Positions 1 through 49,248 of a DNA stretch of 49,248 bases are shown one piece after another (positions within the stretch are counted from its first letter, which is position 1; each line of letters begins with the position of its first letter). Location: contig JAQWWC010000080.1 of the NCBI GenBank assembly GCA_029249645.1, positions 1-49,248 of the forward strand. Direction: 5' to 3'. This DNA comes from Pseudomonadales bacterium. Its GTDB lineage: Bacteria > Pseudomonadota > Gammaproteobacteria > Pseudomonadales > Azotimanducaceae. Position numbers and translations under genes: made by a program. The notes below the pieces were generated by a model. It was not told the origin of the DNA. It was given only the letters and a program-made list of their open reading frames with translations, and did no database searches.

Positions 1-205
1 GATTGTGATGTAGGCTCCACGTGACGTCGCCATAATCACCATGGTGACAAATTTGCGCAACAATTTTCCCCGCATAATCGAGTCGGTCAATATCCGTGTC
101 AACCAGCGCGAAATGCGCCTTTCGGAGTTTTGGATAAGATAGCAGGTCTGCTGTTAGCCGGCTTGAGAACACTAAGCTTCCAGCTCCAATAATCACAATT
201 TTCAT
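1..205 (-). CDS. Glycoside hydrolase family 4 (alpha-galactosidase/6-phospho-glucosidase-like), N-terminal fragment running off the window
   Basis: My reverse-complement translation from the ATG at 205 gives MKIVIIGAGSLVFSSRLTADLLSYPKLRKAHFALVDTDIDRLDYAGK. This fits the GH4 N-terminal Rossmann pattern (GAGS.VF ... L.DID..RL). Only 68 codons are visible. Confidence 0.55.
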   Translation of the reverse strand, partial: MKIVIIGAGSLVFSSRLTADLLSYPKLRKAHFALVDTDIDRLDYAGKIVAQICHHGDYGDVTWSLHHN

Positions 206-244
206 CTGCACGCTCCGCACTCAAAAAGGATCCAAAAACGAGTA

Positions 245-1045
245 CTAATTACCTTTAAAGTCCGGCTCGCGTTTTTCCATATATGCCGTTACGGCTTCCG
301 AAAAATCGTTTGATTTGAATAGATTTAAGACCGACATCAAAACATGATGCGAATGGCTTTCGAAGTCCTGGGTAAGACCATGTCGAAACAATCGTTTCAT
401 TTCCGCAATGGCCAATGGTGCGTTCGCTGAAATTTTATCGCACCAAGCTAGAGCCGTTTCCATTAGCTGTGCCTCCGAGATAACTCGATTAACCAAACCA
501 TAATCCAATGCCTGCTCTGCAGACATTGGGTCTCCCAGCATCGAGATCTCACAGGCCTTAGCCCACCCAAGCAATCGTGGCAGATACCAAGTGCCGCCGC
601 TTTCAGGAATAACCCCCATCTTGGCGAATCCTGGCAATAGTTTGGCCCGGTCGGAGATCAGGCGCATATCGCAACCTAGCGCCAAATCCAACCCATAACC
701 TGCCGCCGCACCGTTAATCGCAGCAATTACAGGCGTGTCCATTCGTTGTAACGTAACCGTACAAATTTCTCGGGTCGAGTAGTGGCTCGCGCCTTGACTA
801 TTGCCCAAAGTACCGGCTATTCCCTCGCCGGCGGATGCTTGTTTCAGGTCTAGGCCCGAACAAAAGGCGCGCCCGGCCCCGGTAATCACAACGGCGCGTA
901 CCTGGGGGGCATCATCCGCCGCCTTTAACGCGGTATTAAGGTCCGCCAGCATCTGTGACGTAATCGCATTCATTGCCTCTGGGCGATTAAGCGTGATGAT
1001 TTGAGTGTGTCCGACGCGTTCTGAAAGGATTGGGGCAGCTGTCAT
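245..1045 (-). CDS. Enoyl-CoA hydratase/isomerase (crotonase) family protein
   Basis: 266-aa ORF. It has the crotonase N-terminus ITLNRPEAMNA and the oxyanion-hole motif VITGAGRAFCSGLDLK. Confidence 0.85.
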   Translation of the reverse strand: MTAAPILSERVGHTQIITLNRPEAMNAITSQMLADLNTALKAADDAPQVRAVVITGAGRAFCSGLDLKQASAGEGIAGTLGNSQGASHYSTREICTVTLQRMDTPVIAAINGAAAGYGLDLALGCDMRLISDRAKLLPGFAKMGVIPESGGTWYLPRLLGWAKACEISMLGDPMSAEQALDYGLVNRVISEAQLMETALAWCDKISANAPLAIAEMKRLFRHGLTQDFESHSHHVLMSVLNLFKSNDFSEAVTAYMEKREPDFKGN

Positions 1046-1105
1046 ATGCGGTGTCCTGTGATCGTTAATGCTTCAAAGCAGGGTGGGCGTTCAGCCAAAG
1101 TCGCG

Positions 1106-1885
1106 TTATCGCGGCCCTTGACTATCATCGATTTTAATGACTGTCCCCGTGACGCATTCGGAGGCAGGTGATACCAAAAATAACAGCGTGCTGTCCATTT
1201 GTGCAGGCTGGCAAATTCGTTTTCTCGGGAAGTGTTGGCTAATATCCCCCATCCGGGACAACATCCCGTCCATCATCTCACTTGAGAAAGCTCCCGGGGC
1301 AATACAGTTCACGTTGATCGGATATCGCGACCACTCAACGGCTAAAGATTCCGTCATTCGCACGACCGCGCTCTTAGTGGTTGAGTACAGGGTCGCCGCC
1401 GATTGCGCGGTGGTGTTAAACGCCGCAACCGATGCGATGTTTACAATTCTGCCCGACAGTCCGGTATCGATGAGCCGTTTCGCAACCTCGACAGATAGCA
1501 CCCAAGGGCCAATGAGGTTCGTGTCAAATACGGCGTCCATCAACGGATCATCTATTTTAACGGCGCGCTGCGCATCTGGAATCCCAGCATTGTTCACTAA
1601 GATTGTCACCGTTCCAAAGATAGCCTCGGCTTCCTTGAGCGCCGCACGAATACTGTCTCGATCTGTCATATCAATGGCAATTGCCGCAGCGATGCCGCCG
1701 GAAGCGTTGATTTCCTGACTCAAAGCCTCGAGACGATCCACCCGGCGCCCTGTGACCACAACCTTTGCGCCACAAGCTGCGAGAACCTGCGCAAACCTGC
1801 GGCCCAGTCCCGCTGTCGTGCCCGTGACAAACGCGACTTGACCGGTTAAATCGGTTGATATGTTGGGGAGAGGGAAGTCTGTCAT
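1106..1885 (-). CDS. SDR family short-chain dehydrogenase/reductase
   Basis: Contains TGTTAGLGR (the TGxxxGxG cofactor motif), NNAG, and the catalytic YSTTK (YxxxK). I chose the ATG at 1885 (MTDFPLPN) because AAGGAA lies about 6 nt upstream. The longest ORF extends to 1918. Confidence 0.85.
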   Translation of the reverse strand: MTDFPLPNISTDLTGQVAFVTGTTAGLGRRFAQVLAACGAKVVVTGRRVDRLEALSQEINASGGIAAAIAIDMTDRDSIRAALKEAEAIFGTVTILVNNAGIPDAQRAVKIDDPLMDAVFDTNLIGPWVLSVEVAKRLIDTGLSGRIVNIASVAAFNTTAQSAATLYSTTKSAVVRMTESLAVEWSRYPINVNCIAPGAFSSEMMDGMLSRMGDISQHFPRKRICQPAQMDSTLLFLVSPASECVTGTVIKIDDSQGPR

Positions 1886-2137
1886 GAGGGTTCCTTTGTT
1901 AAGATTTAGTCGGGTCAAATTATCCGATTCATTTTGGGTTCATCCGTCTTGGATGATCCTTTGCGTTGCAGGTAAGTAAGCCCCTCGCAACGCGTTGCCT
2001 AGAGAGAGTAAACCACAATTTTAAGCATCGCTGGATGCCTAAAATCATTGAGACCTTTCAGGTACAGTTACCAAACTAATCTCAATCAGACTCGCCTTGT
2101 GCTTCATGCCTCGAGTGATGATTACGATGACGCGTAG

Positions 2138-3274
2138 TCAAGACCATAAAATATCACCCGACACATTCGCAATATTGGTGCGGCCACAAAACGCCATGGT
2201 TAAATCTAGTTCGTTACGGAGGATGTTTAAGGTTTCTTGAACCCCGGTCTCTCCGAGCGCACCCAATCCGTAGATGTAGGCCCGACCAATTAATGTACCA
2301 TCAGCGCCGCTAGCCAGCGCCCGCAACACGTCTTGACCACTGCGAATCCCGCCGTCCATCAACACCTCGATTCGATCACCCACAGCGGCTTTGATTGCCG
2401 GCAAGACTTGAATGCTCGCCGGGGCGCCATCTAATTGACGGCCGCCATGGTTTGAAACGATGATGGCATCCGCGCCATGGTCTCGGGCAAGGCAGGCATC
2501 TTCTGGGGTCATAATGCCTTTGATAATAAGCGGGCCACCCCAAAGATCTTTTATCCAGGCGACATCGTCCCAATTCAAACCGGGATCGAATTGCTGCCGA
2601 GTCCACTCGGATAGGGACCCCGTATCTTTAACCCCAGCGACATGACCAATAATATTGCCAAAGTCGCGTCGGGGCGTGCCAAGCATGCCTAAGCCCCAGC
2701 GCGGTTTTGTGGCCATATTGATGATGTTTTTCAGCGTCGGTTTCGGGGGTGTCGAGAGCCCGTTTTTAATATCTTTATGCCGTTGCCCAAGAATTTGCAA
2801 ATCGACCGTGAGCACCAATGCGCTGCATTCGGCGGCTTTGGCGCGTTGAATCAGGCGACGCATAAAGTCTCGGTCGCGCATAACGTAGAGTTGAAACCAA
2901 AAGGGCGCTGAGGTCCTGGTTGCAACATCCTCAATACTACAAATGCTCATCGTCGACAGGGTATAAGGCACCCCAAAGCGTGCCGCAGCGATTGCCGCTT
3001 TGATTTCACCATCAGCGCGTTGATAGCCGGTTAATCCAACGGGTGCTAAGGCAACCGGCATCGTCACGGGTTGCCCAAGCAGGGTACTGGCAACCGATCG
3101 TTGGGATAAGTCCACAAGGACCCTTTGTTTAAACAGAATATGCTGCAGCGCCGTCTCATTACTTTTAAAAGTCTGTTCTGTCCACGAACCCGACTCCGTA
3201 TAGTCATAAAACATCTTAGGCACTCGTCGTTTATAGAGTGCTTTAAGATCCTCGATACAAGTAATCGTCGTCAC
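2138..3274 (-). CDS. FMN-dependent alpha-hydroxy-acid dehydrogenase/oxidase (L-lactate dehydrogenase-like)
   Basis: 378 aa. It has the characteristic SNHGGRQLD motif, and its TIM-barrel length and N-terminus (DYTESGSWTEQT) are typical of the family. Confidence 0.85.
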   Translation of the reverse strand: MTTITCIEDLKALYKRRVPKMFYDYTESGSWTEQTFKSNETALQHILFKQRVLVDLSQRSVASTLLGQPVTMPVALAPVGLTGYQRADGEIKAAIAAARFGVPYTLSTMSICSIEDVATRTSAPFWFQLYVMRDRDFMRRLIQRAKAAECSALVLTVDLQILGQRHKDIKNGLSTPPKPTLKNIINMATKPRWGLGMLGTPRRDFGNIIGHVAGVKDTGSLSEWTRQQFDPGLNWDDVAWIKDLWGGPLIIKGIMTPEDACLARDHGADAIIVSNHGGRQLDGAPASIQVLPAIKAAVGDRIEVLMDGGIRSGQDVLRALASGADGTLIGRAYIYGLGALGETGVQETLNILRNELDLTMAFCGRTNIANVSGDILWS

Positions 3275-3386
3275 AGTGATTCCTGCTGCTTGATGAGTAG
3301 ATCATAACAGGGCGAGTTGGCGCTGGCATCCTGGGCGCAATGCAGAGGTTCTGTAATTCAGTTATTCTGAAAAAAAAGGAAAGCTT

Positions 3387-4355
3387 ATGGCAACTTCATG
3401 GCAATACCAAAAAGGTTTACATGCAACCGGCAATGGGATCTATGCCTATTTGCAACCTGATGGCGGCTGGGGTTGGTCAAACGCTGGCCTCATCGTCGAT
3501 AGCGGGGCGTCCTTGTTAGTCGATACATTATTCGACGCGGTGTTAACGCAAGAAATGCTTGACGTGATGGCGGATGCGAGCGGTGTTAGCGCGGACATGA
3601 TTGATACTGTTGTGAATACCCATGCCAACGGCGACCATACCCATGGCAATGGATTGTGTACCAAAGCCGAGGTCATCGCGTCGGAATCCAGCGCCCGCGA
3701 AATGGAAAGTTTCACCCCACAAATGTTAAAAGCCTTTATGGATTCTGCGGACGCGCTGGGCGAGACGGGCGACTATTTAAAAGCAGTATTCGGGCCGTTC
3801 GATTTTGCCAAGGTCGCCGAAAAATTGCCGAGTCGAACCTTTAATGGCGCGCTAACGCTTGCCGTCGGTGACAAATCGGTCGAGCTAATCGAAGTCGGTC
3901 CTGCGCACACCGGCGGCGACGTACTGGTTTACGTTCCTGACGACCGCACGATTTTTACTGGGGATATCCTCTTCATTGAAGGCACACCGCTTATGTGGGC
4001 GGGTCCGGTCGCGAACTGGATCAAAGCCTGCGATGCCATCATCGAATTAGATCCGGAGGTAATTGTACCGGGCCATGGGCCGCTGACGGATCTAAAAGGC
4101 GTTCGATCCGTTCAAGATTACCTGCGTTATATCGAACGTGAAGCTCGCGCTCGATTCGATGCCGGGTTAAGCGTCCGCGAAGCGGCACTCGATATTGCGC
4201 TTGGCGATTTTGATCGCTGGCTGGATGCGGAGCGCATAGCCATCAATGTTGACACGCTCTATCGCGAATTTAGCGGCCATGCCGGCACAACCGATACCAT
4301 CGCGTTATTCGGCTTGATGGCGGAAGTCCAGCGCGTGCGGCGGGGTCGTTCGTGA
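3387..4355 (+). CDS. MBL-fold metallo-hydrolase
   Basis: Contains HANGDHTHGN (an HxHxDH-type metal site) and a later PGHGP. The SD sequence AAGGAAA precedes the ATG. Confidence 0.8.
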   Translation: MATSWQYQKGLHATGNGIYAYLQPDGGWGWSNAGLIVDSGASLLVDTLFDAVLTQEMLDVMADASGVSADMIDTVVNTHANGDHTHGNGLCTKAEVIASESSAREMESFTPQMLKAFMDSADALGETGDYLKAVFGPFDFAKVAEKLPSRTFNGALTLAVGDKSVELIEVGPAHTGGDVLVYVPDDRTIFTGDILFIEGTPLMWAGPVANWIKACDAIIELDPEVIVPGHGPLTDLKGVRSVQDYLRYIEREARARFDAGLSVREAALDIALGDFDRWLDAERIAINVDTLYREFSGHAGTTDTIALFGLMAEVQRVRRGRS

Positions 4356-6586
4356 TTGGCTGGCAGCGTTACCCCCTGCTACTGGCCTTGCTGACCGCTT
4401 TGCTGGCGTTTTCACTGAATCAGCAAGCCACTCGGTCGCCAGCGCCGGTTTCGCCCCAAATCGATCGGTTTTCGGCCTACACAGCCTTTGATTTACTGGC
4501 AAGAATTCTAGGAGATGAATCGCCGCATCCGACTGGTTCCGCCGCCAATCATCGAGTTCGGGATGAGCTGATCCTAGTGCTCGCAGAAATGGGTTTGGCG
4601 GTCGACATCCAGCGGCAGTGGGGTTGCTCAAACCGGGCGTCACGCTGCGCGTGGGTCGAGAATTTGATTGCGGAAATTCCCGGATCAGAAACTGGGCCAT
4701 ACCTTGCTCTAATGGCGCACTACGATTCAGTGCCGGTCGCGCCTGGGGCGGGCGATGACGGGGCAGGGGTTGTTGCGGTACTGGAAACCGCGAAACGCCT
4801 CATGAAGGAGCCCGCTCTAAAGTGGCCGGTTTTGCTACTTTTGACCGATGCGGAAGAGCTGGGATTACTCGGTGCAGAGGCCTTCTTCGCCAATCATCCC
4901 AAGCGAGACCAGATTGGCTTGCTGATTAACATTGAAGGTTCCGGTTCAAGCGGCGTCAGCCAGATCATTCGAACCCATGGCCCGAACCAACAGCTCATTG
5001 ACCTCTACGGCGATGCTGAACGCCCCTCGGGTATGTCGTTGATTAATGAAATTTTCAAACGCATGCCCAACGATACTGATTTCAGTGTTTCAAAACGAGC
5101 AGGGGTGCCGGGCGCGGACTTTGCCTTTGCAGCCGAGCGCAGTCGCTATCACACGCGGCTCGATAACCTTGCTTTGCTTGATCTTTCGACCTTGCAACAT
5201 CATGGCGACAACCTGTGGCCACTGACCCGAGATTTAGCCCTGGCTGACCAGCTCACCGCGCCGCGCGCCGTAAGCTATCAAGGATTTTATGGTTGGTGGC
5301 TAGATTCTCCTTATTGGGTGAATACCACCTGTTTTTTAATCGTCTCGCTCCTGTTGTTGCTCACAACGTTCCGACAGAAGCGGCCTCTCAGGCTCATCGC
5401 AGGTGCAGCCGCTTTGACGGGGGTCATGATGCTCGCGCTGGTTGTGACCGGTCTTACCTTTTCCGCTTTGTGGTGGGCGAAAGGGGCCACGGTGCATTGG
5501 CCTGCCTATGACGCGCCGCTACGATATCTGTTGTTTTGTCTACCACTGATCGTGCTGTTGCAATGCGCCACAATAAAATTGGCTCAGGGCGTACAATTTT
5601 CGCAGCGCGTGCTTGCGGCTCTGTGGATTTGGTGGATAGCAGGCCTCACCTTCCTGATTTGGCTACCCGATGCCTTGAACCTCGTGTTACCGGTTCTCAG
5701 CTTTGGCGCGCTCTTGGTGTTCTTTGCGCCAATATTGCGACCTAGTACCGTTTTTATCGCCGCGCTAGCTTTATTGTGGCTTGCAGTGCCAGGATCACTG
5801 GGTCTTGTTTTACCCCTCGAGCAAAGCCAAGGCTATCACTTGATCGTAGCGACCCTGCCGTTTTTAGGATTGTTTTTAGTCCTACTTGCGCCCTTTGCAG
5901 CAGAGCAGAGCGCACGTTTAGCTCGGCTTGTATTGGTCTACGGGGCACTGGTTTCGATCGCGTTAGTCTTGGTACTTCCCTTGCACAGCGCAACGCGTCC
6001 ACAACACGTTAATTTTAGATTGGTCGTGGACCCTGATGGCGCGGCAACAGTTGCAACCACCAGTTCGGATCGATTGGGCCCAAACTGGTCCTGGGCTGGC
6101 CCCGCGGGGATTAAGACGCAACTGCCGTTTGAACAAGGTTTTGCGCATCGGCAACTGAGCGCGCCGCCAATGTCTGCGTACACTCAACCGTCAGTTACCG
6201 CGGCAAAAACAATCCTGGCAGGGCAAGCAACTTATGCGCTTTCCGTTATCCTGCCAACCAATCCCGACTGGTTCAGCTTGGTTGTAACCGAGGCTCGTGA
6301 TGACCTGCAATTTGAATTAGGGGGTGTTCAAAGGCCCGTCATGACAAACCGTTGGGGATCCTTAAAGGGCCAAAAAGTGCTTCAAATCAATGGTATTAAG
6401 GGCCAACCGGCGATTGCACTCAAGCTGATTCAATCCGGTAATCAGCCGATCGCGGGGTATGTAGTGGCAGGGCACTATGGCTTGCCAGAGACGCTTTCGG
6501 AATGGTCGCAAGGCCGAGGGGAAACAGCCGTTCCAAACCGAACGGGAGATCACACGCTAACCTACGCACCCTTTAGATTGGAGTAA
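4352..6586 (+). CDS. M28-family zinc aminopeptidase domain fused to a polytopic membrane domain (ERMP1/FXNA-like architecture)
   Basis: The N-terminal part carries M28 metal-ligand blocks (HYDSV, GAGDDGAGV, TDAEELGLLGAE). Residues about 320-560 are a run of hydrophobic helices. The GTG start overlaps the upstream stop (GTGA). Confidence 0.8.
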   Translation: MIGWQRYPLLLALLTALLAFSLNQQATRSPAPVSPQIDRFSAYTAFDLLARILGDESPHPTGSAANHRVRDELILVLAEMGLAVDIQRQWGCSNRASRCAWVENLIAEIPGSETGPYLALMAHYDSVPVAPGAGDDGAGVVAVLETAKRLMKEPALKWPVLLLLTDAEELGLLGAEAFFANHPKRDQIGLLINIEGSGSSGVSQIIRTHGPNQQLIDLYGDAERPSGMSLINEIFKRMPNDTDFSVSKRAGVPGADFAFAAERSRYHTRLDNLALLDLSTLQHHGDNLWPLTRDLALADQLTAPRAVSYQGFYGWWLDSPYWVNTTCFLIVSLLLLLTTFRQKRPLRLIAGAAALTGVMMLALVVTGLTFSALWWAKGATVHWPAYDAPLRYLLFCLPLIVLLQCATIKLAQGVQFSQRVLAALWIWWIAGLTFLIWLPDALNLVLPVLSFGALLVFFAPILRPSTVFIAALALLWLAVPGSLGLVLPLEQSQGYHLIVATLPFLGLFLVLLAPFAAEQSARLARLVLVYGALVSIALVLVLPLHSATRPQHVNFRLVVDPDGAATVATTSSDRLGPNWSWAGPAGIKTQLPFEQGFAHRQLSAPPMSAYTQPSVTAAKTILAGQATYALSVILPTNPDWFSLVVTEARDDLQFELGGVQRPVMTNRWGSLKGQKVLQINGIKGQPAIALKLIQSGNQPIAGYVVAGHYGLPETLSEWSQGRGETAVPNRTGDHTLTYAPFRLE

Positions 6587-6622
6587 AACCGTGTTGACCC
6601 GCTTCTTGAAGACACCCGTGTT

Positions 6623-8818
6623 ATGAACGCGCACTTTGTATCGTCAGCACTGATCTTTTGCAGTCTCTTTTTGAGCTTGAGTTTAAGCGCAAGCGGGCCG
6701 TCTTCAGCTGCAACCCTAGATCGACCAAAGATTGGCCTAGTGTTGGCGGGTGGAGGGGCTCGAGGCGCGGCTCACATCGGCGTTTTGAAGTATCTCGAGG
6801 ATCATCGCATTCCCGTGGATCTTGTCACGGGTACCAGTATCGGCGCCATTATCGGCGGTTTATATGCCTCAGGGTTGTCTGCGCGAGAAATTGAAACCTT
6901 AATGCTTGAGATGGATTGGGAGCAAGCGCTGGTTGATGACGTGCCCAGACAAGATCGCTCTATGAAGCGTAAGTTTCGAGAAGACCAGTTTTCGATTCCC
7001 GGGACGCCTGGCTATCAAGGCGGCGTATTGAAAATACCCAGTGGCGCGATCCAAGGCCAAAATGTCATTTTAGCCCTGCAGGCGATGACCCAGCATGTCG
7101 CCCACGTCATCGATTTTGATGCCTTACCGCGGCCTTTTAAGGCGGTCGCCACCGATATTGTGACCGGTGAAATGGTGGTGTTGGATAAAGGTAATTTAGC
7201 CGTCGCGCTTAGGGCCTCGATGGGCGTACCCGCAGTTTTCGCGCCGATCGAAGTCGATGGCAGGTTACTCGTCGATGGCGGCATTACCAACAACCTTCCT
7301 GTTGAACTGGCCCAGGCAATGGGCGCTGACGTACTGATTGTCGTCGACATCACCTCACCAATGTTGCCAAAGGCGGCGTTGGGTAATTTGCTGACTATCA
7401 CAGACCAACTCACGAGACTGCTTGTTGTGAACAACACGCAAGTCCAGAAGGCGCGGCTCACCGCAGACGACATCCTAGTCGTGCCCGATCTTGAGGACTT
7501 TTCTGCGGTGGACTTCAGCACCGCGGCGGGCGCGATCAAGATCGGTGAAGAAACAATCGCAGCAAAACGGCAGGCGCTTAGACCGTTCATGCAAAGCCAG
7601 GAGGCCTACGTCTCGGTCACAAAACCGACTGCCCGAAGGCCAACCGTTGCGGGCATTGACTTAGTGAACGAATCGGGTCTTGCCAACACGGTATTAAGCA
7701 AAAGGATCTTTACCAAAGTAGGGGATCGATTCAATTTGAAACAGGTAGCACGCGACGTAAACCGCATTCATGGCCTAGGTCACTTCGAGCTCGTTTCGTT
7801 TACCCAAACGCAAAAAGCAGATCAGACCGCTTTAGCCATCAGCGCCGACAAAAAGGCCTGGGGGCCCAATTATCTACATTTTGGGTTTAACCTAGAGAGC
7901 GAGTTTAAGCACGACTCAAGAGTTTCATTCTTGCTGGGTTATTCTCAGCAGGAAGTGTCTCGCTATGGGGCAGAGTGGCTAACGAGCGCAAGTATTGGCG
8001 ATGAACCCAGCCTTGAAAGTTCCCTGTACTGGCCCTTGGATCCAGCTGGCAACATGTTTGGCTATTTGACGGGCGGTTATTCTGATCGGGCACTTTATGA
8101 TTATGAAAACGAGGTCAGAACCACGGTTTATGCTTTACGTGGGTTGGAAGTGACTGCCGGTATCGGCTTTGAGTATCAGGGCCAATGGCGAACCACAGTC
8201 GGGCTTCGCCGCACCGAAGGGCGGGCCCATGCCGTAAGCGGCCTGAGTCAGCGAACCAACTTAGGGTTTGATGAGTCGAGTTTGGAATGGCGTTTTGTAT
8301 TTGATACTCGGGATGATATTGATTTCCCAGCGCATGGGGCGATTATCGATGCCAGCTGGTCGCTTTATCATGAGGCCTTGGGGAGTGAGAATCGATATGG
8401 GCAATGGACACTCCGTGCCGGACGTTACTTCGAAAAAAATGAGCACAATCTCGGCATCAATTTATATCTTGGTGCGGCGACTGATGCCCCCAGTATTAAT
8501 TCAGAGTTTCAGATTGGCGGCTACGGCCTGCTTACTGGCTTGAGCACCCAAGCCCGACGCGGGGCGGCCATGGGCGTCTTATCGGCCATTTATTATCAGC
8601 GCTATAACGCTTTGCCGGCGCTTGATGGCCTGATCGGCGTCACAATGGAATATGGCGGCGCCTGGGATAACACTGACGACGTGTCTGCTGTCGACGCACT
8701 TGGGTCACTCGGCGCCTTTGTTGGAGCTGATACGCCCTTGGGAACATTACAAATTGGCTTTGCCATCGCAGAGGGCGGTCATCGGAACTACTATACAAGA
8801 CTTGGGCGGGTCTTTTAG
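6623..8818 (+). CDS. Patatin-like phospholipase with C-terminal Omp85/BamA-type beta-barrel (PlpD-like type Vd autotransporter)
   Basis: Signal peptide. Patatin motifs are GGGARGAAHIGV (oxyanion hole), GTSIG (GxSxG nucleophile) and VDGGITNNLP (catalytic Asp). The roughly 400-aa C-terminal region is aromatic/Gly-rich and ends in ...YTRLGRVF, as expected for an outer-membrane barrel. Confidence 0.85.
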   Translation: MNAHFVSSALIFCSLFLSLSLSASGPSSAATLDRPKIGLVLAGGGARGAAHIGVLKYLEDHRIPVDLVTGTSIGAIIGGLYASGLSAREIETLMLEMDWEQALVDDVPRQDRSMKRKFREDQFSIPGTPGYQGGVLKIPSGAIQGQNVILALQAMTQHVAHVIDFDALPRPFKAVATDIVTGEMVVLDKGNLAVALRASMGVPAVFAPIEVDGRLLVDGGITNNLPVELAQAMGADVLIVVDITSPMLPKAALGNLLTITDQLTRLLVVNNTQVQKARLTADDILVVPDLEDFSAVDFSTAAGAIKIGEETIAAKRQALRPFMQSQEAYVSVTKPTARRPTVAGIDLVNESGLANTVLSKRIFTKVGDRFNLKQVARDVNRIHGLGHFELVSFTQTQKADQTALAISADKKAWGPNYLHFGFNLESEFKHDSRVSFLLGYSQQEVSRYGAEWLTSASIGDEPSLESSLYWPLDPAGNMFGYLTGGYSDRALYDYENEVRTTVYALRGLEVTAGIGFEYQGQWRTTVGLRRTEGRAHAVSGLSQRTNLGFDESSLEWRFVFDTRDDIDFPAHGAIIDASWSLYHEALGSENRYGQWTLRAGRYFEKNEHNLGINLYLGAATDAPSINSEFQIGGYGLLTGLSTQARRGAAMGVLSAIYYQRYNALPALDGLIGVTMEYGGAWDNTDDVSAVDALGSLGAFVGADTPLGTLQIGFAIAEGGHRNYYTRLGRVF

Positions 8819-8991
8819 CGGCGATACCACACGCCTTGTCCAGTGACGCGAGCCGTCAAGGCGCAATCTCCTCCCGCGATCAGAGGACGGGGCGGGCACG
8901 CCAAATCATGATGCAACTTGGTTTGGGCCGGGCGCCGAAACAAAGGGTGCCGGACGTCAACCATCTTCACCAGCAGCGCGACGGCGTCGAC

Positions 8992-9525
8992 TCATTCAGC
9001 CCGTTTGGGTATCTGCAAACGAATTAGGTTAGCAACCAAATCGGCTCCGGCAGTACGCACCGAGACAGATTTATCTATGGAAACAATGATACCTGACGCA
9101 TCAATATAGAAGGTCCATCGTTTGGCAAACGCGCCCGCCATTAAAACGCCATAGTCTCGCGTCATCTTTTTATCCGGATCAGCAAGAATCGGAAAGCTTG
9201 CATCGTTCTTGGTTGCAAATGCCGTGTTATCGGCTAAAGAATCCGTGCTTGCCATGAAATAGGCAACCTCGAAAGCTTGAATGGCCTCATCACTGTCACG
9301 CAGCGATTTGCACTCAAGCGTTCAGCCGCCGGTAAAGGCTTTCGGGAAAAATGCAATGACGACCGCTTGTCGACCCTTAAATTGACTCAATGTGTAGGTC
9401 TTACCGTCCGATGCAGTCAGCGAAAAATCCGGGGCATGATCCCCAATGTTCAGCCCTTGGGCTGTGGCTGCGTTGTATCCCAGACCGAAAGCCAGACACA
9501 GACAGCAAATAAAATACCCTTTCAT
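8992..9525 (-). CDS. Exported AhpC/TSA (BCP/peroxiredoxin-like) selenoprotein. The in-frame UGA at 9322-9324 is read as selenocysteine.
   Basis: ORFs 9322..9525 and 8992..9255 are in the same frame (534 nt, 178 codons), separated only by a TGA. The joined product reads ...[41 protein letters not shown]...[18 protein letters not shown]...[14 protein letters not shown] therefore occupies the peroxidatic Cys position of the Prx motif (FxPxxFTxxC), with a resolving Cys at +4. The N-terminus looks like a signal peptide ([24 protein letters not shown]). GGAG lies 9 nt before the ATG. selA and selB are in the same window. Confidence 0.75.
9275..9319 (-). promoter_or_regulatory. Candidate bacterial SECIS stem-loop directly 3' of the recoded UGA
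   Basis: The mRNA after the UGA is A-C-GCUUGAG-UGCAA-AUCGCUG-CGUGA-CAGUGAU-GAGGCCA-UUCAAGC. The outer stem pairs GCUUGA with UCAAGC. The 7-bp upper stem pairs AUCGCUG with CAGUGAU (one G-U pair). The 5-nt apical loop CGUGA contains GU and starts about 21 nt after the UGA, within the usual bacterial SECIS distance. Confidence 0.5.
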
Positions 9526-9543
9526 GATAATGCTCCGATAAAC

Positions 9544-10413
9544 CTAAGGCGCCGAGCGGGTCGTCAACATGACCTGATCCTCTGCGAATTCATTGACTCG
9601 GGAGATGACCTGATTGCCCCCTTGCGTTGAATCAAGCGGCCGCGCGATGACCTTGATCCCTCGTGTTTTTTTAGCGATATCTTGGGCTTGTACTTGGAGT
9701 ACTGGTCCGAGATTATTCGTGTCGATATCGCCTAGAGGCGCGGTGCTGGCGTAAACCGATACCGTTTCTTGGCCGAACGGTCCCTGTACCACCATGTCGA
9801 ATTTATCAAGGCCGCCCGGCACTTCGTAATTCACGCCCCCTTGGAAATAGGCATCTTGCCGGTAGGGATTGGGTAGTAACTGAAGCTTTAAACCAGTCGC
9901 ATCCTGGTAAATGATCCTGCCAAAAAATGGCTTGTTACCACGCAAATAGATCTTAAGTGCTTCATTCTCGACCAGCTCGGCTTTGTTCGTCCAAATCCGA
10001 ACCGTGAGTGGGGCACTCGGGTCGTCCTGAAACCCTCCTGCTTCTGATATTTTCTTGAGATCCTGCGCAACGGGAATAACTTCTGCTTGAATTCTAACGG
10101 TGTAACAATCGCTAGACGTTGGGTCGTCCCACTGCTGCTCGATAATCGTGAGCACTTGGACTTCCGCCTGAGCGAAAGCTTTTACGAGATCTCGCTTTAA
10201 ATTAAAGTTTTCCATTTCGGTGGTGCTTTCGATATAGCTTTTTGAAAACTCAACCGCTTGGCGCTTAGCGTCCTGAAGCGCTAACTGTTCGGTCTGTTTT
10301 TTAGAGTAATCGACCCCCATGCAGGAATAGCCCTCTGCTTCGGTGATCGAAGATTGTTGAGCGTTAACCGATAGCGCGCAAACCGCTAAAACAGCGAGCA
10401 GATAATATTTCAT
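9544..10413 (-). CDS. Secreted hypothetical protein. The N-terminal region is LPP20/FlgP-like. The C-terminal region resembles DUF4384.
   Basis: Signal peptide MKYYLLAVLAVCALSVNAQQ, taking the ATG at 10413 (the longest ORF uses a TTG at 10431). The C-terminal half (LTVRIWTNKAELVENEALKIYLRGNKPFFGRIIYQDATGLKLQLLPNPY) matches my recollection of the DUF4384 pattern. No enzymatic motif is visible. Confidence 0.65.
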   Translation of the reverse strand: MKYYLLAVLAVCALSVNAQQSSITEAEGYSCMGVDYSKKQTEQLALQDAKRQAVEFSKSYIESTTEMENFNLKRDLVKAFAQAEVQVLTIIEQQWDDPTSSDCYTVRIQAEVIPVAQDLKKISEAGGFQDDPSAPLTVRIWTNKAELVENEALKIYLRGNKPFFGRIIYQDATGLKLQLLPNPYRQDAYFQGGVNYEVPGGLDKFDMVVQGPFGQETVSVYASTAPLGDIDTNNLGPVLQVQAQDIAKKTRGIKVIARPLDSTQGGNQVISRVNEFAEDQVMLTTRSAP

Positions 10414-10431
10414 GCAATAAGATTCCAACAA

Positions 10432-11409
10432 TTAAAGAACAATAATAACGCCCGCATCCTGCATGACGCCATCCTGAATCATTTTTTCTAAGCGGCGAGA
10501 GCCTTCAGAATTGAGAACTATTTCAGTGCGAGTGTCGCCCCAAGTTCGTAACGCTTTTAAAACAACCGGACGATCGCCAACGATCGGGTGCTGCTGGGCC
10601 GTTGTAACATCCCGAGTAAACAGCGAAACGAGCTGACCTCTAGCAGCAAGGGTTTGCTGGTCGCTCATTTTAGGATAAATCACACCGGCTCGTAATTTTC
10701 TAATTTTGGGTGACATCGAGGGAATAAAATTACTCCCGCGCGCATCGATCACAATGCCCGTTGGCATTCCGCGGACCGCTTTAGGTAATCCTTTTTGATC
10801 AGTTATCAACGCTTCCAAGTTATCGAGCCGGCGTGTGAGTGTCTCAAGCGCTGTCTCGAGGCTGGATTCGTTCGCGTGGGCGGGCCTTGCAATCGCGCTC
10901 AGCACATAATCCAAGGATGAAAACATCGCCTTTTGAACGGCCGACTCCGTCGGGCCAGAGGATTGGTTATTGGGCGCAAGCACCGTTGAATAAACATCAC
11001 GTGCAAAATTGCCAGCAATCGGAGCCGTTAACGTCACTTCGCAGGTGCCATCGGCTTGGGGGCGTCGACTGGTCATCACTGCGCCTTTTAAAGAGCCCTC
11101 GACGCTGGATTTAATTAGATCACTTTCCAACATGAGTTTATCGACGATTGTAATCCCTTCAACGCGAACGCCCTGCAGAGACTCAAGCAAATTCCTCTGG
11201 GCATCAACCAAGGCGGCCCGACACGACATCATTTTGGCAAGACTCGGTGGTGTTCCAGGTTTGGCGAGCCCAGCACCCTCAGCAACCGCTGAGCCATTGG
11301 TCCAGTTTACCCCGCTGTTGGCCGCGACCCATTCAATGTAATCGTCGGCGCGGCTGACCTCTGCCGCAAAAACACCGAAGGCAATAACTATGATTCGTAG
11401 ATACATCAT
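10432..11409 (-). CDS. Secreted hypothetical protein with an LPP20-like N-terminal domain and an uncharacterised C-terminal domain
   Basis: 325 aa with a signal peptide (MMYLRIIVIAFGVFAAEVSRAD). The block AEGAGLAKPG...MSCRAALVDAQRNLLESLQGVRVEG is typical of LPP20-type lipoprotein folds. I could not assign the C-terminal GIVIDARGSNFIPSMSPKI... domain. The stop abuts the next ORF. Confidence 0.65.
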   Translation of the reverse strand: MMYLRIIVIAFGVFAAEVSRADDYIEWVAANSGVNWTNGSAVAEGAGLAKPGTPPSLAKMMSCRAALVDAQRNLLESLQGVRVEGITIVDKLMLESDLIKSSVEGSLKGAVMTSRRPQADGTCEVTLTAPIAGNFARDVYSTVLAPNNQSSGPTESAVQKAMFSSLDYVLSAIARPAHANESSLETALETLTRRLDNLEALITDQKGLPKAVRGMPTGIVIDARGSNFIPSMSPKIRKLRAGVIYPKMSDQQTLAARGQLVSLFTRDVTTAQQHPIVGDRPVVLKALRTWGDTRTEIVLNSEGSRRLEKMIQDGVMQDAGVIIVL

Positions 11410-11430
11410 GCTGATCTCATTTTTTTCGGT

Positions 11431-13323
11431 TTAGTCTTCCATGGGGCCCAAAATCGTCATCATTGAGGCCGGTGGATCGAACTTATTACCTGTCACTTTG
11501 ATGGCATAACTCGAGCTGTTCTGAATATGAAAGGGTTGGTTCTCGGTAAACTGATTACCCGATAGGCTAGGCTGCGCCTGTTCGGACAACACCATGGCCG
11601 AAGCGGAGGCATTTGTGAACGCATTGTTTCGAATCAATGGTTTTGAACTGCCAGACATCATAATGGCATTAAACGCGCCATTAACGACTGTGTCCTCTAT
11701 AATCGGGCTACCTGCCAGGATTTGGAACGGTACATTGACGTGCTGGATGCTCATACCCGCCACTCGGCTTGGTAACATCGACCTAAAGATCAAAAACGTT
11801 TGGGCCGAGACGCCTTGTTGATGCGTAACCGTAATCGGCGCAGCGGTCGTTCCCATCGCTTGAATTTCCCCCAGCACATCAATTTGCGCATTTGGTGCAA
11901 GTTCGAGTTGGACCCCCGGCTCAATCAACAAAACGCCATCAGTTGCAATACGCAGAGGGCCGGATAGGGTAAACGGACCGAAAGCCTTGCGCAGCCGCAT
12001 CGCACCTTGCACGACGGATGGTAGGGCGGACTTGACATCCTTGGCTTGGCTAAAACGCGGATCTGGCGCCGCGATCACGGTCATTTTTTGCGGTGCAGCC
12101 TGATTGCCAGCATCATCCTCCAGCATGATCTGAATTTGCGTCGGGGCAAAATCAGACAGGTCGGTGACGGTGAGGGCTTGGTTGATGGGCGCCACGCGCT
12201 GCCAAGTATCACGCCCTCGGACCCGTACAGAAACCGTTTCTAAATCGCCATCGTAGTCCGGTGACCAGGAAATTTGTACGGCGCCTGGGCGAGACGTAAT
12301 AGTGACGTCGGTCAACGCTGTCGGTGGTGTGTTATCAATCGTCATGAGGCCGTACGGCGAGACCCAGGAACTGAACTCGCCGGCATCATTCATTAGTCGG
12401 CCAACGACGCTTTCGGATTCGATATTAATCGATTGGTCGACGATCCATTGACCCGAATAGGCGCCCGAGCTGACCTCTTGAAGATCAATTAAACCGACGC
12501 CTTGAATGGCGATGCTTGCCTTCAATCCAGCATCTCCCTCGAGTGCAAAATTTACGGTCGCGCCATAGTTTAGCTTTTGGCTGGCACCGGAATGCGCAAC
12601 GCTTTGAATAACAGGGCGGTTTTTGGCCGCTAAACGCTCTGGTGCGGGCATTTCTTTGGCCAAAACTCGGCCCAAGTCATCGGCGGCACGGAACAAATTG
12701 ATGTCCCCGTACAGGTGTTTCGCCGCCGCAAGCGCGTTAACAATGATGCCCACCGGTGAGACCGAGACACCCCCTGCATAGGACCGCTGAACATTCGACG
12801 CCTCCCAAACAATTTCATCTTGGTCATTAAGCAATGTCAAACTCACGCCGACAGAAATGCGTGCCCCGACACCCGCAAAAGTCTTCTCGTAATGGGTGAC
12901 GTTGCCGGTGATCAGTCCATCAACCCCAAGAATTGTGCGCAATTTCGAGAAATCAAGGTCAGGCGCTGCGGCGGTATCAATGCCTGCTAAGGCCAGGCGG
13001 CGATCGACATCAGCCGTATGCATGACGCGATAGTTTCGGCTTGAAAAATGGTTCGACAAGGTTTGTCGAACCGCACCAATCGCCAGATCACTCGTTGTTT
13101 GGTTGCCTAAGGGCAGAACTGCAATCGTTGTGGGCAACGTTTTTTCATCGCTGGGAACTTCTGTCTCCGTCGTCTTCGACGTGCCAAGCGTCATAGCGGG
13201 ACCCGCCAAAATGCCTTCGTCGGTCTGCACGGCGCACCCACTCAAAAAGGCACCAACCGCAAGGGTGACGAACGCTAACGGTCGCGTGCGGCCCAAAAAT
13301 AGTCTGAAACGTTCGGATATCAT
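11431..13323 (-). CDS. Large modular lipoprotein: DUF799/LpoB-like N-terminal module, Ig/FN3-like middle, and a right-handed beta-helix (PbH1-like) C-terminus
   Basis: Lipobox LSGC at residues 27-30. The N-terminal module is IAVLPLGNQTTSDLAIGAVRQTLSNHFSSRNYRV. The middle section (TPPTALTDVTITSRPGAVQISWSP) is Ig/FN3-like. The C-terminus has repetitive N/G/S-rich strands (VVNGAFNAIMMSGSSKPLIRNNAFTNASASAMVLSEQAQPSLSGNQFTEN), typical of parallel beta-helix repeats. AGGAG SD. Confidence 0.7.
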   Translation of the reverse strand: MISERFRLFLGRTRPLAFVTLAVGAFLSGCAVQTDEGILAGPAMTLGTSKTTETEVPSDEKTLPTTIAVLPLGNQTTSDLAIGAVRQTLSNHFSSRNYRVMHTADVDRRLALAGIDTAAAPDLDFSKLRTILGVDGLITGNVTHYEKTFAGVGARISVGVSLTLLNDQDEIVWEASNVQRSYAGGVSVSPVGIIVNALAAAKHLYGDINLFRAADDLGRVLAKEMPAPERLAAKNRPVIQSVAHSGASQKLNYGATVNFALEGDAGLKASIAIQGVGLIDLQEVSSGAYSGQWIVDQSINIESESVVGRLMNDAGEFSSWVSPYGLMTIDNTPPTALTDVTITSRPGAVQISWSPDYDGDLETVSVRVRGRDTWQRVAPINQALTVTDLSDFAPTQIQIMLEDDAGNQAAPQKMTVIAAPDPRFSQAKDVKSALPSVVQGAMRLRKAFGPFTLSGPLRIATDGVLLIEPGVQLELAPNAQIDVLGEIQAMGTTAAPITVTHQQGVSAQTFLIFRSMLPSRVAGMSIQHVNVPFQILAGSPIIEDTVVNGAFNAIMMSGSSKPLIRNNAFTNASASAMVLSEQAQPSLSGNQFTENQPFHIQNSSSYAIKVTGNKFDPPASMMTILGPMED

Positions 13324-13335
13324 ATGTAGCTACTC

Positions 13336-14295
13336 CTAATCGTTATTATTCGATGACTCGGATTCAAGGGGTTGCGTTTTCTTACGGCCACCAAATAACC
13401 AAGATCGGTTTAGGGTTTGGGACAACGTATCCAGGCTCTTCAAGGTTGCATCAGTTGTTTTCATCAATTCGGGCAGTTGCTCTATAGCCGGCTCACCTGA
13501 CTGCAGGAGAACATCTGTTTGTTTTAAGGTTTGGGTTGCCTGATCCGTTAGCAACGCAGCGTTGGCAATGGCGGTGGCGATATCATCGCTCGAGCCTGCC
13601 ACAACATTATCGACGCGGCTTATGGTGCGATCCAACTGCGCCAAACTTTGGCTGACCGACGTAAACACGGCCGGCAGGTCTTGCGAAACACGTTTTAACT
13701 CAGTGGTTACTTCTGCAAGGTTATCCATCGTGCTATACAGGGTTTCTTGGTTATTAGCCAAGCCACCCGCTATAGACTCAACCGACGTAACAATTGTGGT
13801 GATTTGCTGGGTTAACTGCTCGAAATCAAGTGTTTCCAGCAAGGAGGCCAGGCCTTGGGGTGGTTCCGCTTCTATGTAAGCCCCGTCAATAAGAGGCCGG
13901 CCCGTTGAGGCGCCTGGTTGTAGCAGCAGGCCGCTGCCATTCAAAATAGAATTCACGCCAATCTCACTGTCGATCACCAGTTTGAGGTCTGATGTATAAA
14001 ACTGCGCGTAATTGTCGGACAAAGCGAATTCAACTCGGACCGAGCCATCGTTGCTCAGAACCACACTCTGCACAGATCCAACGTTCACCCCTTTGAGCGA
14101 AACGATGGCATTGGGAGTGATCCCATAAGTTTGATCCAGGCGCGTGTAAAAATTAAGGGTGTCTTCATCGGCGAGATCGCGCACCATCGGAATGATGAAT
14201 CCCAGTAAAAAAATGCACAGCGAGCCAATCACAAAGAAGCCAACTATTCGGTCTTTGTTGCTTACAGCAAAGGGGCGATAGGCGGAAGCGGTCAA
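13336..14295 (-). CDS. MlaD/MCE-domain protein with a long C-terminal helical extension
   Basis: N-terminal TM helix, then an MCE domain (VSLKGVNVGSVQSVVLSNDGSVRVEFAL). About 170 aa of heptad-like, Q/T/L/S-rich sequence follow. The TTG start overlaps the upstream stop (TTGA). Confidence 0.8.
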   Translation of the reverse strand: MTASAYRPFAVSNKDRIVGFFVIGSLCIFLLGFIIPMVRDLADEDTLNFYTRLDQTYGITPNAIVSLKGVNVGSVQSVVLSNDGSVRVEFALSDNYAQFYTSDLKLVIDSEIGVNSILNGSGLLLQPGASTGRPLIDGAYIEAEPPQGLASLLETLDFEQLTQQITTIVTSVESIAGGLANNQETLYSTMDNLAEVTTELKRVSQDLPAVFTSVSQSLAQLDRTISRVDNVVAGSSDDIATAIANAALLTDQATQTLKQTDVLLQSGEPAIEQLPELMKTTDATLKSLDTLSQTLNRSWLFGGRKKTQPLESESSNNND

Positions 14296-14957
14296 ACTGA
14301 GCTCTCAACCAATTGATTCGCCTTTATTTTTAACACTTGATCCACCTCACGTAAAACATGTTCATTTGAAGACGTCAGCAAGACCGTCATATTCTCCTTC
14401 CGCGCTTTGTCTTTTAGCAACTCCATGGTGCTATCAATCATGTCGTCAGGCATGCCGCCCTCGAGTTCGTCGATCAGTAACAACTCAGGCGACATCACCA
14501 GCGCGCGCGCTAGATTAACCAGGCGGGTTTGGACATCGTTAAGTTCATGGGGCTGCATCCAAACAAGTGTGTTGGGCACATTAAGCGCCTCAATGGTCGT
14601 ATCAATCAATGATCGAGTCTGGTCAAAAGTTAAATCGGTATGAAATTCAAGGGGTAATGCAATGTTTTGAAATACATCATAAAGACTAATTAAACCTTCA
14701 TCTTCATATACAAAGCCAACCTTGCGCGCGCGTTCGCTCGCAGGCATCGTTAAGATATCGCGACCGTTCAAAATTGAACGTCCGTCAATATCAGAAAGCA
14801 TCCCGCCAATGCCTTTTAACAAGGATGTCGCACCATCCAAGACGTCGGTTTCAATCCCGATCAAACTGCCAGCAGGAAACTGAAGGTTGAGTCGATCGAA
14901 GAGTAAGACCTCTGGGTATTCGATGTGGAGGTTCTCGAGAACCAACGAGCCGGTCAT
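14292..14957 (-). CDS. MlaF-like ABC nucleotide-binding-domain homolog with degenerate catalytic motifs (predicted pseudo-ATPase)
   Basis: The ABC NBD layout is recognisable: VGFVYEDEGLISLYDVFQNIALPL in the Q-loop region, and LLLIDE as Walker B. Walker A is IETDVLDGATS instead of GxxGxGK[ST]. The signature is LNDVQ instead of LSGGx. The H-loop region is LTSSNEH. Both gene junctions are ATGA/TTGA overlaps. Confidence 0.75.
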   Translation of the reverse strand: MTGSLVLENLHIEYPEVLLFDRLNLQFPAGSLIGIETDVLDGATSLLKGIGGMLSDIDGRSILNGRDILTMPASERARKVGFVYEDEGLISLYDVFQNIALPLEFHTDLTFDQTRSLIDTTIEALNVPNTLVWMQPHELNDVQTRLVNLARALVMSPELLLIDELEGGMPDDMIDSTMELLKDKARKENMTVLLTSSNEHVLREVDQVLKIKANQLVESSV

Positions 14958-15841
14958 TGGGTGTAGGCCAAAACAGATAACAGGATATTGATCACGAAGA
15001 ACACCATGAGCTGCGTTGTGGTCGAGTTCGATATAGCGTCCGAGACTTCGGTAAAACTGCTTTCCACTTTTGCGCCAAAATGGATTGAGATGACCCCAAT
15101 CATCATACCGCCAAGCACTGCCTTTAAACCGTTGATCGCGATTTCGTTGAGACTGATTTGATTAAGGATGGCTGATAGCAAGGCGAAAAAATCTGCGTCT
15201 GGGTTTGACAGCCAAATCATGGCGTAGCTGGAAAGAAAAACTACGAGATCAAAATAGATAAACATTAAAAGCAAGGAGAGCGGGAAGGCAAAAAAAACGG
15301 GAAGTAAAAACAAAAATACCGGACTGATGCCCAACCCATTGAGCACCTGAAATTCACGACGCAACCTAAGATAGCCAATTTCCGCTGTGATCGCGGTCGC
15401 GGAACGCGCGATTAGGATCACGCCTGAGATCAACGGCCCTAGCTCTCGAAATACGATCACCATAAACAAATAACCAAATTGGTCTTCCATGACCTGATTG
15501 GGAATATAATCAAACAACCTCGAAATAATGAGGGTGCCAACCAAAATCCCGATCGCGCCATTGATGTAGAGCGCCCGAACGCCGGTGTTGTAGATCTGCC
15601 GGTAAAACAACGCCATAAAGATACCACGACGTTTTTTTTCAAATAACAATTTGCTGGCCGCAAGCGCAACAGAAATCAGGCCAATCAAATCCATGACCGT
15701 TCTGGTCAACTGCGCTACCGGGTTTACCAGCATTTTGAGCGGACCAAGTACGGTAAACCGATTGGGCACGTCGTAATCAACCGACTCGACCCTCATTGGC
15801 TCATTAGACTTTTGCTTTGGAAGATCGTCAGCCAGGTTCAT
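14954..15841 (-). CDS. MlaE-family ABC permease-like protein
   Basis: 295 aa and polytopic. It has the MlaE-type pattern (FYRQIYNTGVRALYINGAIGILVGTLI ... REFQVLNGLGISP). The stop overlaps the NBD start codon (ATGA). Confidence 0.8.
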   Translation of the reverse strand: MNLADDLPKQKSNEPMRVESVDYDVPNRFTVLGPLKMLVNPVAQLTRTVMDLIGLISVALAASKLLFEKKRRGIFMALFYRQIYNTGVRALYINGAIGILVGTLIISRLFDYIPNQVMEDQFGYLFMVIVFRELGPLISGVILIARSATAITAEIGYLRLRREFQVLNGLGISPVFLFLLPVFFAFPLSLLLMFIYFDLVVFLSSYAMIWLSNPDADFFALLSAILNQISLNEIAINGLKAVLGGMMIGVISIHFGAKVESSFTEVSDAISNSTTTQLMVFFVINILLSVLAYTQ

Positions 15842-15927
15842 ACTGGGAGGGCCAATGTCCGCGTGACATCAAATTGCGCTGTTCTGGCGAGCACTGGCTT
15901 CATCTCGCAGGCCCTATGCAGGTTGCA

Positions 15928-16926
15928 TTACACACGCGCCAACATCCTGTCGTGCTCTCGGCGCAGTATTCTCAAAAGGGTGGGCAAACGTTCCTCGGTC
16001 ATGACATGCGCCTCGAAAATGGCTTTAACCTCTTCATAGGGCCGCTTTCGCAATAACAGCCTGAAGTTGTGCCGTAACGGCTTAAAGTCCTCTTGGTCTA
16101 ACAAGCGTTCAACCGCATCGGCAAAATCATCGTAGTTGCCCGCATCAAAAGCTTTGCGGGCTCGCAGCAAGCGAAACCGCATACTCAAGGGGGACAGGAG
16201 TGAGTTCAACAGAAATGCTGTGAACAGCGCCAAGAACGTCACAATGAAGTCACCCACTTTATCTTTGGCAATGCGAATCCACTCAGCGAGCGCTGTACTG
16301 GTTTGTGCCTCAAGAGTCGTTCTGATTTCGGTTACATAAGATTTTGCGACAGGGTTCAGCGGATCGATCTGAAGTGCCCGCATAAATTCAGATTCCGCCG
16401 CCTGAAGCGCATTCATTTTATAAAGCGCTTCTCCCTTGAGCGTATAAAAATCCGCTTGTCGGTCTGGGAACGCCACAAGCGCTAAGTCGGTAACCGCAAT
16501 CGCTGTTGCGAAATCTTTAAGCTCGATCCGCTTTTGGGCGAAAATAATGGCCCGTTTTTCACTGCTCACGATGCGCTTAAACGCTCGCCGGACTTGCACA
16601 CCTAACTCAGCCACATCTGACCGAGTCTTGGCTAACCCTTCGATTAGGTTTTCAGCTTCACTGAGTCGATCGCTTCCAAGCAATAATTGAACCTCTAGTG
16701 CGACTAACCGCGGGTGGTTGTCAAAATTATCTCGTTCAGTTTGCAGCAGTTTAATAGCGCCTCGAGTCTGATTTTGGCTTTGGAGCCTGGCAGCATCCTC
16801 TAAGACCTTCGCGACAGGCCCAGGTAACGCCGATGACGCTATTACGGATTCATTATTTTCGGCAGCAACGGACGAACACACAGTGATGAGGGTCACGAGA
16901 ATCATGGAAGATAAGTAATTTGTCAT
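15928..16926 (-). CDS. TPR-like repeat membrane protein (signal/anchor, periplasmic helical repeats, one TM, cytoplasmic tail)
   Basis: N-terminal hydrophobic segment, then helical-repeat sequence (DFYTLKGEALYKMNALQAAESEFMRALQIDPLNPVA). A TM helix FIVTFLALFTAFLLNSLL lies near residue 230. AAGGTG SD. This is the first gene of the minus-strand cluster. Confidence 0.7.
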   Translation of the reverse strand: MTNYLSSMILVTLITVCSSVAAENNESVIASSALPGPVAKVLEDAARLQSQNQTRGAIKLLQTERDNFDNHPRLVALEVQLLLGSDRLSEAENLIEGLAKTRSDVAELGVQVRRAFKRIVSSEKRAIIFAQKRIELKDFATAIAVTDLALVAFPDRQADFYTLKGEALYKMNALQAAESEFMRALQIDPLNPVAKSYVTEIRTTLEAQTSTALAEWIRIAKDKVGDFIVTFLALFTAFLLNSLLSPLSMRFRLLRARKAFDAGNYDDFADAVERLLDQEDFKPLRHNFRLLLRKRPYEEVKAIFEAHVMTEERLPTLLRILRREHDRMLARV

Positions 16927-16992
16927 AACGCGAGCACCTTTATCCGATCTTAGTCGTCACGCGAAGGCTGTGTACGGTCGTTACTGGACCAG

Positions 16993-17028
16993 TCTCAAAT
17001 CGTTTCAATCATTTCAATCGTTTCAATC
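16993..17028. repeat. Direct 9-bp repeats (N-TTTCAATC x3 plus one degenerate copy) between selB and the TPR gene
   Basis: The sequence reads tctcaaatc gtttcaatc atttcaatc gtttcaatc. On the minus (transcribed) strand the unit is GATTGAAA(C/T). It lies about 70-100 nt upstream of the TPR-gene ATG. Confidence 0.7.
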
Positions 17029-17161
17029 GATTGCCTAGAGTGGTTCAAAAGCAGATTAAAATTATCAACTTAACGAACTTTATAGCATCTCCACCGCGGC
17101 AAAAACACCCTGATCAAAGACGTCCATATTCTCTGTACCGAATCATGCCCGCCAGCCGCAC

Positions 17162-19036
17162 CTACCGCCTCGGATGTCGTAGGTTACCGTCCCGACGGGT
17201 AAGTCCTTTCTGATCAAAATACTCTAACAGTTCGATACAGAGGTTTCGGCCCATCCCCGAAGCATCACGATACTGTTGGACCGTAAACGGGCGTCCGCTG
17301 GCTACCGATTGCGTTAACGAAATTAAGTCCGCGATGGTTTTTGGCTCAAAAAACCGGTTTTTAACCGGATGCACCAATAAGCCCGCTTTGGCACAAGCCT
17401 GCAAATGCTGATTCAACTGTTTGGGATCGACATTAAGCTTTGCTGCGAGGTCATGCAGTACGGGCGGTTGTTTTGGATTCTCAGAAATAAGAGGGATGAC
17501 CTGCTCTAAAAGTCTTCGGGTTTGCTCAGGTAAGGTTGCCTGCGCCCCGGGTCGATGCAACAGTGACCCGGATTGTAAGATCACGCCTTCTACTTTGAGC
17601 TGTGTAATAATCGCGTCGCGATAGAGACAGGCTTTGGGTATCAACGCTAGGAGTTTCGGGTAATCCATTCCCTGAAGCGTGGGATGGTTTTGATGCCAGT
17701 CTTCAAGTGCTTTAACCAATCTGCTTTTCGCATCCGAAAAGTCTACCTGCGAGACCAAAATGCCATTCACATCACTAAGGGTCGAATGGTCCTTCAAAAA
17801 AGCAGTGATGCGCTCAGGCTTCCAATTCAGAATGCGCTCAACGGTTTCAACTGCCACACCGTGACCGGTACCGACAACGAGTCGCAACAGATAATCGGCA
17901 TCGCTAGTTGCCTCGGAAAGTTTGGCTAAAAGCGCAACACGCTCGGGTTTTGCACGGCCGCGGCTTTGCGCGAGTGGGTTGAGCACAAAACCGCTGGCAA
18001 TGGTTCGGGTCGCGCCTTGATCTCGAAAGATGAGCCGGTCGCCATAACACAAAGAGAGTGGCGCGCTCGTCACCAATTGCACGATACCCGACGTCCCAGG
18101 TTTGATTTCAGGCCCGTTCAAGGTCGCAAGGTGCCCTAGGGTGTGTTGTGCCGCATGGTGCACATGAACCGAGGTCCAATGACGGATGGACTTGTTTTCC
18201 GCGGGTAAAGTCTGCAGCACAATGTCGCAATGACGCTGCGCGGTCATTCTTGGGTTGGCCGTTAACCAGTCGCCCCGCGCCAGTTCATTTAAGGCGGCTT
18301 GTTGACCGGTCAAATTCAAGGCTGCACGATCTCCGGCGCTGGCCGATGGACTTACAACGTTCTGCCGATGCAACCCCCGAACCTTGAATGATTGCGACTG
18401 GTTCGGAGCAGATAGTGTGTCGGATAAACCAATTTTGCCAGTGAGGATGGCGCCGGTGACCACAGTGCCTGCTCCTTTGATAGAGAAGCTTCTATCAATC
18501 GCCATCCGAAAATGACCAGCGTCAGACCGATGCTGCATCCTTTGTGCATGGGCCTTTAGCGCTGTGATTAATTCGGCTTTACCGATTCGGCTAACGTTTG
18601 AACAGGGAATCACCTGGCTTTGCTCGAACGACGTCCCGTGCAGTTGCTGGACAATTGTAGACTTGACCTCGAGACAACGCGCGGGTTCAACCCGATCAAC
18701 TTTTGTCATAGCAACCAGCAGGGCAGGGACCCGCAGGGCTTCGAGAATGGCCAGGTGCTCGAGTGTTTGGGGCATCATGCCATCGTCGGCGGCAACCACC
18801 AGCAGCGCTAGGTCCACTGCTCCAACCCCCGCCAACATATTGTTAATAAATTTGATATGACCCGGAACATCTACAAAACCGACCGACAGATCGTCTATTT
18901 GCGAATAGGCAAACCCTAAATCTATCGTGAGCCCACGATCTTGTTCCTCTTGAAGCTGATCGGTTTGGATACCCGTTAGCATTTCGACAAGACTTGTTTT
19001 CCCGTGATCAACGTGGCCGGCGGTTGCAACTATCAT
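17162..19036 (-). CDS. selB: Selenocysteine-specific translation elongation factor SelB
   Basis: 624 aa. The N-terminal GTPase has MIVATAGHVDHGKTSL and DVPGH. The long C-terminal winged-helix region that binds SECIS is present. There is a 4-nt overlap with selA. Confidence 0.9.
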   Translation of the reverse strand: MIVATAGHVDHGKTSLVEMLTGIQTDQLQEEQDRGLTIDLGFAYSQIDDLSVGFVDVPGHIKFINNMLAGVGAVDLALLVVAADDGMMPQTLEHLAILEALRVPALLVAMTKVDRVEPARCLEVKSTIVQQLHGTSFEQSQVIPCSNVSRIGKAELITALKAHAQRMQHRSDAGHFRMAIDRSFSIKGAGTVVTGAILTGKIGLSDTLSAPNQSQSFKVRGLHRQNVVSPSASAGDRAALNLTGQQAALNELARGDWLTANPRMTAQRHCDIVLQTLPAENKSIRHWTSVHVHHAAQHTLGHLATLNGPEIKPGTSGIVQLVTSAPLSLCYGDRLIFRDQGATRTIASGFVLNPLAQSRGRAKPERVALLAKLSEATSDADYLLRLVVGTGHGVAVETVERILNWKPERITAFLKDHSTLSDVNGILVSQVDFSDAKSRLVKALEDWHQNHPTLQGMDYPKLLALIPKACLYRDAIITQLKVEGVILQSGSLLHRPGAQATLPEQTRRLLEQVIPLISENPKQPPVLHDLAAKLNVDPKQLNQHLQACAKAGLLVHPVKNRFFEPKTIADLISLTQSVASGRPFTVQQYRDASGMGRNLCIELLEYFDQKGLTRRDGNLRHPRR

Positions 19037-20427
19037 CCAGCTATAACCGCTTCGAGCCCAGCCAAAAGCGGTTCTGGTTGATACAGGGTGCGCAGGTCCA
19101 GCAGCAACCTAGACCCCGTTATGCGACCTAAAATTGGTATATCGACCTGTCGAAGGCGCGTGGCGAGACTCATAATCGCTTCGTTGGGGTGTGTCGTGCC
19201 CTGGGCGCTGATTGCGATCGCCCAGCTCGGCAACAAGTCAATGGGTAGGGCGCCGCTGCCAATCTGGCTTTTAGCGCTGACCAGCGCGGCGTCAAAATCG
19301 TTTCCTAAGTGCGCTGTAACCGCTGGCAGCAGCGTCTCGCCAAACTGTTTTATCGCCGCTTCGGACCTGGCTAGGTCTCGCAAGGTGGGTAGATGTTCTA
19401 CCAAGCTTTCTGGGGTTAGATACAGCTTTAAAACGGCGATCAAGGCGGCCAAGGTCATCTTATCGACCCGAAGGGCTCGCTTCATGGGGTTTTGTTTGAT
19501 CAGAGCGATGGCCTTAGCCGTACCGACTATTAATCCAGCTTGAGGGCCGCCTAATAGTTTATCCCCGCTAAAGGTAACAATGTCGGCGCCACTTTGAACC
19601 GCTTCTTGCACCGTTGGCTCTGGCGGCAAGCCGTATTGGCTAAGATTTAACAAGGTCCCGCTGCCGAGATCGGTCATAAAGGGCAGATCAAATTCGTGGG
19701 CAAGGGCAGCCAAGTCACTTTCGGCGACGCTTTCGGTAAACCCTTGAATTTGATAATTGCTGGTATGGACTTTCATCAGCATGGCAGTCTGATCGGTTAT
19801 CGCCGACTTGAAGTCCGACAGGCGCGTTCGGTTGGTAGCTCCCACTTCGACTAGACGACATCCTGAACGCGTCATAATCTCCGGCACGCGAAAGGATCCG
19901 CCGATTTCAACCAATTCGCCTCTCGACACAGGGACATCTCGGCCCAGGGCGAAGGTGTTGAGAACCAACATAACCGCCGCCGCATTATTGTTCACAACGG
20001 TAGCCGCTTCCGCGCCGGTGATTTCCTTCAAAAGGTGCTCAAGGGGTAGGTCTCGATCGCCGCGCTTTCCGGTTTCCAAATCGAACTCTAGGTTACTTGG
20101 GCTGCCTGCGACACGTTGCACCGCATCGAGTGCTACCTGCGGCAAGCTGGCACGGCCTAGGTTAGTGTGAAGAATCGTTCCGGTTAGGTTTAGCACCGTC
20201 TTTAAAGTTGGATTGGTAGCACTAAGCACTGATCTGATGTTGGCAAGTAACGCGTCATCCGACGGCAGTTCGAGTTCAGTAGTTGCGATATCGCGTCTCG
20301 CCGTTGCAAGCGTCTCGGCAATGACCCGAGCGACACGAGTTCGACCAAACTCATCGACTAGAATGCGGCCCGCTGCCGAGCATAATAACTGATCGACTCC
20401 GGGTAAGTGTTTAGCAGATTGCGACAA
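19033..20427 (-). CDS. selA: L-seryl-tRNA(Sec) selenium transferase SelA
   Basis: 464 aa. It has the typical SelA N-terminus (LPGVDQLL) and the PLP-lysine block FSGDKLLGGPQAG. Confidence 0.9.
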   Translation of the reverse strand: MSQSAKHLPGVDQLLCSAAGRILVDEFGRTRVARVIAETLATARRDIATTELELPSDDALLANIRSVLSATNPTLKTVLNLTGTILHTNLGRASLPQVALDAVQRVAGSPSNLEFDLETGKRGDRDLPLEHLLKEITGAEAATVVNNNAAAVMLVLNTFALGRDVPVSRGELVEIGGSFRVPEIMTRSGCRLVEVGATNRTRLSDFKSAITDQTAMLMKVHTSNYQIQGFTESVAESDLAALAHEFDLPFMTDLGSGTLLNLSQYGLPPEPTVQEAVQSGADIVTFSGDKLLGGPQAGLIVGTAKAIALIKQNPMKRALRVDKMTLAALIAVLKLYLTPESLVEHLPTLRDLARSEAAIKQFGETLLPAVTAHLGNDFDAALVSAKSQIGSGALPIDLLPSWAIAISAQGTTHPNEAIMSLATRLRQVDIPILGRITGSRLLLDLRTLYQPEPLLAGLEAVIAG

Positions 20428-20430
20428 GGA

Positions 20431-22689
20431 TCAATCCATAGGGCCGATCGGTTGCATTGCTTTTTGCAACGATCCAACCGTTCGAATCCAAGGTTCTATG
20501 CCGTTATCGTATTGCACCATCCAGGCTTGTTTTGCATCACTGGCCAGCTGGATGTCGTTGAATGTGTCCAAAACTAAAACATAAAGCGGGCGTTTCATTA
20601 CCTGCGTTTTCAGCACCAGCGGGTTTTCAAGGTTGACCGTTGTGGCAAGTGTCCGAATCGCGGCAAGATTCTTTTCGGCCTTGAGCTGAATCGCAAAATC
20701 ATCTGAAGGAAGGTCCATGAAGTAATCATAAGTTCCATCGCCAGACGTTGCAGGGCTATCCATCGACGCATAATCTAATCCCGATGAGCTCGCAGGAACC
20801 GGATCCAGTTTAGAGGCTGAGGCCACCGCGTTTACCAACGGTGCAGCTTGCAACGGTGCAGTTTGAGTTAAACGCGTGATTGATGTTTTGGACCGCTCGG
20901 TTGCGCGCTTGAGTTGTACTGGCGTTGGCTTCGGGCCAATGCGCCGCGCAGGTGCCGCTGACGCGACTGCCGGCATTGGAACTGCGCCTTTTGGCCCTAA
21001 GGTTTGCAGCGTGATCGGTAATTGTTCAGCGCGATTTACATGGTCCGCATAGACCTCAGCCAAAGTCGTCCCAGCGGGGAAGGGCTCGGTTGCTGGGATT
21101 ACAATTTCTGTCGTAATCATTGCGACATTCGGGCGATCAGTTTCTATGATGGACTGAGCCGCAACGCCCTCAATTGCTATTTTTGGGGCGTCACCTTGGG
21201 TATCCGCCAAGATTGCCTGCGTCGCCTCAATGGATGCAGGCGCTACAGTCGTTTCTAAAAAAGTCGGCGCAGATACGGTTTGTTCACTGATCAATGCTAA
21301 TTCGGAGGTTGCGATTTCAATGTCGACCTGTGGGACTTCAATTGCTGCAGAAAGTGCAGGCTGCGGCAGTTCGGTGAGTGTACTTATCGCTTCAATTACT
21401 TCTTCAGAAGCTGGCTCGGCAGACGCTGCAATCGGCGCGCGGACATCGGGCATGTCTGCCACAGTTGTCATAGCTGTTAATACGGTTGTTGCTGCAGGCA
21501 GCGCCTCTGTCAGAGTATTGGTCGCGGTTGTCGTGAGCGCTGTCAGATCGGGCGTCGCCAGTAGGGCGGTTGTTGCAAACGTTGAAATCGAAACGCTCTC
21601 GTCCTGATCAGTCTCAAGAAGTAGCTGAGGGGTTGCCTTTACTGCTGGCAGTGAAGCACCACGGTCAGCAACTTCAATCTGAAGATTCTTTTCATCAAGG
21701 CGCTCAGTTCGCCCTGTTTCTGAGGTTACGGTATCGGATAATCTGGTTTCTGGTCGGTCGATCTCAGGCGATATAGCCTCCTTTGCGACCACTTCTGACC
21801 CTTCTGCGTCTAATGACGCCTTATTTACACGCAAATCATTTGGACTCAGCACGTCAGGGAAGCGCCCGGCGCCAAATCTCGGCGAGGCTTTTGGTGCCCG
21901 CGTAGACGCTCTTAAGGTGATTGTTTCTTCATTGGGTACTTTGGGTTGTGATTTCGTCAAGGCGCCTGCATCAACAGCAGCTGCCAAAGATTGCGTCTCC
22001 AAGACAGCGGCAGATGGGCTTGAGGGTTCGGTGGTGAAACCTGTCCCGCCAGGGCTCAAACCCAAAGCGCTTTGTGCAATTATGTCATTTAGCGATTGTT
22101 TATCATCGTTTTTTATAGATTCCTTCGCTGCAGCATGCGCCGATACAAAATGGCCATCAACGGGCCTTTGATCAATTTCCTCCGGCAAGATTTCGGCGAA
22201 TACGGTGGGCTCAGGCGCAGACTCTTTCGAAACAGTTGCAACCGAGCGGCCTTTGTCATCTGTCGCGTGCGCGCCTTGGGCCAGTTGCTCTGGCACTGCC
22301 TTCAGCAGAGCCACACGATTGACCTCAGCGGGCTCAAGGTCAAACGCGCCTGCTGGCTCAGCAACCTGGCTCGGGATTCGGCTCAACTGAGCGAACCCTT
22401 TTGAAATGGCGTCGTGCTTGTTTTGAGCTTCTTCTATGCTGCTCGCGCAAGACCAGTCTTTCGCCTCAAGGTGGCCAATACAAAACCATCTTGTTTCATT
22501 GTCTCGATACGCCTGTTTGGACTGTTGAACACACGCTGGGTTCGACAGATCGGCATCGTCTCCAGAACAAGGGTCCTTACTCATCCAGCTGCACCCGGCC
22601 AAGCCCAAACAGGACAACGTTGTACTTAAAATCAATAACGCGCGTTTCATAAAACGATCCAATACCTTGACTCTCGCATGATAGTTCAT
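20431..22689 (-). CDS. SPOR-domain lipoprotein with a long low-complexity A/T/E/P-rich linker (DamX-like architecture)
   Basis: Lipobox LGLAGC. About 550 aa are low-complexity. The C-terminal SPOR-like domain reads DDFAIQLKAEKNLAAIRTLATT...YVLVLDTFNDIQLASDAKQAW. The ATG at 22689 overlaps the upstream stop (ATGA). An alternative ATG lies at 22650. Confidence 0.7.
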   Translation of the reverse strand: MNYHARVKVLDRFMKRALLILSTTLSCLGLAGCSWMSKDPCSGDDADLSNPACVQQSKQAYRDNETRWFCIGHLEAKDWSCASSIEEAQNKHDAISKGFAQLSRIPSQVAEPAGAFDLEPAEVNRVALLKAVPEQLAQGAHATDDKGRSVATVSKESAPEPTVFAEILPEEIDQRPVDGHFVSAHAAAKESIKNDDKQSLNDIIAQSALGLSPGGTGFTTEPSSPSAAVLETQSLAAAVDAGALTKSQPKVPNEETITLRASTRAPKASPRFGAGRFPDVLSPNDLRVNKASLDAEGSEVVAKEAISPEIDRPETRLSDTVTSETGRTERLDEKNLQIEVADRGASLPAVKATPQLLLETDQDESVSISTFATTALLATPDLTALTTTATNTLTEALPAATTVLTAMTTVADMPDVRAPIAASAEPASEEVIEAISTLTELPQPALSAAIEVPQVDIEIATSELALISEQTVSAPTFLETTVAPASIEATQAILADTQGDAPKIAIEGVAAQSIIETDRPNVAMITTEIVIPATEPFPAGTTLAEVYADHVNRAEQLPITLQTLGPKGAVPMPAVASAAPARRIGPKPTPVQLKRATERSKTSITRLTQTAPLQAAPLVNAVASASKLDPVPASSSGLDYASMDSPATSGDGTYDYFMDLPSDDFAIQLKAEKNLAAIRTLATTVNLENPLVLKTQVMKRPLYVLVLDTFNDIQLASDAKQAWMVQYDNGIEPWIRTVGSLQKAMQPIGPMD

Positions 22690-23678
22690 TCTCTGAGTAA
22701 TTCCGATAGGATCTGTTGGCTCATCTGCGGAAACACACCTAACAATCCACCCGTGTGGAGAAACACAACATCCGTGCCTTCGATATCGCCGTGTTGGATC
22801 ATTTGAACCAGCCCCTGAAACGCTTTACCGGTATAAACGGGATCCAAAATTATACCTTCTAGTTGCGCAAGCCAAGCAATCAATCGATACACCTCCGGGG
22901 AGGTCAGGCCATAGCCTTCGCCGATAAAATCATCGCGCAGCAGTCCCAGCTCTGGATTAAGACTCGATTGAAAACGCTTTTGCCAGCGGGCGGTATCCGT
23001 TGCTGCTTTGCGCTCAAAGAATGCGGCATTACGGGAAACGCAGACGCCAATAACAGGTAGTGTCAGGTTGTAAAGCGCCTGGCCTAACAATAATCCAGCA
23101 TAGGTGCCGCCAGAACCAACCGCGGTCACAATACAACTGGGTTGAATGCGCGCGGATGCAAAATCGGTGGCTAGTTCTTTAACTGCTTGAATGTAACCCC
23201 AGAGACCGAGTTCATCGCTTGCACCGAGTGGAATCTGGTATGGTCGCTCCCCAGAAGCGCTGAGCTGCGCTGCTTTGCGTACGTAGAGCGCATCGAGTTG
23301 CTCGAAGGCCTGATCGCTCACATAATCGATGTTGGCGCCTAACAAGTGATTAAGCAGCAGGTTGCCATTGGCGGTGCTGGCTTCAGCGCCCCGTAAAATC
23401 AAATGGCACTGCAATCCGAGCTGCGCGGCAAACAAAGCCGTTGCCCGGCAATGATTCGATTGTAAGCCGCCACTGGTGATCAGGGCGGTTGCTCCCTGGT
23501 TAAGAGCATCCGCCAGCACAAACTCGAGCTTTCTGATTTTGTTACCCGCGCCTGCGGCCTCGGTTAGATCATCTCTTTTAATCCAAATTCGTGGCCCACC
23601 AAGGGCTTCGGACAGCCGGTCAAGGGGCTGCAGCGGGGTGGGCAGCCTCGCAAGGTCGAGTTTAGGCGGTGGGTTCAT
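22686..23678 (-). CDS. PLP-dependent ACC deaminase/D-cysteine desulfhydrase family protein
   Basis: Contains LPTPLQPL...IWIKRDDL...GNKIRKLEF (PLP-Lys motif). The 330-aa length is typical of the DcyD/ACC deaminase family. Confidence 0.85.
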   Translation of the reverse strand: MNPPPKLDLARLPTPLQPLDRLSEALGGPRIWIKRDDLTEAAGAGNKIRKLEFVLADALNQGATALITSGGLQSNHCRATALFAAQLGLQCHLILRGAEASTANGNLLLNHLLGANIDYVSDQAFEQLDALYVRKAAQLSASGERPYQIPLGASDELGLWGYIQAVKELATDFASARIQPSCIVTAVGSGGTYAGLLLGQALYNLTLPVIGVCVSRNAAFFERKAATDTARWQKRFQSSLNPELGLLRDDFIGEGYGLTSPEVYRLIAWLAQLEGIILDPVYTGKAFQGLVQMIQHGDIEGTDVVFLHTGGLLGVFPQMSQQILSELLRE

Positions 23679-24150
23679 GATGGCGATTTCTCACGACAAA
23701 CTGACTGGAGGTGGTCATCGTGATTTCATCATCCTCAACCATTTCCGTGGTTAACAACACACTGGATTTACCGCGGGCCAGCAGTTTTTGCTGGAAATTT
23801 GCAAAGTCATTTGGCAGTCGGCAGCGACACGTTAAATGTTTGAAAACGGGTCGCAGAAAAACCGCCTCTGAACGGCCAACGACAGTATTGCCAACAATAT
23901 GCATTTTTCCGATTTGAAGTTGGACCATGCCCCAACCTGCTAATGCCGATAGTGCAGATAAACTGCCGCCAAAGGCACTCATTTGATGGTTAATGTTTGG
24001 CGCGAGCGGCGCTTCAAGCGTCAACAAATCATCCTCAAAGCTTGCAACAGTCACGCCCATCGCAACACTCAGCGGAATTAATTGATGAATCGTCGTCTCT
24101 AATTCGGCGGCGGTTCTGACTTGAATTGATGGCAGGTCCACGGGGGTCAC
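23662..24150 (-). CDS. YiiD C-terminal-type (hot-dog fold) thioesterase domain protein
   Basis: 162 aa. The pattern IPLSVAMGVTV...LTLEAPLAPNINHQMSAFGGSLSALSALAGWG matches the YiiD_C thioesterase family as I recall it. Confidence 0.65.
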   Translation of the reverse strand: MTPVDLPSIQVRTAAELETTIHQLIPLSVAMGVTVASFEDDLLTLEAPLAPNINHQMSAFGGSLSALSALAGWGMVQLQIGKMHIVGNTVVGRSEAVFLRPVFKHLTCRCRLPNDFANFQQKLLARGKSSVLLTTEMVEDDEITMTTSSQFVVRNRHHEPTA

Positions 24151-24156
24151 CTCTTA

Positions 24157-25212
24157 TTGACAGTTATGACTATAATACAGCGTCACCTTGGGATGCAGTG
24201 CTTTATGCGTTATCTCTTTTTGTTATTAATCGTCTTGACGTCGAGCTGTCGTGACGAAACCGCGCCGCTTGAACTCACCGGCAAGACCATGGGGACCACT
24301 TATCGTATTTTAATTGCCAGCCCGGAAGGGTCGAGCAACCTTTCAGAAACACACGCACAAATAGAAAGTAAACTAATTCAAATTAACGCGTTAATGTCGA
24401 CCTACGATTCCGAATCGGAAATTTCTCGCTTCAATCGCGCCAAGCCCGGCACCCCGTTTAGCCTGCACTCTGACACGGCCGACGTCTTAGCCTTCAGTCT
24501 CGCCTTAGCGGATAAAACCGGTGGCGCCTTTGACCCGACGATTGGACCGTTAGTGGAACTTTGGGGCTTTGGCCCTACGAAAACAACCGAACGAGCGCCA
24601 GCAGACGACCGCATTCAACGCGTTAAAGAACAAATTGGGTATCAAAGCCTTCAATTGGATACAGACGCGCCCGCCGTAAAGACGCCGATCGAGCGACAAC
24701 TCGACTTTTCCGCCACGGCAAAAGGCTTTGCAGTGGATGCACTGGCCGCAATCTTGACCCAGCAGGGGCACTCAAATTATCTGGTTGAAATCGGCGGCGA
24801 ACTACTCGCCGCAGGAGAGAAGCGTCCAGGGCAGCCCTGGCGAGTTGCCATTGAGATGCCTAGCAACGCAGCCCGCGAGGTCTATCGTGCTTTTCCGTTG
24901 ACCGATTCTGCGATTGCGACCTCGGGTGACTACCGAAATTACTTTGAATCCAATGGTCAGCGATTTTCACACACGATTGATCCGCGAACGGGTTATCCCA
25001 TTTCGCACGCCACCACGTCCGTCACAGTTGTGGCGCCAACAACTATGGAGGCCGATGGCTGGGCGACAGCGTTGAACGTGCTTGGCCCAGTCGCAGGTAT
25101 GCAGTTAGCGGCCGACCAAAATCTTGCTGTCGTAATGCTAATCTTCGAGCAGAACGAACTCAAAGCATTAGAAAGCGACGCGTTTAAAGATTATCTCGCC
25201 CAAAGTCTGTAA
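24157..25212 (+). CDS. apbE: FAD:protein FMN transferase ApbE
   Basis: Lipoprotein-type signal (LLLIVLTSSC). ApbE blocks are GKTMGTTY, FDPTIGPLVELWGFGP and ATSGDYRNYFE...HTIDPRTGYP. The true start is probably an internal ATG at 24193 or 24205. Confidence 0.85.
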   Translation: MTVMTIIQRHLGMQCFMRYLFLLLIVLTSSCRDETAPLELTGKTMGTTYRILIASPEGSSNLSETHAQIESKLIQINALMSTYDSESEISRFNRAKPGTPFSLHSDTADVLAFSLALADKTGGAFDPTIGPLVELWGFGPTKTTERAPADDRIQRVKEQIGYQSLQLDTDAPAVKTPIERQLDFSATAKGFAVDALAAILTQQGHSNYLVEIGGELLAAGEKRPGQPWRVAIEMPSNAAREVYRAFPLTDSAIATSGDYRNYFESNGQRFSHTIDPRTGYPISHATTSVTVVAPTTMEADGWATALNVLGPVAGMQLAADQNLAVVMLIFEQNELKALESDAFKDYLAQSL

Positions 25213-25436
25213 ACTTAGGCTTGCATTTAAGTTTGTTGTTCTCGGATTTGGATAAAAGATTGTCGATCTTGGTTTTGAATAAAAGGCTGACCTAGAAAAG
25301 CTTGTTGCCACGCAGATCGAAAGCCGCCATTAATAATAGCCTTAAGGTTTTGAAGGCTAATAACGAAGACAGGACGCGCTATCCCGTCGCGCCCTCGAGA
25401 TGGCCAACGGGCCCTAAAAATAGAGCAGGTGATACG

Positions 25437-25658
25437 ATGGTAGAGTTCTTTATGACGTTTTTGGTTTTTCTTTTCGTCATCGTCATCATGGCGGTTGGCG
25501 TTATGAGAGGTAGGCCACCGATTGCAGGATCATGCGGCGGTTTGGGCGCGATGGGCGTCGACGGCGCGTGTGATATCTGTGGGGGTAATCCGGACAAGTG
25601 CGAGGCCTCTGATGGCCCGGACGTAAAACCTGCTATCACCAATGCGTTAGAAGCCTAG
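25437..25658 (+). CDS. nqrM: (Na+)-NQR maturation protein NqrM
   Basis: 73 aa from the ATG at 25437, preceded by AGGTGA. It has one TM helix and then a four-Cys motif, SCGGLGAMGVDGACDICGGNPDKC. It sits immediately downstream of apbE, as in nqr loci. Confidence 0.7.
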   Translation: MVEFFMTFLVFLFVIVIMAVGVMRGRPPIAGSCGGLGAMGVDGACDICGGNPDKCEASDGPDVKPAITNALEA

Positions 25659-25834
25659 TTAAGCGCCGAGTCATCTCCTTTGCCCGTCAATCGCCAAGTT
25701 CATGCAGCGCTTTGCAGAGGCGACCCAACAGCCGACACTTACTGAAATCAAGGTTTAAAAAATAGGCAACTTGATGAGTGCAAAAGATCGATTAAGCGCA
25801 GCGGCGGCAAATCTGCTACTGCGAGTCTGATCAC

Positions 25835-26431
25835 TTACAGAACGTCACCATTTTGGTCTGCTCTAATCTGAGCCCGACGAGCATCTGTTTGGCGATTTAA
25901 AAGATACCGAGTGATGCGTTTTTGATATTCCAGTGGCAAGTTAACAAACTCGATACCGGAGCGATAGTGATTGCTGCCGTTGAGCATTCTGCTGTAACGA
26001 ATGCGGGCAAAACAGGTCAACACCCAGGCGCCTTCATCAAAAAGGACCCGCAGCGCGACATAACTTTCCTCAGGCAATAACGCCTCACTAAAAAGACCCG
26101 CGCCGCCAACACTGATATCAACCAATTTTGATTGAAAATTGTCTGGCGTCTGGATTTCATTAAACAGTACGCGACGTCCGATTAGCTCAACCTGCTGATC
26201 TAGATTTTTAAGATAAGTGGCAATCTCAGCATTTTGGCGGTCAATGCGTTCTAGTAATCCTTTCCCCTGACGTTGCAACACCTTGAGTTGCGCCATGAGC
26301 TGGATCTCTTCGGAGTAATCAAACAGCGTTTCTGGATCTTGGGTGGCTATCTGATCTGAACTGATCAGCTTATACTCACAAGGGAGTGCATCCTCTAAAC
26401 GGAAAAAATCTCTGATGTCGATATCACTCAT
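25835..26431 (-). CDS. PilZ-domain protein
   Basis: The DISVGG (DxSxxG) motif lies in a C-terminal beta-barrel-like region. The gene is positioned next to lolC, like P. aeruginosa PA2989 (recollection). Confidence 0.7.
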   Translation of the reverse strand: MSDIDIRDFFRLEDALPCEYKLISSDQIATQDPETLFDYSEEIQLMAQLKVLQRQGKGLLERIDRQNAEIATYLKNLDQQVELIGRRVLFNEIQTPDNFQSKLVDISVGGAGLFSEALLPEESYVALRVLFDEGAWVLTCFARIRYSRMLNGSNHYRSGIEFVNLPLEYQKRITRYLLNRQTDARRAQIRADQNGDVL

Positions 26432-26576
26432 GCGGATCCCAGTTGTCGACTTGCTGGCGGCGATAGTTTGAAAGGGGTCGTTCAGCTGATGCTGGTTCTA
26501 CCGCGGCTTACTTAACCTCAATATTGGTACAGAATACTATGGAATACTTGAGATACAAATCGATGACCGTTGGCCA

Positions 26577-27812
26577 ATGACGCATTGGGTCCTGAGTGTC
26601 TCACTACGAATGGCCAGTAAGCTCGGTAAAAATGCCGTGTACCAGCGGGCCAATGGTCTCCCCGTCGCAGGCCTTAGCGTTGCGGTCGCGATCTTGGTGA
26701 TCGTGCTTTCGGTAGTCAATGGCTTTGAGGTCGCTTTGCGAGAGCGGGTGCTTAGCCTCTTCCCGCATGTTTTAATTTTTGATCGCAATCAGATGCAGCT
26801 AAATCAGGCGCAACTTGCATTGATCGAATCTCAAGACCAGGTTTTAGCAATCGCACCGATCATGGAACTTGGTGGGATGCTCATCGCAAACGGTGCCCAC
26901 CAAGGGGTTGTGGTCTCTGCCATCGATCCTGCTTTAGAAGTACAGGTGAATGATTTGCCGAGCTACGTATCGAGTGGGACCTGGACCGGTTTAGAAGAGG
27001 TCCCTTTCAGCATAGTGATCAGTCAACAGCTGGCGACGACTTTGGACCTAGTCCTCAACGATCGCGTCACCTTGATGCTGCCAATCGCAAACTTTTCGTT
27101 GGCTGGCATTAGCACGCGCTCTAAACGATTTACCGTAGTTGGCATCTATGACACTGCAACCGACCTAGATCGCGCAACCGCTTATATCAATCTTACGGCC
27201 GGCATTGCACTCGGTGGAAACCGATTCCCTCAAGGCGTACGGTTAAAACTGAAAGATCTGTTTCAAGCCGCCAACGTTTTACAATCGATTTATTACGCCC
27301 AGCCCGGCCAGCCGATCTTCGGATCAAGTTGGATGGGCCGGCAGGGCAGTCTTTATGCGGCCATCGGACTCCAAAAGCAGATTATGTTTGTTTTACTGGC
27401 GCTGCTGGTTGCGGTCGCCGCATTTAACGTTACCTCACAACTGGTCATCTACGTTGAAGAACACCGATCTGATATCGCAATATTGAAAACCTTGGGCGCA
27501 AACGCGCGTGAGATCAGGCGCATTTTCCTGATTCAGGGCATGACCCTTGGTTTGATTGGCACAGGTGCCGGGCTGATCCTGGGTTTTTTCGCTTGTGACG
27601 TGATCAACTGGGGACTTATGGTGCTCCAAAATGTTTTCTCTTTAAATTTGCTGGCAGAGTACTTCGTGCATTACCTGCCATTTGATCGATTGCTAGCAGA
27701 TTTCCTCTGGGTTGCCTGCGTCAGCCTATTTTTATGCTTCATCGCGAGTGTGTATCCAGCACATCGCGCCGCAAAAATGATGATCTCGGAAGGACTTAGA
27801 GATGGCGCTTGA
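26577..27812 (+). CDS. lolC: Lipoprotein-releasing ABC transporter permease LolC
   Basis: FtsX-like permease: VLSVVNGFE, a large periplasmic loop, and C-terminal TM helices with ILKTLGA. It is the first gene of a lolCDE arrangement. Confidence 0.85.
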   Translation: MTHWVLSVSLRMASKLGKNAVYQRANGLPVAGLSVAVAILVIVLSVVNGFEVALRERVLSLFPHVLIFDRNQMQLNQAQLALIESQDQVLAIAPIMELGGMLIANGAHQGVVVSAIDPALEVQVNDLPSYVSSGTWTGLEEVPFSIVISQQLATTLDLVLNDRVTLMLPIANFSLAGISTRSKRFTVVGIYDTATDLDRATAYINLTAGIALGGNRFPQGVRLKLKDLFQAANVLQSIYYAQPGQPIFGSSWMGRQGSLYAAIGLQKQIMFVLLALLVAVAAFNVTSQLVIYVEEHRSDIAILKTLGANAREIRRIFLIQGMTLGLIGTGAGLILGFFACDVINWGLMVLQNVFSLNLLAEYFVHYLPFDRLLADFLWVACVSLFLCFIASVYPAHRAAKMMISEGLRDGA

Positions 27813-28494
27813 GAACAACCCAATCCCCAGTGTAGAGGCTAATACCCTCATCAAATGCTATCCCCATGGTCAAGCGGGTGAAATAAATGTTTTAAACGGT
27901 CTCGATTTAATCATTCACCAGGGAGAGCAGGTTGCGATCACCGGAGCATCCGGTAGCGGCAAGAGCACCTTGCTGCAAATCCTTGCCGGCTTAGAACGCA
28001 CGGACTCAGGCACCGTCTCCTTGCTTGAACAATCAATGCATCAGATGAAAGATCAAGAACTGGCTCGGTTTCGCAACCACCATTTGGGATTTGTTTATCA
28101 GTTTCACCACTTAATCGACGATTTTACAGCTCTAGAGAACGTCGCCTTGCCTGCTCGAATAAAAGGATTGACCACGGCGACTGCAAACGATCAAGCGATG
28201 GCCATCTTGGCCCAAATGGGGTTGTCAGACCGATTGTCCCATTTTCCTTGGCAGCTTTCTGGTGGCGAACGCCAGCGCTGCGCGATTGCCAGAGCGCTGA
28301 TTAATCGGCCGAAAATAATTTTTGCCGACGAACCTACCGGCAACCTTGATCAAGAATCTGCTCAGCAAGTAAGCGACCTTATGATGTCACTGTGTCGATC
28401 AAATGCAGCAACCTTGATTCTCGTCACCCATAACCCGCAGCTAGCGAGCAAAACAGATCGTCAGCTCACCCTTGTTGGCGGCACTTTGCGGTGA
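27802..28494 (+). CDS. lolD: Lipoprotein-releasing ABC transporter ATP-binding protein LolD
   Basis: Walker A GASGSGKST, signature LSGGERQR, Walker B IIFADEPTGNLD. Confidence 0.9.
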   Translation: MALENNPIPSVEANTLIKCYPHGQAGEINVLNGLDLIIHQGEQVAITGASGSGKSTLLQILAGLERTDSGTVSLLEQSMHQMKDQELARFRNHHLGFVYQFHHLIDDFTALENVALPARIKGLTTATANDQAMAILAQMGLSDRLSHFPWQLSGGERQRCAIARALINRPKIIFADEPTGNLDQESAQQVSDLMMSLCRSNAATLILVTHNPQLASKTDRQLTLVGGTLR

Positions 28495-29720
28495 TGATGG
28501 ATCATCCGAAAATGGTGCTGGACATTGCGCTACGTTTTTACGCCAATGGTGTACTCCAGGGCGCTGGTCGACGCTATGTTCAATATGTAAATCGAGCGTC
28601 CGTGATCGGGCTCGCACTCGGAACAGCAGCCCTCATTATCGTGGTCGCTGTCATGAATGGCTTCGATCGCGAACTTCAATTGCGTCTCCTGAGCGTGACT
28701 CCGCATTTGCTGGTTTCCGCGGAGACACCCCGCGAAAAACTTATACGCCATGACAACGTGCAACAAGTGCAGCCTTTTTTATCGGCAGAGGTTTTACTGC
28801 TCGCCGATCAAGGCGGGTTGCTTTTTCGTCTGCAAGGTCTAGCCCCAGGTGATCAACAAGTAGCTGTTATGCAACAGGCTCTTCGTTTGGGCAGGTGGTG
28901 GACGCCGCAAGACGTGGCCCCGATTATTTTAGGCGCGCCTTTGGTTGAGCGATTTGGTTATCAACTTGGCCAATCCATTCCGGTCGCTTTAATTAAAGTA
29001 GATCCGCGGATGCACCGGATCGACCCCCAGGTTGCGAGCTTTACGCTTATCGGGACCTATGCACTTGGCGCGGAAACCGATCAGGCTATCGCGATCACCT
29101 CGCTTTCGGCCCTAGAAACGGTGCTCGATTTACCGCCAGTCCACCGCTTACACTTAAAAGATCCAATGGCGGTGCAGTCGGCTCGGGAAGACCTTATCTC
29201 ACTTGGCATAACGCCTTTGAGTTCTTGGGAGCGTGAGTTTGGTGCTTTTTTCCAAGCGGTTCAGCTCGAAAAGTTAATGATGGGGCTTTTATTATCCGTT
29301 CTAGTTGGCCTTGCCCTCATTAGTCTGACTGCTGGGATGCGTATCGTGATGCTTGAAAAACAACAAACAACCGTCATTCTGATGACCTTAGGATTAACCG
29401 CGAAAGATTGCCGGCACGTTTTCTTGATTCAAAGCGCTTTGCTGTCGGTTACAGGGATTGTGATCGGCTTGCTTCTCGGCGTTCTGATCGCAAGTCAATT
29501 GCCGGCCCTCATGGCCGCCGTTGAGGGCTTAACTGGCTTTTCGATTGTCACAGGAAGTTATTTTTCTGACTTACCCGTTGATATTCGGCTGCTGGATACT
29601 GCCGTGATCATTTTCTCAGCAATGCTCTCATGTGCCTGGGTGATGTGGCGATTGGTGCAATCAAATTTCCGACTGGCGCAAGACTCTGCGCGCCCAAATA
29701 GCCCATCCGCTAGTCTTTAA
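28491..29720 (+). CDS. lolE: Lipoprotein-releasing ABC transporter permease LolE
   Basis: A second FtsX-like permease (VAVMNGFDREL). It overlaps the lolD stop. Confidence 0.85.
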   Translation: MMMDHPKMVLDIALRFYANGVLQGAGRRYVQYVNRASVIGLALGTAALIIVVAVMNGFDRELQLRLLSVTPHLLVSAETPREKLIRHDNVQQVQPFLSAEVLLLADQGGLLFRLQGLAPGDQQVAVMQQALRLGRWWTPQDVAPIILGAPLVERFGYQLGQSIPVALIKVDPRMHRIDPQVASFTLIGTYALGAETDQAIAITSLSALETVLDLPPVHRLHLKDPMAVQSAREDLISLGITPLSSWEREFGAFFQAVQLEKLMMGLLLSVLVGLALISLTAGMRIVMLEKQQTTVILMTLGLTAKDCRHVFLIQSALLSVTGIVIGLLLGVLIASQLPALMAAVEGLTGFSIVTGSYFSDLPVDIRLLDTAVIIFSAMLSCAWVMWRLVQSNFRLAQDSARPNSPSASL

Positions 29721-30196
29721 TCACGCTTGGACCGCATGCCCCAATAAAGCTGCACCCCGACAAATCCGAGCGAGCCCAGCGTTAAACCGCACGTTAAGCA
29801 TCCTACAATCAACGGTAACCAGATCTCGGCAAGTCGACTTACGATCCAGGCAAAAGACAAATCATAGGTCGATAAGTCGATCGACTGACCCGTAATCAAT
29901 GCGCCTACTTCAAAGGCAAAATACATCATGGGCGCCATAGTAATCGGGTTACTGATCCAGACAAGCGCAATGGCAATCGGGATATTACAGCGGCGCCAAA
30001 TGCATAATAGCAAACAGGGCGCCATCTGAAACGGTATGGGTAAAAAACAACACAAGAATCCCCACAGAAATGCCTCAGAAACACTGTGACGGTTCATATG
30101 CCAAAGGTCCGCATCATGAATAAACGCACCGAAGAGCCGAAATATCTTCTGGTTTTGCAGCGTCTTTCGATCCGGTAGAAAGCGTTTAAAGGTCAT
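29717..30196 (-). CDS. DUF2062-domain membrane protein
   Basis: 159 aa. The pattern GFLCCFLPIPFQMAPCLLLCIWRRCNIPIAIALVWISNPITMAPMMYFAFEVG is characteristic. Its stop codon overlaps the lolE stop in convergent orientation (TTTAAT). Confidence 0.7.
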   Translation of the reverse strand: MTFKRFLPDRKTLQNQKIFRLFGAFIHDADLWHMNRHSVSEAFLWGFLCCFLPIPFQMAPCLLLCIWRRCNIPIAIALVWISNPITMAPMMYFAFEVGALITGQSIDLSTYDLSFAWIVSRLAEIWLPLIVGCLTCGLTLGSLGFVGVQLYWGMRSKRD

Positions 30197-30355
30197 GTGA
30201 CTCGATGGTTTCCTTCAGACAAATCTTGCGGCGACTCAAAGCCCACAGGCCCGCGGTCGGCGGGATTCTCACAAACTAAATCCCTGAGCATTGACGCACA
30301 ACGCGCGCCGATTAAGTCGCAGAATATATAGCATGTTGTTCTTAGATACTACGGC

Positions 30356-32599
30356 ATGGCCCTCGCTGCGATCACACTCTTATTAATTCAAAGGGGTAGC
30401 CTTTTATTACCGGCCTTACCGAATAGCGATCTGCTTTGGCTAACCTTGCCTGTGGCAATTGCGGCCTTATGGTATCCAAGCAGTCGAATCCTAGGCTGGA
30501 TCGTGATTGCTCTAATCATACAATTTGAACAACTCTCGGTCGCGACCTATCCAAAGCAATTGAGCATCCATCTGGGTCAAGCATTGCGCGTCACCGCAGA
30601 AGTAACTAGCTTGATCAGCCAAGGGCAGTATACGAACCGTTTTACGGCCGATATCCTGCAGGCTCCGATGGCAAGCCGCCTCGAAGGGCATCGAATTCAG
30701 CTGTTTTATGACCCGACAGGATTAACAAACGATGTCGTACCGGGTAGTCAAGTCAACGCCGTCATCCAGTTGACAGCCCTGCGAGGACTCGTAAATCCAC
30801 ACTCCGGCCATAGTCACCAAAGAATGGTTTTTCGAGGTATTTCGGGTCGAGGCACCTTAATTCACCATCAAACCCTTAGCGCCCAACCAAGCCCACTGAA
30901 CGCTCTAACGCACCGACATGCTATTCAGCGCTGGCTTGATAATTCGTTGTCACCTAGCAGTAGTCAGGTCATTCAAGCAATCACCATTGGCGGTGCGACG
31001 GCGATGGACCGGAAACAACGCGAAAGCTTGCAAGCAACCGGCACCCAACACTTACTGGTTATATCGGGCCTGCACTTAAGCTTTGTAGGCTGGGGCATTT
31101 TTAGAATTTTGCGTTGGGTCGGGCTGCCTGTCACCCATTGTTATCTACTTGCGGCGGCGGCCATCACTGGGTACTTCTGGGTATCAGCGCAAGCAGTCTC
31201 TGTTCTGCGGGCAAGTCTTATGTGTTTTTTGGTTGTCGGGGCTGGCCTCGCGCGGAGTCGGATAGCCTTCAGCGACATCTACTGGTTTGCCATGATTGTG
31301 ACCCTCTTGCATTCACCTTGGGTGAGTGGTTTGCCGGGATTTTGGTATTCCTTTACGTGTGTCGGTGTCTTGTTATTGATTTCAAACACCCAAAGACTTG
31401 AGGCCCAATCTGGGTGGTTGCGATTTTTAGTATCCTTTAAAACGCAAGTGCTACTTGCGTTGGCAGTGATGCCCCTTGGGTCTATTTTGACAGGATTTAT
31501 GCCCCTAATCGGACCGATTGCAAATCAAATTGCCATTCCATTGATGTCGATCCTAGTGTTACCCCCAGCGCTTGCCAGCGTCTTTCTCTTTTTGATCAGC
31601 GAAGCCTTGCCGGCAAATAGCGTTCTATCCCTGGCACGCGGGTTACTCTGGATCAGCGACCTCGGGTTGCAGTTTCTCTGGATCGTCCTCGACTTCTTTG
31701 CAGATCTCGGAATCTCGCTCACCCTTGCGCGCTTACCCATTCTCTATCTGATCTTAGCGTTCGCTGCTTTTTTGACTGTCATTACGGGTCTTCGCCTGCT
31801 ATCCGTCGCGGCAGTGATGGCCATCTGGCTTGCTTTGATCGCGCCCAAGCCCTCACGACCTGAATTTGCGACGGTCACGCTTCAGGTTATCGATGTTGGA
31901 CAAGGCAACAGTCTTTTGCTGCAAACCGCGCACCACAACTTGCTCTACGATGCAGGGCCATTGTCTCGCAGTGGCTTCGATGCGGGTGCCGCAATTGTTG
32001 TCCCGGCATTGCGGGCTAAAGGCATTGACCAGTTACATCAGCTTATTATTTCTCACGGGGACGCAGATCATGCTGGCGGACAAGGTAGCCTGCAACGCGC
32101 CCTTAAAATTGACGAAGTGATCGACCCCAGCCATGTCGATTGCAGAACCCAGCGAGCCTTCAAAATTGATGGGGTAAACTTTCGACTGCTGAGTTGGCAG
32201 GCCGGCGCGAATCGAAATAATCGTTCATGTTTACTTCAAGTAACAGGGCCCGGCTTTAACCTGCTTTTGTCTGGTGATATTGAGGTTGAGGCAGAGCTCG
32301 CCCTATTGCGCGAGCTGCAAGGTGACGTTGATTGGCTAATGGTACCGCATCATGGCTCAAGAACCTCATCTTCCCCGGCGCTGCTCAATCGCCTCAGACC
32401 GCAATGGGCGGTCATCGCAGCCGGATTCAACAATGTCTTTCACCACCCCCACCCAGAAATCGTAGTGCGGTATCAAAACCGGGGTGCCCACGTGATATCG
32501 ACAGCCGAGCAGGGCGCTCTGACCTTTAAAGCCGACCAGAAAGGCGTGCATTCGATCTCATCTGCAAGGTCCGCACATCAACGATTTTGGTCTGATTAG
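30356..32599 (+). CDS. comEC: DNA internalization-related competence protein ComEC/Rec2
   Basis: 747 aa. It has the polytopic competence domain (TGTQHLLVISGLHL) plus a C-terminal MBL domain (VIDVGQGNS, ISHGDADHAGG, MVPHHGS). Confidence 0.85.
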   Translation: MALAAITLLLIQRGSLLLPALPNSDLLWLTLPVAIAALWYPSSRILGWIVIALIIQFEQLSVATYPKQLSIHLGQALRVTAEVTSLISQGQYTNRFTADILQAPMASRLEGHRIQLFYDPTGLTNDVVPGSQVNAVIQLTALRGLVNPHSGHSHQRMVFRGISGRGTLIHHQTLSAQPSPLNALTHRHAIQRWLDNSLSPSSSQVIQAITIGGATAMDRKQRESLQATGTQHLLVISGLHLSFVGWGIFRILRWVGLPVTHCYLLAAAAITGYFWVSAQAVSVLRASLMCFLVVGAGLARSRIAFSDIYWFAMIVTLLHSPWVSGLPGFWYSFTCVGVLLLISNTQRLEAQSGWLRFLVSFKTQVLLALAVMPLGSILTGFMPLIGPIANQIAIPLMSILVLPPALASVFLFLISEALPANSVLSLARGLLWISDLGLQFLWIVLDFFADLGISLTLARLPILYLILAFAAFLTVITGLRLLSVAAVMAIWLALIAPKPSRPEFATVTLQVIDVGQGNSLLLQTAHHNLLYDAGPLSRSGFDAGAAIVVPALRAKGIDQLHQLIISHGDADHAGGQGSLQRALKIDEVIDPSHVDCRTQRAFKIDGVNFRLLSWQAGANRNNRSCLLQVTGPGFNLLLSGDIEVEAELALLRELQGDVDWLMVPHHGSRTSSSPALLNRLRPQWAVIAAGFNNVFHHPHPEIVVRYQNRGAHVISTAEQGALTFKADQKGVHSISSARSAHQRFWSD

Positions 32600-32670
32600 A
32601 GGCGAAGCCTTGCAATTGATTCGTAAAGTGTAGATCCTTCGCCCGCTTTAACCCGCAAAAGAGATCTCAC

Positions 32671-33519
32671 TTGGACAAACCTACTCTTATTGACCAACTC
32701 GATTTAGAACAGATTGAAACCAATCTGTTTCGAGGCATTAGCGAAGACCTTGGAACCCCTCGGGTTTTTGGCGGCCAGGTTATTGGTCAGGCGCTCATTG
32801 CCGCTCTTAGAACGGTGGAAGGGCGGCATTGCCACTCGCTCCACGGCTATTTTTTACGCCCAGGAGACCCGACGCGTCCAATAATCTATGAGGTCGACCG
32901 TATTCGGGATGGCCGGAGCTTCACAACAAGGCGAGTCGTTGCCATTCAAGCAGGGCAGGCGATCTTTAATATGTCCTGTAGTTTTCAGGTGCTGGAAGAC
33001 GGCCTCAGCCATCAAAGGGACATGCCGGATGTGCCCCTGCCAGACGATATCCCTGATGACTCTGAGGCCTTGGCGGCTCGGCTCGAACAGTTTCCACCAG
33101 CTATGCGCGAAATGATGATGCGACAGCGCCCAATTGAACTCAAACGGGTTGAGCCGGTTGATTTCCTTAACCCGGTAAAACGGGCGCCCAAGCAACATAC
33201 TTGGTTTCGCGCAAGGCAACCACTTGGTGACGATATCGCAATGCACCAATGTTTGCTGGCTTATGCCTCCGACATGGGGATTTTGAGTACTTGCACGCTG
33301 CCACATGGCAAATCGTTCTTAACGGGTTTAATGACGGCGAGCTTAGACCATGCCATGTGGTTCCATAGACCTTTCCGGTTTGACGAATGGATTTTGTTCG
33401 AGCAAGACTCTCCGGCAGCTGGGGGTGCTCGCGGTTTCAATCGCGGTAGCATGTTCACTGAAGCCGGCCTTTTGATTGCGTCCGTTGCCCAAGAAGGGTT
33501 AATTCGAGAAATTGGTTAA
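32671..33519 (+). CDS. tesB: Acyl-CoA thioesterase II
   Basis: Double hot-dog protein with FGGQVIGQAL, RDGRSFTTRRV and LLAYASD. TTG start according to the ORF track. Confidence 0.85.
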   Translation: MDKPTLIDQLDLEQIETNLFRGISEDLGTPRVFGGQVIGQALIAALRTVEGRHCHSLHGYFLRPGDPTRPIIYEVDRIRDGRSFTTRRVVAIQAGQAIFNMSCSFQVLEDGLSHQRDMPDVPLPDDIPDDSEALAARLEQFPPAMREMMMRQRPIELKRVEPVDFLNPVKRAPKQHTWFRARQPLGDDIAMHQCLLAYASDMGILSTCTLPHGKSFLTGLMTASLDHAMWFHRPFRFDEWILFEQDSPAAGGARGFNRGSMFTEAGLLIASVAQEGLIREIG

Positions 33520-33540
33520 TCGCAAGAGGAGGGCGCGCGC

Positions 33541-34017
33541 CTACCGCGGCGTCACCCGCTTAAGCGCTTTCACCAGTTGTTGCTTGTCTGCCTGGCTGAG
33601 GAACTGGCCCAATTCTGACTCGTGGTTATGACTACGAATCGCAATTCGGGAGACACCCCAGGGATGAGGCGGCGGTGAAACCAAATATTTGGCCCAAAGT
33701 CGCTGGTAGGTGATCGCTTGATTTGGCGAACGAACGCCTTGTTCGATGCTTACAAGTTCATCCGAAACCGTAATTACTTCTTGACGATTGCATTGCCGGT
33801 TACAGTAAAACATACACCCTGCCAGCGCACCCATCTCGATGATGGAGAATGGCAGAATCATCCAAGCCCCGGCAAATAAAAACCCGATGCTTACGGTACC
33901 TGACACGATCATTAGGGTGTACAGAAGATACAGATTGAACCGCCAAGTGCCGGATGCATTTGGACGCAAAACGATTTGCCCGGTTTGGGTTGTGTCGTCA
34001 ATATCGAGTTCCACCAT
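33541..34017 (-). CDS. DUF2244-like integral membrane protein
   Basis: 158 aa. The pattern LRPNASGTWRF, two TM helices, then ...EVITVSDELVSIEQG resembles DUF2244. Confidence 0.55.
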   Translation of the reverse strand: MVELDIDDTTQTGQIVLRPNASGTWRFNLYLLYTLMIVSGTVSIGFLFAGAWMILPFSIIEMGALAGCMFYCNRQCNRQEVITVSDELVSIEQGVRSPNQAITYQRLWAKYLVSPPPHPWGVSRIAIRSHNHESELGQFLSQADKQQLVKALKRVTPR

Positions 34018-34031
34018 GTTCTCGTGATCCT

Positions 34032-35141
34032 TTACGTCGACGCCTTAATCGGCTCACCTTGAACAAGCGCTGCAAGATGCTGCCGTAGATGAGTATTTTC
34101 TTCAACTGTCCCAATGGTGATACGAAGCTTGTCCTGCAAGCGATCATGCGAAAAGTAGCGCACTAGAATATGCCGTGCTTTCAAACCCTCATAGAGTGCT
34201 TCGGCGCTCAGGGGGCATTCTGGGGGCACGGTCGCCAGCAGAAAATTGCTTTCAGATGCGACGACTTGCAGTCCCAGCGCCTGAAGGTCACGACAAAGGT
34301 CTGAACGGCTTAAACGAACCTGCTCCCAAACTGACTTTGCATAAGCTTGATCCGCTAAAGCGACTTCCGCGAGTTGCTGACTAATGACATCGAGGTTGTA
34401 GCTGTCACGCGTCTTGTGCAGCATCGGGTCAATAAGGTGCTGAGGGCCAATGCCGTAACCCACTCTTAGGCCGGCAAGGCCATAGCCTTTGCTCAGCGTT
34501 CGGAGCAAGACAATATTGTCTGAGTTGACCGCTAATTGGGTCAGGTCATGCGCGGGGTCTGAGACGAAGTCCACGTAAGCTTCGTCAATTACGAGAATGC
34601 CTTCAATCTCTGAGGCTAAAACGCGCAAGGTCTCTCCGTCGATCAAACGACCACTCGGTGCATGCGGATTGACGATAAACGTAAGTTGGCACTGATGCCC
34701 GGTAATCACGCTCGAAAAATTCTGGGGTAGAGACCAATCTGCCTCGAGCGGAATCGAGGCGACCGTCGCGTCTTGAATTGCTGTAAGGATTGGGTAGAGA
34801 GAGTAGGTTGGGTCGGTCATGCCGACGCAGGCCCCTGGGTCAACAAAGGTCGTCAGCAATAACCGCAACAGCTCATCGCCCCCGCGCGTTGCAATCACGT
34901 TTTCGCGTGCAACCTTATGAACCGATGCCGCAGTCGATCGAAAACGGTCTGCTGTTGGTTGTGGGTAGCGCCGGAGTGATTCGATTGCAATGCTCGCGAT
35001 CACCTCTTGTACTTTCGGTGAGGTCGGGTAAGGGCTCTCGTTCGTGTTCAGTTTTATGACGGGCGCGTTGAACGGTTGTTCGCCTGGCACATAGCCGTCA
35101 AGTTTTGCAATATTTTGCCGTTCGAATCGTTTACTGCTCAT
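34032..35141 (-). CDS. hisC: Histidinol-phosphate aminotransferase
   Basis: 369 aa, class-II aminotransferase. It has LNTNESPYP, IDEAYVDF and the PLP-Lys block TLSKGYGLAGLRVGY. Confidence 0.85.
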   Translation of the reverse strand: MSSKRFERQNIAKLDGYVPGEQPFNAPVIKLNTNESPYPTSPKVQEVIASIAIESLRRYPQPTADRFRSTAASVHKVARENVIATRGGDELLRLLLTTFVDPGACVGMTDPTYSLYPILTAIQDATVASIPLEADWSLPQNFSSVITGHQCQLTFIVNPHAPSGRLIDGETLRVLASEIEGILVIDEAYVDFVSDPAHDLTQLAVNSDNIVLLRTLSKGYGLAGLRVGYGIGPQHLIDPMLHKTRDSYNLDVISQQLAEVALADQAYAKSVWEQVRLSRSDLCRDLQALGLQVVASESNFLLATVPPECPLSAEALYEGLKARHILVRYFSHDRLQDKLRITIGTVEENTHLRQHLAALVQGEPIKAST

Positions 35142-35679
35142 CTAAAAAATCCTTATAGCTGACGCCCATTACCTCGGCAAAAATTTTACCGGCAGGCCGT
35201 TCAATGACAACCTCATCACCGACTCTTTTGCCCAATAACGCTCTTGCAACTGGACTATTCAAGCTGATCCAACCCCGAGCTAGGTCGAATTCGTCTTCTC
35301 CGACAATTCTGTGCGTCATCACGTCATCATTATCCAATTGCAGTCGAACCCAGGCACCAAAAAAAATCTTCTCGGTATCTTTCGGAGTTCGGTCCACGAC
35401 TTCCAAAACATCGAGCCGTTTTTCAAGAAACCGGACTCTACGGTCAATTTCTCGAAGTAGCCGTTTGCCATAGATATAGTCGGCGTTTTCAGACCGATCG
35501 CCTAAGGCCGCTGCCGCAGAGACCTGTTGAGTGATCTTCGGCCGTTTGTCCCGCCAGAGATACTGCAGCTCGGCTCGGAGCTTGCTCGCGCCTTGTGGCG
35601 TGATGTAGACCTTTTCGCTCACCTTGATGCCCTCGAAGAATAATGGACCCAAAACACGATTACCGAAGCCGAGAGCCAC
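35131..35679 (-). CDS. greB: Transcription elongation factor GreB
   Basis: Contains LQYLW...ALGDRSENADYIYGKRLLREIDRRVRFL and IVGEDEFD...ISLNSPVARALLGK. By alignment to E. coli GreB, the real start is probably the GTG at 35622. Confidence 0.85.
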   Translation of the reverse strand: MALGFGNRVLGPLFFEGIKVSEKVYITPQGASKLRAELQYLWRDKRPKITQQVSAAAALGDRSENADYIYGKRLLREIDRRVRFLEKRLDVLEVVDRTPKDTEKIFFGAWVRLQLDNDDVMTHRIVGEDEFDLARGWISLNSPVARALLGKRVGDEVVIERPAGKIFAEVMGVSYKDFLDEQ

Positions 35680-35984
35680 TGAGAATCGCCGTGCGGGGAT
35701 CGCTTTCGGAGACGCCGGTCGCTACAGACCAATCAGGATAAAACGTGCTAATCGGTAACGTTTCTGCTCGTATGGTTGCAAGATAGGCAACGGCCCAGTC
35801 TACCTAAACCTGGAATTGTCATTCGCAATAATGTCGGGCCTTGACCCGGACCGAAATCCGTTCCTCCGTGCATCTGGTGATCACAAAGCGTTTGCCCTTG
35901 ATTTTCACTCCCAAGGTATTATACATAAGCCCAGACGCGAAAACGCGACGCGTGAGCAGATTATCGAATCAGTGAGGATTCACA

Positions 35985-38561
35985 ATGAGAATGGATAAAT
36001 TAACCACTGCGGTGCAACAAGCCTTATCCGACGGCCAATCTCTAGCCGTGCAAAGAGATCACAACATCTTGGCGCCAGAGCATATATTTTACGCGATGCT
36101 TGCAGATAAGACTGACACAGTCAGTACGCTTCTGGGCCAAATGGGCGCAAACCTGCAGAAGTTAAAGAAAGGCCTCAACGACTCACTGGCAGGGCTGCCC
36201 GTCGTTAGGCCGAATCGCGGTGAGGTCCAACCTGGCCCAGAACTTATTCGTTGGCTGAATCTTGCTGAAAAAAAAGCCCATGAATTAGGAGATGAATTTA
36301 TCTCAGCAGAAGTACTGTTATTGTCGATTTTTGAAGGCACGGACGCGTTAGCAAGACAGTTACAGAGCAGTGGTATCAACCCGGATGCTTTAACGCGCGC
36401 AATCAATCAATCCCGTAATGGCCCGCAAGTTGACAACGAAAGCTCGGAAGACGAGCGCCAGGCGCTTCAAAAGTACACCGTTGATCTGACCGAACTCGCG
36501 CGCTCAGGAAAATTGGATCCTGTCATCGGCCGCGATAGTGAAATCAGACGAACCATACAGGTGTTGCAGCGACGTACTAAAAACAACCCGGTGCTTATCG
36601 GCGCGCCAGGGGTGGGTAAGACGGCAATTGTTGAGGGCTTGGCACTTCGGATTATCAATCAAGAGGTGCCGGAAGGCATGCGGCATAAAGCCATTTTATC
36701 GTTAGATTTAGCAGCCCTCGTAGCTGGCGCAAAATTCCGCGGCGAGTTTGAGGAGCGGCTAAAGGCTGTCTTACAAGCCCTTGAACGCCGGCGTGACGAA
36801 GTGATTTTGTTTATTGACGAGCTGCATACGGTTGTCGGCGCAGGCCGTGCGGAGGGCTCGATGGATGCCGGGAACATGCTGAAGCCTGCACTCGCGCGTG
36901 GCGATCTCCACTGTCTGGGTGCGACGACCCTGGACGAATATCGGCAGTTTATTGAATCAGACAAAGCCTTGGAGCGCCGCTTTCAGCGCGTTCAGGTCAA
37001 CGAGCCAAGCGCTCAAGATGCCATTGCGATTCTGAGAGGCCTTAAAGAACGTTATGAACTCCACCATGGCGTCACCATAACGGATCCAGCCATTATTTCG
37101 GCGGTCCAGCTCTCCCAACGCTACATCACAGATCGTCAATTACCCGATAAAGCCATCGACCTAATCGATGAATCGGGCAGTTCGATTCGGATGGAAATCG
37201 ATTCGAAACCTGAAGAAATGGATCAATTAGAAAGGAAGCTTATTCAACTCAAAATTGAGCGAGAAGCGCTCAGCCGGGAAGAGGATAGTCAGTCGAAAAA
37301 ACGCTTGGAAGAGCTTGAAGGCGATATTCGAGCGTCAGAACGTGCGTTTGCGGACTTAGATGAAGTTTGGCGGCGAGAGAAACACTTACAGCAGGGCGCT
37401 CAGAATCTCAAAGAGTCCTTGGATCAAGCCCGGCAGGAGCTCGAGGTTGCCCGACGGGCCGGCGACCTGACTCGGATGTCAGAGTTACAATATGGTCAAA
37501 TACCGGCATTTGAAAAACAAATCGAGGACCAGGCCAGCGGTCATAAAGTTGCGGCAAAGCTCTTCAGAAACCAAGTAACTGAGGACGAAATTGCTGAAGT
37601 CGTATCGAAATGGACCGGTATTCCCATTCACAAAATGCTGGCCAGTGACCGTGAAAAACTTTTAGAACTGGAAACGGCTCTGCAACGACGGGTCGTGGGG
37701 CAGAAGGACGCGGTCTCGGCCATTGCCAACGCCGTACGCCGAGCTCGTGCCGGGCTGTCTGATCCGAACCGTCCCAATGGCTCCTTCTTATTTCTAGGCC
37801 CGACTGGCGTGGGTAAAACCGAGCTTTCGAAAGCCTTAGCCGAGAATCTGTTCGATTCAGAACAAGCACTAATTCGACTGGATATGTCTGAGTATATGGA
37901 AAAGCACTCCGTGTCCCGTTTAATTGGCGCCCCACCGGGTTATGTGGGTTACGAGACAGGCGGCTATCTGACAGAACAAGTTCGGCGCAAGCCCTATGCG
38001 GTCATTTTGCTAGATGAAGTCGAGAAGGCGCATCCCGATGTTTTTAATATCTTGCTGCAAGTACTCGACGATGGCCGTCTGACCGACAGTCACGGCAGAA
38101 CAGTGGATTTCAAAAATACGGTCCTCATTATGACCTCGAATCTCGCCTCTGACGTGATCCAGTCTAAAGCGGGAGCGTCCAGCATGGATGATATCAAAGA
38201 CGCCGTGATGGCTGCCGTTAAACAACACTTTCGACCAGAGTTCTTAAACCGGGTCGATGACAGTGTTATTTTTCAACCCTTGACCGAGGCCAATATTAAA
38301 GCCATTGCTCGGATTCAAGTAGACGACCTCTTGGCACGGATCGCGGAGCAGGGCATCGAGATGACCCTGGAAGATGAGGTCTTTAACAATTTAGCCGAGG
38401 CAGGCTTTGATCCGGCTTATGGCGCAAGGCCTTTGAAACGGCTGATACAGCGCATGATCGAGAATCCACTCGCTGAAGCGATTTTATCTGGCGCTGTTGA
38501 TCAAACGCGTCCAGTGGTCGTTGCTATGTCAGATATCGGGCTCGTTTTTAAGAGCAAATAA
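35985..38561 (+). CDS. clpB: ATP-dependent chaperone/disaggregase ClpB
   Basis: 858 aa. It has two AAA+ modules (GAPGVGKTA and GPTGVGKTE) and a coiled-coil middle domain. GAGGA SD. Confidence 0.95.
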
Positions 38562-38581
38562 TACTGTACAAGCGTACAGCA
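38562..38581 (+). promoter_or_regulatory. LexA (SOS) box candidate 1
   Basis: TACTGTACAAGCGTACAGCA has a CTGT-N8-ACAG core with TA/CA flanks. It compares closely with the gammaproteobacterial consensus TACTGTATATATATACAGTA. It begins 1 nt after the clpB stop. Confidence 0.55.
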
Positions 38582-38587
38582 TTAAGA

Positions 38588-38607
38588 TACTGTATGCCTG
38601 TACAGCA
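38588..38607 (+). promoter_or_regulatory. LexA (SOS) box candidate 2
   Basis: TACTGTATGCCTGTACAGCA has the same CTGT-N8-ACAG core and identical flanks. Its centre is 26 bp from the centre of box 1. Confidence 0.55.
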
Positions 38608-38736
38608 AATTGTCAGCGCTTGCGATGTTTGGAATAAACCCGGCAAAGATGTCGAGCGTTGACGAAACGGCAAAACCCAATAGGGTCTTTGTCGGAGGGT
38701 GCTGATAAAGGTGATGACGATAAGAGGGGCTCAGCT

Positions 38737-38841
38737 ATGTTAGAGACTAAAATGTTAGAGGCAACAATGTTAGAGACAACAATGTTAGAGACAACAATGT
38801 TAGAGACAACAATGTTAGAGACAACAATGTTAGAAGCTAAG
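38737..38841 (+). repeat. Seven tandem 15-bp units (consensus ATGTTAGAGACAACA; four perfect internal copies)
   Basis: Read directly: atgttagagactaaa / atgttagaggcaaca / atgttagagacaaca x4 / atgttagaagctaag. The repeats are in frame and each unit starts with ATG. Confidence 0.95.
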
Positions 38842-39192
38842 ATTGAAAGCCAATCCTTTGCGGCTAGGCAAGGTCGAATTCATCGGAGAGCGACCGGAAA
38901 GCGTAAGCCCAGCACGACGGCCAGCAACTTTAGCAGCAACACGCTGTCGATTATGGCGTTGCCCTCACGGCCGGTTAAACCGTGCGTTATTACAAATGAT
39001 AAAGATCACTCGCGATTAGCGATGCAAGCCGCGAAACGGATGAAATCTAGCAAAGACAAGCTCCGTACCGGCCGTTTAGTCTGTCTGCACCTCAAGTCAT
39101 TATTGGCCGCAACACAATCTCCACACGCAATCGCGCACCTAGCAGGTGCAACTCCATCCGTTGAGAACCGGCAGTACCCACTTCCTATGTGA
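38737..39192 (+). CDS. Orphan hypothetical protein beginning with (MLE[TA][TK])x7 pentapeptide repeats
   Basis: AAGAGGGG SD lies 7 nt before the ATG at 38737 (the track ORF starts at a TTG at 38659). The open frame runs to 39192. The remainder is basic, S/T/R/K-rich and matches no recognisable family. Coding status is uncertain. Confidence 0.35.
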   Translation: MLETKMLEATMLETTMLETTMLETTMLETTMLEAKIESQSFAARQGRIHRRATGKRKPSTTASNFSSNTLSIMALPSRPVKPCVITNDKDHSRLAMQAAKRMKSSKDKLRTGRLVCLHLKSLLAATQSPHAIAHLAGATPSVENRQYPLPM

Positions 39193-39322
39193 TGATTCAT
39201 TTTCTCGGAAGCAAATGCTTTCTTCTGAGAATGCATGCCAAATTTGGCGGCAATTTCCGCTAATCGACCCAGTTTGCGATTGCTGTGATAATGTCGATCG
39301 AACGCTTTAAACCCGCCTTTTT

Positions 39323-40447
39323 ATGACAGATCATATCCAAACCATTGTTATTGGCGCCGGCGCTGTTGGCTTGGCGATTGGCCGGGAACTTGCTCGAGCG
39401 GGACAAGAATGCCTAATCTTAGAAAGCGCAGCCAATGCTGGGCAGGGCGTTAGCAGCCGTAACAGTGAAGTCATCCATGCCGGCATCTATTATCCAAGGG
39501 GCTCCACTAAGGCTAATCTCTGCCTGGAAGGCAAAACTTTGCTTTACGATTTCTGCGATCAATATGCAGTTCCTTTTAAACGTTGCGGTAAATTAATTGT
39601 TGCGACCAATACGGCAGAACTTGATCAACTGGCAGGAATCGCTGGCTCGGCCGTTAGCAACGGCGTCAAGGACCTCATTCAACTCACACAATCTGATGTT
39701 GCCGCGCTTGAGCCCAATGTGCGAGCCCTCGGGGCATTGCTATCGCCGTCAACCGGGATTTTAAGCGCGCAGGATTATATGCGTGCGCTGCTTGGGGATT
39801 TCGAGGCCAATGGCGGGCTATTGAGTACCCAGTCTGCAGTCACTCAGATATCGCGCCATACCCGTGGATTTAGCCTAAAGGTCAGTGTGCAATCGGACCG
39901 GTCGGAATTTGAAATCACCGCTGACTGTGTGATTAACGCGGCAGGCCTTGGCGCACAAGCGGTTGCCAGCGCGATCGACGGGTTTCCATCAAGCGCCGTA
40001 CCAAAATTATATTTCTGTAAAGGCAACTATTTCGCAATGACGGGTAAAAATCCCTTCAGGCACCTAATCTATCCTGCCCCGCCCGAGAGTGGCGCAGGGC
40101 TTGGCATTCACGCCACGATCGATTTAGGTGGCCAGGTCAAATTTGGACCAGATATTGAATATGTGACCGAGGCCAATTTTGAAGTCACCGCGGCCGCTTT
40201 GCCTGCGTACTACCGCGCTATTCGGCGATATTTTCCAGGGCTAAGGTCTGGCAGCTTGAACCCCAGCTATGCCGGCATTCGACCAAAGATACAAGCGCCG
40301 GGCGACCCGGCTGCAGACTTTTTGATTCGTGAAGAGTCTGGCCTTGGGTTTCCTCGTCTGGTCAATCTGTTCGGCATCGAGTCTCCAGGGCTGACCGCCT
40401 CGCTCGCGATCGCGAGGCTTGTCGCTCAGAAGATCGGATTCATCTAG
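39323..40447 (+). CDS. FAD-dependent oxidoreductase (L-2-hydroxyglutarate oxidase/dehydrogenase-like)
   Basis: The N-terminal motif VIGAGAVGLAIGREL is a GxGxxG dinucleotide fold. SRNSEVIHAGIYY is typical of this DAO-superfamily branch. Confidence 0.8.
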   Translation: MTDHIQTIVIGAGAVGLAIGRELARAGQECLILESAANAGQGVSSRNSEVIHAGIYYPRGSTKANLCLEGKTLLYDFCDQYAVPFKRCGKLIVATNTAELDQLAGIAGSAVSNGVKDLIQLTQSDVAALEPNVRALGALLSPSTGILSAQDYMRALLGDFEANGGLLSTQSAVTQISRHTRGFSLKVSVQSDRSEFEITADCVINAAGLGAQAVASAIDGFPSSAVPKLYFCKGNYFAMTGKNPFRHLIYPAPPESGAGLGIHATIDLGGQVKFGPDIEYVTEANFEVTAAALPAYYRAIRRYFPGLRSGSLNPSYAGIRPKIQAPGDPAADFLIREESGLGFPRLVNLFGIESPGLTASLAIARLVAQKIGFI

Positions 40448-40533
40448 CGGTTTTGGCGCGCTCCAGCTTGGGATAGACTTACCCTGCGAGTCATGACTTG
40501 ACTTGGGAAAATCTAAGCGAATAGGACGCTTTT

Positions 40534-41460
40534 ATGCATGATCATCATGGCCACCACGCGCCGTCATTTTCCGGGACGATCAATTTAAGCTTTGGACTCG
40601 CCGTCGTTGCCAATCTTTCTTTTACGATTGTTGAAGCGGTTTTAGCGGTCGAAGCTGACTCTATGGGCTTACTGGCGGATGCCGGCCATAATTTAAGCGA
40701 CGTCTTGGGCCTCGTTTTAGCCTGGATCGCAAGCTACCTTGCAACTAAGAAAGCCGGTGCCCGGTTCAGTTACGGTTATCGTCGAACCACAATTTTAGCA
40801 GCCCTCACAAATGCCATTACCTTGCTGTTGGCGTCTGTTTATATAGCTTTTGGTGCATTTGAAAAGCTGTCATCAACCGCCATCGTGCATACGGAAATGG
40901 TCATTTATGTCGCGGCAATTGGCATTCTCATTAACGGCGGGGCAGCACTGCTTTTCATGAAGCAAAGCCATCATGATCTCAATATTAAAGGTGCCTTTTT
41001 GCACCTTGCATTCGATGCTTTGGTCTCAGCAGGGGTTGTCGTCGCGGGCATTGTCATGCTCTACACGGATGCCTACTGGATCGATCCTATCGTGGCATTA
41101 GCCATCGTTTCAGTCATTTTATACCTAACCTGGCGGATGCTGGGGGATGCACTCAGCCTGATTCTCGATGCGGTGCCGCGCAACATCGATCCGGAAGCAG
41201 TTGCCCAATTTTTACGAAATATCACCGGGGTTACCGCCGTTCACGACCTACATATCTGGGCCATGAGCACGCAGGAAACCTGTCTAACCGCGCATTTGGT
41301 GATGCCAGAGCACCCTTTGTGGGCTCAACCCAACGGCTATCAGACCGTCAGCCACGCCCTGGCGCAACAGTTTTCGATTCATCATGTCACGTTGCAAGTT
41401 GAGCAGGGTGATGATTGCCAAACCCAGGACTGTCACTTTGAGGAACCCAATGGAATTTGA
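40534..41460 (+). CDS. Cation diffusion facilitator family metal efflux transporter (CzcD/ZitB-like)
   Basis: His-rich N-terminus MHDHHGHH. Six TM helices with HNLSDV and HLAFDA metal-site motifs. The C-terminal cytoplasmic domain has VHDLHIW. Confidence 0.85.
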   Translation: MHDHHGHHAPSFSGTINLSFGLAVVANLSFTIVEAVLAVEADSMGLLADAGHNLSDVLGLVLAWIASYLATKKAGARFSYGYRRTTILAALTNAITLLLASVYIAFGAFEKLSSTAIVHTEMVIYVAAIGILINGGAALLFMKQSHHDLNIKGAFLHLAFDALVSAGVVVAGIVMLYTDAYWIDPIVALAIVSVILYLTWRMLGDALSLILDAVPRNIDPEAVAQFLRNITGVTAVHDLHIWAMSTQETCLTAHLVMPEHPLWAQPNGYQTVSHALAQQFSIHHVTLQVEQGDDCQTQDCHFEEPNGI

Positions 41461-42622
41461 TCGATGGTTTAACGCCCAATTAAACTCGCGGCCGATTGAC
41501 CCAATTCGGCTTGCCGAGCCGGTACCGATAGCCGATTTACCAACACCCGCATTATTACTGGATGAAGCGCGATTTGAAGCAAATCTCGCGCGGATGGCGC
41601 AATGGTCACAGACAACCGGCATTGCACTACGGCCACACAGCAAGATGCATAAATGTCCTGTGATTGCCCATCGACAGTTGGCCCTAGGTGCCTCAGGTAT
41701 TTGCTGCGCCAAAGTATCTGAGGCAGAAGTCATGCAACGGGCCGGCATTGAACCGATTTTGATTACCTCGCCAGTTGTTGATCAGCGAACCATCGAACGT
41801 GTTTCTAAGCTTGCGCGGCATAATGCACAACTGATTGTAGTGGTCGATCATCCTGAGGCGGCCATGAGACTCGAAGAGGCGCTTGCTCAAACGCAAACAA
41901 TTTTGAAGATCCTCATCGATATCGATCCTGGCTTGGGCCGGACCGGCGTCGCCCCGAGCGAGGCCTTATTGGCACTCTTACAAATGATTGATCACGACTG
42001 TCCACATTTGGTGTTTTTTGGACTGCAAACCTATGCTGGGCATTGCATGCACATTCCTGAATACGACAAGCGCAAAAGCAAATATCAGCGCGCCCTGGCA
42101 GCAGGCGTTGAGGCGAGAAACGTCGTCGAGCGCGCAGGATACGCAGTGCAGCTCATGTCTGGGGGCGGGACAGGCTCAATCGACTTTGAAGCAGAGCTGG
42201 GCGTGTTAAGCGAGTTGCAAGCTGGCTCATACGCGTTTATGGACATTGAGTATCGAGATATTGAAAGTAACAACGGGCCAACCTTTGAAGACTTCTCGGT
42301 GGCCTTAACCGTTTTAGTAACGTTGATCAGCCAACCCAAACCGCGGACCGTGACCGTTGATGCCGGGTTTAAATCTCTGGCTTCTGACAAGATGCCACCC
42401 CAATTTAAAGACATCGATGGTCTCAATTACTATTGGGGTGGCGATGAGCATGGCATTGTTGCCTTGGACAACCCCTCTAGAACGCTACAATTGGGTGACA
42501 AGTTAGAGTTATTAACGCCGCATTGCGACCCAACCGTGAACCTGCATGATTATTATTATGTGGTACGAGATGGATGCGTGCAGGAACTTTGGCCCATTTC
42601 GACGCGAGGTTGCTCACAATGA
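41450..42622 (+). CDS. DSD1-family PLP enzyme (D-serine dehydratase / D-threonine aldolase-like; alanine-racemase-N fold)
   Basis: Contains DLPTPALLLDEARFEANL and the PLP-Lys block RPHSKMHKCP. GAGGAA SD precedes the ATG at 41450. The longer track ORF from 41384 would overlap the CDF gene by 77 nt. Confidence 0.8.
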   Translation: MEFDRWFNAQLNSRPIDPIRLAEPVPIADLPTPALLLDEARFEANLARMAQWSQTTGIALRPHSKMHKCPVIAHRQLALGASGICCAKVSEAEVMQRAGIEPILITSPVVDQRTIERVSKLARHNAQLIVVVDHPEAAMRLEEALAQTQTILKILIDIDPGLGRTGVAPSEALLALLQMIDHDCPHLVFFGLQTYAGHCMHIPEYDKRKSKYQRALAAGVEARNVVERAGYAVQLMSGGGTGSIDFEAELGVLSELQAGSYAFMDIEYRDIESNNGPTFEDFSVALTVLVTLISQPKPRTVTVDAGFKSLASDKMPPQFKDIDGLNYYWGGDEHGIVALDNPSRTLQLGDKLELLTPHCDPTVNLHDYYYVVRDGCVQELWPISTRGCSQ

Positions 42623-43623
42623 TGAACGTTCCATACTTTGAGGACTTTTTCGTCGGCCAAGATTTCTCTGATGTGCCGTCCGTTACCGTAACCGATGGTA
42701 TGGCCGCCTTGCACCAAAGCCTGTTTGGCGACCGTAATCGTCTAACGTTGGATCAACCGCTGTGTCAGGCCGTGACCCGTGAGCCAAGAATGCTTGTGAA
42801 CCCAGCACTCGTCTGCAATTTGGCGATCGGCCAAAGCACGATTCCAAGCCAACGCGTGCTCGGCAATCTCTTTTATCGAGGGCTTCAACTGCTGGCACCG
42901 GTATTTATTCAGGATACCCTCACAACGCAAACTCAGGTTGTTGGACTAAAACAAAACACGATCAAACCCGGTAGGGCAGCATCTGGGATGGTCGCGTTAG
43001 AAATCCAAGTTAAAAACCAAAAAGGGGATACCGTCTTACATTTTTGGCGTTGCCCAATGATCCCTTGCCGGAATCCGGATGCAAAGACAGGTCACGACGA
43101 TGACTTTAGCGTCATGCCAGCAGAAATTACCGACGAGCAGTTGCTGGCGCATGTCCCAGACTGGCATTTTGCGGCTTATCGAGCCCGATATCCCAGCGCG
43201 TGTGAGCCCTTAACGGCTGGACAAACGCTTGCGGTCGAAGCCGCAGACACCGTCACTTCAGCACCAGAACTCGTCCGAATGACCCTGAACCTTGCCATGA
43301 CACATACGGATGCGACCCGCAGCGTTTACGGAAAACGCCTAGTTTATGGCGGGCACACTATCTCAATTGCCAGTAAACAACTCGCGATGGGCTTACCGCA
43401 TATCTTGCAAATTCTGGCTTGGTACCGTTGTGATCATGTTGGTCCCGTTTTTGAGGGGGACATCCTGTCCTCGCAGATCACCATCATTGAAACGCACCCG
43501 GTTCAGGATGCAACGGTTGCAAAGCTTGTGGTTGAGGTCTTCGCAAAACGCGGTCCCGAGGCGCCTAGCGACTTACCTGACGCTAAGGTACTGGATTGGT
43601 CGTTAGCCGTGTTGCTACCCTAG
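42619..43623 (+). CDS. MaoC-like double hot-dog (R)-specific acyl-CoA hydratase/dehydratase
   Basis: About 334 aa from MMNVPYFEDFFVGQ, with the ATG overlapping the upstream stop (ATGA). The architecture resembles itaconyl-/mesaconyl-CoA hydratases. Confidence 0.7.
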   Translation: MMNVPYFEDFFVGQDFSDVPSVTVTDGMAALHQSLFGDRNRLTLDQPLCQAVTREPRMLVNPALVCNLAIGQSTIPSQRVLGNLFYRGLQLLAPVFIQDTLTTQTQVVGLKQNTIKPGRAASGMVALEIQVKNQKGDTVLHFWRCPMIPCRNPDAKTGHDDDFSVMPAEITDEQLLAHVPDWHFAAYRARYPSACEPLTAGQTLAVEAADTVTSAPELVRMTLNLAMTHTDATRSVYGKRLVYGGHTISIASKQLAMGLPHILQILAWYRCDHVGPVFEGDILSSQITIIETHPVQDATVAKLVVEVFAKRGPEAPSDLPDAKVLDWSLAVLLP

Positions 43624-43702
43624 AGACGTTTAAAAGCAGCTGGCTCAACGGACTAACGCGTGATCTGAGCCTGACACGAGATGCCAACGAAGAGGAGCGA
43701 GC

Positions 43703-44911
43703 ATGCAGGGAATCTTAACGGGAATGCGCGTCGTAGAAGGCAGCGCCTTTGTTGCGGCACCTCTAGGCGGAATGACCTTGGCGCAATTAGGCGCCGATGT
43801 TATTCGTTTTGACCCCATTGGCGGCGGCTTAGACTACCAGCGCTGGCCCGTAACAGACCGTGGCACCAGTTTATTCTGGGCAGGTATGAATAAAGGTAAA
43901 CGATCGATTCAACTCGATATCCGACGCCCTGAGGCGCAAGAGCTGATTACCGCGCTGTTAGCTCGGCCTGGCGATGATGCAGGCCTTTTTTTAACCAACT
44001 TCCCAGCTCGTGGGTGGTTGTCTTATGAAAATTTAAAAAAAGCGCGTAAAGATCTGATTTATATAAACATTCTAGGCAATCGAAAAGGCGGGTCTGAGGT
44101 TGATTATACCGTCAACCCAGCGAGTGGCTTCGCTGCGGTGACGGGCGATCCCATGGATTCAGCGCCCACAAACCATGTATTGCCAGCCTGGGACAATATA
44201 ACCGGTCAGATGGCGGCAACCGCGCTGTTGGCCGCGGAACGTCATCGCCGAACGTCGGGCGCAGGTCAGTTGGTCGAAATTGCGCTAAAGGATGTCGCTC
44301 TGGCAACTGCCGGTCACCTTGGCAACCTTGCAGAAGCTGCGATAAATCAAGCAGAGAGACCCCGTTATGGCAATTATCTTTACGGCGCTTTCGGAAAAGA
44401 CTTTGTGAGTCAAGATGGCAAGCGATTCATGTTGGTTGGGCTCACGCCCAAACAATGGCAAGCGATCATCAAAGCAACCGGTATCTCAGAGAAGGTTGCC
44501 GACCTTGCAACGCATCAATCAATCTATTTTGAAACCCAAAGTCAGCGATTTGAGCATCGCATCTTGATAGCAGAGCTAATAAACCCTTGGTTTAAGGCCC
44601 ATACGGGCCAAGAAGTGAGCCAACTTCTCGGTGAGGCCGGCGTTTGTTTTGGGCCATATCACACATTCCAAGAGCTGCTTGCGTTGGATCCGGATTGCTC
44701 GGAAGACAATCCGCTGTTCAATTTGCTAGATCAGCCTGGCATTGGAACCTACCTGGCGCCAGCCAACCCGATTCGCTTTGGCGCGAGTACTAACCTGCCT
44801 GCGCTTCGCGCGCCGAGCCTTGGTGAGCACAGTGAAGAGATCCTTGCCCAAGACTTGGGTCTCAGTGCTCACCAGATTGCAACGTTATTTGACAACAAAA
44901 TTGTAGCTTAA
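43703..44911 (+). CDS. Family III CoA-transferase (CaiB/BaiF family)
   Basis: The N-terminus LTGMRVVEGSAFVAAPLGGMTLAQLGADVIRFDP is typical of the family. GAGGAG SD. Confidence 0.85.
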   Translation: MQGILTGMRVVEGSAFVAAPLGGMTLAQLGADVIRFDPIGGGLDYQRWPVTDRGTSLFWAGMNKGKRSIQLDIRRPEAQELITALLARPGDDAGLFLTNFPARGWLSYENLKKARKDLIYINILGNRKGGSEVDYTVNPASGFAAVTGDPMDSAPTNHVLPAWDNITGQMAATALLAAERHRRTSGAGQLVEIALKDVALATAGHLGNLAEAAINQAERPRYGNYLYGAFGKDFVSQDGKRFMLVGLTPKQWQAIIKATGISEKVADLATHQSIYFETQSQRFEHRILIAELINPWFKAHTGQEVSQLLGEAGVCFGPYHTFQELLALDPDCSEDNPLFNLLDQPGIGTYLAPANPIRFGASTNLPALRAPSLGEHSEEILAQDLGLSAHQIATLFDNKIVA

Positions 44912-44975
44912 ATTTTGATAATCCAGATTCAGATAGAGCCGAGGCGAACTCAGATCCTTGTGCTAAAGTACCGAT

Positions 44976-45632
44976 TTGCTCAACGTGGGATACGGCGTGC
45001 TTGAACTCCTAAAGTCAGGAGGCTGGTTGATGATTCCGATCATTGCCTGCTCCATCGTTGCCGCAGGCATTGCAATCGAGCGTGCTTGGACGTTGCGCCG
45101 CCAAACGGTTGCCCCGAGACAACTTTTGGCCGACGTGCTAGTCCAGATTGAATTGGGCCCACTCACGTCAGAGGCCCTTAGCAAACTGCAGCTCAGCTCG
45201 CCTTTAGGTCAGGTGTTGGCCGCCGGAATTCAGCAAAACCCCTTCGGCCGAGACCCGATGCTTCGAAGCATTGAAGCCACAGGTATCCAAGTCGTTCATG
45301 ACTTGGAACGTTATTTGTCGACCTTGGGTAGCGTCGCGGCGATCGCGCCATTACTCGGGTTGCTAGGCACCGTCATTGGTATGATTAAAGTCTTTAGCGC
45401 CATTCAATTGGCAGGTATCGGCAATGCACCCGCTTTAGCAGGCGGTATTTCCGAAGCCCTGATTACCACTGCTGCCGGACTTAGCGTTGCCATCCCGGCA
45501 CTGTTTTGCCATCGTTTTCTGGTTCGAAAAATCGATGAGCTTGCGATCGACATGCAGCAAGATGCTCAGAGCCTCGTCGATCACATTACCGCCAAGCAAG
45601 TTCCCTTTTTAGCAGAGCGGTCCGAAGGATGA
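44976..45632 (+). CDS. exbB: MotA/TolQ/ExbB proton-channel family protein
   Basis: Contains GGWLMIPIIACSIVA...ERAW and the conserved LGLLGTVIGMI block. The start codon is uncertain (TTG or GTG). Confidence 0.8.
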   Translation: MLNVGYGVLELLKSGGWLMIPIIACSIVAAGIAIERAWTLRRQTVAPRQLLADVLVQIELGPLTSEALSKLQLSSPLGQVLAAGIQQNPFGRDPMLRSIEATGIQVVHDLERYLSTLGSVAAIAPLLGLLGTVIGMIKVFSAIQLAGIGNAPALAGGISEALITTAAGLSVAIPALFCHRFLVRKIDELAIDMQQDAQSLVDHITAKQVPFLAERSEG

Positions 45633-46051
45633 ACTTTGTTCGTCGAAGAACAGACGCCCTTGAGGTTAATTTAACGCCCTTGATCGACGTTGTATTCTTG
45701 TTGCTAATTTTCTTTATGGTCTCGACTTCGTTTAAATTAGAGACGCAGATTGATTTGGAACTACCAACAGCCGATGGCCAGTCAGAGTCGACGTCAGACT
45801 TAATGGTTGTGAGCGTGTCGAGCCGCGGGGAATACGCGATCAACGATGCCGTTGTTTTGAGTCCAGAATCTGCTGCGCTCACAATTGCCATTCAATCGGC
45901 CATAGAAACACTCAAGCCAGAACACGTTGTACTCATGGCAGATGCGCGTGCCAGCCATCAAAATGTCGTGACCCTGCTCGACATTTTGACCCAAGTCGGC
46001 GTCACCCGGGTGCAAATTAAAACCCAGTCGAATTCAGAAGCCCCGAATTGA
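45629..46051 (+). CDS. exbD: ExbD/TolR biopolymer transport protein
   Basis: The TM region is NLTPLIDVVFLLLIFFMV. 140 aa. The start overlaps the exbB stop. Confidence 0.85.
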   Translation: MNFVRRRTDALEVNLTPLIDVVFLLLIFFMVSTSFKLETQIDLELPTADGQSESTSDLMVVSVSSRGEYAINDAVVLSPESAALTIAIQSAIETLKPEHVVLMADARASHQNVVTLLDILTQVGVTRVQIKTQSNSEAPN

Positions 46052-46058
46052 TCACGCT

Positions 46059-48926
46059 ATGAGCTCAAACACAACGGACAGTGTGGTTTATAAGCGACTC
46101 TTGGGTTATACGCCTTGGACAGCGTTTTTTATGAGCCTGATTGGGTTCTCGCTGTATTCCATCGCCAACGTGAGCGTTGTTCAACTCGTTGCTTATTTAG
46201 TGGACTCACTTCAAGGAGACCCAGCTGATACGGCAGGCTGGGCCATGGAAAAGCTTCAAAGCTGGCTAACCCTGAATGCAATCGACAACCAGGAATTTGT
46301 CCCGACAGCCATTGTCGTCATTGTTTTAATCCGTGGAATCGGAACCTTTATCGGCAACTATTTTATTCATTTCGCTGCAAACGCCATGATCTACACGTTG
46401 CGTGTCGAGCTGTTTGATCGTTTTCTCAGCCTGCCAAGCAGCTACTTTGACAATCACCCCTTTGGTCACCTTGTCGCCAAGCTGACTTATCACGTAACAC
46501 AGGTCACAGGGGCTGCAACCGACGCCGTTAAGATATTGTTTCGCGAAGGCTTAACCGTTGTGGGCTATCTAAGCTTTTTAATCTATCTTAACTGGCGTTT
46601 AACCTTATTGTTTTTAATCGCGGCACCAATCATTGGCTTGCTCGCACGGATAGCCGGACGCCGGTTTCGGCGGATCAGCGAACGTATTCAGGACTCCATG
46701 GGGGACGTGACACAGGTGGCCTCTGAAGCCGTTCAAGGCTATCGCGAGGTTCGGACCTTTGGCGGCGAAAGATATGAACGCGAACGGTTTGAACGCGTCA
46801 GTGCCTTCAACCGCAATCAGTCAATGAAAATGGTCATCACATCCGCGATCGCGACGCCGGTGATTCAATTGATCGTATCGTTGGTGTTAGCAGGGCTGGT
46901 CTGGTTGTTGTTGGACCCTAGCATCCGCGGTCTGATGTCAACTGGCGATGTCGTCGCCTTCATCACAACCGGCGGACTCCTCGCAAAACCAATCCGTCAA
47001 TTAACCGAAATCATCGCCATTGTTCAAAAAGGCATTGCGGCATCCGCAGACCTGTTTGACGTCCTAGACGAGGCTGTGGAGCCTGATGATGGCGATTTAG
47101 TTTTAGAGGCGGTCAAGGGCTCGATCGAATTTCGGAATGTATCGTTTAGCTACCCGCATGCCGACGGCGAGGTGCTTAAGAACATCTCGTTCACAGCCTT
47201 GGCGGGTGAAACAATCGCTCTGGTCGGCCCGAGCGGTGGCGGCAAATCAACCCTTGCTTCGTTGATCCCGAGGTTTTACGAACCAACCTCTGGTGAAATT
47301 TTATTAGACGGTCATGCCATTGCCACGATGACGCGCAAAAGCCTGAGAAGCCATATGGCGCTCGTTAGTCAAACCATCACGTTGTTCAACGACACTATTG
47401 AACGCAATATTGCCTATGGCGCTTTGGCGGACAAAACGGCGTCCGACGTCGAGCGAGCGACTCAAGATGCGCAAGCCTGGGATTTTATTCAAGAATTTGA
47501 TCAAGGCTTAGCAACTGAAGTCGGAGACAATGGTGTATTGCTCTCGGGTGGCCAACGCCAGCGCTTGGCAATCGCCAGAGCGCTATTAAAAGATGCGCCC
47601 GTATTGATTCTCGATGAAGCGACGTCCGCGTTAGATACTGAGTCAGAACGTGCCATTCAAACCGCCCTGGAACAGGTCGTTAAAGGGCGTACGACCATCG
47701 TGATTGCCCATCGTTTAAGCACGATCGAAAAAGCGGACCGGATCCTAGTTTTAGACAACGGTGAAATTAAGGAGCAGGGCACTCACCAAGAACTATTACA
47801 ACTCGGTGAGCGCTACGCGAAATTTTATCAAGTCGGAGACTCAGAGACAGCGCTCGAGCCTCAGGTACAATCCTCAACTGTTGAGTCGGTCCGGGCTGTT
47901 CCCGGCGATCAGCGGCAGGGTTTTCAATTAGGACTGTGGTTACCCAAGGCTTGGTATCGGCGAGCTCGATGGTTGAGTTTGCTGACTCCGTTCAGTTGGG
48001 TGTTTCAACAGCTCGCGGGGCGCAAACGGCGTCGCTCAGAGACCCATCAAGCACGTTACCAAAGCCCAATCCCAATTATTGTAGTGGGTAATATTACCGC
48101 CGGTGGTACCGGCAAAACGCCCGTTGTGATTGCACTCGCCAAATGGTTAACCCAGGAAGGCTATAAGCCTGGCGTGATCTCTCGTGGGTTCGGTGGGGCT
48201 TCAAAACATTTAATCCGAGTCTCTGCAGCGTCCGACCCCGCCTTGGTTGGCGACGAGCCTCTTATGATCGAGGCGTCAACGGGCGTTCCTACAATTTGTT
48301 GCCGAGACCGAGTTCAAGCAGCCATCCATTTGAGTGAAACCACCGATTGCAACGTGATCATTAGCGATGATGGCTTACAACACTATCCGCTGCCGCGTAA
48401 TTTCGAGATAGTCGTGATCGATGGCCTCCGAGGTTTTGGCAATGGTCGATTGCTCCCGGCGGGTCCGCTGAGAGAAAAGCCCTCGCGGCTACAGGAAGTG
48501 GATTGTATTTTGGTTAACGGGCCCGATCAGTTTGAGGTAGCGCCCGCAAGCGCCCTCTCAATTGCCGTCGAGATCGATCACCTGCTTGATGCTAAAACAG
48601 CCCAGACAGTGTCTTTGGATGTCATTAAGCGGAAATCCGTGCATGGCGTGGCAGGCATTGGCCATCCACAACGATTTTTCCAGACCCTTTCAGGGTTGGG
48701 TTGCTCGGTGATTGAGCATCCTTGGCCGGACCATGCGCCCTTTGGTGAGGAGGATCTTAACTTTCATGATGACCTACCCGTTGTTATGACTGAAAAAGAC
48801 TACAGCAGATGCCGCGCGCTCGACTTTAAGGCCATCAGGGCACCTGTATTGGTTCTGGTTGTTCGCTTGGACTTACCTGATGCGCTCAAGGAAAAAATCC
48901 GGCAGGCATTACAGCCGAGTGATTAA
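46059..48926 (+). CDS. msbA-lpxK: Single-ORF fusion of the lipid A flippase MsbA (ABC exporter) and the tetraacyldisaccharide 4'-kinase LpxK
   Basis: Residues 1 to about 585 are a six-TM ABC exporter with GPSGGGKST, LSGGQRQRLAIARAL and ILDEATSALD, ending ...ERYAKFYQ. After a linker of about 35 aa comes LpxK: WYRRARWLSLLTPFSWVF, the P-loop VVGNITAGGTGKTP, DDGLQHY and FGNGRLLPAGPLRE. There is no stop codon, and no in-frame ATG, GTG or TTG between the two modules. Confidence 0.85.
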   Translation: MSSNTTDSVVYKRLLGYTPWTAFFMSLIGFSLYSIANVSVVQLVAYLVDSLQGDPADTAGWAMEKLQSWLTLNAIDNQEFVPTAIVVIVLIRGIGTFIGNYFIHFAANAMIYTLRVELFDRFLSLPSSYFDNHPFGHLVAKLTYHVTQVTGAATDAVKILFREGLTVVGYLSFLIYLNWRLTLLFLIAAPIIGLLARIAGRRFRRISERIQDSMGDVTQVASEAVQGYREVRTFGGERYERERFERVSAFNRNQSMKMVITSAIATPVIQLIVSLVLAGLVWLLLDPSIRGLMSTGDVVAFITTGGLLAKPIRQLTEIIAIVQKGIAASADLFDVLDEAVEPDDGDLVLEAVKGSIEFRNVSFSYPHADGEVLKNISFTALAGETIALVGPSGGGKSTLASLIPRFYEPTSGEILLDGHAIATMTRKSLRSHMALVSQTITLFNDTIERNIAYGALADKTASDVERATQDAQAWDFIQEFDQGLATEVGDNGVLLSGGQRQRLAIARALLKDAPVLILDEATSALDTESERAIQTALEQVVKGRTTIVIAHRLSTIEKADRILVLDNGEIKEQGTHQELLQLGERYAKFYQVGDSETALEPQVQSSTVESVRAVPGDQRQGFQLGLWLPKAWYRRARWLSLLTPFSWVFQQLAGRKRRRSETHQARYQSPIPIIVVGNITAGGTGKTPVVIALAKWLTQEGYKPGVISRGFGGASKHLIRVSAASDPALVGDEPLMIEASTGVPTICCRDRVQAAIHLSETTDCNVIISDDGLQHYPLPRNFEIVVIDGLRGFGNGRLLPAGPLREKPSRLQEVDCILVNGPDQFEVAPASALSIAVEIDHLLDAKTAQTVSLDVIKRKSVHGVAGIGHPQRFFQTLSGLGCSVIEHPWPDHAPFGEEDLNFHDDLPVVMTEKDYSRCRALDFKAIRAPVLVLVVRLDLPDALKEKIRQALQPSD

Positions 48927-49019
48927 TCGAAAACCCTGGCGCAAAATTGTAGTGAACACAGACGTTAGTAGACCGGTGTGGTTAAATCTAAAGCAAGAAA
49001 ATTATGGAAGGTAGGCGTT

Positions 49020-49229
49020 ATGGCAATTAATCACCGATTACTCGAAATTTTAGTTTGCCCTGTATGCAAGGGGACGCTCACCCTTGATACAGGACTTGGC
49101 GAGTTAGTCTGCTCAGTTGATCAATTGGCCTATCCAATACGCGATGAAATTCCGGTCATGCTACCCAACGAAGCAAGGCGTTTAGGCGATACCCTTAGCC
49201 ACGAAGATGAGGCGGCGCCGACATCGTGA
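49020..49229 (+). CDS. Trm112/YcaR family small zinc-ribbon-like protein
   Basis: [23 protein letters not shown]...[20 protein letters not shown] precedes the ATG at 49020. The position downstream of lpxK is typical. Confidence 0.75.
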
Positions 49230-49248
49230 CGACGCCTTTTATCATCAT
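49226..49248 (+). CDS. kdsB: Possible start of 3-deoxy-manno-octulosonate cytidylyltransferase (first 7 codons only)
   Basis: A GTG overlaps the upstream stop (GTGA) and reads VTTPFIII, like KdsB N-termini (..F.VIIPAR). Support comes mainly from the conserved lpxK-ycaR-kdsB gene order. There is too little sequence to confirm. Confidence 0.3.

Follow-up and report, generated by a model that had tools for sequence, protein, structure and literature searches.

Several described envelope systems resemble the gene set analysed here. In Brucella abortus, the Mla-Pqi chimeric system Mpc (MpcEFDA), which has been proposed to bridge both membranes (PMC12436622), combines in one operon a MlaE/MlaF-type ABC module, an outer-membrane lipoprotein and a single-MCE protein whose coiled coil forms a needle, as does our locus; however, its ATPase is described as an ordinary ABC ATPase (PMC12436622) and its outer-membrane partner is PqiC-like. 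An MCE protein and its PqiC-like lipoprotein are also encoded by PA3213/PA3214 of Pseudomonas aeruginosa (PMC13631591). The MlaFEDB-MlaC-MlaA systems of Escherichia coli and Acinetobacter baumannii provide the closest solved permease and nucleotide-binding domain (NBD), as well as a single MCE domain on a transmembrane (TM) anchor, but MlaD lacks the 150-residue coiled coil of the MCE protein described below. PqiABC and LetAB are MCE bridges working without an ABC ATPase, and the C-terminal coiled-coil needle of PqiB carries an outer-membrane lipoprotein as its cap, but the inner-membrane proteins PqiA and LetA belong to a different family and several MCE domains are stacked. Mycobacterial Mce1-4 likewise have MlaE-like permeases and many accessory proteins, but their six Mce proteins assemble into heterohexamers, their ATPase (MceG) is active and they operate in a mycomembrane setting.

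Compared with these systems, our locus encodes a conserved pseudo-enzyme in the place of the ATPase, a lipoprotein with GNA1162, Ig, Fn3 and beta-helix domains together with two SHS2 proteins in the place of a PqiC-like partner, and an additional bitopic TPR protein. An active ATPase, MlaB, MlaC, MlaA and the C-terminal extension of MlaF (about 50 residues) were all absent from the set, and no PqiC-like lipoprotein was found; the known MCE routes to the outer membrane are therefore missing.

Gene layout, conservation and the adjoining selenoprotein gene

The window (the whole stretch of 49,248 nucleotides analysed, from a Pseudomonadales bacterium) contained eight head-to-tail minus-strand ORFs at 8992-16926, as a preliminary description had reported, with the junctions given there apart from small corrections. 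The TPR gene and mlaE were separated by 86 nt; 4-nt overlaps joined mlaE to the pseudo-NBD gene (14954-14957, ATG start) and the latter to the MCE gene (14292-14295, TTG start), and the remaining gaps were of 12 and 21 nt. The two SHS2 genes abutted as called, but the orthologue alignment placed the start of the second at the ATG at 10413 and not at the TTG at 10431, so that the reported abutment is probably an 18-nt gap and the 295-aa ORF probably encodes 289 aa. Another 18 nt separated this ORF from the peroxiredoxin gene (corrected to 8992..9525). Profiles from Pfam, NCBIfam or the PDB confirmed every domain call of the preliminary description.

In about 90 loci of uncultured marine Gammaproteobacteria, belonging to different families and orders, the first seven genes, from the TPR gene to the second SHS2 gene, were conserved together at identities down to about 30%. 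The arrangement is far beyond chance. Genomes of 29 GTDB species and 68 metagenome loci showed the same order; with the 630-aa lipoprotein as probe it was recovered in about 25 GTDB species. Across full-system loci, identity was 59-96% for MlaE and 43-97% for the MCE protein, and 46-53% and 26-29% respectively in the most divergent ones (L092-L104). All seven genes were under purifying selection (dN/dS 0.04-0.11). A pseudogenised Mla paralogue decaying beside unrelated lipoprotein genes would fit the loss of catalytic motifs described below, but this explanation, to which we give almost no credence, is refuted by the low dN/dS, by a gene order kept down to the lowest identities and by invariant replacement motifs. 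Neither the literature nor curated family libraries yielded a description of the gene set. As had been proposed for all eight, the seven genes form a conserved, apparently undescribed envelope gene set built on a Mla/MCE core with a dead ATPase.

The eighth gene, counted in the unit by the preliminary description, was variable. It encodes a BCP/PrxQ-type peroxiredoxin (ATG at 9525-9523, minus strand; Pfam AhpC-TSA 2.5e-30 for the read-through translation) with a signal peptide and a selenocysteine (Sec) at the peroxidatic position, the in-frame TGA being codon 68 (9324-9322). A SECIS-like hairpin lies at approximately 9270-9321 (-23.5 kcal/mol, z = -4.4), the motif FFPK[AT]FTGG-TGA-T was present in 30 related loci, with TGA every time, and dN/dS was 0.18. 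Judged by its sequence, this is a genuine selenoprotein gene. selB (17162-19036, SelB domains in Pfam) and selA (19033-20427, Pfam SelA 4.6e-153), directly upstream of the cluster on the same strand, are its decoding machinery; this synteny was restricted to the clades nearest the window (L006, L008, L010, L012-L015, L035, L038-L049 and others). In known Sec peroxiredoxins (BCP/PrxQ; NCBIfam PrxU and related), Sec likewise takes the place of the peroxidatic Cys, with selAB and a SECIS hairpin, but the protein of the window differs in its signal peptide, and is therefore predicted to be periplasmic; it scored below every NCBIfam equivalog cut-off. The gene directly followed the cluster in no clade other than the one nearest the window; an opposite-strand gene intervened in L020 and L026, the distance was 4.7 kb in L022, and in many other loci the gene was absent within 10 kb. 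It is a lineage-specific neighbour of the cluster rather than a core part, a predicted periplasmic redox enzyme that adjoins it in some lineages, and any action on a lipid cargo is pure speculation.

The Mla/MCE genes and the pseudo-ATPase

The bitopic TPR protein of the inner membrane (332 aa, 15928..16926, minus strand; Pfam TPR_19/TPR_16) has a signal-like N-terminus, a variable periplasmic TPR region, one TM helix (approximately residues 227-249 by hydropathy) and an 85-residue cytoplasmic tail. Its juxtamembrane, TM and cytoplasmic parts were the most conserved in the orthologue alignment, while the N-terminal TPR region was variable or truncated, which contradicts the earlier suggestion that every non-core component faces the periplasm or the outer membrane. 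The gene was found in 35 of the 40 pseudo-NBD loci with enough upstream sequence. The MlaE-type permease (295 aa, 14954..15841, minus strand; Pfam MlaE 3.3e-33) had its closest solved relatives in MlaE of P. aeruginosa and E. coli and adjoined the pseudo-NBD gene in 53/54 loci.

The NBD protein (221 aa, 14292..14957, minus strand) was closest to A. baumannii MlaF among PDB entries (7d06_B, 2.2e-18). Residue alignment with MlaF showed loss of the Walker A lysine (GTGKTT to LDGATS), the Q-loop Gln (Q to E), the LSGGQ signature (LSGG to LNDV) and the H-loop His (H to S). The preliminary description had it lacking all catalytic motifs, which was accurate for these four but not for Walker B, whose Asp-Glu (LLLIDELEGGMP) is the sole survivor. 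The same replacements recurred in 27 orthologues, in distant members (32-41% identity) and in 120/120 database homologues, none of which carried a Walker A motif. Conserved alternatives occupied the positions of the Q-loop, signature and H-loop, and the replacement motifs VLDG[GA]TSL, LNDVQ and DELEGGM[PS] were nearly invariant. With a dN/dS of 0.08, similar to that of the neighbouring genes, the NBD is by these comparisons a stable, conserved pseudo-ATPase. The nearly invariant replacement motifs point to a retained binding surface and, together with the retained Walker B Asp-Glu, could fit an energised or gated transporter, in which binding of a nucleotide or second messenger to the pseudo-NBD through these motifs would gate the channel, or energy would be supplied by another partner. 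We consider such a transporter improbable: the Walker A lysine and glycines, Q-loop Gln, signature and H-loop His were missing in every member, and a second ABC ATPase gene was absent from all of the approximately 100 loci.

The MCE protein (319 aa, 13336..14295, minus strand; Pfam MlaD 1.6e-9) consists of an N-terminal TM helix, one MCE domain and a coiled-coil tail of about 150 residues ending in a SWLFGG tip. The NCBIfam model Mtu_fam_mce (TIGR00996) matched residues 23-295 (4e-14), covering both the MCE and the helical regions, a resemblance to the mycobacterial Mce proteins, and PDB matches were to LetB and Mce1. The tail showed phase-coherent heptad periodicity over residues 150-300 (power of 188 at 3.5 residues vs. 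less than 25 at other periods). It was free of indels among Pseudomonadales/Arenicellales orthologues, with indels in the distant L093, L094 and L099, and the tip was conserved as SWL[FL]GG (HWLLGG, NWLLAS and SWILGS in distant loci). The MCE gene accompanied the pseudo-NBD gene in 53/53 loci.

The lipoprotein, the SHS2 proteins and their neighbourhoods

The 630-aa lipoprotein (11431..13323, minus strand; Pfam GNA1162-like, DUF4959, Beta_helix and NosD) is composed of a lipobox (LSGC, with Cys30 invariant among orthologues), a disordered linker, a GNA1162/DUF799-like domain, Ig-like and Fn3 domains and a right-handed beta-helix. PDB profiles matched 4hrv (2.4e-8) and Fn3 domains, and the AF2 model (pLDDT 83) matched 4hrv_B (TMt 0.71) and tandem Fn3/Ig structures in Foldseek. 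Its N-terminal domain thus resembles Neisseria GNA1162 in sequence and fold, but GNA1162 is a single domain of about 170 residues, whereas here it is fused to Ig, Fn3 and beta-helix domains. The gene accompanied the pseudo-NBD gene in 33/37 loci.

The 325-aa secreted protein (10432..11409, minus strand) contains a FlgP/LPP20 (SHS2) domain, in which Cys63 and Cys123 are a conserved pair, and a helical linker that leads to a C-terminal domain; the latter is highly conserved and had no Pfam match, even using 35 distant relatives. The AF2 model of the protein was poor. Its N-domain aligned to Campylobacter jejuni FlgP (9hmf_C, 9.5e-14; also FlgP entries 8z5n, 9yds and 9yfg) through the hairpin tied to ring formation in FlgP (PMC12222027). 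With 2238 cluster representatives at E<=1e-10, this superfamily is a large one; the gene was paired with the 630-aa gene in every lineage and present in 28/32 pseudo-NBD loci. The second SHS2 protein (295-aa ORF, 9544..10431, minus strand; Pfam DUF4384 3.8e-17, FlgT_N 2e-5) has a FlgT_N/SHS2-like domain related to the 325-aa N-domain (hhalign probability 77%, E 2e-5), conserved Cys37/Cys109, DUF4384, and conserved C-terminal KTRGI and EFAE motifs; its gene was found in 20 of the 26 pseudo-NBD loci with enough downstream sequence. Judged by the lipobox, the signal peptides and the conserved Cys pairs, these three proteins are predicted to lie outside the cytoplasm. Both SHS2 proteins share their fold with FlgP/FlgT of the Campylobacter and Vibrio basal-disk/H-ring and with Helicobacter pylori Lpp20, but they have predicted cleavable signal peptides and not lipoboxes, and carry extra domains (the 325-aa C-domain and DUF4384); flagellar genes were absent from all loci.

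The gene set has two modules: A (MlaE, pseudo-NBD and MCE needle) and B (the lipoprotein and the two SHS2 proteins). The degenerate Mla trio did not always occur with module B genes, nor the 630/325 pair with the trio. Module A stood alone in L093, L094 and L099, as lipoprotein-MlaE-pseudoNBD-MCE, the lipoprotein being a TPR protein, and the 630/325 pair occurred without Mla genes in Zetaproteobacteria (Mariprofundus) and Magnetococcales, adjoining genes for caspase-like proteases and for enzymes that lyse peptidoglycan. Compared with most relatives the window is reduced, since these also carry a TPR lipoprotein, two or three further FlgP-like paralogues, a lytic transglycosylase (SLT), and SLH-TPR, PG_binding_1/Sel1 and Peptidase_C14/SH3/Sel1 proteins, and SpoIID and OmpA partners also appear. 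The Sel1, PG-binding and lytic transglycosylase repertoire resembles that of flagellar periplasmic scaffolds.

These neighbourhoods bear on two other explanations. The first, which we hold to be unlikely but worth serious consideration, is a structural strut or scaffold in place of a conduit: the degenerate Mla genes would supply only an inner-membrane anchor, and the coiled coil and FlgP/FlgT-like rings would form a non-flagellar periplasmic disk, setting envelope spacing or anchoring a surface structure, with the peptidoglycan-lytic and PG-binding partners needed for its insertion. The dead ATPase, the three to five SHS2 ring-former paralogues per locus, the SLT, SpoIID, SLH, PG_binding_1 and OmpA partners, the needle length fixed among Pseudomonadales/Arenicellales and the occurrence of module B without any MCE protein are in its favour, but MlaE and MCE remain well conserved in full-system loci (less so in L092-L104), and the persistence of a minimal MlaE-pseudoNBD-MCE-lipoprotein set on its own is easier to understand for a self-sufficient unit of the transport type than for an anchor of module B. 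The second, of which we are very doubtful, is a system for exopolymer or surface-protein processing, or for conflict, around caspase-like/CHAT proteases and the beta-helix lipoprotein, with the Mla-like genes as a secondary recruit. DUF4384 is often found alongside caspase domains, the beta-helix fold is frequent in polysaccharide-active proteins, a Peptidase_C14/Sel1/SH3 gene was conserved in divergent orientation in 14/27 loci, and Mariprofundus encoded CHAT-TPR and OmpA-WD40-C14 proteins. However, the window and its nearest relatives lacked local protease genes, glycosyltransferase and polymer-export genes were absent from all loci, the beta-helix had no invariant Asp or Glu, and PADLOC gave no meaningful defence matches.

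A putative two-module envelope complex

We tentatively favour, with somewhat more doubt than confidence, an MCE bridge that crosses the envelope, works without ATP and docks onto a ring scaffold close to the outer membrane. In its favour are the domain identities, the conservation of the pseudo-ATPase as such, the co-occurrence of the genes, the heptad periodicity and fixed length of the tail, the alignment of the 325-aa N-domain with FlgP and the predicted extracytoplasmic location of the module B proteins. Mpc is a precedent, being a stable trans-envelope complex of MlaEF, a needle MCE protein and an outer-membrane lipoprotein. On the other hand, modules A and B are separate in other lineages and their adjacency could reflect co-regulation and not one machine; the lytic transglycosylases, PG-binding proteins and caspase-like proteases of relatives are not obviously needed for a lipid bridge; and the retained Walker B and conserved replacement motifs may allow some ligand binding or regulated gating.

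As a bridge, the products of the genes at 9544-16926 would form a two-module envelope complex. In the inner membrane, a MlaE permease dimer would be clamped on its cytoplasmic side by the dead MlaF-like NBD and would probably also touch the conserved TM helix and cytoplasmic tail of the TPR protein, and an MCE hexamer would sit atop the permease, its heptad tail forming a needle of about 20 nm, enough to reach the outer membrane. There, the lipoprotein and the two SHS2 proteins, related to ring-forming flagellar FlgP and FlgT, would build a ring or cap receiving the SWLFGG needle tip. Since the NBD is predicted to be unable to hydrolyse ATP, the machine would not be a pump but a static bridge along which phospholipids, or some other hydrophobic molecule, move independently of ATP, comparable to what has been proposed for PqiABC and LetAB.

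Gene content of the cluster and its surroundings

Eight minus-strand ORFs follow one another between positions 8992 and 16926 of the window, with the junctions reported in the preliminary description; alignment with orthologues reset the start of the 295-aa gene (9544-10431) to the ATG at 10413. Every domain named in that description was recovered in Pfam, NCBIfam and PDB profile searches. The membrane protein (15928-16926) matched TPR; the permease (14954-15841) matched MlaE (Pfam, 3.3e-33, together with MlaE entries in the PDB) and scored under the NCBIfam equivalog cut-offs; the MlaF-like nucleotide-binding protein (14292-14957), here called the pseudo-NBD, matched ABC_tran (1e-10); and the MCE protein (13336-14295) matched MlaD and, over its full length, the mycobacterial MCE model TIGR00996. 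GNA1162-like, DUF4959/Fn3 and beta-helix regions were detected in the 630-aa lipoprotein (11431-13323), a weak LPP20 match in the 325-aa protein (10432-11409), FlgT_N and DUF4384 in the 295-aa protein, and AhpC/TSA in the eighth product, a selenocysteine peroxiredoxin (8992-9525) whose in-frame TGA was read through.

The genes selB and selA lie immediately upstream on the same strand, and the remaining window was ordinary chromosome of unremarkable base composition (LolCDE, ComEC, ClpB, a GreA/GreB-family elongation factor and MsbA-LpxK). A scan found no sigma-70-like promoter and terminator-like sites only at chance level, which is neutral as to operon status; the Rfam and tRNA scans were both empty. 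An anti-phage defence reading was dropped, since the PADLOC matches (coiled-coil and caspase) were trivial. Among the other genes, a PilZ-domain protein (25835-26431, minus strand) adjoins the LolCDE-type lipoprotein-release ABC transporter (26577-29720, plus strand), and a 955-aa ORF (46059-48926, plus strand) joins an MsbA-type ABC exporter (ABC_membrane and ABC_tran) to LpxK, the tetraacyldisaccharide 4'-kinase. This candidate fusion may be real or may be an assembly or frameshift artefact; in E. coli, msbA and lpxK are adjacent separate genes.

The Sec codon of the peroxiredoxin (TGA, 9324-9322) occupies the peroxidatic position and is followed 3' by a stable hairpin (-23.5 kcal/mol, z = -4.4); together with the adjacent selAB and a TGA at this codon in all 30 related loci carrying the gene, these features mark it as a real selenoprotein gene. 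Its dN/dS (0.18 overall, 0.11 in the mature part) indicated purifying selection. No SECIS family was matched at Rfam gathering thresholds, and the tRNA scan detected no selC (tRNA-Sec) in the window. Its proposed membership of the cluster was not borne out, as linkage varied by lineage: the gene was immediately downstream of the cluster in clades with selAB and PlpD synteny, was separated from it by an opposite-strand gene in two related loci (L020 and L026), lay 4.7 kb away in another (L022), and was not found within 10 kb of many full clusters. The peroxiredoxin would thus be a neighbour and not a component, which may be co-expressed in the lineage of the window. A PlpD-type outer-membrane phospholipase (patatin and Omp85; 6623-8818, plus strand) is convergent to it; the two kept their synteny in all loci of the close clades, and the peroxiredoxin was tied more tightly to PlpD than to the Mla-like genes. 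Directly upstream of selA, a 752-aa ORF (20431-22689, minus strand) had no Pfam match even at E 0.05; it was syntenic with selA in related loci (29-72% identity), so that its linkage with the Sec genes is a regular one within this clade.

The Mla-like part and its degenerate ATPase

The nearest solved relative of the pseudo-NBD was MlaF from A. baumannii. Residue-level alignment showed that Walker A (GPSGTGKTT in MlaF) was replaced by ETDVLDGATS, the Q-loop Gln by Glu, the signature LSGG by LNDV and the H-loop His by Ser, but the Walker B Asp-Glu was retained; the earlier view of a dead ATPase without any catalytic motif therefore stood for four motifs and failed for the fifth. The C-terminal extension of MlaF was also missing. 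The LolCDE-type ATPase of the same window, used as internal reference, had fully canonical motifs. Identical replacements were present in 27 orthologues, in 120 of 120 database homologues (lowest identity 44%; 0 of 120 carried Walker A), and in metagenome pseudo-NBDs at 32-41% identity, and no second ABC ATPase gene was found in any related locus. With respect to a close relative, dN/dS was 0.08 for the pseudo-NBD and 0.04-0.11 for the other six cluster genes. Because the replacements are shared by orthologues and homologues and dN/dS is this low, the motif loss is, on sequence grounds, not decay; decay or chance adjacency of the cluster was excluded. Full-text searches, NCBIfam, Pfam and PADLOC held no description of the pseudo-ATPase MlaF clade or of the gene set as a whole, nor did the literature on DUF4384 with MlaD, DUF799/LPP20/CsgG, degenerate MlaF and non-flagellar FlgP describe this set; both appear previously undescribed in the literature and libraries searched.

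The MCE protein has a single TM helix and a single MCE domain, followed by about 150 residues (the TIGR00996 match spans residues 23-295) over which a 3.5-residue (heptad) periodicity was dominant and phase-coherent; a continuous coiled coil of this length would be about 22 nm. This tail had no indels among Pseudomonadales/Arenicellales orthologues and ended in a conserved SWL[FL]GG. The TPR protein is bitopic, with a variable, sometimes truncated periplasmic TPR region. Its TM helix and 85-residue cytoplasmic tail were best conserved, which suggests a subunit of an inner-membrane complex, and it may stand in place of MlaB.

A MlaE-family permease is common to the cluster and to the canonical Mla system (MlaFEDB with MlaC and MlaA), whereas MlaF is there a competent ATPase. 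MlaB (STAS), MlaC and MlaA were found neither in the cluster or the scanned window ORFs of at least 150 aa, nor in related loci. Since the ATPase appears inactive and these three partners are missing, the cluster is, judged by gene content, not a canonical Mla system. With needle-type MCE ABC bridges (Mpc, Mce1, TGD-like) it shares a single MCE domain and a long C-terminal coiled coil, but their ABC ATPase is active. No PqiC-type (ABC_trans_aux) Pfam match was obtained for any cluster protein; as no PqiC-like lipoprotein was found, the cluster is, on the same kind of evidence, not of the Pqi/Mpc type. In its working it would be most like the needle-type bridges.

The lipoprotein and the SHS2 proteins

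The 630-aa lipoprotein gave a good AF2 model (pLDDT 83) and comprises, in order, a lipobox with an invariant Cys30, a 30-residue linker, a GNA1162 fold (Pfam 2.5e-6; 4hrv 2.4e-8, TMt 0.71), Ig, Fn3 and a beta-helix; lipobox and GNA1162 fold together are those of a GNA1162/DUF799 lipoprotein. Foldseek on the model confirmed GNA1162 and Ig/Fn3 and returned no functional lead. No invariant acidic residue was found in the beta-helix, which argues for a binding or structural role over catalysis.

A profile built from orthologues of the 325-aa protein gave a clear match to FlgP (9hmf_C, 9.5e-14), and its N-domain aligned without gaps to residues 70-167 of C. jejuni FlgP, including the SHS2 hairpin that is inserted after the helix and before the second strand and has been tied to ring formation in an in situ motor study (PMC12222027). 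The AF2 monomer (pLDDT 56, hairpin at low confidence) was too poor for a fold search. The N-domains of the 295- and 325-aa proteins were related (hhalign probability 77%), and each protein has a signal peptide and a conserved pair of Cys. FlgP/LPP20 SHS2 ring formers have a flagellar context or a lipoprotein anchor; unlike them, the 325- and 295-aa proteins had no conserved lipobox Cys, and no related locus contained flagellar genes.

The C-domain of the 325-aa protein (residues about 215-325, PTGLVIDARGSNFIPSMSPKIR...HPxVGxRPxVLKALRTWG) was nearly invariant among orthologues and had no Pfam or PDB family match. It recurred in hundreds of 320-380-aa proteins of other lineages, among them a Desulfoplanes "LPP20 family lipoprotein", and the superfamily of the protein counted over 2000 cluster representatives (E<=1e-10); this is a conserved domain without annotation in a superfamily of thousands.

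Occurrence in other genomes and possible architecture

Two independent probes were used to examine co-conservation. With a profile built on the 630-aa lipoprotein, a set with a single genome for each GTDB species gave 29 loci; with a motif search for the pseudo-NBD, JGI metagenomes gave 72 loci, 68 of them with true pseudo-NBDs. Counting only loci with a long enough contig, MlaE was beside the pseudo-NBD in 53 of 54 and the MCE protein in 53 of 53; the TPR membrane protein (35/40) and the 630- (33/37), 325- (28/32) and 295-aa (20/26) proteins were nearby. By record title, carriers were uncultured Pseudomonadales (including Candidatus Azotimanducaceae/HTCC2089), Arenicellales and unclassified Gammaproteobacteria, and the proteins were frequent in marine metagenome assemblies, those of Tara included. 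The co-conservation anticipated for the cluster was thus found with both probes, but each module also occurred alone, and the Mla-like trio was not always accompanied by the 630-, 325- and 295-aa genes. Three loci (L093 3315-6525, L094 8375-11750 and L099 2831-6048), set among housekeeping genes, had a minimal four-gene form without these three genes. It comprised MlaE, a needle-type MCE protein in which variants of the SWL[FL]GG motif were kept, a TPR-like lipoprotein, and a pseudo-NBD that was degenerate here too, at 35-41% identity. In L099 and L100 the gene for a giant repetitive protein of about 2770 aa lies convergently downstream.

The reading with most support is an MCE bridge across the envelope, in which the ABC module would have turned into a static clamp: an MCE hexamer would be held by two MlaE and two pseudo-NBD subunits, and its needle would extend to an outer-membrane-proximal assembly of the 630-aa lipoprotein with the SHS2 proteins. 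A precedent for such a complex is Brucella Mpc, in which MlaEF, a needle MCE protein and an outer-membrane lipoprotein form a stable complex (PMC12436622), and PqiABC and LetAB are precedents for MCE bridges without an ATPase. We infer complex formation, cargo and direction of transport, as we do everything beyond sequence for this cluster, whose hosts are uncultured. A gated or ligand-regulated channel is also possible, at lower probability.

The lipoprotein module was found apart from Mla genes. Magnetococcales loci had the 630/325 pair with SLH, TPR/CsgG-like, FlgT_N and SpoIID proteins, and the cultured Mariprofundus sp. EBB-1 (L029, 2657-21845) had homologues of the 630-, 325- and 295-aa proteins, accompanied by SLH-TPR and WD40 proteins, an SLT lytic transglycosylase, a TPR-CHAT protein of 757 aa and an OmpA-WD40-Peptidase_C14 (caspase) protein of 1653 aa; no Mla genes lay within 10 kb of 630/325 in either group. 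The sfz stalk-formation cluster of Zetaproteobacteria, considered for the Mariprofundus pair, was unrelated, its published description being of BcsAB-like and glycosyltransferase genes. Mariprofundus sp. EBB-1 offers a tractable organism for work on this module. Most gammaproteobacterial relatives had a larger gene set than the window, which has none of the additions: a TPR-like lipoprotein encoded between mlaE and the gene of the TPR protein (not PqiC-like, and without significant profile similarity to the TPR membrane protein), two or three more paralogues of the 325-aa protein, an SLT/MltC_N enzyme, SLH-TPR and PG_binding_1/Sel1 proteins, a divergent Peptidase_C14/SH3/Sel1 protein and two unknown proteins. 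In the wider clade, at least 15 loci have beside the cluster a conserved gene of about 200 aa that lacks a Pfam match and is absent from the window; it is mostly convergent to the 295 gene (for example L002 13845-14453, L004 13962-14633, L036 18428-19027). In one Tara lineage (L037 14529-16064) the 295 homologue has 511 aa and fuses DUF4384 to a cyclophilin-type peptidyl-prolyl isomerase.

The main rival explanation is that the cluster would form a periplasmic scaffold with a purely structural role; the paralogues of the ring formers speak for it, as do the peptidoglycan-lytic and peptidoglycan-binding partners in relatives and the existence of the lipoprotein module without the Mla-like one. 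In Zetaproteobacteria and Magnetococcales the putative ring module travels with peptidoglycan-lytic enzymes and caspase-like proteases; a protease-centred processing system is again possible with lower probability. In its fullest form the bridge reading describes a previously undescribed non-flagellar periplasmic machine, in which an MCE needle on an obligately ATP-dead Mla-type base would enter or dock on rings of FlgP/FlgT-type SHS2 proteins and a GNA1162/beta-helix lipoprotein, the ring module being older, independent and common to Zetaproteobacteria and Magnetococcales; we put this forward tentatively, as a whole that has rather less than an even chance of being right.

The movement of lipids between the membranes of Gram-negative bacteria is still debated, and MCE systems are central to it. 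A deep, stably kept MlaFED-type clade whose NBD lost every hydrolysis motif but Walker B would be a natural experiment, in which the scaffold or conduit role of an ABC module can be viewed apart from its motor role. SHS2 ring formers have so far been known mainly from flagellar disks, and their presence as partners suggests that an MCE needle may make contact with the outer membrane in a new manner. Specialists may find both the deep clade of dead yet conserved homodimeric NBDs and the FlgP-type partners outside the flagellum surprising. If true, the proposed reading would add a new type of architecture spanning the envelope, and the clade would be the first family of ABC transporters with a permanently non-catalytic homodimeric NBD.

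Follow-up and report, generated by a model that had tools for sequence, protein, structure and literature searches.

An in-frame UGA and a conserved hairpin in a candidate exported selenocysteine-containing peroxiredoxin gene of a Pseudomonadales bacterium

Selenocysteine peroxiredoxins and the split gene

The selenoprotein family to which the gene analyzed here belongs is already known, and has been known from ocean metagenomes since 2008. In the sections on the Sargasso Sea and GOS selenoproteomes of Zhang & Gladyshev 2008 (PMC2398784), it is listed as 'Prx (pfam00578, TxxU)'; these sections give no genome context, signal peptide or periplasmic location, selA-selB linkage, or the SECIS element described below. 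PrxU, another selenocysteine (Sec)-containing peroxiredoxin, stands under the non-predicted entries in the relevant part of a review. Export is described for a peroxiredoxin of the PrxQ type, PprX (CC1673) of Caulobacter crescentus: according to the sections of PMC3322552 devoted to it, PprX has an N-terminal signal sequence of ~20 aa, uses both H2O2 and organic peroxides as substrates in the envelope of the cell, and is reduced by TlpA together with ScsB.

The window, that is, the whole 49-kb stretch (49,248 nucleotides) analyzed in this study, contains a gene whose motif PKAFTGGU is found in identical form in at least 21 reads of GOS Dataset S1, for instance JCVI_READ_1711844, assigned to 'Prx, TxxU'. 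The preliminary description of this DNA was thus right to treat the family as already known. Taken as a whole, our observations are best explained by a single gene for an exported selenocysteine-containing peroxiredoxin at 9525..8992 on the reverse strand, a reading to which we give a probability of about 0.88.

The complete gene (8992..9525 (-)), when translated in one frame from 9525 to 8992, consists of 177 sense codons, among them the one for Sec, and its true stop is the TGA at 8994..8992 (-). The sole internal stop in this frame is the TGA at 9324..9322 (context GG-*-TLEC). It terminates a 67-aa ORF (9525..9322 (-)) with the C-terminal end FFPKAFTGG and is followed by an 87-aa ORF (9255..8992 (-)) beginning with MASTD. 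The proposal that the two ORFs are one gene, joined in frame through this TGA, is confirmed: the frame of 177 codons is otherwise intact, and the joined protein matches Pfam AhpC-TSA (PF00578, residues 27-148; 2.5e-30, 105.4 bits, cut-off 26). Direct reading of the sequence reveals a Shine-Dalgarno-like GGAG (9533..9536 (-)) 7 nt before the ATG (9525..9523). The upstream gene ends with a TAG at 9546..9544 (-), 18 nt ahead of this ATG, and neither promoter-like nor terminator-like sites were found between the two genes. A six-frame scan of the window for further TGA-split genes produced 38 candidates, all the others being off-frame shadows or gene junctions.

The internal UGA (9322..9324 (-)) encodes residue 68, the peroxidatic position of PxxxTxxU, with P61, T65 and U68 here corresponding to the PxxxTxxC motif. 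In a set of 80 species-level genome loci containing a relative, this codon is TGA in 53 and TGC or TGT in 27; it is TGA also in metagenome contigs L001-L003. In the alignment, U68 falls in the column of the invariant peroxidatic Cys of the homologs, as had been proposed. A search of the homologs for a genuine stop or frameshift, suggested at the same time, revealed no frameshift and no stop other than TGA at this column: every homolog without TGA has Cys there. Both halves of the gene are in frame and conserved to ~50% identity, and the catalytic residues are invariant.

These observations bear on the possibility of a pseudogene or an assembly error, in which a nonsense mutation, the TGA, would have killed a Cys-type peroxiredoxin gene and left the two ORFs as its remnants. 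Such a reading could account for the public collections, where gene callers give 67-aa and 87-aa fragments instead of one gene, and for the fact that selC and selD were not seen in the window. It is at odds with the recurrence of TGA in species-level genome loci and independent metagenome contigs, with the conservation of both halves, with the strict co-occurrence of the RNA hairpin described below with the TGA, and with the presence of intact selA and selB. The conservation of the TGA effectively refutes this explanation already, and we consider it highly improbable.

The UGA could also be decoded as a standard amino acid, either Trp or Gly under an altered code or through near-cognate read-through, and some gene callers took it this way: six of the closest database proteins are stored with W at the site of U68, where their DNA has TGA. 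An altered genetic code is excluded, since TGA is the ordinary stop of 15 of the 41 window genes, the peroxiredoxin gene included. Further, catalysis would be lost with Trp or Gly as the peroxidatic residue, the homologs without TGA all have Cys, and selA and selB are found 8 kb away and, in relatives, adjacent to the gene. The chance of a standard amino acid at this site is therefore close to negligible. The mis-annotation risk mentioned in the preliminary description is real: the gene is systematically mis-called, either as the two fragments or as a full-length protein with an active-site Trp.

SECIS hairpin, decoding genes and neighbourhood

The Sec codon is followed by a conserved SECIS core hairpin (9289..9307 (-)), identified by folding, by pairing in orthologs and by a composite pattern. 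The hairpin itself begins 14 nt on from the UGA, and its 5-nt loop CGUGA (9300..9296) starts exactly 21 nt past this codon. The core stem has 7 bp in the window and 5 bp in all orthologs. In the part of PMC13188914 that summarizes Zhang & Gladyshev 2005, bacterial SECIS elements are characterized by a loop of 3-9 nt, a stem of 4-16 bp, a G in the first two loop positions, a spacing of 16-37 nt and an MFE of at most -7.5 kcal/mol. The window hairpin lies within all these limits of the published model, with G then U at loop positions 2-3 and an energy of -7.6 kcal/mol for the core alone (-23.5 kcal/mol, z = -4.5, for the fold of 9324..9270).

Of 45 distinct orthologs, 44-45 retain the core pairs. 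Where the stem closes, 37 have G-C and eight have C-G, and none is unpaired, indicating a compensatory swap. Checking the hairpin in orthologs had been recommended, and every TGA ortholog proved to have it and every Cys ortholog to lack it: the composite pattern occurs in 56/56 TGA loci and 0/27 Cys loci. The window contains a single CTSCGTGASAG motif, where 0.04 would be expected by chance. Codon usage in the hairpin is also restricted. The Arg codon is CGU in 45/45 sequences, although just 18% of all Arg codons in the window are CGU; Cys-form relatives that encode this LRD peptide have CGC or CGG for Arg, and GAU for Asp in five cases out of six. The synonymous sites within the hairpin are thus frozen in the Sec forms.

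Two properties initially considered for this element were abandoned. In the fold of the window sequence the stem extends further down (9271..9323 (-)); this lower part is limited to the window and its nearest relatives, is paired in just 58.6% of cells across the 45 orthologs, and was dropped as a conserved part of the SECIS. Of the stem-loop originally noted downstream of the UGA, the loop at 21 nt is conserved, but only the upper 5-7 bp of the stem, and not its lower part, are kept. Thermodynamic stability was dropped as a SECIS criterion: over the 58 nt after the codon the Sec forms have a folding energy of -12.8 kcal/mol versus -16.5 kcal/mol in the Cys forms. Since the Cys forms fold at least as stably, the case for a SECIS is built on conservation and covariation rather than on stability. 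The isolated core is weaker than the -7.5 kcal/mol threshold in 17 of the 45 orthologs.

Similar to the SECIS elements of E. coli fdhF and fdnG, this is a hairpin within the coding region just past the UGA, with a small apical loop and G then U on its 5' side. The sequence is unrelated, the conserved core has 5-7 bp with a 5-nt loop, and, unlike in the E. coli elements, no bulged U is predicted in the window hairpin. At the UGA 9324..9322, SelB with GTP and Sec-tRNA(Sec) would bind the hairpin 9307..9289, leading to insertion of Sec as residue 68, and the real stop UGA, 330 nt downstream of the Sec UGA and without a hairpin, would cause normal termination. We infer that selenium is actually incorporated at the first of these codons.

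The machinery for this process is partly encoded in the window itself. The selA gene for L-seryl-tRNA(Sec) selenium transferase (19033..20427 (-)) scores 563.7 bits with TIGR00474 (cut-off 267.9), and the selB gene for the SECIS-binding Sec-specific elongation factor (17162..19036 (-)), whose product has the SelB beta-barrel and winged-helix domains of Pfam, scores 378.5 bits with TIGR00475 (cut-off 242.25). Both genes, which the preliminary description had placed 8 kb away, are intact and exceed the NCBIfam equivalog cut-offs. In the search for tRNA-Sec, ARAGORN found no such gene in the window or in 83 loci, nor did Rfam at the gathering threshold in the window. In some Gammaproteobacteria, selC is reported to be embedded in or next to selB (a 2026 review, in its part on this gene). 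A scan of positions 16500-20600 at E <= 10 for such a selC returned only noise, and a tblastn search for selD with an approximate E. coli SelD query found nothing either in the window or in the relatives' flanking sequences. The full Sec machinery in the source genome is assumed on the strength of selA and selB.

The peroxiredoxin gene is linked to selA-selB in 14 genome loci, and in some genomes it directly follows selB. Of 45 Sec-form loci whose upstream flank is long enough, 12 have the end of a same-strand selB less than 2 kb ahead of the gene, versus 0 of 20 Cys-form loci. This linkage is wider than that with the Mla-like block, downstream of which the gene sits in the window. Besides the window, just four relatives (L004, L005, L007 and L016) have the latter arrangement, and the Mla-like operon was dropped as a functional context. 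The gene had been called the terminal gene of a Mla-like operon, which is correct for the window, but this position is lineage-specific.

Active site and probable export

The AlphaFold2 model of the joined protein (pLDDT 90.4, pTM 0.83) has a thioredoxin-like peroxiredoxin fold: each of the top 50 PDB fold matches is a peroxiredoxin, the lowest E-value being 1.8e-15. Proteins of the BCP, AhpE and PrxQ types are on top, the best matches being Bcp1 (3drn), AhpE (1xvw and 4x1u) and BcpB (5epf). None of the NCBIfam models scanned with the peroxiredoxin was matched at its cut-off. The scores are 44.8 bits for PrxU (NF040737, cut-off 270), 78.4 bits for the E. coli BCP equivalog (NF006960, cut-off 140), 58.8 bits for Deinococcus PrxQ (NF053650, cut-off 260), and 25 bits for a CxxU-motif family (cut-off 298), the window motif being instead TxxU / UxxxC. 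Membership in the PrxU, Prx-SUH, BCP or PrxQ equivalogs was dropped, as every score is under the cut-off. BCP/PrxQ is the nearest subfamily, though the gene is not an equivalog of either model.

In an alignment of 25 sequences, the columns of P61, T65, C72 and R136 are invariant. Arg136 (codon 9118..9120 (-), in RWTFYID) is the conserved catalytic arginine of peroxiredoxins. Cys72 (codon 9310..9312 (-), in the motif U-T-L-E-C) is contained in the helix 70-77 that comes after U68 in the model, and is a candidate resolving cysteine. It stands at +4 (U-x3-C), and this spacing, invariant in the family, is not the C-x4-C of alpha-type BCP and PrxQ; because of this difference, the resolving role of C72 is a guess. 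We suggest that U68, at the start of helix alpha-2 and activated by T65 and R136, would attack H2O2 or an organic hydroperoxide and be converted to a selenenic acid. The latter would most likely be resolved by C72, one helical turn from U68, to give an intramolecular selenenylsulfide, which then might be reduced by an envelope thioredoxin-fold reductase, by analogy with PprX, TlpA and ScsB of Caulobacter. No gene for an envelope reductant (TlpA, ScsB or DsbD) was found within the 49-kb window.

The nearness of U and C in the sequence resembles a redox motif, and the protein might instead be an envelope thiol/selenol-disulfide oxidoreductase of the TlpA/ResA type, with U-x3-C as a redox pair acting on protein substrates, and not a peroxidase. 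In line with this are the NCBIfam matches to ResA (38.5 bits), to a SelL-related redox protein and to WAxxUGC proteins, as well as the envelope lipoprotein and Mla-like genes that adjoin the gene in this lineage. These matches are weak, far under their cut-offs, and the Mla-like neighbourhood is not conserved, whereas the peroxidase signature PxxxTxxU and the catalytic Arg are invariant and the best neighbours in sequence and fold, Bcp1, AhpE, BcpB and PrxQ, are true peroxidases. An oxidoreductase of this kind is accordingly improbable, and a peroxidase is the preferred reading.

The Pfam domain begins at residue 27 and is preceded by a 26-aa extension, with low pLDDT in residues 1-21. A heuristic for n-, h- and c-regions predicts a Sec-type signal peptide at residues 1-22 (9460..9525 (-)), cut before QG. 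By the same kind of heuristic, 107 of 114 homologs carry a similar extension; a hydrophobic core was seen in 97%, and K/R and a small-x-small site in 95% each. The resemblance of the N-terminus to a Sec signal peptide, seen at the outset in the window alone, is thus common to the whole subfamily. With residues 1-22 as a signal peptide, the precursor would be exported and cleaved, and a mature protein of ~155 aa would work in the periplasm. Exported selenoproteins, as previously remarked, are uncommon in bacteria, but they are documented already, so this point is weaker than was implied.

The Sec peroxiredoxin may, however, be other than a soluble periplasmic protein: the extension could be an uncleaved signal anchor that holds it in the inner membrane facing the periplasm, or the start could be mis-called and the protein cytoplasmic. 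Export is judged here by heuristics, and the h-region is rich in Cys and Phe and rather long. On the other hand, the extension ends in A-T-A followed by Q, a small-x-small site, the pattern of a cleavable signal recurs in the homologs, and the GGAG ahead of the ATG, together with the late beginning of the peroxiredoxin domain, supports the start. We regard an anchored or cytoplasmic form as unlikely, though worth keeping in mind, and a soluble periplasmic peroxiredoxin as the preferred form.

Implications and comparison with known systems

With no NCBIfam model reaching its cut-off and with the gene systematically mis-called, automated pipelines keep missing the selenoprotein of dozens of marine species, for which the composite DNA pattern provides a simple and specific detector. 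More tentatively, abundant marine Pseudomonadales-like Gammaproteobacteria could inherit selA-selB-prxU together, as a module of three genes in which the exported Sec peroxiredoxin is the chief or even the sole client for which the Sec machinery is kept in the genome, a possibility that we consider less likely than not. If so, these bacteria would have a periplasmic selenoenzyme defence against external peroxides, and the near-invariant SECIS (CUG-CGUGA-CAG), together with repeated Sec-to-Cys replacements nested in the Sec clade, would record gain and loss of the module. The conserved selA-selB-prx arrangement and the export signal suggest that marine heterotrophs may need some of their selenium for peroxide defence in the envelope. 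Both the annotation and the biological points leave the knowledge of selenoproteins unchanged in kind.

PrxU works in the cytoplasm of its host, an anaerobic Firmicute. The PrxU of Eubacterium acidaminophilum (Soehling et al. 2001; NF040737) has, like the window protein, Sec as its peroxidatic residue, but belongs to another Prx subfamily, its model having 233 positions versus the 177-aa precursor of the window. The closest solved structures by sequence are those of Bcp1 from S. solfataricus (3drn, 1.4e-16) and AhpE from M. tuberculosis (1xvw, 2.4e-15), with fold TM-scores of 0.82-0.84 (target-normalised) and an identity of only 28-32%. AhpE has the similar context FFPLAFTG-x-C. It is a 1-Cys enzyme, while classical BCP has its second Cys at +5 and the window protein at +4; both BCP and AhpE are cytoplasmic Cys enzymes.

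PprX resembles the window protein in being a BCP/PrxQ-like peroxiredoxin with an N-terminal signal sequence, and differs from it in having Cys, not Sec; the window has no gene for TlpA, ScsB or DsbD. PprX is the best functional analogue for location and recycling. Finally, the 'Prx, TxxU' family, in the marine selenoproteome sections of PMC2398784, has the same Pfam domain, the same Sec position and the same marine origin; the catalogue consists of read fragments, whereas the window gives the full gene in its genomic context.

Peroxiredoxin gene with an in-frame UGA

The peroxiredoxin gene (prx, 9525..8992, minus strand) appears in the ORF listing as two minus-strand ORFs, one of 67 aa (9525..9322) that ends in ...FFPKAFTGG and one of 87 aa (9255..8992) that starts with MASTD. 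Translation in a single frame gives 177 codons with one internal stop, the TGA at 9324..9322 (minus strand; context [18 protein letters not shown]), and the preliminary description, in which the strand was only implicit, correctly joined the two ORFs through this codon. The prx ATG is preceded at 7 nt by GGAG and lies 18 nt from the end of the upstream gene. With Cys substituted for the stop, the product matches the Pfam families AhpC-TSA (2.5e-30, residues 27-148) and Redoxin (3.5e-22). The observation of a UGA-split peroxiredoxin gene is thereby confirmed, and its interpretation as a selenocysteine (Sec) peroxiredoxin is supported.

A search of 5.8 billion proteins yielded 5558 matches, the best of them with 50-67% identity over the full length. 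In an alignment of 24 of these, P61, T65, C72, and R136 are invariant, and the stop column falls within the peroxiredoxin signature PxxxTxxC (P61, T65, position 68), where most homologs have Cys; the UGA thus occupies the peroxidatic-Cys position, as initially proposed. Trp is printed in this column for six of the closest homologs (P0001-P0004, P0009, P0011), but the codon in their contigs is TGA, and the Trp is the gene caller's reading of it. A GTDB scan with one genome per species produced 80 loci, 53 with TGA and 27 with TGC or TGT in the Sec column. Marine Gammaproteobacteria and Pseudomonadales MAGs, among them OM182, Azotimanducaceae, and K189A, account for most of the TGA forms; two are from Vicinamibacterales. 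The nearest relatives, in loci L004-L006, are 94%, 87%, and 83% identical. In a midpoint-rooted NJ tree without support values, two Cys-form groups (L033; L064/66/70/72/73) are nested in the large Sec clade, which suggests Sec-to-Cys replacements. A gammaproteobacterial-type Sec-prx with the same SECIS was also found in L018 (CAXPUI010000463.1, 4.6 kb), binned as the freshwater SAR11 alphaproteobacterium 'Candidatus Fonsibacter ubiquis'; it groups with L028 in the tree, and the assignment of this contig to SAR11 is probably a binning error.

The risk of misannotation raised earlier proved real and systematic. Public collections contain, as separate proteins, sequences identical to the window's 87-aa and 67-aa fragments, some of them named 'peroxiredoxin Q/BCP'. 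Two wrong database forms occur: full-length proteins with Trp at the Sec site (P0001-P0004, P0009, P0011; metagenome contigs L001-L003), in which TGA is read under another code, and 67-/87-aa fragments (P0121-P0141). A reassigned genetic code in the organism itself is excluded, since TGA terminates 15 of the 41 window genes, including prx at 8994..8992.

The hairpin downstream of the UGA codon

The 55 nt from the UGA fold with -23.5 kcal/mol (z = -4.5; none of 200 shuffles as good), and the hairpin loop begins exactly 21 nt past the UGA. Fold stability alone was rejected as an argument for a SECIS element, because Cys forms are at least as stable over the 58 nt after the codon (mean -16.5 kcal/mol, versus -12.8 in Sec forms). 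The two forms are separated by a short hairpin, ..C-G-C-U-G [CGUGA] C-A-G-Y-G... In an ungapped alignment of 45 distinct Sec-form segments, its five core pairs are retained in 41-45 segments; the G-U/G-C pair (columns 21:33) has the lowest count, 41, and each of the other four reaches 44 or 45. At the closing pair, 37 segments have G-C and eight have C-G, with no segment in which it is broken; at the outer pair (columns 18:36), 19 have G-C, 12 have A-U, and four have G-U. Unguided RNAalifold predicted the same five pairs. Of the stem-loop that had been considered consistent with a SECIS, the upper hairpin is therefore conserved, whereas the long lower stem of the window fold (58.6% of cells paired) is not.

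The hairpin codons of the Sec segments are Arg CGU (45/45), Leu CUG or CUC, Asp GAC, and Ser invariably AGY, though just 18% of Arg codons across the window genes are CGU. The L-R-D peptide is shared by six Cys-form relatives, in which Arg is CGC or CGG and, in five of the six, Asp is GAU. Since the codons are frozen in Sec forms and not in these Cys forms, the constraint is at the RNA level and confined to genes with UGA at this codon. The nested Cys forms (L033, L064, L066, L070, L072, L073) still encode the L-R-D peptide, but the frozen codons are gone, which fits a secondary change from Sec to Cys and later decay of the SECIS. The composite pattern UGAAC..CUS-CGUGNS-AG occurs once in each of 56 TGA loci (56/56) and in none of 27 Cys loci, so that the hairpin is conserved in orthologs; its 11-nt core has one copy in the window, versus 0.04 expected by chance.

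The published bacterial SECIS model, in the available text of PMC13188914, has a loop of 3-9 nt, a stem of 4-16 bp, a G at loop position 1 or 2, with G or U usually next, a UGA-loop distance of 16-37 nt, and an MFE of at most -7.5 kcal/mol; the window hairpin agrees with it in every respect. Decay of prx into a pseudogene, which would also place a stop inside the frame, is excluded because the TGA, both protein halves, and the hairpin are all conserved. The Sec-encoding gene uses UGA twice with opposite meanings: codon 68 (9322-9324, minus strand), with the hairpin downstream, is Sec, and codon 178 (8992-8994, minus strand), without it, is the true stop.

Decoding genes and genomic context

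The selA (19033-20427) and selB (17162-19036) genes, both on the minus strand, score far above their NCBIfam equivalog cut-offs and lie 8 kb from prx, as reported earlier. No tRNA-Sec or selD was found in the 49-kb window or in the fetched flanks of relatives. Likewise, a permissive Rfam scan of the window's selAB region, made because selC embedded in selB is reported in the available part of a 2026 review, returned no tRNA-Sec. Twelve other Sec-form genomes carry selB on the same strand, with its end under 2 kb ahead of the Sec codon; one of them is L010, where selA (6596-7999) and selB (7996-9888) are followed by the prx start at 9947. The selB-prx distance is 7.8 kb in L005 and L007, as in the window. 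With these two counted, linkage to selB is present in 14 of the 45 Sec loci whose flank is long enough, versus 0 of 20 Cys loci, and the proximity of selAB is therefore no coincidence.

Upstream of prx (9544-16926, minus strand) are, in this order, genes for a TPR protein, an MlaE-like permease, an ABC ATPase, an MlaD/MCE protein, a GNA1162-like beta-helix lipoprotein (630 aa), a 325-aa protein, and a DUF4384/FlgT_N protein, which form a seven-gene envelope block. No promoter-like or terminator-like site was found between the last of them and prx, which makes co-transcription plausible. The block adjoins prx only in the window, L004, L005, L007, and L016. Of these, the window, L005, and L007 are the only ones in which it stands between selB and prx, and L004 and L016 show part of it. 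The description of prx as the terminal gene of an Mla-like operon thus holds for the window, where the block is upstream on the same strand, but the conserved context is selAB. The block was either inserted in the window lineage or lost elsewhere.

The order PLP enzyme, selA, selB, prx(U) is shared by 12 marine gammaproteobacterial genomes (window region 17162-23678, minus strand), spanning 4925-10465 in L010 and occurring in eleven other loci. The first gene (22686-23678, minus strand) encodes a D-cysteine-desulfhydrase-family enzyme (TIGR01275, 312.9 versus cut-off 289.4) that may provide selenide or use Se/S amino acids as substrates. Between it and selA, the window has a 752-aa ORF (20431-22689, minus strand) with a lipobox (LAGC) close to its N-terminus, an extended central low-complexity stretch rich in Ala, Thr, Ser, Glu, and Pro, and a SPOR-like C-terminus as judged by eye; it has no match in Pfam, NCBIfam, or any fetched relative.

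Convergent with prx, a 731-aa protein (6623-8818, plus strand) combines an N-terminal patatin-like phospholipase with a C-terminal Omp85-type barrel, resembling PlpD-like type Vd autotransporters. A single 955-aa ORF (46059-48926, plus strand) contains complete MsbA, the lipid A flippase (TIGR02203, 690.9 bits), and LpxK, the tetraacyldisaccharide 4'-kinase (TIGR00682, 218.1 bits); the fusion joins two successive lipid A steps in one gene. The cation-efflux gene (40534-41460, plus strand) and the alanine-racemase-N/D-serine-dehydratase-like ORF (41384-42622, plus strand) overlap by 77 nt as listed, and the latter probably starts at a later codon.

Subfamily, predicted export, and known relatives

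The AlphaFold2 model (25-sequence alignment) has a pLDDT of 90.4, with low confidence at residues 1-21 only. Its best PDB folds are S. solfataricus Bcp1, M. tuberculosis AhpE and BcpB, and PrxQ (target-normalised TM-scores 0.8-0.85), and the sequence search gave the same nearest neighbours. The scores are below the NCBIfam cut-offs for BCP (78.4 versus 140), PrxQ (58.8 versus 260), PrxU (44.8 versus 270), and Prx-SUH (25 versus 298). The protein belongs to a distinct BCP/AhpE-like subfamily with an invariant second Cys four residues past the peroxidatic residue.

A Sec-type signal peptide is predicted, as proposed: by heuristic, the 26 residues ahead of the domain have a cleavable layout, MK / [14 protein letters not shown] / YNAATA|QG, as do 107 of 114 homologs, so that export is predicted throughout the family, in Cys and Sec forms alike.

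That the Sec family is not new also stands. The GOS selenoproteome (Zhang and Gladyshev, PMC2398784) lists, in its available text, 'Prx, pfam00578, TxxU' with 253 Sec sequences from 34 samples, and at least 21 reads in its Dataset S1 have the identical PKAFTGGU motif, e.g. ...[20 protein letters not shown]...; Prx (TxxU) is also among the established selenoproteins in the available part of the 2026 review. Catalogue entries for the subfamily as a selenoprotein thus go back to 2008. The available texts of both sources do not mention a signal peptide or periplasm for it, and a term search of that of the review gave no description of selAB linkage. Our additions are modest: the finding that TGA and the hairpin are strictly associated, with a compensatory pair; the linkage of prx to selA-selB; the heuristic family-wide export signal; and a simple DNA pattern for finding such genes. 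Exported selenoproteins are documented, namely the ABC-transporter substrate-binding protein SaoB (available part of the 2026 review) and a multiheme cytochrome c described in a 2026 paper; thus the predicted export is notable, though not unprecedented. The best-characterised analogue of the prx product is Caulobacter PprX, a PrxQ-type peroxidase that is exported and depends on TlpA and ScsB for its recycling (PMC3322552).
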